Below, piece by piece: positions 1 to 24,000 of a stretch of DNA of 24,000 nucleotides. The position numbers were made by a program, and so were the translations under genes. The notes below the pieces were generated by a model. That model did not search any database, was not told the origin of the DNA, and worked only from the letters and a program-made list of their open reading frames with translations. Positions within the stretch are counted from its first letter, which is position 1. Each line of letters opens with the position of its first letter. Location: positions 1-24,000 of the forward strand of contig DATNNE010000047.1 of NCBI GenBank assembly GCA_035601995.1. The letters run 5' to 3'. This stretch comes from Terriglobales bacterium (lineage in GTDB: Bacteria > Acidobacteriota > Terriglobia > Terriglobales > Acidobacteriaceae).

Positions 1-690
1 TTCTGGCTGGTATTCGGCGGTTGCGGAAGCGCGGTTTTAGCGGCTGCATTTCCGAACCTGGGTATCGGCTTTGCAGGTGTTGCCTTAGCCTTTGGGCTGA
101 CCTTGCTCACCATGGCCTTCACCATCGGGCCTATTTCCGGATGCCACATCAATCCCGCAGTATCGATCGGGCTGGTGGCCGGAGGGCGCTTTCCAGTTTC
201 CGAGCTCCTGCCGTATGTTGTTGCCCAGGTTTTGGGAGCAGTTGTCGGGTCCGGGGTGTTATATGTCATTGCCAGCGGCAAAGAAGGATTCAGCCTGCCC
301 GGAGGATTTGCCTCGAATGGATACGGTGCCCACTCGCCCGGTGGGTACTCGTTGCTGGCGTGCTTCGTCGCAGAGGTTGTGTTGACGCTGTTCTTTCTGC
401 TAGTGATCTTTGGTTCGACGGACGATCGTGCTCCCAAGGGGTTCGCTCCCATCGCTATAGGGTTGTGCCTCACCCTGATCCACCTGATTTCCATTCCCGT
501 CACGAACACTTCCGTCAACCCGGCGCGGAGTACGGGGCCTGCGATTTTCGTGGGGGGATGGGCGGTGGGTCAGTTATGGCTGTTCTGGGTAGCGCCGATT
601 ATTGGGGCCGCCCTGGCCGGCTTAATTTACTCCCGGCTGTTTGCCGAGGGTCCGCAAAAGACAGTTCGAGCCGCCGAGAGGGCGCGCTGA
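1..690 (+). CDS. aqpZ: Aquaporin Z (MIP family water channel), 5' end cut by window edge
   Basis: Frame 1 is open from nt 1 ([55 protein letters not shown]...). Both NPA boxes are present (HINPAVS, SVNPARS). The sequence is nearly colinear with E. coli AqpZ as remembered (..[20 protein letters not shown]..). Stop TGA 688-690. Confidence 0.92.
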
Positions 691-712
691 CCGCGAATTC
701 ATTCGCGGTCAG
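687..712 (+). terminator. Perfect 12-bp inverted repeat overlapping the aqpZ stop codon (possible terminator or mRNA-stabilising hairpin)
   Basis: CTGACCGCGAAT-tc-ATTCGCGGTCAG. No U-tract follows (atcaacgg), so it is not a canonical intrinsic terminator. Confidence 0.4.
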
Positions 713-1073
713 ATCAACGGAGCAGGCAGGAACGGACCGTCCGCGCGCAAGGCACGGATAAATGGTTCCGTGCTGCAGCAGTAGCCTTTGGGTCTGGGAA
801 CCATCGAGTTTTCAGTTACAGCAGCGGTTTGGTTTGCACCTTGTCGATAGTTTACGAAATCAGGCGATAGCGCAAGTTTGCGCCGTCTGTTCGTCGCCAA
901 AGCGAAGTGGTGTGCTGCGGCGAGGGGGTTTTGAGCGTAATTAGAGACGTTATGCCAACTATGATCCTTCGCTGGTAGTGTCCGATTTAGTGCGTTGATT
1001 GGGTTTTTGGGCTGGACAGCGCCGGAGTTTTCCCGTCCGAGTCTTGGGTGTAGACTGTTGCTAGGAGACTGGC

Positions 1074-1238
1074 ATGGAAGCCGCTCGATTTGTAGCCGTG
1101 TTTGTGTCCATATTTGTGGCCATTTTTTGTGCGTTTATCAGTGCCTTTGATCTAAGCAGAGAACGAAGAAAAGCGGCGCGAGAAAAGCGTATCGCTGAGT
1201 ATAAGATGGCCGCAAGACTCCTGAGATTCAACATCTGA
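1074..1238 (+). CDS. Candidate small membrane protein, 54 aa (below the ORF-track cutoff)
   Basis: ATG 1074 is preceded by AGGAG (1063-1067) with a 6-nt spacer. Translation: MEAARFVAVFVSIFVAIFCAFISAFDLSRERRKAAREKRIAEYKMAARLLRFNI, i.e. one N-terminal TM helix plus a basic amphipathic tail. Stop TGA 1236-1238. No homology could be checked. Confidence 0.35.
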   Translation: MEAARFVAVFVSIFVAIFCAFISAFDLSRERRKAAREKRIAEYKMAARLLRFNI

Positions 1239-1364
1239 GCGTTCCTATTCGGTTGAATGCGATGACCCGGCTCCCCATGCGCCCATTCTGAGCGCCGACG
1301 CAAACCTCGATCAATACGACGTAAAGCGAGTCTGGTAGGGATGGGGAATCCAAAGTCAAGGTCC

Positions 1365-1458
1365 CCCACCCTAACGTCGAAATGCATGACGTAAGGGTGG
1401 GCCACCCTCACCCGTCCTGCTTCCTGACACCCACATCTCGAAAAACGCGAGATGTGGG
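1365..1458. repeat. Two adjacent GC-rich extragenic hairpins (REP-like)
   Basis: Hairpin 1: CCCACCCTAACGTC..GACGTAAGGGTGGG (1365-1401, one A-A mismatch). The arm AGGGTGG can alternatively pair with the following CCACCCT (1402-1408). Hairpin 2: CCCACATCTCG-aaaaacg-CGAGATGTGGG (1430-1458, perfect 11 bp). Confidence 0.5.
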
Positions 1459-1476
1459 GCACCCGCAAGATTCCTA

Positions 1477-1505
1477 TTGACTACCAATCTCTATATATGT
1501 AGAGT
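1477..1505 (+). promoter_or_regulatory. Putative sigma70-type promoter and palindromic operator of the PadR operon; would give a leaderless or near-leaderless mRNA
   Basis: TTGACT (1477-1482), a 17-nt spacer, then TAGAGT (1500-1505). The ATG at 1512 lies only 6 nt after the -10 and has no SD. Inverted repeat CTCTA-tatatg-TAGAG (1489-1504) overlaps the -10. Confidence 0.3.
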
Positions 1506-1511
1506 TAAGCC

Positions 1512-1823
1512 ATGAAATTGCGCAAGTCTCCTCAGACTTCGATCGTGCTGGCTGAATTTCTGCATGGGCCGCACGACTGGAAATACGGATACGACATCAG
1601 CCGCAATACGGGATTGAAGTCTGGAACGTTATATCCGATCCTCATGCGCTTGGCCGAACGCAAGCTGCTGGCTACGCGCTGGGAGACGCCAGAAGCTGGT
1701 AAGCCTCCCCGACACATGTACAAATTGACGGCCGATGGAGTCGCGTATGCGCGCGAGCATGCGCATTCGCCGGTGAAGCATCGTCTCTCGCGACCCGCAT
1801 TCAGTGGGGTGAAACACGGATGA
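1512..1823 (+). CDS. PadR-family winged-helix transcriptional regulator (103 aa)
   Basis: Signature YGYDISRNTGLKSGTLYPILMRLAERKLLATRWE...GKPPRHMYKLTADG matches the PadR wHTH pattern (GY.I......SGTLYP.L.RLE..G.L...W......R..Y.LT..G). Confidence 0.85.
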   Translation: MKLRKSPQTSIVLAEFLHGPHDWKYGYDISRNTGLKSGTLYPILMRLAERKLLATRWETPEAGKPPRHMYKLTADGVAYAREHAHSPVKHRLSRPAFSGVKHG

Positions 1824-2536
1824 CCATGATTCGAAAGAAGACGATTCGAAAGAAGACGATTCGAAAATTCGCCATGAAAGTATTGAACGCCGCGGCTCGC
1901 CACGCTGCGCCGGGAACGCGGGATTGGGTTAACGCCATGTCGCGGGAGATGGACTTCATCGAAAACGATTGGGCTGCATTGTGGTGGGCGCTGGGCAGCA
2001 CGCGGATTCTTTTCAAACGCCAATATGTTCCGCTGGCCGACTTGTCGGGGATTCCGAGGGCGGCGCAATGCCTTACCAAGACGGTTCGCCGGAGAACGAT
2101 CAGCGGCTTGGTCATCACCTTAACGGAGGCCGTCTTCTTCGGATATTTCTTCTTCGGGGTTTCGACAGCGATGCTGCGCATCGGGTCGGCGCTCACCGTT
2201 GCCGCCATGCTCTACATGGCTTACCAGCTCTACGCGCGGCGCGCGGCGCAGCCGCCGCTCGATACAGCTTCTGCAACCTTCGCCTATCGGGTGGAACTGG
2301 AGCGGCAACGCGAGTTCCACTGCGGCTCATGGTTCTGGTCGCGGTTCATCGCGTTTCTTCCCGGGCCTATTCTGTTTTGCGTGGGCGCGATTATTGCGCA
2401 ACCAGAGTCCGCCCGCGCCTACGCTACAATCCTGGCTGGGTTCGTCGTTCTTTCCATCTGGGCTGTGCAGCTCAATCTCAGCCAGGCGCGCAAGTACCAG
2501 CGCCGTCTCGACGAATTAGAGGCGCTGCAGAGGTAG
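1820..2536 (+). CDS. PadR-associated integral membrane protein (about 5 TM), function unknown
   Basis: Its ATG overlaps the PadR stop (ATGA 1820-1823). Hydrophobic segments: WAALWWALGSTRILF, ISGLVITLTEAVFFGYFFFGV, IGSALTVAAMLYMAYQLY, FWSRFIAFLPGPILFCVGAII, YATILAGFVVLSIWAVQL. Alternative in-frame ATGs at 1826 and 1874. Confidence 0.65.
   Translation: MTMIRKKTIRKKTIRKFAMKVLNAAARHAAPGTRDWVNAMSREMDFIENDWAALWWALGSTRILFKRQYVPLADLSGIPRAAQCLTKTVRRRTISGLVITLTEAVFFGYFFFGVSTAMLRIGSALTVAAMLYMAYQLYARRAAQPPLDTASATFAYRVELERQREFHCGSWFWSRFIAFLPGPILFCVGAIIAQPESARAYATILAGFVVLSIWAVQLNLSQARKYQRRLDELEALQR
1828..1866 (+). repeat. In-frame 15-bp tandem repeat, 2.6 copies (GATTCGAAAGAAGAC)
   Basis: gattcgaaagaagac gattcgaaagaagac gattcgaaa. 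It encodes IRKKT-IRKKT-IRK at the extreme N-terminus of the membrane protein. Confidence 0.9.
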
Positions 2537-2639
2537 GCAGATTGCTCGTTCACGGCTTTTGACTCCGCTGTTATGAGCGAACATCAAATACACTTCGTCC
2601 GGCCAGGAAGATCTTCTGCGGTTGCTTGGAGACTGCGAG

Positions 2640-2679
2640 TTGACGGGCGGTCCCGGATTAGCTAACATAGGTTAGCTAA
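2640..2679 (+). promoter_or_regulatory. Toxin-antitoxin promoter with twin palindromic operator
   Basis: TTGACG (2640-2645), a 17-nt spacer, then TAACAT (2663-2668). Two copies of the self-complementary octamer TTAGCTAA (2658-2665, 2672-2679) together form TTAGCTAAC-atag-GTTAGCTAA and straddle the -10. Confidence 0.5.
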
Positions 2680-2688
2680 ACGCGAGAC

Positions 2689-2919
2689 ATGGAAACAATC
2701 ACTATTCACAAGGCGAAGACTCAGCTGTCGCGGCTGATCAAAAAGGCTTGCCGGGGAGAGGAAATTGTCATCGCGCGGGGCTCGAAGCCGGTGGTTCGGT
2801 TGGTGGCGATCGAGGATGCGCGGGGCAATCGCAAGCCGGGCGCCTTGAAGGGAAAAATTCATGCTGGTCCTGAGTTCTTTGAGCCTTTGCCGCCCGATGA
2901 ACTGGAGCGGTGGGAGTAG
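2689..2919 (+). CDS. Type II antitoxin, Phd/YefM-like (76 aa)
   Basis: METITIHKAKTQLSRLIKKACRGEEIVIARGSKPVVRLVAIE.. is the typical Phd/YefM N-terminal pattern (..AK..LS.L......GE.V.I...GKPVA.LV). It lies 6 nt upstream of a PIN-domain gene. Confidence 0.85.
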   Translation: METITIHKAKTQLSRLIKKACRGEEIVIARGSKPVVRLVAIEDARGNRKPGALKGKIHAGPEFFEPLPPDELERWE

Positions 2920-2925
2920 AGCAGA

Positions 2926-3312
2926 ATGCGCCTTCTGCTCGACACTCACACCCTGTTGTGGTGGTTGGAAGAGAATCCCTCTTTGCCACGTTCCGCGCGC
3001 AAACTTATCGCAAGTAAAAGCAACGATGTCCTCATAAGCGCCGCTTCCGCCTGGGAAATTGCCACGAAAGTGCGCTTGGGAAAGCTTCCGATTGCCATCG
3101 ACCTGGCTCGCGATTTCGGCGCCTATCTTGAGCGGGAGCGATTCGAAACTCTTGCAGCCAGCGCCGAACACGGCATTCGGGCTGGATTGCTGCCGGGACC
3201 GCACAAGGATCCGTTCGACCGCATGTTGATTGCTCAAGCGCTCGCCGAGAATCTAGTGATTGTGAGCAACGATGTTGTGTTCGACGGGTACGGCGTCAAG
3301 CGGGCCTGGTAA
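2926..3312 (+). CDS. vapC: VapC-family PIN-domain ribonuclease toxin (128 aa)
   Basis: MRLLLDTHTLLWW.. gives the first acidic residue (LLDTH). Also present: SAASAWEIATK, DPFDRMLIAQA and VSNDVVF, the conserved PIN acidic quartet context. Confidence 0.9.
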   Translation: MRLLLDTHTLLWWLEENPSLPRSARKLIASKSNDVLISAASAWEIATKVRLGKLPIAIDLARDFGAYLERERFETLAASAEHGIRAGLLPGPHKDPFDRMLIAQALAENLVIVSNDVVFDGYGVKRAW

Positions 3313-3335
3313 GTGAGCGGCGAAAAGCATTAGTA

Positions 3336-3360
3336 GTCATCCTGAGCCACGCGAAGGATC
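3336..3360. repeat. Short hairpin repeat, family A (GTCATCC..GAAGGATC type), between convergent genes
   Basis: GTCATCCTGAGCCACGCGAAGGATC. Related copies in reverse orientation lie at 7452-7482 and 10881-10906. This one abuts the nuclease stop codon. Confidence 0.45.
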
Positions 3361-3893
3361 TATGCATTTTCCCGGCCCGCGCGGACCTCCGGCTTTTTCC
3401 CCCCACCCGACTTGCGATTCGACTTCATCAACCACCACGCCTCCCGATACTTCTCCCATTTCGCTCGTCCCCTCTGGCTGCCATTGGGATAGAAATACAG
3501 CGATCGCCGCCCTTTGATCGCCCCAATAGGAATCACGTACCACGCGTCCTCGGGAATCAGGTACACCACAATCAGGTCAATTTCGTCCTTGGTGTAAAGG
3601 TCGACATCGCGTCTTCTGCTGCCGTGGGCGTGTATCGCATAATGACGATGGCAAAGCCTCGAGGTCGACTTCACTTGCACCCGCCACACCCGCCTTCCGG
3701 AAGTGATAATGAAGTCGAAGCGTTCGGTTTCGCCATAGGGTTTCGAAACCCCCAGACCTAGGCCGGCCGCCTTGCACATAAACGCCAACTCGGCCAATTC
3801 TCCCTGACGTTTTTTGTAGAGGCATTCCGGCAGATTCCTGCTCGTGCGTCGTGGCGCGGATTGCAAGGGGCGACTTTCAGATTGTTTTTTCAT
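3360..3893 (-). CDS. PD-(D/E)XK-fold endonuclease, resembling the group-I-intron-associated PDDEXK_5 type (177 aa from ATG 3893)
   Basis: GELAELAFMCKAAGLGLGVSKPYGETERFDFIITSGRRVWRVQVKS fits the pattern G...E......L...G..V..P.G...r.D.I......l.RVQVK. The C-terminal part (DLIVVYLIPEDAWYVIPIGAI.GRRSLYFYP) is also typical. The track ORF extends to 4001 only via a TTG. ATG 3893 is preferred but has no clear SD. Confidence 0.65.
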   Translation of the reverse strand: MKKQSESRPLQSAPRRTSRNLPECLYKKRQGELAELAFMCKAAGLGLGVSKPYGETERFDFIITSGRRVWRVQVKSTSRLCHRHYAIHAHGSRRRDVDLYTKDEIDLIVVYLIPEDAWYVIPIGAIKGRRSLYFYPNGSQRGRAKWEKYREAWWLMKSNRKSGGGKKPEVRAGRENA

Positions 3894-3996
3894 GGTGCAA
3901 ATGAGGGCGTCAGCGGTTAGGCCGCGCCGGATCTTTGTCTCCTGGAGATTCAGATTGTGTTCGGGATTTCGGGCTGGACGTGTCCGCAGAATCGCG

Positions 3997-4033
3997 GACA
4001 AACAAAAAGGCGCGGGGTCTGAAACCCGCGCCT
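3997..4033 (-). terminator. Canonical rho-independent terminator oriented on the minus strand, with no annotated gene to terminate
   Basis: The minus strand reads AGGCGCGGG-tttcagac-CCCGCGCCT followed by TTTTTGTTTGT. On the plus strand no T-run follows the stem. Confidence 0.6.
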
Positions 4034-4180
4034 GAATACCTACTCTTCTAGAATAGCAGGTTGAATAAGGTAACTATGACATGGTTTTCAACTTTATTGT
4101 GGCCATGGAATGAGCAACTTGCGGGAAAAACGGGGGTCTGGGGGGCTTGACAAGATTTTGGCTTATCACCGATCCACCCA

Positions 4181-4264
4181 TTAAACCACGAAGGCTACGA
4201 AAGTACGCAGACGACGTAAATCCTCGCATTCCCTCCGTGTAACTCTGCGTCCTTTGTGGTTAAT
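4181..4264. repeat. Long nested hairpin, family B (CCACGAAGG...CCTTTGTGG type)
   Basis: Outer stem AACCACGAAGG (4184-4194) pairs with CCTTTGTGGTT (4251-4261), with one G-U. Inner stem ACGCAGA pairs with TCTGCGT. A related TCCTTTGTGG arm lies at 21035-21044. Confidence 0.5.
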
Positions 4265-4351
4265 GAATTAGGGCTCCGATACCTACCCCTCTCCGTTCGC
4301 TGGCCGATATTCCCCGATCACTGCTAATCCTATGCGGTTCTTGGGCTTACG

Positions 4352-4380
4352 TTGACCAAATTGGTTCTTTCGGGTAGCTT
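4352..4380 (+). promoter_or_regulatory. Putative promoter of the hopanoid supraoperon
   Basis: TTGACC (4352-4357), a 17-nt spacer, then TAGCTT (4375-4380), about 25-50 nt upstream of the ispH start candidates. Sequence match only. Confidence 0.3.
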
Positions 4381-4428
4381 AAATAGATAAACCATAGTGG
4401 GGAAGTGTACCCTTATAGGAACCCTATC

Positions 4429-5406
4429 GTGCCTACTAGCAATGGCAAGACGCTGCTTTTATTGAAGCCCCGGGGATTTTGTGCGGGGGTGGTGCGGGCG
4501 ATTGATATTGTCCGGATTGCCTTGGAGGCTTTTGGGCCGCCGATCTATGTCCGCAAGGAGATCGTGCACAACCGTTTTGTGGTCGAGGAACTGCAAGGCA
4601 AGGGCGCGATTTTCGTCGACAGCGTGGACGAGGTTCCTCCCGGCGAGCGGGTGATTTATAGCGCCCATGGAGTTTCGCCGGAGGTGCGGCAAGCCAGTCA
4701 GGCGCGCGATTTGCGGGTGATTGATGCGACCTGTCCGCTGGTCACGAAGGTTCACGTGGAGGCGGTCAAATTTGCCAAGGAAGGCTATTCGCTCATCCTG
4801 ATTGGGCATCACGACCACGACGAAGTGATTGGAACTTTGGGCGAGGCTCCGGTTGTGACGCAGGTGGTGGGTTCGCCGGAGCAGGTGAAGTCACTGACCG
4901 TGCCAAATCCCGACCGCGTGGCGTATCTCACCCAAACTACGCTGAGTCTTGACGAGACCAAGGACATTATTGCCGCACTGCGCGCGAGGTTCCCGAATAT
5001 CAAAGGGCCGGCGGCGCAGGACATTTGCTATGCGACGGAAAACCGGCAGGTCGCGGTGAAGCATGTGGCCTCGGATGCGGATCTGCTGTTGGTCGTGGGG
5101 TCGGATAACAGTTCGAATTCGAATCGACTGGTGGAAGTAGCGCGCAACCTGGGCACGAGTTCGCATCTAATAGACAGCTTCCAAAACATCAGGCCGGAGT
5201 GGCTGGAAGGCGTGAAGACCATTGCTTTGACGGCCGGAGCTTCGGCTCCGGAATGCCTGGTGGAAGAAGTGGTGAAGTTTTTGACCAGCAAGGGCTTCGG
5301 CAACGTGCAGGAAGTCGAAGTCATGCCCGAAAACGTGCGCTTTGGCTTGCCTCCCGAGATTGTGGAGGCGATTGCCAGCGCCCCCAGCGCGGTTAGTGCG
5401 GAGTAA
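4429..5406 (+). CDS. ispH: 4-hydroxy-3-methylbut-2-enyl diphosphate reductase (IspH/LytB)
   Basis: KPRGFCAGVVRAIDIV, VHNRFVVEEL, AHGVSPEV, DATCPLVTKVH and SSNSNRLVEVA are IspH hallmarks. GTG 4429 has AGGA 8 nt upstream. The track start GTG 4405 is possible, but its G-rich box is only 1 nt away. Confidence 0.9.
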   Translation: MPTSNGKTLLLLKPRGFCAGVVRAIDIVRIALEAFGPPIYVRKEIVHNRFVVEELQGKGAIFVDSVDEVPPGERVIYSAHGVSPEVRQASQARDLRVIDATCPLVTKVHVEAVKFAKEGYSLILIGHHDHDEVIGTLGEAPVVTQVVGSPEQVKSLTVPNPDRVAYLTQTTLSLDETKDIIAALRARFPNIKGPAAQDICYATENRQVAVKHVASDADLLLVVGSDNSSNSNRLVEVARNLGTSSHLIDSFQNIRPEWLEGVKTIALTAGASAPECLVEEVVKFLTSKGFGNVQEVEVMPENVRFGLPPEIVEAIASAPSAVSAE

Positions 5407-5418
5407 AGAATTAAACAT

Positions 5419-7410
5419 ATGGACGAAAACTCCCCCTCGTTTTCGGCGTCAAGTGCGCCGCTATTGCGCTTTGGAAAAATAGACGATCTCTCCAGCCGGG
5501 TTGCAGCCGCAGTCGATGGCGCGCGTAAGTTTTTATTCTCCCAGCAGCACGAAGAAGGCTACTGGTGCGGCGAGTTGGTCGCCGACACGACTTTAGAATC
5601 CGACTACATTCTGCTGCACACGCTGCTTGGCACGGGCGATCCGGTGCGCTTTCAGAAGTGTTGCAACTGGATCCTCCAACACCAAAACGAAGACGGCGGC
5701 TGGGGCATTTACGTAGACGCCCCGTCCAACGTCTCAGCCAGCGCAAAAAGTTATTTTGCGCTGAAGCTTAGCGGTTATAAACCCGATCACCCGGCTTTAG
5801 TGCGGGCGCGGGCGCGGATTCTTGAGATGGGCGGGGTGACTGAGGTCAATACTTTCACCAAGATTTATTTGTGTTTTCTGGGGCAGTTCGATTACGACGC
5901 GGTGCCCGCGATTCCGCCGGAGATCGTGCTGTTTCCCAAATGGTTCTGGTTCAATATTTACGAAATTTCTTCATGGTCGCGGGCGATTCTGGTTCCGCTT
6001 TCGATCTGCTATGCGAAAAAGCCGTTCAAGAAAATTCCTGACGACATGGGAGTGGAGGAATTATTTGTCGGCGGCCGCGACAAGTCGCGGATGCATCTGC
6101 ACTGGTCGAAGAAGCTGATCTCTTGGCGCAACTTCTTTTTGGTTTTCGACCGGCTCACGCATTGGTTCGAGATGGTACACGTTCGTCCGTTGCGCTGGCT
6201 GGCGCTCAAGCGGGCGGAGCAATGGATGCTGGAACGCTTCGAAATGAGCGATGGCTTGGGCGCGATCTATCCGTCGATGCTGAATGCCATTATCGCGCTG
6301 CGATGCTTGGGCTACTCGCTGGATGATCCGCAAGTGATTCGCGCCCTGGATGAATTCGAGAAGCTCGGAATCGAAGAAGGCGATACTTTCCGGATGCAGC
6401 CTTGCATGTCGCCGATTTGGGACACGGCGTATGCCATGTTTGCGCTGGGCGAAGCTGGCGTTCCGGCCAATGATCCACGGATGATCAAGTGCGCCGATTG
6501 GATTCTGCAGAAGCAGGTTCGCACCGTCGGCGATTGGAAAGTGAAGAACAAGGAAGGACAGCCGGGCGGCTGGTACTTCGAGTTCAACAACGAGTTTTAT
6601 CCGGATGTAGACGACAGCGCGATGGTTTGCCTCGGCTTGGGTCAAGTGGAACATCCCAACGGCCGCTATCAGCGCGAGTCTGTGCAGCGAGCCATCGACT
6701 GGATTTTCTCGATGCAATGCAAATCGGGCGGTTGGGCGTCGTTCGACAAGGACAACACGCGGATGGTGTTTGAGCACATTCCTTTCGCCGACCACAACGC
6801 CATGCTCGATCCACCGACGGTGGACATCACGGGGCGTATTCTTGAGATGCTCGCAGCATACGGATACGACAAGAACGATGCCCGCGTGAAGAAGGCGTTG
6901 AAGTTCATTCGCGAAGAGCAGGAGCCCGATGGATCGTGGTTCGGGCGTTGGGGCGTGAACTACATTTACGGCACGATGCAGGTGCTGCGCGGCCTGGAAG
7001 CGATGGGCATCGATCACCATGAGCCATATGTGCAGCAGGGTGCGGAGTGGCTGCGCATGGTGCAGAATGCGGACGGCGGTTGGGGCGAGACTTGTGGTTC
7101 GTACGACGATCCCAACACCCGCGGCGTGGGGCCAAGCACGCCTTCCCAGACCGCCTGGGGAGTGATGGGATTGCTGGCGGCGAACGATACCCGAAGTGAT
7201 TCGGTGGCGCGTGGGATTGCGTATTTGCTGCGCACGCAGAAAAAGAATGGCGGATGGGATGAGCCGCAGACTACGGGCACGGGTTTCCCGCGAGTGTTTT
7301 ATCTGACTTATACGTTGTACCGGCAGTATTTCCCGCTGATCGCGTTGACGACTTACGCCAAGGCGATGGTGGGGGCGGCGCAGGGAACGGGCGTGCGGCG
7401 GATTGGGTAG
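5419..7410 (+). CDS. shc: Squalene-hopene cyclase
   Basis: 663 aa. Catalytic DxDD motif present (YPDVDDSAMV). Multiple QW repeats (QNEDGGWG, QCKSGGWASF, QEPDGSWFGRWG, QNADGGWGE, QKKNGGWDE). Confidence 0.95.
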   Translation: MDENSPSFSASSAPLLRFGKIDDLSSRVAAAVDGARKFLFSQQHEEGYWCGELVADTTLESDYILLHTLLGTGDPVRFQKCCNWILQHQNEDGGWGIYVDAPSNVSASAKSYFALKLSGYKPDHPALVRARARILEMGGVTEVNTFTKIYLCFLGQFDYDAVPAIPPEIVLFPKWFWFNIYEISSWSRAILVPLSICYAKKPFKKIPDDMGVEELFVGGRDKSRMHLHWSKKLISWRNFFLVFDRLTHWFEMVHVRPLRWLALKRAEQWMLERFEMSDGLGAIYPSMLNAIIALRCLGYSLDDPQVIRALDEFEKLGIEEGDTFRMQPCMSPIWDTAYAMFALGEAGVPANDPRMIKCADWILQKQVRTVGDWKVKNKEGQPGGWYFEFNNEFYPDVDDSAMVCLGLGQVEHPNGRYQRESVQRAIDWIFSMQCKSGGWASFDKDNTRMVFEHIPFADHNAMLDPPTVDITGRILEMLAAYGYDKNDARVKKALKFIREEQEPDGSWFGRWGVNYIYGTMQVLRGLEAMGIDHHEPYVQQGAEWLRMVQNADGGWGETCGSYDDPNTRGVGPSTPSQTAWGVMGLLAANDTRSDSVARGIAYLLRTQKKNGGWDEPQTTGTGFPRVFYLTYTLYRQYFPLIALTTYAKAMVGAAQGTGVRRIG

Positions 7411-7451
7411 TTGGCGAGGATCGGTTTCCTGGTGCTGGCGGGCGAGAAGCA

Positions 7452-7482
7452 GATTCCTCGTTGCTTCGCTCCTCGGAATGAC
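7452..7482. repeat. Short hairpin repeat, family A, in the shc-hpnH spacer
   Basis: GATTCCTCGTTGCTTCGCTCCTCGGAATGAC. Its reverse complement (GTCATTCCGAGGAGCGAAGCAACGAGGAATC) matches the pattern of 3336-3360. Confidence 0.45.
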
Positions 7483-7520
7483 AAGATTGGTGGATTAGGG
7501 CGGTACGGGGGAGAAGACGA

Positions 7521-8642
7521 ATGGCGGTACCAATTTCTCAGATGTGGACTACGGCGACTTACGTCCTGGGGCAGAAGCTCAGGGGACGGAAGCAGTATCC
7601 GCTGGTGCTGATGCTGGAGCCGCTGTTCCGCTGTAATCTGGCGTGCGCGGGCTGCGGGAAAATTCAATATCCGGCGCATGTGTTGAAGTCGCAGCTTACG
7701 CCGGAAGAATGTTTCCGGGCGGTCGATGAATGTGGCGCGCCTACTGTGTCTATTCCTGGCGGCGAGCCGCTGCTGCATCCGCAGATCGGCGAGATCGTCG
7801 AAGGATTAGTGGCGCGCAAGAAATATATTTATCTGTGCACCAACGCGCTGCTACTCAAAGAAAAAATCCATCTATTCAAGCCGAGCAAGTATCTGACTTT
7901 TTCCGTTCACATGGATGGACAGCGGGAGCATCACGATTTTTCGGTTTGTCTCGAAGGCGGGTACGACAAAGCGATCGACGGGATCAAAGCCGCGCTGGAC
8001 GGCGGTTTTCGCGTGACCACGAATACGACATTGTTTGATGGAGCCGATCCCAAGAGCGTGCGCGCCTTCTTCGACGAAATGATGGAACTGGGTGTCGAGG
8101 GCATGATGCTGTCGCCGGGATACTCTTACGACAAAGCGCCGGATCAGCAACGCTTCCTTGGCCGGGCTCGCACGCGGCGATTGTTTCGCGCCATGCTTTC
8201 CAATCGCGACAAGAAGTGGCGCTTCAATCAGTCAGCGCTGTTTCTTGAATTCCTGATGGGGAAGCGCGAGTATGCGTGCACGCCTTGGGGTATGCCGACC
8301 TACAACGTCTTCGGGTGGCAGAAGCCCTGCTATTTGCTGCAGGACGGCTACGCGGATAGTTTTGCGGAATTGCTAGAGACGACCGCGTGGGAAAATTACG
8401 GGACCGAGTCGGGGAATCCTAAGTGCGCGAATTGCATGGTGCATAGCGGGTATGAAGCGTCCGCCGTGAACGATTTGTTTGGGTCGGTTAGTGGCATGTG
8501 GCAAGAAGTGAAGGCGCGCATGTTCGGCGGATATGAAGATGCTTCAGCTCTAAGGCTGCTGGATGACGCGGCTCAGCCGGCACATGCTGTCAATCCTCTG
8601 GTGCAGATCGGCGCTCCGACGGGTGAGGAGACACGGGTTTGA
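7521..8642 (+). CDS. hpnH: Adenosyl-hopene transferase, radical SAM (HpnH)
   Basis: CxxxCxxC cluster motif in FRCNLACAGCGK. The N-terminus (VPISQMWTTATYVLGQKLRGRKQYPLVLMLEPL) and length (373 aa) are typical of HpnH. It sits directly after shc. Confidence 0.9.
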   Translation: MAVPISQMWTTATYVLGQKLRGRKQYPLVLMLEPLFRCNLACAGCGKIQYPAHVLKSQLTPEECFRAVDECGAPTVSIPGGEPLLHPQIGEIVEGLVARKKYIYLCTNALLLKEKIHLFKPSKYLTFSVHMDGQREHHDFSVCLEGGYDKAIDGIKAALDGGFRVTTNTTLFDGADPKSVRAFFDEMMELGVEGMMLSPGYSYDKAPDQQRFLGRARTRRLFRAMLSNRDKKWRFNQSALFLEFLMGKREYACTPWGMPTYNVFGWQKPCYLLQDGYADSFAELLETTAWENYGTESGNPKCANCMVHSGYEASAVNDLFGSVSGMWQEVKARMFGGYEDASALRLLDDAAQPAHAVNPLVQIGAPTGEETRV

Positions 8643-9076
8643 GCGGGCGGGAAGCTGGGCACGGGCCTTCCGCTTCTCTGGACCCGAACTCGCTCGAGTT
8701 GGTTCCGGGAACGGTTCACGAAAAGCTCGAGGGATCGGTTCCGTCGCTGGCCAATGAGGAAGACCTGCGCAAGGCACTGGAGCAAGCATTCGATTATCGC
8801 GGCGATGTCTCGATCACGCGAAAAGATGGCGCAAAGATTGAAGGCTACATTTTCGATCGTAGTAGTGGAAGCGGGCTTTCCGACAGCTTCGTGCGGTTGC
8901 TGCCGAAAGATGGTTCTCCCAGAATAAAAATTTCCTACGCAGAAATTGCCGCGCTGGCATTTAGCGGGCGCGATATGGCTGCGGGCAAGAGTTGGGAAAA
9001 CTGGGTGCGGCATTATTGGGAAAAGAAAGCGGCGGGGGCGACCGATATTTCTCTGCAGCCCGAGAGGCTGGAGTAA
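8639..9076 (+). CDS. Hypothetical soluble protein (145 aa), translationally coupled to hpnH
   Basis: TTG 8639 overlaps the hpnH stop (gTTTGA). A strong SD, GAGGAG (8624-8629), lies 9 nt upstream. There is no ATG until residue 113, and no family was recognised. Core sequence: DYRGDVSITRKDGAKIEGYIFDR...VRLLPKDGSPRIKISYAEIAALAFSGRDMAAGKSWENWVRHYWEKK. Confidence 0.5.
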   Translation: MSGREAGHGPSASLDPNSLELVPGTVHEKLEGSVPSLANEEDLRKALEQAFDYRGDVSITRKDGAKIEGYIFDRSSGSGLSDSFVRLLPKDGSPRIKISYAEIAALAFSGRDMAAGKSWENWVRHYWEKKAAGATDISLQPERLE

Positions 9077-9135
9077 GAACAGTTGTCAGTTCTCGGTTCC
9101 CAGTTCTCAGGCCGAGTGCTCGCTGACAGCTCCTC

Positions 9136-10131
9136 ATGAAAGCTTTCGTCACCGGCGCAACTGGTTTTGTAGGCAGTCACGTGGCGCGTGTGTTGGCCGA
9201 GCAGGGGGCTGATCTGCGGCTGCTGCTTCGGTCCAGCAGTGATCCGAGAAATATTCAGGGTTTGAATGCGGATCGGGTTATCGGCGATCTGCGCGATCCG
9301 GCGTCGATTGAAAAGGCAATGTCAGGCTGCGACGTGGTGTTTCATGTTGCGGCTGACTACCGGCTTTGGGTTCGCGATCCGGAACAGATGTACCGTGCCA
9401 ATGTTGAAGGTACGCGGGCGATTCTCGAAGCCGCGCGGAAGAATCATGTGCGACGGGTGGTGTACACGTCGAGTGTTGCGACCATGGGATTCACTTCGAA
9501 TGGTCATCCGGCTGACGAGAATTCTCCAGTTTCGCTCGACGGCATGATCGGCCACTACAAACGTTCGAAGTTCATGGCCGAAGAGGTTGCGCTTGCGGCG
9601 GGCCGCGGCGGAATGGATGTAGTTGTGGTCAATCCCAGTACGCCGGTTGGCGAGCAGGACATTAAGCCCACCCCCACAGGGCGCATTGTCGTAGACTTCC
9701 TCAAAAAGAAGTTTCCTGCGTACGTGGATACGGGGCTGAATTTGGTGGATGTCAGGGAATGCGCGCGCGGCCACGTAGCTGCGCTGGAGAAAGGGAGAAG
9801 CGGAGAGCGCTATATTCTGGGCGGAGAGAATCTGACGCTCAAGCAGATTCTGGACAAGCTGGGCGCGATTACCGGGTTGCCATCGCCCAAGGTAAAAGTT
9901 CCATACGTGTTCGCACTGGCGACTGGCGTCGTGGACGAAATTGTGACCGGGCGTATTCTTGGCCGAGAACCGCGGGCGACGATCGACGCTGTGCGCATGG
10001 GACGGAAAAAGATGTTCGTATCCTGCGCGAAGGCTGGACGTGAACTGGGATGGAAGATTGTTCCGGTGGGCGACGCGTTGCGGCGGGCGGCGGACTGGTT
10101 TGTGGCGAATGGATATGCGCCGCGAGGCTGA
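9136..10131 (+). CDS. hpnA: Hopanoid-associated NAD-dependent sugar epimerase/dehydratase-family protein (HpnA)
   Basis: Rossmann motif MKAFVTGATGFVGSHV, catalytic YKRSK, and the string FHVAADYRLWVRDPEQMYRANVEGTR typical of HpnA. Location between hpnH and hpnG supports the call. Confidence 0.85.
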   Translation: MKAFVTGATGFVGSHVARVLAEQGADLRLLLRSSSDPRNIQGLNADRVIGDLRDPASIEKAMSGCDVVFHVAADYRLWVRDPEQMYRANVEGTRAILEAARKNHVRRVVYTSSVATMGFTSNGHPADENSPVSLDGMIGHYKRSKFMAEEVALAAGRGGMDVVVVNPSTPVGEQDIKPTPTGRIVVDFLKKKFPAYVDTGLNLVDVRECARGHVAALEKGRSGERYILGGENLTLKQILDKLGAITGLPSPKVKVPYVFALATGVVDEIVTGRILGREPRATIDAVRMGRKKMFVSCAKAGRELGWKIVPVGDALRRAADWFVANGYAPRG

Positions 10132-10133
10132 AG

Positions 10134-10880
10134 ATGCCAAACTCGACCAAAGTCGCGATGGTAGCCGCCTTGGAGCGCGAGGTAAGCCTGCTAATCAAGC
10201 GCTGGAACAGAGTTGAGCGGGAGCACGAAGGTCGGCGTTTCAAGTTTTTCGAGGGCGGCCAGACTGTGCTGGTTTGTGATGGCATCGGAGCGGAGGCTGC
10301 TCGCCGAGCAACCGAGGCCGTGCTCGCGCTGTATCAGCCCGAACTTGTGCTGTCGGCGGGCTTCGCGGGAGCGCTCGATCCGGCGTTGAAGGTGGGAGAC
10401 ATCTTTACACCGAGCAGCGTGGTCGACGCGCGGGACGGCAGCCGCGTCGAAATGGCCACAGGGCATGGAGTGCTGGTCAGCGCCGCCGCGGTTGCGGGCG
10501 TCGAAGAGAAAAAGAAGCTGGCCGAGTCCTACGGGGCGCAGGCAGTCGATATGGAAGCTGCTGCCGTGGCGCGAGGCGCGCAGGCGCGGGGTGTGCGATT
10601 CATGGCGGTGAAGGCAATCTCGGATGAGAGCGACTTTGAGATGCCGACGCTGGATCGCTTCGTCGATGAGAAGGGTCAATTTAAGACTAGAAGGTTTGCT
10701 ATTTCTGCGACGCTGCGTCCGTGGCTTTGGCCGCGGCTAATTCAACTGGCCAGAAATGTTGCGAAAGCCTCACGGGCACTTTGCGCCGAGCTGGAGCGGT
10801 ACATCCAGGAGCCAAAGAAATCAGAGGTTTCGGGACCGGAGTTGCATCCAATAACTAAGGTAGTGGCTAAGGCGAGGTAG
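10134..10880 (+). CDS. hpnG: Hopanoid-associated phosphorylase/nucleosidase (adenosylhopane nucleosidase, HpnG)
   Basis: PNP/UDP-1 (MTA-nucleosidase-like) motifs are present: AVDMEAAAVARGA, FMAVKAISDESD. ATG 10134 lies 2 nt after the hpnA stop, with GAGG 6 nt upstream. The track start at 10050 would overlap hpnA by 82 nt. Confidence 0.85.
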   Translation: MPNSTKVAMVAALEREVSLLIKRWNRVEREHEGRRFKFFEGGQTVLVCDGIGAEAARRATEAVLALYQPELVLSAGFAGALDPALKVGDIFTPSSVVDARDGSRVEMATGHGVLVSAAAVAGVEEKKKLAESYGAQAVDMEAAAVARGAQARGVRFMAVKAISDESDFEMPTLDRFVDEKGQFKTRRFAISATLRPWLWPRLIQLARNVAKASRALCAELERYIQEPKKSEVSGPELHPITKVVAKAR

Positions 10881-10906
10881 GGATCCCTCACTTCGTGAGG
10901 GATGAC
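10881..10906 (+). terminator. Family-A hairpin immediately after the hpnG stop (attenuator or processing site rather than a full terminator)
   Basis: GGATCCCTCAC-ttc-GTGAGGGATGAC has a 9-bp perfect stem (10883-10903) and no U-tract. The next gene starts at 10915. Confidence 0.4.
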
Positions 10907-10914
10907 AGGGCAAG

Positions 10915-12039
10915 ATGGCAATCGCTGGACAATTTACGATCGAAGAAACGAAGCGGGCGATTCCGACCACCATGCGAGCAGCGGTTTATCGCGGTGTGAA
11001 CGATGTTCGTGTGGAAACCGTTCCGGTGCCGAAGATCGGGGCGGGAGAGCTGCTGGTCCGGGTGCACACTTGCGGAATCTGCGGAACCGATCTCAAGAAA
11101 ATCTCCAGCGGTTCACATTCGGCGCCACGCATCTTCGGTCACGAAACCTCGGGCGTGGTAGCGGCTGTAGGGAGTGAGGTCAAGCAGTTTAAGCCGGGCG
11201 ATCGAGTGGTGGTGTTCCATCACATTCCGTGCGGCGAATGCTACTACTGCCGCCACAAGACTTTTGCTCAGTGCGAGACCTACAAGAAAGTCGGGTGTAC
11301 TGCGGGCTTCGAACCTTCAGGTGGCGGATTCGCCGAGTATGTTCGGGTGATGGATTGGATCGTTAATCACGGCACGGTTCGCATCCCGGATGGAGTCTCG
11401 TTTGAGCAAGCGTGCTTCGTCGAACCCGTCAATACCTGCATGAAGGGGATTGAGACGCTGCAACTTGTGCCCGGCGAGAGTGTTCTAGTAATTGGACAAG
11501 GGCCGATCGGCATCATGTTGAGTGCGTTGGCCAAACGTTCTGGGGCTGCAGTAGTAACTTCCGATTTGTATCCCCAGAGGCTTACAATATCTAAAACGTA
11601 CGGTTTAACGAATGTGATTGATGCTTCCCACGTCGACCCGGTGAAAACGGTGCGGGAGCAGACAGAGGGCCGGGGCGCCGACGCAGCCATTGTTGCGGTC
11701 GGTGGGAACGGCCTGATTCGGACTGCCATGGATGCGGTGCGTCCGGGGGGCAGGGTCTTGCTGTTCGCGCAGACGGTTCGCGGGGAGGCTACGATTGATC
11801 CGGCCGCGATCTGCGTGGACGAGAAGAGATTGTTGGGTTCGTATAGCGCGTCGGTTGAACTGCAGGAAGATTCGGTGCGGTTTGTGATGAGCCGCGAGAT
11901 GAACTTGGAAGGTTTGATCAGTCACCGCTTCTCTTTATCGGACGGTGTGGAAGCCCTCAAACTGGCGGCGAGTCCGCAACCGGATTCGATGAAGATTGTG
12001 ATTCAAGCGGGCAGTTCGTGGGAAGGAAATAGAAATTGA
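10915..12039 (+). CDS. Zn-dependent medium-chain dehydrogenase/reductase, polyol/threonine-dehydrogenase-like (374 aa)
   Basis: Catalytic-Zn context CGICGTDLKK and GHETSGVV. Structural-Zn lobe CGECYYCRHKTFAQC (C-x2-C-x2-C-x7-C). Dinucleotide fold VIGQGPIG. Alternative start at M20 (MRAAVYRG, nt 10972). Confidence 0.85.
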   Translation: MAIAGQFTIEETKRAIPTTMRAAVYRGVNDVRVETVPVPKIGAGELLVRVHTCGICGTDLKKISSGSHSAPRIFGHETSGVVAAVGSEVKQFKPGDRVVVFHHIPCGECYYCRHKTFAQCETYKKVGCTAGFEPSGGGFAEYVRVMDWIVNHGTVRIPDGVSFEQACFVEPVNTCMKGIETLQLVPGESVLVIGQGPIGIMLSALAKRSGAAVVTSDLYPQRLTISKTYGLTNVIDASHVDPVKTVREQTEGRGADAAIVAVGGNGLIRTAMDAVRPGGRVLLFAQTVRGEATIDPAAICVDEKRLLGSYSASVELQEDSVRFVMSREMNLEGLISHRFSLSDGVEALKLAASPQPDSMKIVIQAGSSWEGNRN

Positions 12040-12047
12040 ACGGAAAG

Positions 12048-13085
12048 ATGACGGCAGCGGTCCTCTATGGCAAAGAGGACGTAAAAATCGAGCGAGTTCC
12101 CATTCCCCGTGTGGGTGATGGGGAAGTGTTGGTGAAGGTTCAAGTCGCTCTGACTTGTGGGACAGACCTTAAGGTGTATCAGCGCGGGTACCACGCGCGC
12201 ATGATTGTTCCTCCGGCGTTGTTCGGGCATGAGTTGGCGGGAGTGATCGAGGAGGTTGGGCCGGGCGTACGCGGATTTAAGAAGGGAATGCGGGTGGTAG
12301 CGTTGAACTCTGCGCCCTGCCAGATGTGTTTTTACTGCTCCAAGCATCAGGCCAACCTTTGCGAAGACCTGTTATTCAACAACGGGGCTTATGCGGAATA
12401 CATTCGCATTCCGCGGCGAATTGTCGAGATCAACATGCTGGCGATCCCGCCGGATGTGAGCTATGAAGAAGCGGCGATGGTTGAGCCTCTGGCCTGCGTG
12501 CTGCGCGGCCTGCACGAGACTGGCGTGGAGATTGGCGACACGGTTACCGTGGTCGGAGGCGGTCCGATTGGCTTAATGTTCGTGCAGGTGGCCAAGGCGG
12601 TTGGCTGCAATGTGATTTCTGTGGTGAAGCGCGATGCTCAAGTGCAAGCCGCGAAACATATGGGCGCGCATGACGTAGTGCAAATCACTAAGGTCAAGGA
12701 TCCGGTGGAAGCCGTGCGGACACTCTCCCCTGAGAAGCGCGGCAGTGATGTGGTGATCGAGGCGGTGGGACGTCCGGACGCCTGGGAGATGGCGATCGAT
12801 ATGGTGCGCAAGGGCGGGACGGTGAACTTTTTTGGTGGCTGTGCGAGCGGCACCAAAGTGCAGCTTGACACCAACCGGCTGCATTATTCGGAGGTCACTC
12901 TGAAGGCGACTTTCCATCACACGCCAGAGACCGTGCGCAGAGCCTTCGCCTTGATCGCCGAGAAGAAGATTCGGTCTACGGATTACATTACTGGCGAAGC
13001 GCCACTATCCCGGCTGCAGCAAGTTTTCCATCACATGCTGAACCGCAACGGCGATATCAAGACCGCCATTATTCCCGGGCACTGA
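12048..13085 (+). CDS. Second Zn-dependent medium-chain dehydrogenase/reductase, polyol-dehydrogenase-like (345 aa)
   Basis: MTAAVLYGKEDVKIERVPIP is a typical MDR N-terminus. Also present: LTCGTDLKV, GHELAGVI, CQMCFYCSKHQANLC and VVGGGPIG. The track start TTG 12036 overlaps the upstream stop (TTGA), so either start implies coupling. Confidence 0.85.
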   Translation: MTAAVLYGKEDVKIERVPIPRVGDGEVLVKVQVALTCGTDLKVYQRGYHARMIVPPALFGHELAGVIEEVGPGVRGFKKGMRVVALNSAPCQMCFYCSKHQANLCEDLLFNNGAYAEYIRIPRRIVEINMLAIPPDVSYEEAAMVEPLACVLRGLHETGVEIGDTVTVVGGGPIGLMFVQVAKAVGCNVISVVKRDAQVQAAKHMGAHDVVQITKVKDPVEAVRTLSPEKRGSDVVIEAVGRPDAWEMAIDMVRKGGTVNFFGGCASGTKVQLDTNRLHYSEVTLKATFHHTPETVRRAFALIAEKKIRSTDYITGEAPLSRLQQVFHHMLNRNGDIKTAIIPGH

Positions 13086-13112
13086 GGCGGGATTTCTCTT
13101 GGGGCCCCGCAG

Positions 13113-14102
13113 ATGCCGGGGCCTGCATTGACGAAACTGATCATGTCATCGATTGCCAGCGACTCCCGGACTGCGGCTATTTCCTCAAGGCAGGAGGGGT
13201 GGGGCAGTCTTCCGCTCGAGTACGCCATTCCCGAGAAAGCCCCCACCCAAGCCGAGGCAGAGGAGTACTGCCGTCGTCTGGCCCGTTCGCACTACGAGAA
13301 TTTCTCGGTTGCCAGCTGGTTTCTTCCTGAAAAAGTGCGGCAGGATTTTTTCAACGTCTACGCTTATTGCCGCATCTCGGATGATCTAGGTGACGAAGTC
13401 GGCGATGCGAATGCTTCTTTGCGATTACTGGATCAGTGGGAGGCTGAGCTCGATGCGTGCTACGCAGGGAGTCCGCGGCATCCTGTGTTCGTAGCCTTGG
13501 CGGAAACTGTGCGCAAGTGCGGGATCCCGAAACAAACGTTTGTCGATTTGCTCACTGCGTTTCGCCAGGATCAAAGAGTCTCACGCTATTCCACGTTCGA
13601 GGATGTTCTCAGCTATTGCCGGTATTCTGCGAATCCCGTCGGACATCTCGTGCTGTATGTGTGCGGCTACCGCGACGCGGAGCGGCAGGCGCTTTCCGAT
13701 TTCACTTGCACTGCTTTGCAGTTGGCGAATTTCTGGCAGGACGTCAGCCCGGACTATGCCAATGGGCGAATCTATCTTCCCCTCGAAGACCTGCGCCGTT
13801 TTCGAGTCAGTGAAGATGACTTCGCGGCGCAACGCAATACATCCGCTTTTTGCGACATGATGCGATTCGAAGTGGAGCGCGCCCGCGATTGGTTCTGCTG
13901 GGGCCTGCCGCTGATCGAGCAGGTGGATCGTGACTTGGCCGTCGACATTGAATTGTTCAGCCGGGGTGGTCAGGAGATTCTGAACGCCATCGAAGCCCAG
14001 GGATACAACGTGCTGGGCAGGCGTCCGGCAATTTCAAAATCACGCAAACTGGCGCTGGTAGCGGGTGTGGCCTGGGGGAAATTGTGGGGAAGGCGGACAT
14101 GA
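13113..14102 (+). CDS. hpnC: Hydroxysqualene synthase (squalene synthase HpnC)
   Basis: Squalene/phytoene-synthase fold with Asp-rich motifs YCRISDDLGDE and FWQDVSPDYANGRIYLPLED. It is followed by the paralogue hpnD and by hpnE. Confidence 0.85.
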   Translation: MPGPALTKLIMSSIASDSRTAAISSRQEGWGSLPLEYAIPEKAPTQAEAEEYCRRLARSHYENFSVASWFLPEKVRQDFFNVYAYCRISDDLGDEVGDANASLRLLDQWEAELDACYAGSPRHPVFVALAETVRKCGIPKQTFVDLLTAFRQDQRVSRYSTFEDVLSYCRYSANPVGHLVLYVCGYRDAERQALSDFTCTALQLANFWQDVSPDYANGRIYLPLEDLRRFRVSEDDFAAQRNTSAFCDMMRFEVERARDWFCWGLPLIEQVDRDLAVDIELFSRGGQEILNAIEAQGYNVLGRRPAISKSRKLALVAGVAWGKLWGRRT

Positions 14103-15058
14103 GTACGGCGGTGCAGCCAGCTCCAACACCGTTCGTGCCGACCGAATCGCAACTGGCGGTTGCGTACTCGGTCTGCCGCAGCATTACGCGGTCGACAGCC
14201 AAGAACTTCTATTACGCGTTTCTGGTGCTACCGCGCGCCAAGCGTCAGGCTTTGTGCGCTGTGTACGCTTTCATGCGGCGTTGTGACGACATCGCCGACG
14301 ATGAATCCATGTCGCAATACGACCGGCGGCAGAAGCTCACCGCCTGGCTGGACGCCTTTCACCACGCCCAGTCTGGCCAGCCCACTGACGAACCCGTACT
14401 GTTGGCTCTGACTGACGCGCAGCGCCGCTACAACATTCGGGTTGGATTGCTCGATCAATTGGCCTACGGCACCGCGATGGATGTCGAGGGAGGTCCGGGC
14501 GCGAACGACATGCCCGCAGCCGAACCGCCCGTGCCTCTTGCGCTGCGCGCCCATTACCGAACCTTTGACGACCTCTATCAATATTGTTACCGCGTGGCGT
14601 CGGTCGTCGGATTGGTTTGCATTCATGTGTTTGGTTATCGCGATCCGGCGGCGGAGCCGCTGGCTGAACGCCTGGGAATCGCGTTTCAACTCACTAACAT
14701 TATTCGCGATGTGAAAGAAGACGCCAGCATGAGCCGCGTTTATTTGCCGGAAGAGGATCTGGACAAGTTCGGAATTTCAATTTCCGCGCTGGAGTCGGTC
14801 TCGGATCCTGCATTACTTCGCCCGCTTCTGGCGATGGAGGCCGATCGCGCTCGCGAGTATTACCAGGCTGGAGACGAACTCATTCCTCTGGTCGAAGAGG
14901 ACAGCCAGCCCGCGCTCTGGGTGCTCATGACCATTTACCAGCGTCTGCTCGACAAGATTGCGCTGCGTGAATACGATGTGTTCAGTGAGAAGGTCAGCCT
15001 TACCGTGCGCGAGAAGCTCGGCATTCTGGCCAAGGGCTTCCTGAAACGCTTGTCCTGA
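14099..15058 (+). CDS. hpnD: Presqualene diphosphate synthase (HpnD)
   Basis: Motifs AFMRRCDDIADDE and NIIRDVKEDASMSRVYLPEED. ATG 14099 overlaps the hpnC stop (ATGA), with GGAAGG upstream. The track start GTG 14084 is less likely. Confidence 0.85.
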   Translation: MSTAVQPAPTPFVPTESQLAVAYSVCRSITRSTAKNFYYAFLVLPRAKRQALCAVYAFMRRCDDIADDESMSQYDRRQKLTAWLDAFHHAQSGQPTDEPVLLALTDAQRRYNIRVGLLDQLAYGTAMDVEGGPGANDMPAAEPPVPLALRAHYRTFDDLYQYCYRVASVVGLVCIHVFGYRDPAAEPLAERLGIAFQLTNIIRDVKEDASMSRVYLPEEDLDKFGISISALESVSDPALLRPLLAMEADRAREYYQAGDELIPLVEEDSQPALWVLMTIYQRLLDKIALREYDVFSEKVSLTVREKLGILAKGFLKRLS

Positions 15059-16461
15059 TGAACGAGCGTCCTGTACAAAATTCCCGAGTAGCTATCGTCG
15101 GAGGGGGATTGGCGGGACTTGCCGCCGGTTGCGCCCTTGGCAGCAGCGGCTTCCGCGTGACCCTGTTCGAGCGGCGCCCTTACCTGGGCGGACGCGCTTC
15201 TTCGTATCAGCATCCCGGCACCGGCGAAGTCGTGGACAACTGCCAGCACGTTCTGCTCGGCTGCTGCACCAATCTGATCAAGTTCTACGAACGGCTTGGC
15301 GTTGAGAACAAGATCCGCTGGTATGACCGGCTGACTTTCCTCGAACCAGGTGGACGCGCCTCGGTGATCGTGCAATCGAAACTGCCTGCGCCGCTTCACA
15401 ACGCACCGGCTTTTCTGCGCGCCGACTGTTTGGACCTGTCCGACAAACTTTCGATTGGCATGGCGATGGCAGCTCTGGCCCCTGCGACGCCGCGAGATGA
15501 CGGCGAAGCCTTCCTGACATGGCTGCGCCGCCACGGACAGACAAAGCAAGCCATCGAACGCTTCTGGAAGCCGGTGCTGGTAAGTGCCTTGAATGAAGAA
15601 TTAGATCGCATGTCCGTGCCCTACGCGGCTCAGGTGGTGCGAGAATCATTTTTGAAATCGGCCGCGGCGGGACGGATGGGCGTGCCGACTGTCCCTTTAA
15701 CCGAGCTTTACAGCGTGGCTGGAGACTACATCAACGCGCGTGGAGGCGAAGTCCGATTGCGTTGCAGCGTGGAATCTTTTCTATCCGACCAGCATTGCGT
15801 GAAGCTGCTGGTGTCGGGTGAGGAAACGAGCTTTGACTTCGTTGTTGTCGCCGTCCCGTTTGATGTTTTATCCCGCATACTGCCGCAGACGTCAGTTGCG
15901 GAGCCTTTGCGGCGAGTGCTGACGCGATTCGAGACCTCACCCATCACCGGCATTCATCTCTGGTTCGATCGCCAGATCACTGATCTTGATCATGCTGTCT
16001 TATTGGATCGAACCATTCAATGGATGTTTCACAAATCGAAACTACTCGGGCGCAACGAGAGCGGAAACGGCAGCTACGTCGAACTGGTCGTGAGTTCATC
16101 CAAGACTCTGGTCGAAAAGTCGCGAGCGGAGATCATCGAGCTAGCGATGGCCGAGCTGCGCGAGTTTTTTCCCGGCGCACGAGACGCGAACCTGGTGAAA
16201 TCGACAGTGATCAAGGAAGTCCACGCCACTTATTCGCCGCGGCCCGGAGTGGACGTATACCGTCCCGGGTCAGAAACGGTCTGGCCGAAGATCTTTCTAG
16301 CCGGAGACTGGACCGCGACGGGATGGCCCGCGACGATGGAGGGCGCAGTCCGCAGTGGATACATAGCCGCGGAATGCGTGGCCCGAGCTGCGGGAATAAA
16401 AGATTCGTCGTTTCTTGTGCCAGATCTGCCCGCGACCGGATTCATGCGGCTGTTCGGATGA
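15058..16461 (+). CDS. hpnE: Hydroxysqualene dehydroxylase, FAD-dependent amine-oxidase family (HpnE)
   Basis: N-terminal FAD fold VAIVGGGLAGLAAGCAL..FERRPYLGGR. The ATG overlaps the hpnD stop (TGATG). C-terminal FLAGDWTATGWPATMEGAVRSG is typical of the family. Confidence 0.85.
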   Translation: MNERPVQNSRVAIVGGGLAGLAAGCALGSSGFRVTLFERRPYLGGRASSYQHPGTGEVVDNCQHVLLGCCTNLIKFYERLGVENKIRWYDRLTFLEPGGRASVIVQSKLPAPLHNAPAFLRADCLDLSDKLSIGMAMAALAPATPRDDGEAFLTWLRRHGQTKQAIERFWKPVLVSALNEELDRMSVPYAAQVVRESFLKSAAAGRMGVPTVPLTELYSVAGDYINARGGEVRLRCSVESFLSDQHCVKLLVSGEETSFDFVVVAVPFDVLSRILPQTSVAEPLRRVLTRFETSPITGIHLWFDRQITDLDHAVLLDRTIQWMFHKSKLLGRNESGNGSYVELVVSSSKTLVEKSRAEIIELAMAELREFFPGARDANLVKSTVIKEVHATYSPRPGVDVYRPGSETVWPKIFLAGDWTATGWPATMEGAVRSGYIAAECVARAAGIKDSSFLVPDLPATGFMRLFG

Positions 16462-16510
16462 GCTTCAAGGCTGCTTCCCAGTTGCCGGCTGAACTTAGGC
16501 TTCACGTCTA

Positions 16511-16530
16511 ATGCACCTATTTCGGTGCAT
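16511..16530 (+). terminator. Possible terminator hairpin after hpnE
   Basis: ATGCACC-tatttc-GGTGCAT followed by aatttccctgaaaaaaaa. The stem is short and the U-tract weak. Confidence 0.3.
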
Positions 16531-16977
16531 AATTTCCCTGAAAAAAAACACTCGATTTCCCGCAAAATCTAGAAAACAAACGATCGGAATTTTTCTTGCC
16601 TTCTAGATCTATGGTTCTTAAGGTAGTTACAGGCACAATCTTGGAAACATTGGAGTTATCGTGGGCGATGGTTGGCTGCTACTCCATTTTGGAACAACAG
16701 CGAAGGACGGTTTTCGCCTTGAGCATGATTTGCGGCGCTGGCCCGTTCGTGGGTTCGATTGTCAAAGAACGTGATTATCTTGTAGATAATCTTTGCATAG
16801 CTATGTTATCGCTGATGAATGATGAAGGTCAATGAAAAAGAGGCGCGGCGCGAAGCCGGTTCCCAAATTGGGAGTGAGGAGCGCGAGGCGTCGGCGTACG
16901 GGTTAGACCCAAGTTAGCGCCGCATGAGCGGGGACGAACCTGGGGCACCGGGCCGGTTATCTCGTTGGCCAAATCCC

Positions 16978-18000
16978 TCAGCGTCGGGTCATTTCTGGCG
17001 GAACTCCCACCCTATCGCCGAAGACCTCCCGCGCTTGATCGTAGGCTCCAAGCGGCGCGATCACTCTCCCAATGAATTCTGAGATGTGCTTCCCCTGGAA
17101 TTCATCGATTACTTGAGCCTCGTCAATTCTGCGGAAGCTCCCCTTATCGTCCACAATTTCCCGCGACCAGAATCTGTGATCGAGACCCAGCAGAAACTCC
17201 TTTTCGACCGAAGTTGCCATTCGCGTGTTTGTCTTGCCCTCAACTGTTGCCCCTGGAATAATTCTCCACTCCCGCTGTCGATAGTAGGAAAGGAGCTTGT
17301 CGTTGAATTGATCGTCCGTCGGATAGAACAGGTTTTGAGCTGCGTAGATAGCGCCTCTCATCAGATCAAATGGGGCTGTCTTATAGTTTAGATAATCCAA
17401 TATGCCGCGGACGATGCTCGCCTTTACCTCGAAGCGTTGAACAATCGCCTTATCCTCATTGTTGTTCTGGAGATGCAGTACGTAATTTGGATCGACGTGA
17501 GTGGCCTCTGGGTTCGTCCTGCGAGCAAGCTCTAGGGCGGACCGCGGATCGGAAAGTTTGGACAACTGGTCCAGCAGATCCAACGTATGTCGAGCATTCT
17601 CGAACATCCACACGATGACCGGACCAACTGAGCTGAGTAGCCGATCGCCCTTCACCATTTGCGGCACGTATATGACGGGGAGTATTCCGAACTGCCGCAA
17701 CACCTGGATTGGGAACTCCAACGAGAACGGACCAAATGATTTCGCATGCCCAGACAATTCGGATTGCGAGAGCTCTGTGAAGCAGATTCTCGTCTGTCTA
17801 TTGCGGATTACCTTTGTCGTGCTGTCTACTTGGGGAATCCCCCATTCCACAACCTCTGGAGCGAGGACCATGCCGATATTCTTAACTCCCTTTAGAATTT
17901 CTAGCCCTTTTGTGATGACAAGCTCTGGCGTCTCCGACGGCAGCTTTCGCGGAAAGCTATGGTAGAAGCTTCGTTCAAATCCGTCGATCGCATTTTCCAT
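16978..18000 (-). CDS. AbiGi-like (abortive-infection family, Pfam PF10899-like) protein, 340 aa
   Basis: Pattern-level match to AbiGi as remembered: FYHSF.., LEILKGVKNIGMVL, RICFTELSQSELSGHAKSFGPFSLEF..GILPVIYVP (compare ..CFCDIPLS....H...YG.YGI.F......G.NPV.Y) and the later YYRQREWRIIPG (E.EWR motif). AAGGAG lies directly upstream of the ATG. The gene is visibly more A/T-rich than its neighbours. Confidence 0.55.
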   Translation of the reverse strand: MENAIDGFERSFYHSFPRKLPSETPELVITKGLEILKGVKNIGMVLAPEVVEWGIPQVDSTTKVIRNRQTRICFTELSQSELSGHAKSFGPFSLEFPIQVLRQFGILPVIYVPQMVKGDRLLSSVGPVIVWMFENARHTLDLLDQLSKLSDPRSALELARRTNPEATHVDPNYVLHLQNNNEDKAIVQRFEVKASIVRGILDYLNYKTAPFDLMRGAIYAAQNLFYPTDDQFNDKLLSYYRQREWRIIPGATVEGKTNTRMATSVEKEFLLGLDHRFWSREIVDDKGSFRRIDEAQVIDEFQGKHISEFIGRVIAPLGAYDQAREVFGDRVGVPPEMTRR

Positions 18001-18198
18001 CTCCTTAGCGCCCTGCCAGTCTCTCCCGTCTCAGTCAATGCTAACCCCAAAAAGCACAAAAATGCGACTCTCAAAGAAAGATGTCATTTGTGGTGGGCTC
18101 CCGTTATCTCGCTCCGGCCGAGTGGCGGGCAAACCCGAGAGATCTGCCTGGAATTAGTGCCATCGGGGTTCGGATAGGGTTTCGAAGGACGCGCCGAC

Positions 18199-18579
18199 TT
18201 ACGCGGCCAGCAGAACCACGCCGCCTGCCACCAGCAGTGCGGCCATCCAGCGGCGGTGATCGACTCGTTCGTGCAGAAACAGCTTGGCCGCAATCGCGTT
18301 GGTTATAAAAGTAAGAGAGGCCGAGGCCGGTGCGATCAGGCTGACATCGCCCCAGGATAGTCCGAACAACAAACTGTAAAAGGCCGTAGTCATGGCGAGA
18401 ACACCGAGCAGGAAGTTTGGATTCCGCAGGACTCGTCCCAACACCGTCCAGAGACCGCTCTGCCGCCAGAGCTCGCCCACGTCTCCCACCTGCTTCATGG
18501 CGCGGGAGAGCAGAACGTCGCCGGTGGTCGAAGCCAGCACGATGGCGGCAATCGAACTCCATGCGTAGGCTTGCTTCAT
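18199..18579 (-). CDS. Half-size (4-TM) EamA/DMT-superfamily membrane protein B (126 aa)
   Basis: MKQAYAWSSIAAIVLASTTGDVLLSRAMKQVG... has four hydrophobic helices and ends ..HERVDHRRWMAALLVAGGVVLLAA, the EamA C-terminal pattern. ATG 18579 has GAAGGA 6 nt upstream. The track start TTG 18600 lies inside the tandem repeat. Confidence 0.75.
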   Translation of the reverse strand: MKQAYAWSSIAAIVLASTTGDVLLSRAMKQVGDVGELWRQSGLWTVLGRVLRNPNFLLGVLAMTTAFYSLLFGLSWGDVSLIAPASASLTFITNAIAAKLFLHERVDHRRWMAALLVAGGVVLLAA

Positions 18580-18589
18580 TGCTTGTCCT

Positions 18590-18631
18590 TCATGGTTCAA
18601 GCCTCATGGTTCAAGCCTCATGGTTCGGGCC
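18590..18631 (-). repeat. 14-bp tandem repeat x3 at the junction of the two EamA genes
   Basis: Plus strand: tcatggttcaagcc tcatggttcaagcc tcatggttcgggcc. Each minus-strand unit (GAACCATGAGGCTT) carries an overlapping ATGA start/stop and a GAGG. Confidence 0.95.
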
Positions 18632-19058
18632 TCGCTGAAGCGGGTTCGTAGGCTGCTTCCTGGGCTTTGGCTTTTGCTGGATGGTGGGTCAGTGCTGGAC
18701 CCTGCGTCACGAATCCCACGCCGGCCGAGATGAGAAGAACTCCAATCCAGCGCGACGTTGTCACGGTCTCGTGCAGGAAAAACTTCGCAATCAGGGTAAG
18801 CAAAACGTAACCCAGTGAGGTCGCGGGAAGAACGTAGGTGAGGTCAGCCCAGGAAAGGGCGATCATGTAGGACGCGAAGAATCCCAGCAAGAGCAAAATG
18901 CCCAGAGCAACCGAGGGATTCAGCACGGCCAGGATTAAATCAGAAAAATGGCTCAGGGAAATGCTGCCCACTTGCTTCATGCCATGGGAGAGCAGCGAAT
19001 CGCCGATGGACGCACAGAGCGTCACGCCAGCGAGCACCAGATATTTTCGAAAGGTCAC
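18618..19058 (-). CDS. Half-size (4-TM) EamA/DMT-superfamily membrane protein A (146 aa)
   Basis: GTG start. The sequence (M)TFRKYLVLAGVTLCASIGDSLLSHGMKQVG... is a paralogue of protein B (shared ..GD.LLS..MKQVG.. and ..FLHE.V...RW....L...G...). It has a hydrophilic Ala/Pro-rich C-terminal tail. Confidence 0.75.
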   Translation of the reverse strand: MTFRKYLVLAGVTLCASIGDSLLSHGMKQVGSISLSHFSDLILAVLNPSVALGILLLLGFFASYMIALSWADLTYVLPATSLGYVLLTLIAKFFLHETVTTSRWIGVLLISAGVGFVTQGPALTHHPAKAKAQEAAYEPASARPEP

Positions 19059-19186
19059 ACTTTTGTTACCCGGCAGGTGGGAACAAGATTCCGATTTGGG
19101 GACTCGGATGCAGTAATGGCCGTAACCTCAGGGGCTAAAGCCCTTTTTCAAGAAACATTTTTCCGACGGGCTGGAGCCGCGCCCTC

Positions 19187-19216
19187 TCAAAGCTGACCAC
19201 ATTCAAAGCTAACCAC
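19187..19216. repeat. Imperfect direct repeat in the hpnJ-EamA spacer
   Basis: TCAAAGCTGACCAC (19187-19200) and TCAAAGCTAACCAC (19203-19216) differ by one mismatch and are 2 nt apart. A short GGGC-taaa-GCCC hairpin with T5 lies nearby (about 19132-19148). Confidence 0.6.
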
Positions 19217-19244
19217 CTCATTAGCGAGTTCCTGACAAAGCCCA

Positions 19245-20723
19245 CTAGGCCTTTGCCGGAGCAACCGCAGCGGCAGAATCGTCCTTCTCGCGTTTGTCCT
19301 TCACCCATTTGTGGCGCATGGCACGGACTTTCAGGAAAGTCTTTGCTTCTTTATAAAGGCGCTTGCGGTCCACGTTGTTGAATGCCGCTTTTCGCAGGAT
19401 GCGGAACACCGCCTTGGGCCGGAAATAATATTCGTCGTAAAAACGGTGCACAGACTCGAGAATCTCTTCGGCTGGCAGGCCGGGATACTGAATGTGAGCG
19501 AGTTGGTGACCGCCCTCGTCCACCATCTTGTTGTCGCCGACCATGAAGCCGTTCTTCACGGCGTAGTCATAGAGTTCGGTCCCCGGATAAGCGTGGGCAA
19601 CTGAAACTTGAATTGTCTCGACGTCCAGCTCCTTGGCGAATGCGATGGTGTTGCGAATGGTGTCGCGAGTTTCCCCGGGCAAGCCGAGGATGAAGTCGCC
19701 GTGAACTACCAATCCGAGCTTGTGACAATCCTTGGTGAACTGGCGGGCGCGCTCGATGGTCGCGCCTTTCTTGATGTTCTTCAGAATCTGCGGATCGCCA
19801 GATTCGTATCCCACGATCAGGAGTCGGCAGCCCGCGTCCTTCATCGCCTTGAGAGTCTCGTAGTCGGTCGTGACACGCGAGGTGCAAGACCATGTGAGCT
19901 TCAAAGGCTTGAGTTTGGAGCAGAGTTCGATAGTTCGCGCCTTCTGAATGTTGAAGGTGTCATCGTCGAAGAAGAACTCTCGGACATTGGGCCAATAAGT
20001 TTTTGCATTGGCCATCTCGCGGGCCACGTCGTCAGTGGAGCGCTTGCGCCAAGGGTGACCGCTCAAAGTCTGCGGCCAGAGGCAAAACGTGCACTGCGCC
20101 GGACAGCCGCGAGTGGTGTAGAGAGAAACATAAGGGTAAAGCAGGAATGGCACGTTGTATTTCGTCACATCCAAATCGCGACGATAGATTTCCGTGACAT
20201 GGGGCAGGGAGTCGAGATCCTGAATCTCCGGGCGGTCGGGGGTATGCACGACCGATCCATTCTTCCGGTACGAAATCCCTAAGATTTCTTCCAGCGGCTT
20301 GCCATGAGCGAACTCGTAAACCGTGTGGTCGAACTCCTTGCGCACCACGAAATCGATCTCAGCACAATCCTTGAGAGACCGTTCCGGCAACACGCTGACG
20401 TGCGGTCCGACAAAGGCGATCTTGATCTTGGGATTGACCTCCCGGATCTTTTTGACCAGCCGAATGTCGCCGGGGAAGCCTGGAGTACTGGTAAACAGAA
20501 CCAGAAACTCGTAACCCCGGGCAATGTTGATGGTCTCTTCCGCCGACACGTGATGCGAAGGGGCATCGAGCAGCCGAGAGCCTTCGAGCATTCCGGCAGG
20601 GTAAGCAAGCCAGACCGGGTACCAATAACTTTCAATTTCGCGAGTAGCCGGCCAACGCGAGCCGGCGCCTCCGTCGAAATTCTCGAACGACGGCGGATTC
20701 AAAAACAAGGTTTTTAATGGCAT
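19245..20723 (-). CDS. hpnJ: Hopanoid-biosynthesis-associated B12-binding radical SAM protein (HpnJ)
   Basis: The N-terminus MPLKTLFLNPPSFENFDGGAGSRWPATREIESYWYPVWLAYPAG and the cluster motif YTTRGCPAQCTFCLWPQT (CxxxCxxC) match HpnJ as remembered. 492 aa. Less likely to be the methylases HpnP or HpnR. Confidence 0.8.
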   Translation of the reverse strand: MPLKTLFLNPPSFENFDGGAGSRWPATREIESYWYPVWLAYPAGMLEGSRLLDAPSHHVSAEETINIARGYEFLVLFTSTPGFPGDIRLVKKIREVNPKIKIAFVGPHVSVLPERSLKDCAEIDFVVRKEFDHTVYEFAHGKPLEEILGISYRKNGSVVHTPDRPEIQDLDSLPHVTEIYRRDLDVTKYNVPFLLYPYVSLYTTRGCPAQCTFCLWPQTLSGHPWRKRSTDDVAREMANAKTYWPNVREFFFDDDTFNIQKARTIELCSKLKPLKLTWSCTSRVTTDYETLKAMKDAGCRLLIVGYESGDPQILKNIKKGATIERARQFTKDCHKLGLVVHGDFILGLPGETRDTIRNTIAFAKELDVETIQVSVAHAYPGTELYDYAVKNGFMVGDNKMVDEGGHQLAHIQYPGLPAEEILESVHRFYDEYYFRPKAVFRILRKAAFNNVDRKRLYKEAKTFLKVRAMRHKWVKDKREKDDSAAAVAPAKA

Positions 20724-20974
20724 ATGTGTGTGTGACTTAATATTAACATTTCACAGCGCCTTCCGCGGGCACCCAGGTACACTTCAAGTACCTGCCGTGC
20801 CAGCGTCGGCCATCACGTAATTTCTGATAAGTGTGTGCAAAACCAGTGTAATAGCTGACTCACCCTCGGCCAAAACGCTTACGGCGAATGGATAGTTTGA
20901 TGCGTCCAACAGGGAAACTGGTCGTCCAGTGGGATAGTGGCGCTCGGTGAGATCGGCTAAGCCTTTCTGACGAT

Positions 20975-21040
20975 AAAGGACACGAGGTCTCAAAGAGGTC
21001 GCCGCACGAGGTTCTCCTTTTGTGAAACTTCGTGTCCTTT
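20975..21040. repeat. Long hairpin, family B, in the tolC-hpnJ spacer
   Basis: AAAGGACACGAGG (20975-20987) pairs with CTTCGTGTCCTTT (21028-21040), with one G-U. Internal direct repeat CACGAGGTCTC / CACGAGGTTCTC. The arm shares TCCTTTGTGG with 4250-4259. Confidence 0.5.
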
Positions 21041-21067
21041 GTGGCTTACGCTGTTGGATCTCCCCGC

Positions 21068-22390
21068 TTACTTGCCGACTCCCACCCAATCCTCCAATTC
21101 GCCCGTGGCTCGGAGCAGGCTGATGCGCGCCCGTTGCAGTTCGAAATTCGTGTCCTGAAGCGCGTCGTAACGCTCATTGGCCTGATTGCGGGCGTCGTCC
21201 AAATCGTGGAGAGTCGCGCTGCCGGAGTCGACGCGGGTCTGGGTGGTGTCGAGATTGGACTTCGCGATTTGATATTCCAGGTCGACGACTTGTTGGGCGG
21301 CCGATAATTGCTCGACCGAACGTTGCAGCTTCAAAGTCTGTTCCGAAACCTGGTTTTTGGTCGCCTCCACATCCTTTCGAGCGTGCAGCGCGACTGCGTC
21401 GGCAGCCTGGGCGTGGGCGTGTTGCGACGGATTCAAGAAGGGGAATCTGATTTCCACGCCGACCGTGGCATTATTCTGCTGGAAGCTTCCCGGTCGGAAG
21501 AAATTCTGGTAATTGTTGAACGTCGCGAGTAAAGCGTACTGGGCGGCAAAATCGATGCTGGGCAACATGGCGCGATGTTCGCCGCGAGCACGGAATGCAA
21601 GAGCGGTGGCGCGAATATCGGCAATCTGGATCAACGGGCTTTCCTGCGCTGCCTTGTCCGCGAAATTGTCTTCCGGCTTTACCTCTGGCAATTCTGGAAT
21701 GGACTCAGGAACAGTCTCGATCGCAGTTGCGGGAAGGCCGGTCAATTGCGAAAGCCGGTTGCGCAGCACGTCGATCGCGCCCTGCGCTTGCGAGATGTGC
21801 AAGTAAACGCGAGCTGCATTCAGGCGCGCCTGGTTCCGGATCAACGGCGTGTCTACGCCCGCGAGAACGCGCTTGTTGACGATCTGCTCCATTTTGAGCG
21901 CGTCCTCGTATTGATGAGTCAGGTGGGTCATGAGCGCTTCCCATTTGCTGAGTTCGGCATAACTCAGGACGGTATCCTGAATCACCTGTTGGCGCTGGTC
22001 TTTTGTTTGGACGGTGCTCTCCTGCCACTCAGCTTTGGCCGCGCGGACAAAATCGCGCAACGCGGGATTGATTAACGCCGACTGCGCCGTTGTGTTGACG
22101 ATAGAAGGCGCAGACCCCTCCAGGCTCAGCGGATACCCATACGACTTGCCCAGGCCCGAACCGACGGTCAACTGCGGCAAATACTGATTGCGGGCTTCAT
22201 GGTAGGAGGCAAAGGCACGCTGCTCATCGATCTGGGAAGCCTGCATCGTCGTGCCGTGGGCCAGCGCCAGCTCCACGGCATGTTTCAGCGGTATTTGCTC
22301 TGCCGCGAGCGTTCCGGAAATCAGGCTCAGGAATACACCCGTAAGAAACAGCGGAGAAAGACGGCACGCACTACGGCAGGCAGGTTTCAT
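21068..22390 (-). CDS. TolC-family outer-membrane efflux protein (440 aa from ATG 22390)
   Basis: Signal peptide MKPACRSACRLSPLFLTGVFLSLISGTLAAEQ. Two OEP-type repeats with long coiled-coil-like segments (LKHAVELALAHGTTMQ..., ..LEYQIAKSNLDTTQTRVDSGSATLHDLDDARNQ..ELQRARISLLRATG). GAGGA lies 7 nt upstream of ATG 22390. The track start at 22477 adds 29 non-signal residues. Confidence 0.8.
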   Translation of the reverse strand: MKPACRSACRLSPLFLTGVFLSLISGTLAAEQIPLKHAVELALAHGTTMQASQIDEQRAFASYHEARNQYLPQLTVGSGLGKSYGYPLSLEGSAPSIVNTTAQSALINPALRDFVRAAKAEWQESTVQTKDQRQQVIQDTVLSYAELSKWEALMTHLTHQYEDALKMEQIVNKRVLAGVDTPLIRNQARLNAARVYLHISQAQGAIDVLRNRLSQLTGLPATAIETVPESIPELPEVKPEDNFADKAAQESPLIQIADIRATALAFRARGEHRAMLPSIDFAAQYALLATFNNYQNFFRPGSFQQNNATVGVEIRFPFLNPSQHAHAQAADAVALHARKDVEATKNQVSEQTLKLQRSVEQLSAAQQVVDLEYQIAKSNLDTTQTRVDSGSATLHDLDDARNQANERYDALQDTNFELQRARISLLRATGELEDWVGVGK

Positions 22391-22837
22391 GGCTTCATCC
22401 TCAATAGAAGTTGCAAGAACTCGAAAACGTGATTGTAAATGAGCGCGAAGCCCGGACCACGCGCGCAAGCGCGCCAATATCCTTAATTCGCGCCTTTCAG
22501 ATATTACGATTTCGGAACAATCGGCCAGCGCGAGTACAACAGAGCTAGAAAACGAGTAAACTTTGTTTCATGTCACTGTTGAAGAAAGTCGCGATTGTTA
22601 TGGTGGCGTGGGTCGTTTGTGTGCTGGTCTACCTCGAGTTTTTTGCTAAAGCCCGATGATTCCAAGGGTTTGGCCTGCCTGCGCAGTCTCCTGAGAAGCA
22701 AGAGCGGAGCTCGTTCGAGAATACGAGTGGAGAGGTGGGCCACCACCACGGCTTGCAGGAATCTTTCTGCACACTTGTGTCTGAATGCCCGAGAAATTAG
22801 CTTCTAGTTCATCCGCTGCAACTGAGGGAAGGCACAC

Positions 22838-23194
22838 TTGGAAAACTTACGTTGTCTTCGCTGTAGTCGAGAGATTGAGACTGGGCACAAATCAGTTGCT
22901 GTCTATATGTTTGCGCAGACTGTGGGCATCCGGCCGCGGCAAAAGTCGTCGGCCCGCCGAATCTGTTTCTGCCCGCAGTGCTCGGTTTCTCTGGCCATGG
23001 GGCTTCCGCCGGAGGGCGCCCTCAACCTGGCTGCGTGGGACATGATCCGCAACCTCGTTAGCGCCGACCGTGCGCTCAACGAGGCGGCGTGGGAAAACCT
23101 TCAGGCGGTTGCAGGGTTGCTTCCTCCTGGCGAAGCCGATCGTGACCCTCAGCCGCCGTCGGATGCCTGGGTAAACTTTAGCCGCGCCGGCTAG
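22838..23194 (+). CDS. Hypothetical small protein with a CxxC...CxxC zinc-ribbon-like N-terminus (118 aa)
   Basis: TTG start with GAGGGAAGG upstream. Motifs LRCLRCSRE... and ICFCPQCS. No family recognised. Convergent with metC, 9 nt apart. Confidence 0.4.
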   Translation: MENLRCLRCSREIETGHKSVAVYMFAQTVGIRPRQKSSARRICFCPQCSVSLAMGLPPEGALNLAAWDMIRNLVSADRALNEAAWENLQAVAGLLPPGEADRDPQPPSDAWVNFSRAG

Positions 23195-23203
23195 CGAGCC
23201 CGG

Positions 23204-24000
23204 TCACTTCATCGACTCCAGCGCCTGGGCCAAGTCCGCCTTGAGATCGGCGATGTCTTCCAGCCCGATGTTCAAACGCACGATGCGATGGCCGTAGTCC
23301 GGGCGGTTCTGCGCGGAGTGGAAATCGTAAGCCACTGCCAGGCTGGTGACGCCGGCCCAACTGTATCCGATCTTGAAAAGCTCCAACGAATCCACAAACC
23401 CCAGCACCTGGGGCTTGGTGAATTGTCCCTGGAACACAACGGAGAACAAGCCGGCCGAACCAGTGAAGTCTCGCTTCCAGAATTCGTGTCCCGGACAAGA
23501 GGGAAGCGCGGGATGAAGCACTCGTTCGATCTCGGGTCGCTCGGCGAGCCAGCGCGCCAGCGTGAGAGCAGTTTCCTCGACCGTCTTCAGCCGGACCGCA
23601 AGAGTCTTCATGCCCCGCAGGGCGAGGCTGCAATCGTCCGGCGAAGCGGCACAGCCCACCAGTTGATGGGTTGAGCCGAGGCGTTTGTAAGCGGCTTCGT
23701 CGCGCACGGTAATCGAACCGAGCAGGAGGTCGCTGTGTCCGCCAACGTATTTCGTGAGAGCTTGCATGGTGATGTCTACGCCGTGGGTGAAGGCATCGAA
23801 ATAAATGCCCGCGGACCAGGTGTTGTCGAGCACGGCCAGAGCTCCGATGCGATGGGCAGCTTCGGCAATGGCGGGAACGTCTTGCACCTCCATGGTGATG
23901 GAGCCAGGACTCTCGCACCAGACGAGGCGCGTGTTGTCGCGGAATAGCGTGGCAATTCCGGCTCCAACAGTCGGAGGATAGAAGCTGATCTCAACCCCGA
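23204..24000 (-). CDS. metC: Cystathionine beta-lyase (PLP-dependent Cys/Met family), N-terminus beyond the window
   Basis: The frame stays open upstream of the track Met to nt 24000 (..GVEISFYPPTVGAGIATLFRDNTRLVWCESPGSITMEVQDVPAIAEAAH..). It is closely colinear with E. coli MetC as remembered (ESPGSITMEVHDVPAIV, TKY.VGHSD PLP-lysine motif, HPALP...GHEFWKRDFTGSSGLFS, IRLHIGLED). Confidence 0.9.
   Translation of the reverse strand, partial: GVEISFYPPTVGAGIATLFRDNTRLVWCESPGSITMEVQDVPAIAEAAHRIGALAVLDNTWSAGIYFDAFTHGVDITMQALTKYVGGHSDLLLGSITVRDEAAYKRLGSTHQLVGCAASPDDCSLALRGMKTLAVRLKTVEETALTLARWLAERPEIERVLHPALPSCPGHEFWKRDFTGSAGLFSVVFQGQFTKPQVLGFVDSLELFKIGYSWAGVTSLAVAYDFHSAQNRPDYGHRIVRLNIGLEDIADLKADLAQALESMK

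Follow-up and report, generated by a model that had tools for sequence, protein, structure and literature searches.

Bacteriohopanepolyols rank among the major geochemical biomarkers. The enzyme forming the commonest of them, bacteriohopanetetrol (BHT), is sought, and a dedicated candidate would be valuable. A preliminary description of the locus treated here held that the BHT-forming reductase, acting on ribosylhopane, has no assigned gene, and this agrees with the literature of 2025-26 (PMC12583986, PMC13459092). In the study of Sinninghe Damsté (2017, Front Microbiol 8:968, PMC5462960) HpnA was put forward as a candidate for ribosylhopane reduction, and two genes of subdivision 1 to 3 Acidobacteria, ug1 and ug2, were reported with their function “not established”. 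The first encodes a Zn-dependent alcohol dehydrogenase of about 370 aa and follows hpnA-hpnG; the second encodes a Zn-binding alcohol dehydrogenase of about 350 aa and precedes hpnC-hpnD-hpnE. Here we analyze the same two genes, designated MDR1 (ug1) and MDR2 (ug2), in a stretch of 24,000 nucleotides from a Terriglobales bacterium (Acidobacteriota), hereafter the window. They encode a dehydrogenase pair, of predicted NAD and NADP type, that accompanies the three-enzyme bacterial squalene pathway in Acidobacteriota and at least one other phylum, an association for which no explanation has been offered so far.

The gene pair and its operon

Both open reading frames are intact; within a hopanoid operon they are flanked upstream by an hpnG-like gene and downstream by hpnC (Table 1). 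The spacings given in the preliminary description were all reproduced: a 34-nt gap separates the stop of the hpnG-like gene at 10880 from the MDR1 ATG at 10915, the MDR2 TTG at 12036 runs into the MDR1 stop (12037-12039) as TTGA, and 27 nt lie between the MDR2 stop at 13085 and the hpnC ATG at 13113. The start of MDR2 is ambiguous, as it could be the overlapping TTG or the ATG at 12048. This ATG is kept in all orthologues, and about 46 loci have an overlapping GTG or TTG where the window has its TTG. Either start implies tight coupling to MDR1.

Table 1. Features of the hopanoid operon in the window
Feature	Position	Strand	Description
Upstream part of operon	4405..9076	+	ispH, shc, hpnH, ug3
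ispH	4405-5406	+	NCBIfam cut-off passed
shc	5419-7410	+	NCBIfam cut-off passed
hpnH	7521-8642	+	NCBIfam cut-off passed
ug3	8639-9076	+	small conserved ORF
hpnA	9136..10131	+	hopanoid-associated SDR “sugar epimerase”; TIGR03466, 500 bits (cut-off 368)
hpnG-like gene	10050..10880	+	purine-nucleoside phosphorylase/nucleosidase family; PF01048
Hairpin, hpnG-MDR1 spacer	10883..10903	+	9 bp perfect, ATCCCTCAC-TTC-GTGAGGGAT
MDR1 (ug1)	10915..12039	+	374 aa; Zn-dependent medium-chain dehydrogenase, predicted NAD-type
MDR2 (ug2)	12036..13085	+	349 aa; Zn-dependent medium-chain dehydrogenase, predicted NADP-type
hpnC	13113..14102	+	hydroxysqualene synthase; TIGR03464, 341 bits (cut-off 250)
hpnD	14084..15058	+	presqualene diphosphate synthase; best NCBIfam match TIGR03465
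hpnE	15058..16461	+	hydroxysqualene dehydroxylase; TIGR03467, 500 bits (cut-off 283)

The scores of ispH, shc, hpnH, hpnA, hpnC and hpnE all exceeded the NCBIfam cut-offs. That of hpnD (243.2 bits with TIGR03465) fell slightly under the cut-off of 278.6, and its name therefore rests on best match and position. The hpnG-like gene reached only 110 bits against TIGR03468, below the cut-off of 187, and evolves faster than any other gene of the cluster, with an identity of only 35-75% within Terriglobales. Since its reading frame overlaps hpnA, the true start is probably located downstream of 10050.

The hairpin in the spacer upstream of MDR1 has a z-score of only -1.6 in 56 nt and lacks a T-run; it is therefore not an intrinsic terminator, and none was predicted there. 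Terminator prediction was likewise negative in the MDR2-hpnC spacer, and from hpnA to hpnE neither promoter nor terminator was predicted. As far as such predictions allow, MDR1 and MDR2 appear to be co-transcribed with the upstream hpnG or hpnA. GC3 skew falls at the MDR2/hpnC border of the window, but this drop is absent in other species, and we therefore rejected it as a signal.

Protein family and cofactor signatures

MDR1 and MDR2 are paralogues (34% identity, E=1e-54), and both contain ADH_N and ADH_zinc_N (PF08240, PF00107) above the Pfam cut-off. With a GroES-like catalytic domain, a Rossmann domain (GxGxxG at residues 194-199 in MDR1 and 174-179 in MDR2) and the zinc sites, both are members of the Zn-dependent MDR superfamily. 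The catalytic zinc site consists of Cys56/His76/Glu77/Glu170 in MDR1 and Cys41/His65/Glu66/Glu150 in MDR2, and the structural zinc is bound by Cys106/109/112/120 and Cys95/98/101/109, respectively. These ligands are invariant or nearly so among 172 MDR1 and 151 MDR2 orthologues, so that the initial account of two paralogous Zn-dependent MDR genes within a hopanoid operon, each retaining the catalytic and the four-Cys structural zinc, is borne out. MDR1 also carries a subfamily insertion, YKKVGCTAGFEPSGGG.

A polyol-type subfamily had been proposed as well, and judging from HMM matches and nearest structures, both proteins fall within the polyol/threonine-dehydrogenase branch of the superfamily. 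The nearest solved structures are generic TDH, SDH, ketose-reductase and ADH entries with E about 1e-40, and the best of the sub-threshold HMM matches are inosose, threonine and galactitol-phosphate dehydrogenases. Neither protein reached an NCBIfam equivalog cut-off. With the best equivalog of MDR1, the scyllo-inosose 3-dehydrogenase IolM (NF041097, cut-off 450), MDR1 scored 179.6 bits and MDR2 153.5, far too little for this assignment. L-threonine 3-dehydrogenase was likewise rejected, both on the scores for MDR1 and MDR2 with TIGR00692 (174.6 and 173.3 bits, cut-off 458) and NF003808 (168.4 and 167.9 bits, cut-off 380), and on an active-site replacement. The His of the motif C-G-[ST]-D-[LV]-H, expected in threonine and sorbitol (L-iditol) dehydrogenases, is missing in both proteins. 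Lys61 of MDR1 and Lys46 of MDR2 align with this His in TDH 2DFV, TADH 4CPD and ketose reductase 1E3J, and in MDR1 it is the pair Lys61-Lys62 that replaces the usual His. Lys is kept at the position across the orthologues (once Arg, in MDR1), and the residues conserved near the active site comprise Lys61/Lys62 and His102/His103 in MDR1 and Lys46 in MDR2.

The two proteins differ in their predicted cofactor preference, MDR1 being of the NAD type and MDR2 of the NADP type. Asp217, which follows beta-strand 2 of MDR1, is present in 172/172 orthologues. At its place MDR2 has Val197-Lys198-Arg199, aligning with the “TAR” motif of 1E3J, and its 151 orthologues display Val or Gly at 197 and Lys or Arg at 198, never Asp. 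The same split recurs in six distant MDR1-MDR2 pairs. Cell-free ribosylhopane reduction is reportedly NADPH-dependent, and the signature of MDR2 would fit such a dependence.

Gene neighborhood

When 185,579 species genomes were scanned with a diverse MDR1 alignment, at least 597 gave a confirmed relative. The best 80 matches, all Terriglobales with at least 74% identity, served for synteny and not for breadth. MDR2 lies directly 3' of MDR1 in 142/145 loci (77/77 in Terriglobales, from the best 80 matches; 55/56 in a peat clade; 10/12 elsewhere). The gene that most constantly adjoins the pair is hpnC, which comes next after MDR2 in 74/74 Terriglobales and 51/51 peat-clade loci that extend far enough to include it, as well as in 6 of the 12 others. 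Adjacency and co-orientation with hpnC-hpnD-hpnE were found in 125/125 Terriglobia loci with room, and also in L083, L087, L088 and L170; two of these, a Chthonomonadales MAG (L083) and a metagenome contig (L087), carry MDR1-MDR2-hpnC-hpnD-hpnE as a unit that lacks further hpn genes. By contrast, hpnG is the gene directly upstream in only 54/78 Terriglobales, 55/65 peat-clade and about 2/12 other loci. The tightest partner of the pair is hpnCDE, i.e. squalene synthesis, and not hpnG.

Synteny within hopanoid clusters is conserved across Terriglobia, but the argument that a position directly after hpnG fits a reductase acting on ribosylhopane fails. In 11 loci of Terriglobales that either lack hpnG or have ispH-shc-hpnA-hpnG inverted as a block, the pair is still joined to hpnCDE. 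The pair also occurs without hpnG elsewhere; in one Acidobacteria MAG it directly follows hpnA, with no hpnG between. Co-localization with shc, hpnH, hpnG or hpnA was observed in Terriglobales, the peat clade and this MAG, and was absent in six other lineages.

Nevertheless, the reductase interpretation has points in its favor. It holds that one member of the pair, most plausibly MDR2, is the missing enzyme converting ribosylhopane, as an open-chain aldehyde, to BHT in Terriglobia, and that MDR1 performs a second, NAD-linked side-chain oxidoreduction. The step is without an assigned enzyme, polyol-dehydrogenase-type MDRs perform aldose/ketose-polyol chemistry, and the predicted NADP type of MDR2 would fit the reported NADPH dependence. 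The pair directly follows hpnG or hpnA, apparently co-transcribed, in more than 100 acidobacterial loci, and in some lineages it lies among side-chain genes. Moreover, HpnA, the other candidate, was reported to be dispensable for BHT in Burkholderia (PMC5462960). Against this stand the loyalty of the pair to hpnCDE upon cluster rearrangement, its occurrence in other lineages with no hpnG, hpnH or shc nearby, and the fact that a single reduction does not need two enzymes. Both proteins are of a soluble type in which no lipid-binding or membrane feature was seen. [quoted passage not shown] We therefore regard this reading as unlikely, although the open step, the MDR branch, the NADP signature and the synteny stand in its support.

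Within the operon MDR2 and ispH are the most conserved proteins, both with a median identity of 87% among 80 Terriglobales species (best matches). The gene hpnJ and small EamA-like transporter genes are conserved beside the cluster. A 586-aa “MDR1-MDR2 fusion” (P0271) proved to be an artefact: the long-read assembly that contains it is ridden with frameshifts, and shc and hpnCDE are fragmented there too.

Distribution outside hopanoid clusters

Across distant loci the pair is orthologous, with 50-62% identity for both members, and in four lineages no hpn gene lies within 10 kb of it. One of these four is Vicinamibacteria, judging from the record name of an orthologue (NCBI HVD76487.1, MAG naming) and from a DeoA neighboring the pair, whose only named close match falls in this class. 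Vicinamibacteria (subdivision 6) are described as having hpnCDE but neither shc nor BHP genes, and as making no hopanoids (PMC5462960). On the basis of MAG naming and this literature, orthologues are not restricted to shc-positive organisms. The preliminary description had counted orthologues common in hopanoid-free genomes as evidence against a reductase, and this record, with the literature, bears that out in part. In Vicinamibacteria-type loci the pair does not adjoin hpnCDE, and the link there is one of co-occurrence known from the literature, not of synteny. Chloracidobacterium has hpnCDE and shc, reportedly without ug2 (PMC5462960). Since the pair follows the squalene genes and occurs in hopanoid-free relatives, it is only a weak candidate for the BHT reductase, weaker than its position suggests.

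These loci also raise the possibility that the pair is unrelated to isoprenoids, and instead forms a self-contained soluble module for a polyol, a sugar (or sugar phosphate) or an amino alcohol, which became fixed beside hpnCDE in an acidobacterial ancestor and was carried along or transferred as a block. In the four lineages mentioned the only neighbors of the pair are unrelated or housekeeping genes, and single MDR1-like genes with no hpn genes nearby were found in a cyanobacterium (L081) and one further lineage (L085). P0150, which is distantly MDR1-like (38% identity), carries a fused nucleotidyltransferase of the sugar-phosphate type. The polar and basic active-site residues, and the sub-threshold matches to inosose, threonine and galactitol-phosphate dehydrogenases, point in the same direction. 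However, the unbroken hpnC adjacency in Terriglobia, together with Chthonomonadales, is hard to explain without selection, the spacers are short, with no terminator predicted between MDR2 and hpnC, and MDR2 ties with ispH in conservation. We hold this explanation to be possible but doubtful. Proteins of 236 aa are encoded after the pair in both L173 and L083, but they have no relationship to one another.

A proposed role for the pair

The most likely tie of the pair is either with the squalene branch or with some small polar metabolite. Our preferred explanation, to which we assign a probability of roughly 40%, is that MDR1 and MDR2 form a co-inherited, translationally coupled NAD/NADP redox pair that is a lineage-restricted accessory to the HpnCDE squalene branch. 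HpnCDE from Zymomonas and Rhodopseudomonas are sufficient on their own for squalene formation in E. coli, and the pair is therefore at best a lineage-specific accessory. According to our hypothesis the two enzymes would act in sequence on a hydroxyl/carbonyl group, one by an NAD-linked oxidation and the other by an NADPH-linked reduction, in an order that we infer from their sequences; the net outcome would be a stereoinversion or an interconversion of the aldose-polyol-ketose type. Given the conserved Lys and His residues, a small, polar substrate is probable. The module could serve the isoprenoid-to-squalene branch through supply of a precursor or cofactor, or through handling of an alcohol intermediate, and would not be a dedicated hopanoid side-chain enzyme. 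For experiments the predictions are that MDR1 uses NAD, that MDR2 uses NADPH, and that the active site is rich in Lys.

The same signatures could also be read in favor of another modification of extended hopanoids, either an oxidation at C-34 followed by a reduction that inverts the stereochemistry and gives BHT isomers, or a redox step in the synthesis, jointly with HpnJ, of a head group of the cyclitol or amino-sugar kind. An NAD-type and an NADP-type enzyme would make up the classical arrangement for stereoinversion, hpnJ and the EamA-like genes are conserved next to the cluster, and BHT 34R/34S isomers exist without an assigned enzyme (PMC12583986). Yet this proposal meets the same distribution problems as the reductase, no lipid data tie Acidobacteria to unusual BHT isomers, and producers of BHT-cyclitol-ether such as Burkholderia use HpnI/HpnJ/HpnK without such a pair (PMC13459092; our chromid search). 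We consider it quite improbable. It is also improbable, if somewhat less so, that the pair was recruited in Terriglobia from an older module, which in hopanoid-free relatives such as Vicinamibacteria would act on another polyol-type substrate, in which case MDR2 would be the ribosylhopane reductase and MDR1 would oxidize a neighboring side-chain carbinol. A link to 5-deoxyribose/DXP salvage or to amino-alcohol head groups was dropped, as nothing supported it.

Comparison with known systems

The NADP(H)-dependent ketose reductase 1E3J and the sorbitol/xylitol dehydrogenases have the same fold and Cys/His/Glu catalytic zinc as MDR1 and MDR2. 1E3J is the best solved relative of MDR2 (E=3e-40) and shares with it a non-acidic residue and a basic one where beta-strand 2 ends. 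However, identity to these enzymes is only about 30-35%, MDR1 and MDR2 keep the four-Cys structural zinc lobe, and the His in the “D-V/L-H” motif of polyol dehydrogenases, TDH and TADH is Lys in both. L-threonine 3-dehydrogenase (TIGR00692/NF003808) is the best or second-best NCBIfam match of both proteins and resembles them in its zinc lobe and architecture, but differs in this His, and scores of 173-175 bits compare with a cut-off of 458.

In the synthesis of CDP-ribitol by TarI/TarJ, TarJ is an NADPH-dependent MDR that reduces ribulose-5-phosphate. This pairing of cytidylyltransferase and reductase resembles the nucleotidyltransferase fusion of P0150, a likeness that we treat as a lead only; unlike TarI/TarJ, the window contains no nucleotidyltransferase.

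HpnA (TIGR03466) is another NAD(P)-dependent oxidoreductase of the same operon, and its gene is in many cases the one immediately 5' of the pair. Earlier work has proposed HpnA for the ribosylhopane-to-BHT step, as the preliminary description did for the pair. It differs in belonging to the extended SDR superfamily and in its much wider distribution among hopanoid producers.

The earlier report of ug1 and ug2 placed them in separate clusters (C and A) and mentioned neither their paralogy, nor a single module, nor a difference in cofactor, nor an occurrence outside hopanoid producers or Acidobacteriota (PMC5462960); a hopanoid phylogenomics preprint from 2025 does not mention the two genes. What our results add is a two-gene module found across lineages, the split into NAD and NADP types, hpnCDE as its tightest partner, and its presence in Vicinamibacteria.

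Results

The genes from ispH through hpnE form a single long array on the plus strand of the window, and a scan for promoters and terminators gave no site of note between hpnA and hpnE. As the preliminary description had it, two paralogous Zn-dependent medium-chain dehydrogenases lie inside this hopanoid operon. MDR1 (374 aa) and MDR2 (349 aa) both carry ADH_N and ADH_zinc_N domains, are 34% identical to each other, and keep the Cys/His/Glu/Glu catalytic site and the four-Cys structural lobe. The claimed spacings (34-nt gap, TTGA overlap, 27-nt gap) were also recovered. The MDR2 start is less certain: it may instead be an ATG at 12048 that every orthologue shares, and in about 46 loci a GTG or TTG that overlaps MDR1 keeps its position. 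Coupling is tight with either start.

Features of the window around the dehydrogenase pair
Feature	Position	Strand	Remark
PD-(D/E)XK endonuclease ORF	3360-4001	-	flanks hopanoid operon
ispH	4405-5406	+
shc	5419-7410	+
hpnH	7521-8642	+
ug3, small ORF	8639-9076	+	145 aa; overlaps hpnH stop; no Pfam or NCBIfam match
hpnA	9136-10131	+
hpnG-like PNP/nucleosidase gene	10050-10880	+
Spacer hairpin	10883-10903		perfect; 9-bp stem, 3-nt loop; no T-run after
MDR1 (ug1)	10915-12039	+
MDR2 (ug2)	12036-13085	+
hpnC	13113-14102	+
hpnD	14084-15058	+
hpnE	15058-16461	+
340-aa ORF	16978-18000	-	weak AbiGi-like match; flanks hopanoid operon
hpnJ, two small EamA-like genes and TolC-family gene	18104-20723 and 21068-22477	-	downstream of hpnE

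The window comes from a Terriglobales (Acidobacteriota) genome. MDR1 is 100% identical to a database protein from a Terriglobales MAG, and both genes are already known. Sinninghe Damsté et al. (2017; PMC5462960) list ug1 as a Zn-dependent ADH (about 370 aa) downstream of hpnA-hpnG and ug2 as a Zn-binding ADH (about 350 aa) upstream of hpnCDE, their functions being "not established"; no paper in the searchable literature assigns a function to either. The same authors propose HpnA for the conversion of ribosylhopane to bacteriohopanetetrol (BHT), the step for which the pair had been put forward. The premise that this step has no established enzyme is correct: a 2025 Geobiology paper says so, citing Bodlenner 2015 for a cell-free reduction (PMC12583986), and a 2026 review even terms the step non-enzymatic (PMC13459092).

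The "hpnG" upstream of MDR1 is a PNP/nucleosidase-type gene, but it scores 110 bits against the NCBIfam HpnG model, below the cut-off of 187, and MTA/SAH nucleosidase and futalosine hydrolase models give comparable scores. No gene of the cluster is less conserved (35-75% identity in Terriglobales, about 36% in a peat-soil clade). Its ORF and hpnA share 82 nt, so that the true start probably lies downstream of 10050. The hairpin in the 34-nt spacer before MDR1 is unremarkable in its context (z = -1.6) and might play a part in mRNA processing, mRNA stability or translation.

Elsewhere in the window, the small ORF that matches the published ug3 (51-92% identity) follows hpnH wherever the cluster includes hpnH; both genes are present in 11 of the best 80 Terriglobales species loci and in the peat clade. 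No related locus had a match to the 340-aa ORF, suggesting a strain-specific insertion of defence or mobile DNA. GC skew at third codon positions lies between +0.14 and +0.27 from ispH through MDR2 (4405-13085) and near 0 in hpnC, hpnD and hpnE (13113-16461); this step was not seen in other species and is thus a quirk of the window genome. The convergent block of hpnJ (783 bits, above cut-off), the EamA-like half-transporters and the TolC-family gene is kept in both Terriglobia clades. The half-transporters correspond to the published ug4 and ug5 (PMC5462960). A full-length, two-domain EamA gene sits before ispH in L170 and L172, two loci outside these clades. The function may be that of a flippase for lipids or head groups, resembling ArnE/ArnF.

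Scanned with an MDR1 alignment, at least 597 of 185,579 species genomes hold a confirmed relative. Among the best 80 Terriglobales loci, MDR2 directly follows MDR1 in 77 of 77, and hpnC comes next in each of the 74 that extend far enough. MDR2 and ispH share the highest median identity of any protein in the cluster, 87%, against 83 for shc, 74 for hpnC, 67 for hpnD and 55 for hpnG. The more distant peat-soil clade (about 60% identity; 80 metagenome loci) keeps the whole arrangement, ispH-shc-hpnH-ug3-hpnA-hpnG-MDR1-MDR2-hpnCDE...hpnJ-tolC. This position in Terriglobia clusters, the chemistry of the enzyme class and an apparently NADP-type MDR2 signature speak for a ribosylhopane reductase. However, placement directly after hpnG, on which that proposal had leaned, fails as an argument: only 54 of 78 loci have hpnG immediately before the pair, and in 11 (L026, L028, L029, L034, L037, L039, L041, L043, L049, L051, L075) hpnG is missing or the ispH-shc-hpnA-hpnG block lies on the opposite strand, with the pair still joined to hpnCDE. 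We consider this reductase role quite unlikely.

Synteny is conserved in both Terriglobia clades, but elsewhere the pair also occurs without hpnG or any hpn gene nearby. Neighbours were surveyed over 10 kb on either side, orthology was checked by sequence comparison, and co-occurrence was also taken from MAG names and one paper's gene tables. An Acidobacteria MAG (L170, L171) has ispH-shc-hpnH-hpnA-MDR1-MDR2-hpnCDE, with hpnG missing from the cluster; L172 has ispH-hpnA-MDR1-MDR2-hpnD, and L088 a frameshifted hpnG-MDR1-MDR2-hpnCDE. L083, from a Chthonomonadales MAG, and the metagenome contig L087 carry MDR1-MDR2-hpnC-hpnD-hpnE only. In four lineages (L082, L084, L086, L173) the pair stands alone, the 10 kb on either side holding neither hpn nor squalene genes, and a cyanobacterium (L081) and L085 have an MDR1-like gene only. 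From these loci, the stable unit is the pair, and its commonest partner is hpnCDE. A 586-aa MDR1-MDR2 fusion (L089, 10001-11761) was rejected as an artefact of a frameshift-filled long-read assembly with shc in three pieces.

The L082/L086 clade is Vicinamibacteria. A protein from a Vicinamibacteria MAG (NCBI HVD76487.1) falls into a cluster, formed at 90% identity, of the clade's MDR1 orthologues, the only named close match of the thymidine phosphorylase beside the pair is from Vicinamibacteria (77% identity), and the 70% G+C of these loci agrees with a high-G+C class. Convergent to the L082 pair lies a 286-aa amine-oxidase-like ORF (11870-12730, minus strand); it shares 25-31% identity with HpnE over the latter's C-terminal half and is not present in L086. 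For subdivision 6 (Luteitalea and ten environmental genomes), PMC5462960 reports the genes hpnC, hpnD and hpnE and neither shc nor other bacteriohopanepolyol genes, and the two cultured strains produce no hopanoids. Orthologues in hopanoid-free genomes had been named as evidence against the reductase proposal, and the Vicinamibacteria supply this in part.

Discussion

Both the Vicinamibacteria and the synteny match a pair that tracks the squalene branch rather than side-chain genes. Some other redox step on the hopanoid side chain or head group seems very unlikely. Our tentative reading, at a probability of about 0.4, is that MDR1 and MDR2 are a co-inherited NAD/NADP redox pair that would act one after the other on a polar hydroxyl/carbonyl substrate, the order and polarity being predicted from sequence. 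The pair would thereby serve the isoprenoid-to-squalene branch as an accessory restricted to some lineages. Against this, HpnCDE needs no dehydrogenase, and in E. coli these enzymes function on their own.

The pair could instead be an unrelated soluble-metabolite module that became fixed beside hpnCDE, which we regard as somewhat unlikely. The stand-alone loci favor it, as does P0150, a 602-aa protein in which an N-terminal sugar-phosphate-type nucleotidyltransferase is fused to an MDR1-like domain (38% identity, subfamily motifs present). This fusion hints that MDR1 relatives act on sugar or polyol phosphates.

The two-cofactor element of the squalene-accessory reading comes from the end of beta-strand 2, where the residue in a Rossmann fold is linked to NAD or NADP preference. 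All 172 MDR1 orthologues carry Asp217, and MDR2 has Val/Gly at 197 followed by Lys/Arg at 198 in 151 of 151, never an acidic residue; the split recurs in six distant pairs. The MDR2 "VVK" aligns with "TAR" in 1E3J, an NADP-dependent ketose reductase. By this rule MDR1 should prefer NAD and MDR2 NADP.

Neither protein reached an NCBIfam equivalog; the best matches (IolM, threonine dehydrogenase, galactitol-1-phosphate dehydrogenase) gave 150-180 bits where the cut-offs are 380-550. When 1.84 billion cluster representatives were searched, MDR1 orthologues formed a sharply bounded subfamily (motifs D-x-K-K, PRIFGHE, TAGF-x-P-x-GGG and GSYSS), with only about a dozen full-length clusters above about 260 bits and a generic-MDR plateau near 200 bits. 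The closest relatives of known structure, at E about 1e-40, are generic enzymes, namely Thermus ADH, threonine dehydrogenases, sorbitol dehydrogenase and an NADP-dependent ketose reductase from whitefly. At the His that TDH, TADH and ketose reductase have in their "D-[LV]-H" motif, MDR1 and MDR2 both carry Lys.

Follow-up and report, generated by a model that had tools for sequence, protein, structure and literature searches.

Organization of the locus

The islet at 16462-18198 is located in the window, which is the whole 24,000-nucleotide stretch of DNA analysed here, and spans the region from the stop codon of hpnE (16461) to that of an EamA-type gene (18199). Its neighbours are HpnE (TIGR03467, 500 bits) on one side and two EamA half-transporters and HpnJ (TIGR03471, 783 bits) on the other, which confirms the predicted position between two convergent hopanoid operons. 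The rest of the hopanoid cluster, consisting of IspH, squalene-hopene cyclase, HpnH, HpnA, HpnG, HpnC, and HpnD, is found upstream. The only solid gene of the islet is, as first described, an open reading frame (ORF) on the minus strand encoding a protein of 340 aa with the motifs FYHSF, CFTELS, GHAKSFGPFSLEF, PVIYVP, and REWRIIPG. The features of the islet are as follows (L numbers denote loci compared with the window):

16462-16505, no strand: probable ancestral intergenic stub 3' of hpnE, similar to the cargo-free syntenic loci L008, L015, and L012 past the hpnE stop to about 16482-16503
16524-16873, no strand: conserved non-coding block, outside the AbiGi-related cassette (71% identity to L018, 7453-7833)
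16596-16835, plus strand: ORF of 79 aa, probably no gene (no profile match; frames disrupted in L018)
16832-16906, plus strand: Arg-rich ORF of 24 aa, unsupported (its ATG is ACG in L018, where similarity stops at 16873)
16978-18000, minus strand: stand-alone AbiGi-related protein of 340 aa, sole solid gene of the islet (Pfam AbiGi, full-length family, dN/dS)
18001-18129, minus strand: 5' flank that appears to move with the gene, putative promoter and leader (shared with L007 to 18129 and with L178 to 18079)
18130-18198, no strand: probable ancestral intergenic stub beside the stop of the EamA-type gene (weak alignment to the spacers of 81-82 nt between hpnE and EamA in L008 and L014)

The islet had been described as A/T-richer than its surroundings, and GC content computed along the DNA agrees with this (0.516 for the islet versus 0.566 for the whole window). 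The 1-kb segment with the lowest GC in all 24 kb begins at 16501 and has a GC content of 0.500, about 3 sd under the mean (0.565, sd 0.021). Among segments of the same size as the islet, only 0.6% are equally GC-poor, and all of these overlap it. The A/T runs quoted originally are positioned at 16541-16551 and 16589-16596. The gene for the 340-aa protein has a GC content of 0.518, against 0.581 +/- 0.017 in the 16 other long ORFs of the window, and a GC3 of 0.603, against 0.653 +/- 0.066. The expected compositional anomaly is only mild in GC3, so that the deviation of the gene is modest.

The islet was originally regarded as one inserted piece. This view was not upheld; the segments 16524-16873 and about 16990-18129 have separate relatives, and the 1.7-kb islet is composite rather than a single insertion. 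On the left side, similarity to cargo-free relatives stops near 16503, and on the right side it picks up again near 18150. The hallmarks of an integrative island were searched for in the 24-kb window, and no tRNA, integrase, or transposase was found. A repeat search for target-site duplications gave only short two-copy pairs in inconsistent order (such as 16988-17001 with 18083-18096 and 16953-16964 with 18100-18111), and pairs of this kind often arise by chance; the reported absence of an integrase and of convincing flanking direct repeats was thereby borne out. A promoter and terminator scan of the islet gave no excess over shuffled sequences, and no consensus sigma-70 promoter was detected in the 5' flank. 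No peptide frame is conserved in the flank (18001-18129), and a small upstream peptide (ORF 18031-18132) was dropped because its frame is different in L007.

Acquisition of the gene at a variable junction

The synteny set was built from relatives of HpnE, with one genome per species, and comprised 80 Terriglobales/Acidobacteriota loci at 68-89% identity. None of these 80 related species genomes has a gene for the 340-aa protein at a distance of up to 6 kb from hpnE. The convergent order hpnE / EamA / EamA / HpnJ is kept at 63 of the 80 loci, and the gap between hpnE and the EamA gene ranges from 15 to 3601 bp. It is shorter than 100 bp at 16 loci; L008 (82 bp) and L014 (81 bp), which are among the nearest relatives with the convergent arrangement, belong to these. 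At 45 loci the gap exceeds 400 bp and is occupied by unrelated cargo: PilZ proteins (at 13 loci), two clustered genes for uncharacterised proteins (at 8-9 loci), GNAT acetyltransferases (L015, L018, and L019), GGDEF proteins (L045 and L055), a HigB/HigA pair (L030), or a DUF2971 protein (L042). Since the gaps vary in size and hold unrelated cargo, the 3'-3' junction of hpnE and EamA is a cargo hotspot across Terriglobales, with the 340-aa gene as one lineage-specific occupant. Such a cargo-collecting hopanoid junction matters for reading gene content near hpn clusters.

Copies of the gene elsewhere help to delimit what has moved. L007 is 85% identical over window positions 16990-18129 and the similarity stops there; L178 is 84% identical over 16965-18079. 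The DNA common to these copies is the gene with about 80-130 nt upstream, which gives a gene-sized transferred unit of about 1.1 kb (about 16990-18129, the gene plus about 130 nt upstream). Homologues at 70-88% identity occupy unrelated genomic contexts. Because the gene lies beside hpnE in 0 of 80 relatives, has such homologues elsewhere, and shares DNA that ends at the gene ends, the proposed horizontal acquisition is solid. Six contigs, which come from at least four samples, carry the identical protein at this locus, on DNA 100% identical to the window; the gene is thus fixed in this population. One cluster at 90% identity is labelled as coming from Acidobacteriia and two alphaproteobacterial groups, suggesting either recent inter-phylum transfer or mis-binning.

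The non-coding block and the two small ORFs

The block at 16524-16873 has a single match, in L018, where identity rises to about 90% in the core at 16524-16660. The gene that comes after the block there encodes a GNAT protein instead of an AbiGi-related one. Indels of 1, 1, 7, 19, and 1 nt between the two sequences disrupt every reading frame. Most of the A/T runs of the islet are contained in this block, and both doubtful small ORFs lie in its stretch. There was no Rfam match at either gathering or E-value thresholds, tandem repeats were not found, and RNA folding of the block gave no signal (z-scores -0.17 and -1.35).

Both small ORFs are mechanically present, the 79-aa ORF with a TTG start and the 24-aa ORF coupled to it by an ATGA overlap. 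The former has no match in Pfam, NCBIfam, PHROG, or PADLOC. Only its residues 1-22 and 57-79 align with L018, in different frames, and gene callers are inconsistent on identical contigs, giving 74-aa and 55-aa versions. The 24-aa ORF, whose start codon is lost in L018, has no tblastn match in 173 loci. With the frames disrupted, the ATG lost, and the 79-aa ORF split between frames, the block is best read as conserved non-coding DNA outside the AbiGi-related cassette; the 79-aa ORF is probably not a gene, and the 24-aa ORF is unsupported. The small ORFs had been considered as possible partners of the 340-aa protein. This does not hold, since their frame is disrupted in L018, they lie outside the DNA common to the other copies of the gene, and they adjoin no other member of its family. 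A conserved adjacent antitoxin gene or RNA, as in toxin-antitoxin systems of type II, III, or IV, was not found at the locus.

A large family distantly related to AbiGi

The 340-aa protein matches the Pfam AbiGi family (PF10899) with 25.4 bits against a cut-off of 22.4 (E 1.6e-5), over residues 61-114 only, which correspond to 56 of the 185 profile positions (18-73). The AbiGi model of PADLOC gave a weak match (E 0.0051, 14.2 bits, positions 63-107 of 260), and none of the other models among the 5027 of PADLOC was matched. Nothing significant was found in NCBIfam or PHROGs, and PDB sequences searched by phmmer and by profile gave only chance matches (NLRP6, E 1.2; TERT, E 1.7). The predicted likeness to AbiGi is therefore retained in part: the Pfam score is above the cut-off, but the match is weak and short, and the protein has a full-length family of its own. 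The gene is intact and under purifying selection (dN/dS about 0.10): values of 0.096 and 0.095 were obtained against homologues at 87% and 80% identity, so the protein is clearly functional.

A word-indexed search retrieved 232 homologues that align over the full length. An exhaustive search gave 844 cluster representatives (50% identity) at E <= 1e-3, with 313 of them at E <= 1e-30. The members are nearly all single-domain proteins of 270-340 aa. In an alignment of 54 full-length sequences, 38 columns are invariant. H14, E49, Q69, R71, T75, H85, Y111, Y240, E244, and W245 are invariant even when divergent members are included, as are Y13, C73, and F74, and R18 and R246 are nearly so. All 54 aligned members touch PF10899 weakly (E <= 1; best 2.4e-6). 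In compact members, which do not have residues about 150-200, the match extends over positions 31-158, 31-170, or 31-182 of 185, up to the (Q/E)xEWR motif; the match in the window protein is probably split by an insertion. Since the compact members match over most of the domain, the family appears to have a genuine but divergent AbiGi-type core. Added to this core are an insertion of helices between about residues 120 and 235 and, at the C-terminus, an extension of some 90 aa, which had been noticed in the window protein and is conserved across the family.

The 340-aa protein thus belongs to a separate, large family that is only distantly related to AbiGi. Searches of phage, plasmid, and IMG/VR collections gave no copy of the family. 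In the sources that name them, all named members are called 'hypothetical protein', and a full-text search of the literature on 'AbiGi' gave no description of such a family. The comparisons point to a solo AbiGi-related family that is longer than AbiGi and chromosomal in environmental bacteria.

Partners and genomic neighbourhoods

The original prediction stated that no AbiGii-like gene is present, and a PADLOC scan of the 23 ORFs of the window confirmed this; neither AbiGii nor any other PADLOC defence gene was found among them, so the adjacent AbiGii in the same operon that marks the two-gene AbiG system is missing here. For 87 family loci, neighbouring ORFs with a minimum length of 60 aa were clustered if they lay no more than 1.2 kb from the gene. 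The biggest neighbour family occurs at 5 of the 87 loci and is a serine recombinase 15 bp upstream; no neighbour is conserved across the set. Given a full-length family with no conserved neighbour in 87 loci, the absence of a partner is a family-wide trait, and solo occurrence is the rule in this clade. The idea of a solo module with, if anything, an unconventional partner is accordingly kept as far as the solo state is concerned, but not as an oddity of this locus.

Genes of mobile elements recur beside family members, including IS66, DDE_5, IS110, and DDE_Tnp_1_4 transposases, integrases, and resolvases. Toxin-antitoxin genes (RHH-PIN, MazF-like, HipA) also recur, and defence-type neighbours comprise Mrr, Eco57I, TIR-pAgo, reverse transcriptase, and MADS genes. 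Of two divergent members, P0436 is encoded immediately downstream of the gene for a PIF1/UvrD-type helicase of 1215 aa, and P0236 adjoins a NERD-helicase. Many family neighbourhoods consist of plain metabolic genes. The association of the family with defence genes suggested by these neighbourhoods is qualitative.

Predicted structure and candidate chemistry

AbiGi has been listed in bioinformatic surveys among families that resemble ADP-ribosyltransferases (ARTs), near DUF2971 and DarT (PMC12522546). The AlphaFold2 model of the 340-aa protein has a pLDDT of 89.8. Foldseek searches of the PDB with this model and with that of a compact 273-aa relative (pLDDT 91.7) retrieved no solved structure, ARTs included (best E 0.6 and 1.5), and a search of BFVD with the 340-aa model gave nothing significant. 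The published ART label for AbiGi is therefore unconfirmed by structure in these two confident models, which show no fold similarity to solved ARTs. H14, Y111, and E244 are located on predicted strands (E10-16, E110-112, and E244-246), with no ART alignment to anchor them; in the model they are compatible with an H-Y-E triad.

Profile comparison was similar in outcome. When the family alignment was compared with that of DUF2971 by hhalign, the probability was 1.2%, which is not significant, and only a 14-column motif (EREWR / QREWR) aligned. Profile similarity to this ART-like family is thus not seen, and no family member matches PF11185. With neither an ART fold match nor a profile relation to DUF2971, ADP-ribosyltransferase chemistry of the 340-aa protein would be a literature-based hypothesis, and we consider it unlikely.

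Proposed function and alternative explanations

Our leading reading, about which we are slightly more doubtful than confident, is that the 340-aa protein is a stand-alone effector enzyme on an AbiGi-type core. It would act alone in the manner of an abortive-infection effector, being triggered by phage. The residues invariant in the family may build a catalytic or nucleotide-binding site on the core, and the insertion or the C-terminal domain, as a regulator or sensor, may keep the enzyme switched off as long as no phage component has been sensed. By analogy with the published classification of AbiGi as ART-like, the chemistry would be NAD-dependent ADP-ribosylation with H14-Y111-E244 as the triad. 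Horizontal acquisition, the full-length family with its AbiGi-type core, purifying selection, the solo state, mobile and defence-like neighbours, the AbiG literature, and the location of H14, Y111, and E244 on predicted strands were counted in favour of an effector. Counted against it were the lack of a PADLOC match beyond the weak one to AbiGi, the absence of copies from phage, plasmid, and IMG/VR collections, the many metabolic neighbourhoods, the lack of a PDB fold match, the hhalign value of 1.2% for DUF2971, the non-toxicity of lactococcal AbiGi in E. coli (PMC3985639), and the need of AbiG for two genes (PMC13064643). That the whole 270-340-aa family is an unrecognised one-gene anti-phage system, with an AbiGi-related core and an unmatched fold and with AbiGii dispensed with, is possible but doubtful.

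A rather doubtful, if conceivable, alternative is an accessory enzyme without a role in phage defence that is carried along through variable regions, for example an enzyme that modifies nucleic acids or nucleotides, a stress function, a passenger, or an anti-defence gene that aids mobile elements. Transposases and recombinases are often adjacent, many loci have plain metabolic neighbours, and the protein has neither a defence-HMM match past the weak AbiGi one nor a fold counterpart in the PDB, all of which would suit such an enzyme. Its only detectable relative, however, is a phage-resistance family; genes for toxin-antitoxin pairs, restriction, pAgo, reverse transcriptase, and helicases are repeatedly found beside it; and passenger or anti-defence genes would be expected on phages and plasmids, from which the gene is absent. 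It is decidedly unlikely that the protein forms a two-part system with a partner that is encoded elsewhere or differs from lineage to lineage. Canonical AbiG is bicistronic (PMC13064643), and the helicases beside P0436 and P0236 would offer such a partner, but no neighbour family exceeds 5 of 87 loci, the 24-kb window contains neither helicase nor AbiGii, and the unit common to the copies is the gene alone.

The original prediction also allowed for an addiction module. A toxin-antitoxin pair with its antidote in a small ORF or RNA from 16506-16977 might be imagined from the two ATGA-coupled ORFs opposite the 3' end of the gene and from the conserved block in the same interval, yet this is very improbable: in L018 the frames are disrupted, the start codon is lost, and the block goes with a GNAT gene rather than an AbiGi-related one; the block is outside the DNA common to L007 and L178 and occurs at no other family locus; and it has no tandem repeats, Rfam match, or folding signal. 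A component or regulator of hopanoid metabolism is scarcely tenable. Only the position between hpnE and the EamA/hpnJ operon speaks for it, whereas the gene is missing from that position in all 80 relatives that have this cluster, and homologues elsewhere never adjoin hopanoid genes, so that the synteny comparison effectively refutes the link. The acquisition of the gene is solid, and its reading as a phage-triggered effector is a credible candidate on circumstantial evidence; the gene is a reasonable candidate for a one-gene defence system.

To our knowledge, AbiG is among the few classic lactococcal abortive-infection systems still without a mechanism or structural analogue, the role of the AbiGi domain has been unknown since 1996, and the phage defences of Acidobacteriota are almost unstudied. 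A large soil-borne sister family free of AbiGii, if true, would be a simpler handle on the biochemistry of the AbiGi domain. If the family is a one-gene anti-phage system, solving it would also reveal the role of that domain, and a candidate single-gene defence system would be added for Acidobacteriota. If the gene is unrelated to defence, it is merely another mobile hypothetical protein.

Comparison with known systems

AbiG is a phage-triggered abortive-infection system of two genes; its mechanism is not known, and neither of its proteins has a fold match (PMC13064643). AbiGi and AbiGii are both non-toxic in E. coli, and many database labels of 'AbiG' really refer to AbiE (PMC3985639); these two points undermine the 'antitoxin' tag in the Pfam name. 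Lactococcal AbiGi (PF10899, PADLOC AbiGi) is the only detectable sequence relative of the 340-aa protein. The core motifs RICFTELS...FGPFxLEF...PVIYVP fit profile positions 18-73, (Q/E)xEWR is reached in compact members, to about position 170, and the family models are without a fold match in the PDB, as is AbiGi (PMC13064643). Unlike AbiGi, the window protein is about 340 aa long and contains a large insertion of helices and a beta-hairpin as well as the conserved C-terminal extension of about 90 aa, and its PF10899 score is barely over the cut-off. The family never has AbiGii alongside, unlike AbiG, and occurs on the chromosomes of soil Acidobacteriota and other environmental bacteria instead of being found on plasmids or phages.

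With DUF2971 (PF11185), which is grouped with AbiGi in the literature (PMC12522546), the protein shares the short EREWR / QREWR motif, and a DUF2971 gene occupies the same junction in L042; the profile-profile probability of 1.2% and the lack of PF11185 matches among members set the two apart. Likeness to DarT of DarTG is hypothetical only and lies in the possible H14/Y111/E244 triad on predicted strands, whereas the 340-aa gene has no adjacent macrodomain antitoxin and no Pfam DarT match, and DarT was not retrieved by Foldseek. From single-gene abortive-infection systems the protein differs in that only AbiGi was matched among the 5027 PADLOC models. It resembles them as a lone gene of patchy occurrence in a variable junction, where relatives carry HigBA or DUF2971, and in that IS elements, toxin-antitoxin genes, or defence genes are often close to family members.

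Cargo between the hopanoid operons

In Terriglobales, the junction where the two convergent hopanoid operons meet 3' to 3' is a hotspot for cargo. Among the related loci around hpnE (L008-L087), the gap between hpnE and EamA ranges from 15 to 3601 bp, and its cargo is a PilZ, GGDEF or GNAT gene, a HigB/HigA pair, or a gene for a DUF2971 protein, which has been grouped with AbiGi in the literature (PMC12522546). Examples of the junction are:

L030, 7533-8142
L042, 7529-8476

A block of about 350 nt located 3' of hpnE (window 16524-16873) is conserved in one relative only (L018, 7453-7833). Its core of about 140 nt shows about 90% identity between the window and L018 and contains an inverted repeat, in which 16567-16579 pairs with 16596-16608. 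The block is non-coding; an Rfam search of it returned no match, and no signal was found by RNA folding. The cargo genes that follow the block differ between the window genome and L018.

The region upstream of ispH may be a second accessory patch of the window. Several ORFs in window 1-4001 have no Pfam match, and GC is somewhat reduced (0.53-0.54) around 3501-5000. The following gene is located in this region:

Within 1-4001, especially 3360-4001, minus strand: PD-(D/E)XK endonuclease (PDDEXK_5, E 7.7e-18)

Other copies and their neighbours

In several loci, a resolvase-type serine recombinase gene lies upstream of the gene for the AbiGi-related family member, on the same strand and ending 15-44 bp from it; this recombinase may help to move the family gene:

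L132, L135, L150, L162-L164: serine recombinase upstream

Members of the 90%-identity cluster of protein P0040 are labelled Acidobacteriia, Methyloceanibacter and Acetobacteraceae, reflecting either recent inter-phylum transfer or mis-binning of MAGs. The closest copy by DNA (85%; L007, 8001-8998) is broken into ORFs of 210 and 121 aa, and is either a pseudogene or the product of an assembly indel.

Helicases adjoin divergent family members at L179 (3136-5800) and L182 (2137-6978). The neighbour of P0236 is a NERD plus AAA_30/UvrD-type helicase in divergent orientation; P0436 is immediately preceded, on its own strand, by a 1215-aa PIF1/UvrD-type helicase. These helicase-linked loci may represent two-gene variants of the system.

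Likeness to telomerase

Weak matches to Pfam Telomerase_RBD appeared in 41 of the 54 aligned family members (best E 7.9e-4), and the top PDB sequence match was TERT (4o26, E 1.7). The stretch concerned is:

Window protein residues 224-245, and the family alignment: LFYPTDD-x11-YYRQREW, compared with TERT FYATES-x11-FYRQEVW

Although the motif is striking, the likeness to TERT is probably due to chance.

Follow-up and report, generated by a model that had tools for sequence, protein, structure and literature searches.

In senX3-regX3, each of the intercistronic 77-bp tandem repeats carries a short ORF that overlaps its neighbours. Short leader ORFs are likewise coupled to the downstream gene in tap-repA of plasmid R1 and in repY-repZ of ColIb-P9, and the RNA-phage coat/replicase pair is the classical case of structure-enforced coupling. 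More generally, 4-nt (ATGA) and 1-nt (TGATG) stop/start overlaps couple the translation of two genes by termination-reinitiation (Huber et al. 2019, PMC6728339; Huber et al. 2023, PMC10666635; 2025 review, PMC12548453). In E. coli reporters, a gap of +38 nt cut reinitiation by 80-100%, and ~20 nt almost abolished coupling (PMC10666635). Stable helices in the initiation region of a downstream gene that is tightly coupled block de novo initiation, as described in hyfHI, astDB and also ydbH/ynbE (PMC6728339). Short "delivery" ORFs, or leader peptides, that are coupled to a downstream gene have been formulated as a general concept (PMC12548453). In that review's account of Supply et al. 1997 (PMC12548453), MIRUs (mycobacterial interspersed repetitive units) are intercistronic repeats in which the small ORF of each unit is joined to the next ORF by a -4 overlap, so that inserting or expanding them has little effect on downstream expression. 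Reinitiation after termination in bacteria, and the distance that a ribosome can travel before it, are still debated. The coupling mechanism itself is also a matter of debate, and ribosome recycling is reported not to be critical for coupling in E. coli (PMC7538156).

We investigated the junction of two membrane-protein genes, EamA-A and EamA-B, in a 24-kb stretch of Terriglobales DNA, the whole of which is referred to as the window. A profile search showed that the window is a hopanoid cluster. Its plus strand encodes IspH, squalene-hopene cyclase, HpnH, HpnA, two Zn-dehydrogenases, HpnC, HpnD and HpnE, and its minus strand encodes a TolC-like gene, HpnJ, EamA-A, EamA-B and an AbiGi-like gene (Table 1). 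The two EamA proteins, HXM60061.1 and HXM60060.1, are listed at NCBI as coming from a Terriglobales MAG. Their genes are adjacent, carry one EamA domain each and fall within the half-size class of ~110-150 aa; relative to the Pfam EamA cut-off of 28.2, EamA-B scores above (33.4) and EamA-A just below (24.7).

Direct reading of the minus strand showed that EamA-A ends in ...GAG GCC CGA ACC A/TGA, with the stop TGA at 18620-18618, and that the A at 18621 together with the TG of this stop forms the ATG that opens micro-ORF 1. From there, three micro-ORFs lead across the 38 nt that separate the EamA-A stop from the EamA-B ATG, and all stop/start junctions on the way (4/4) are ATGA, i.e. 4-nt overlaps of codirectional ORFs. 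An SD-like motif is present 5' of every restart codon: every micro-ORF ATG has a GAGG 8 nt ahead of it, and the ATG of EamA-B has AAGGA (18586-18590, within micro-ORF 3) 6 nt ahead. The initial annotation had described a relay of three ATGA-coupled micro-ORFs on a 14-bp repeat, with a GAGG about 8 nt before the next ATG, and both sequence reading and Tandem Repeats Finder bore this out in every detail. The pattern ATGA-N10-ATGA occurs three times in the window, each time inside the array, against 0.6 occurrences expected. With a length of 14 nt (five codons minus 1; 2 mod 3) and an ATGA inside it, the unit automatically adds a chained 5-codon ORF with each extra copy. Gain or loss of a unit therefore leaves EamA-A, EamA-B and the chain intact, as follows from the arithmetic and as seen in natural variants with 0-3 units, and entails no switch of reading frame.

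Table 1. Features of the EamA-A/EamA-B junction and its genes, in the order of the minus strand
Feature	Position	Strand	Evidence and remarks
hpnJ, hopanoid-associated B12/radical SAM enzyme; first gene of the conserved hpnJ / EamA-A / EamA-B arrangement	19245..20723	-	TIGR03471 HpnJ, 783.5 bits vs cut-off 577.6
EamA-A, 146 aa, single EamA domain, membrane protein, HXM60061.1	18618..19058	-	ORF list; Pfam EamA 24.7 bits; cluster look-up
GAGG (SD-like) in the EamA-A tail	18630..18633	-	8 nt 5' of the first micro-ORF ATG; sequence reading
Perfect 14-bp tandem repeat; coding-strand unit GAACCATGAGGCTT (other register ATGAGGCTTGAACC)	18590..18626	-	Tandem Repeats Finder: period 14, 2.6 copies, 100% match, score 74
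Predicted mRNA hairpin	18552..18626	-	MFE -24.8 kcal/mol, z = -4.78
Micro-ORF 1, ATG AGG CTT GAA CCA TGA, MRLEP, stop	18604..18621	-	ATG shares ATGA with the EamA-A stop
Micro-ORF 2, MRLEP, stop; same sequence as micro-ORF 1	18590..18607	-	ATGA at both ends
Micro-ORF 3, ATG AAG GAC AAG CAA TGA, MKDKQ, stop	18576..18593	-	Stop overlaps the EamA-B ATG
EamA-B, 126 aa, single EamA domain, membrane protein, HXM60060.1	18199..18579	-	Pfam EamA 33.4 bits

Several other readings of the junction were examined. No terminator-like site, promoter or Rfam match was found there, and an intrinsic terminator or attenuator hairpin was ruled out, given the absence of a terminator-like site, of a U run after the hairpin and of an Rfam match. 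A programmed frameshift fusing EamA-A to EamA-B was dropped, as neither the sequence nor the relatives gave any sign of one and the two genes are separate in all loci.

The locus shares with described ATGA coupling its canonical overlaps with SD-like motifs, and the plain overlap is the dominant form among its relatives. Paralogous half-transporters are, furthermore, the type of heteromeric partner among which such overlaps are enriched. In contrast to the known cases, the overlap is repeated four times, with three 5-codon ORFs between genes that lie 38 nt apart. A gap of this size largely abolishes direct reinitiation in E. coli reporters (PMC10666635), which is what makes a relay relevant here. 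MIRUs are the nearest precedent for repeats with coupled small ORFs between operon genes. In both cases tandem units stand between the genes of an operon, each unit holds a small ORF that overlaps the flanking stop and start, and the copy number varies with lineage. However, MIRUs are ~40-100 bp long, dispersed at many loci and possibly mobile, whereas the present unit is 14 bp long, contains 5-codon ORFs and derives from the local junction itself. It is confined to this site: no further copy was found in the 24-kb window, even with two mismatches, nor in 160 other loci, and a dispersed repeat or mobile element was ruled out for this reason.

Leader ORFs resemble the proposed relay in that a non-functional short ORF ends at the downstream start and the unfolding of a closing structure drives downstream translation. 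They are, however, single, located at the 5' end of the message and part of a regulatory circuit, whereas here three, made by duplication, are chained between structural genes. As in structure-enforced coupling, the EamA-B AUG and early codons are predicted to pair with sequence that upstream ribosomes traverse; unlike there, the predicted 5' arm consists of duplicated junction units and occurs in this lineage only. ATGA coupling, SD-assisted reinitiation and structure-enforced coupling are canonical elements. What appears to be new is a serial relay of minimal ORFs by junction duplication, of which we found no description in the papers on translational coupling that we consulted.

We surveyed the junction in relatives from the Terriglobales, 80 genome loci and 80 metagenome loci obtained by scans with the EamA-B protein (161 loci with the window). 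At each locus, the EamA-A stop and the EamA-B start were located and the reading frames were walked. Of the 80 related genome loci, 79 have an HpnJ homologue upstream on the same strand. The EamA-B start MKQAYAW is kept across relatives, and the N-terminal alignment begins at residue 1 in almost every related locus. A plain NTGA overlap was scored in 120 loci; with L036 and L065, which were added on inspection (EamA-B is one residue longer in both), this amounts to ~122 of ~150 informative loci. L105 has a TGATG overlap, and L051 has TAG/ATG.

EamA-A ends 13-56 nt 5' of EamA-B in 21 loci, which represent 16 distinct junction sequences, and an unbroken chain of micro-ORFs leads to the EamA-B ATG in every one of them (21/21). 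The chain consists of one micro-ORF in 17 loci, of two in L061 and L107, and of three in L145 and the window; L145 includes a 10-codon ORF, which corresponds to 2 units + 1 nt. The stop/start junctions within the chains are ATGA, GTGA (L024, L145), TGATGA (L029, L121) or TAATGA (L107), and the chain is never broken. The peptides differ among the 16 distinct junctions, single micro-ORFs of relatives encoding MKDAQ, MRSKR, MRGER, VREAR, MREAR, MKDTR, MRAER, MKDER, MKDEG and others.

In L014, L088, L007, L009, L010 and L095, the added units continue the EamA-A frame and give the protein a tail of 5-15 aa, again with ATGA at its end; the extra material in these loci has a 15-nt period or one added base. 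This A-tail form is common, as EamA-A cluster members of 156-160 aa occur on up to 26 contigs. It is also unlikely to be merely a long-read indel error, since L088 is a JGI metagenome contig and not one of the MFD MAGs, which are taken to be nanopore-based. The length of the junction thus changes only by 14-nt chain units, by 15-nt in-frame units or by a stop that has moved one codon (TGATGA/TAATGA). A broken chain was seen only in L015, L039, L063 and L139. EamA-A is truncated early in all four (the tblastn match ends at query residue 72-136), which gives them the look of frameshifts or pseudogenes and not of insertions at the junction. Another 12 loci are uninformative or deviate: most have a poor EamA-A match (31-42% identity), an early end of this match or a contig that ends before EamA-A, and L031 has a 10-nt overlap.

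On this comparison, the simple 4-nt NTGA overlap is the ancestral and dominant state of the family, and it is well supported that the array arose within its lineage as the stop/start junction was duplicated in tandem, step by step. In a nucleotide tree of the window's clade, the window grouped with loci nearly all of which bear an extra unit. The distance from the GFVT motif to EamA-B is 86-98 nt in simple forms, 109-110 nt in the sub-clade and 137 nt (109 + 28) in the window. Micro-ORF 3 (ATGAAGGACAAGCA) is recognisable as a homologue of the one micro-ORF that relatives carry (among others ATGAAGGACGCGCA and ATGAAGGACGAGCG; MKDAQ, MKDER, MKDTR), indicating that the unit adjoining EamA-B is old and common to a sub-clade. 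Units 1 and 2 are identical and hence recent additions. They differ from the matching EamA-A tail (GAGGCCCGAACC) solely by CCC to CTT, which fits a history in which the A-stop junction was duplicated, acquired two substitutions and was then duplicated a second time.

Similar 14-nt relays appear to have been built independently in the unrelated clade L061/L145. L061 is nested among simple-junction relatives on the protein tree, which indicates an independent origin; L145, the first unit of which resembles that of L061, is grouped with it by this sequence resemblance and not by tree placement. Furthermore, the units of one genome read as closer to each other than to their orthologues in other genomes, a pattern suggestive of repeated duplication or of homogenisation.

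The initial annotation had proposed that a stop/start junction was duplicated, that repeat expansion preserves the chain and that copy number could vary by slippage. The first proposal agrees with the single NTGA overlap of most relatives, from which the window differs by inserted 14-nt units, and the second with the relatives that have 0, 1, 2 or 3 micro-ORFs, in which every chain is intact. As for the third, copy number does vary across loci, over the same range of 0-3 micro-ORFs, and this supports slippage in comparisons between lineages only. Within the species, the same array is present in contigs from ENA (megahit-style k141), Logan and JGI; these match the window at 100% identity over 1.4-6.4 kb, showing that all four assemblies are of one strain. 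The members listed for the 90% protein clusters belong to other species, at 83-92% identity, and scans of genome and metagenome collections with the EamA-B protein returned other species only.

We further analysed the folding of the junction RNA. The 75-nt hairpin predicted for the window (Table 1) is far more stable than shuffled sequences (-13.5 +/- 2.4 kcal/mol), none of which reached its energy (0/200). Its 5' arm at 18626-18612, which comprises the end of EamA-A and part of micro-ORF 1 (GAACCAUGAGGCUUG; GAACC AUG AGGCUUG), is predicted to pair with EamA-B codons 3-9 at 18573-18554 (CAAGCCU..CAUGG..UUC). A predicted inner helix joins GCUUG of unit 2 to CAAGC of micro-ORF 3, and CAU to the EamA-B AUG (18579-18577), for which the probability of being paired is 0.90. 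The 7-nt inverted repeats AGGCTTG/CAAGCCT were confirmed by a repeat search. Ribosomes constantly traverse this region, which counts against a role for the hairpin.

The computed cost of opening the EamA-B initiation region (-15 to +15) was 8.6-11.3 kcal/mol with no extra unit, about 11.2 kcal/mol with one, 14.1-14.6 kcal/mol with two, as in the actual sequence, and 18.3 kcal/mol with three; two extra units with CCC instead of CTT gave 9.8 kcal/mol. The long-context mean unpaired probability changed little with unit number, opening energy and local fold being more informative. Reverting window-specific bases weakened the hairpin or left it unchanged: the reversion of CTT to CCC cost +7.2 kcal/mol, that of EamA-B Ser9 to Ala, at a base that none of 11 relatives shares with the window, +2.4 kcal/mol, and those in micro-ORF 3 +0.3 to +4.2 kcal/mol. 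As 57% of random single mutants also destabilise the hairpin, this result is suggestive only. No comparable structure was found in 20 relatives (z -2.2 to +1.6), including L061, L145, L107 and all single-unit forms tested, and the hairpin was ruled out as a general feature of the relay; occurring in one lineage only, it has no support from covariation. In the window, the predicted hairpin should close the EamA-B AUG and codons 3-9 and so make EamA-B depend on upstream translation, and it may matter in vivo.

Taken together, these results make it reasonably probable that the locus is a stepwise-duplicated junction of coupled half-transporter genes, in which relay and unfolding tie the translation of EamA-B to that of EamA-A. 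A ribosome finishing EamA-A would cover and melt the 5' arm of the hairpin, restart at the overlapping ATG, translate five codons, stop on the next ATGA and repeat the cycle. Four successive steps of termination and reinitiation would thereby hand it from EamA-A to the EamA-B ATG despite the 38-nt gap, the final one aided by AAGGA. Translation of micro-ORFs 1-2 would at the same time hold the EamA-B start open, so that EamA-B synthesis would still be tied to EamA-A synthesis, via both unfolding and relay. The micro-ORFs are probably translated, and we infer that the relay, not de novo initiation, feeds EamA-B. Since each step of the relay is probably below full efficiency, coupling may be attenuated. 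The most likely net effect is that coupling persists, perhaps in weakened form, and not that the array acts as an adaptive rheostat.

It is possible, though on the whole unlikely, that the array is instead a neutral by-product: slippage would have copied the junction, EamA-B would mainly be initiated de novo, and micro-ORFs and hairpin would be without a role. Copies could then persist simply because 14 nt more break neither the chain nor a protein. Moreover, the chain is automatic from the period as soon as a copy is born, and its integrity in the window alone proves nothing. However, in the ~150 loci an ORF ends at the EamA-B start except in the four with a truncated EamA-A, and the changes in length have always been of the chain- or tail-preserving kind, in several independent cases. 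In favour of neutrality, units 1 and 2 are identical and hence very recent; against it, the first unit has outlasted ~10% protein divergence and its chain is still intact. EamA-B could be initiated de novo, as it has an SD-like AAGGA of its own at good spacing (6 nt). The anti-SD duplex energy at EamA-B is ~-6 kcal/mol whether the junction is simple (n = 110) or a chain (n = 16; Mann-Whitney p = 0.42), which fits a neutral insert and rules out that the insert improves the SD of EamA-B. The strength of the hairpin compared with shuffles, on the other hand, is not what a by-product would lead one to expect.

The bases that make the chain gave no clear signal in either direction. Fitch counts over the tree of the sub-clade gave a single step at the N of NTGA (A to G, which leaves a start codon) and none in the TGA, but the neutral proxy sites changed in only ~2 steps on average, so that the conservation of chain-critical bases is indistinguishable from that of neutral sites. 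The number of independent indel events at the junction is small, and the micro-ORF peptides are unconserved, as a neutral origin would allow. Nevertheless, the comparative evidence suggests that selection keeps the termination of an ORF at the EamA-B start, and not mere proximity of the two genes, since every variant with a full-length EamA-A still ends an ORF there, by chain or by A tail. The comparative data argue in this sense for selection that retains termination at the EamA-B start, not for selection on copy number, through which, as the initial annotation suggested, serial termination-reinitiation could tune the A:B ratio.

A broader version of the relay and unfolding account can be formulated, which we regard as speculative and distinctly unlikely. 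Here, junction duplication with a period of 2 mod 3 would be a general, self-preserving route to an adjustable ribosome relay, in which the number of units and their pairing to the downstream start set the strictness and efficiency with which the second subunit is made. Three units would provide a stop and a restart in all frames, and +1/-1 indels would be tolerated by skipping units. If true, this would be a natural rheostat for the stoichiometry of heteromers that works purely via termination-reinitiation.

We give little credence to the proposal that the array is a contingency locus, in which frequent slippage within the population sets the A:B ratio, each step passing on a fraction of the ribosomes. 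The range from 0 to 3 micro-ORFs across lineages, the greater likeness of units within than between genomes and the predicted opening energy of the EamA-B initiation region, which climbs with unit number, are all compatible with such a rheostat. However, the four assemblies are identical, though of one strain, and 2.6 copies of a 14-bp unit are a weak substrate for slippage. A heterodimer of half-transporters would, furthermore, be expected to need a 1:1 stoichiometry, which speaks against variable ratios.

That the micro-ORFs encode functional pentapeptides such as MRLEP is very improbable. An MRL- start is shared by the window (MRLEP) and L061 (MRLKA), and the two units of L061 differ by just two synonymous changes, but by our own estimate two synonymous differences would arise by chance in ~6% of cases, and the sequences are unconserved among the 16 distinct junctions. 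To our knowledge, five-residue peptides have no functional precedent in such a context. Finally, although short tandem repeats can be mis-assembled and many related MAGs derive from nanopore data, the chance that the array is a spurious repeat from assembly or sequencing is negligible, because an identical array in contigs of three other sources (ENA, Logan, JGI) is no assembler artefact and comparable arrays are present in numerous further genomes and metagenomes, among them L088, L107 and L112, which are JGI metagenome contigs.

With regard to the proteins, EamA-A and EamA-B may form a heterodimer, by analogy with the general architecture of DMT and SMR-type transporters. A search for a solved structural relative of EamA-B found none. 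Orthology to ArnE/ArnF was not supported by the NCBIfam equivalogs (ArnE at best ~22 bits against a cut-off of 92, ArnF 18.9 against 99), and the likeness to this pair appears weak and architectural only. The conserved, hpnJ-linked pair encodes two uncharacterised half-size EamA proteins, which are candidates for a flippase or exporter with a hopanoid-related role. Across many soil acidobacteria, the gene pair forms a natural allelic series of 0, 1, 2 and 3 five-codon steps and in-frame fusions at one homologous junction, and these variants are ready-made constructs for testing serial reinitiation, minimal ORF length and structure-enforced coupling. For genome annotation, the junction illustrates that an "intergenic" gap of 38 nt can conceal a fully coupled arrangement.

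A micro-ORF relay like that between the EamA-A stop and the EamA-B start was also seen in relatives. L061, a related locus nested among relatives with a simple junction (a plain 4-nt overlap of the A stop and the B start), nevertheless carries its own 14-nt relay at 2960-3010, in which MRLKA-stop occurs twice. Two synonymous substitutions are all that distinguishes one of its units from the other. The first unit of a second related locus, L145, resembles that of L061, and the 10-codon ORF that opens the L145 chain spans 29 nt, equal to two units plus 1 nt. From its sequence, this ORF reads as if a +1 indel had caused one unit to be skipped, with termination at the next.

Extra junction units can also be read in frame with EamA-A. 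At loci L014, L088, L007, L009, L010 and L095, and in the EamA-A cluster proteins P0003 and P0006, they form a C-terminal tail of 5-15 aa (e.g. ...ASARPEP[M/L]RKAR-stop), and the tailed genes also terminate in an ATGA shared with EamA-B. A single +1 indel can interconvert a micro-ORF and an EamA-A protein tail.

Comparison of the repeat units in the window with the EamA-A tail revealed a CC-to-TT change, by which the imperfect pair AGGCCCG/CAAGCCT becomes a perfect inverted repeat with EamA-B codons 3-5 (AGGCTTG/CAAGCCT). Speculatively, this double change is of the type expected from 'quasipalindrome correction' by template switching.

In the window, the HpnJ alignment ended 666 nt before the EamA-B start, versus a median of 493 nt in relatives; therefore, the window seems to contain additional sequence in the hpnJ/EamA-A gap too, besides the 28-nt array. 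Downstream of EamA-B, no homologue of the AbiGi-like ORF was detected in any of the 80 related genome loci, searched up to 3 kb downstream of EamA-B. GC content was lower at this ORF (0.46-0.53) than in its flanks (~0.55-0.60), and it looks like a strain-specific insertion in the hopanoid cluster.

Other co-directional gene pairs in the window showed short plain overlaps without repeats. A second perfect short tandem repeat, with unit GATTCGAAAGAAGAC, falls within overlapping ORF calls.

Features of the window and of the L145 junction
Feature	Position	Details
L145 chain	~60 nt upstream of EamA-B match	MTLQNTKHKS-stop, VKRKL-stop, VKIKS-stop; GTGA junctions
Tandem repeat	1828-1866	15-bp unit, x2.6; 100% match, score 78
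Two Zn-dehydrogenase genes	12036-12039	4-nt overlap
hpnC/hpnD	14084-14102	19-nt overlap
hpnD/hpnE	15058	1-nt overlap
340-aa ORF	16978-18000 (-)	between EamA-B and hpnE; weak Pfam match to AbiGi (abortive-infection antitoxin)
Inverted-repeat arm, EamA-B codons 3-5	18567-18573	
Inverted-repeat arms, repeat units	18598-18604; 18612-18618	
Non-coding gap	19059-19244	186 nt; hpnJ stop to EamA-A GTG start
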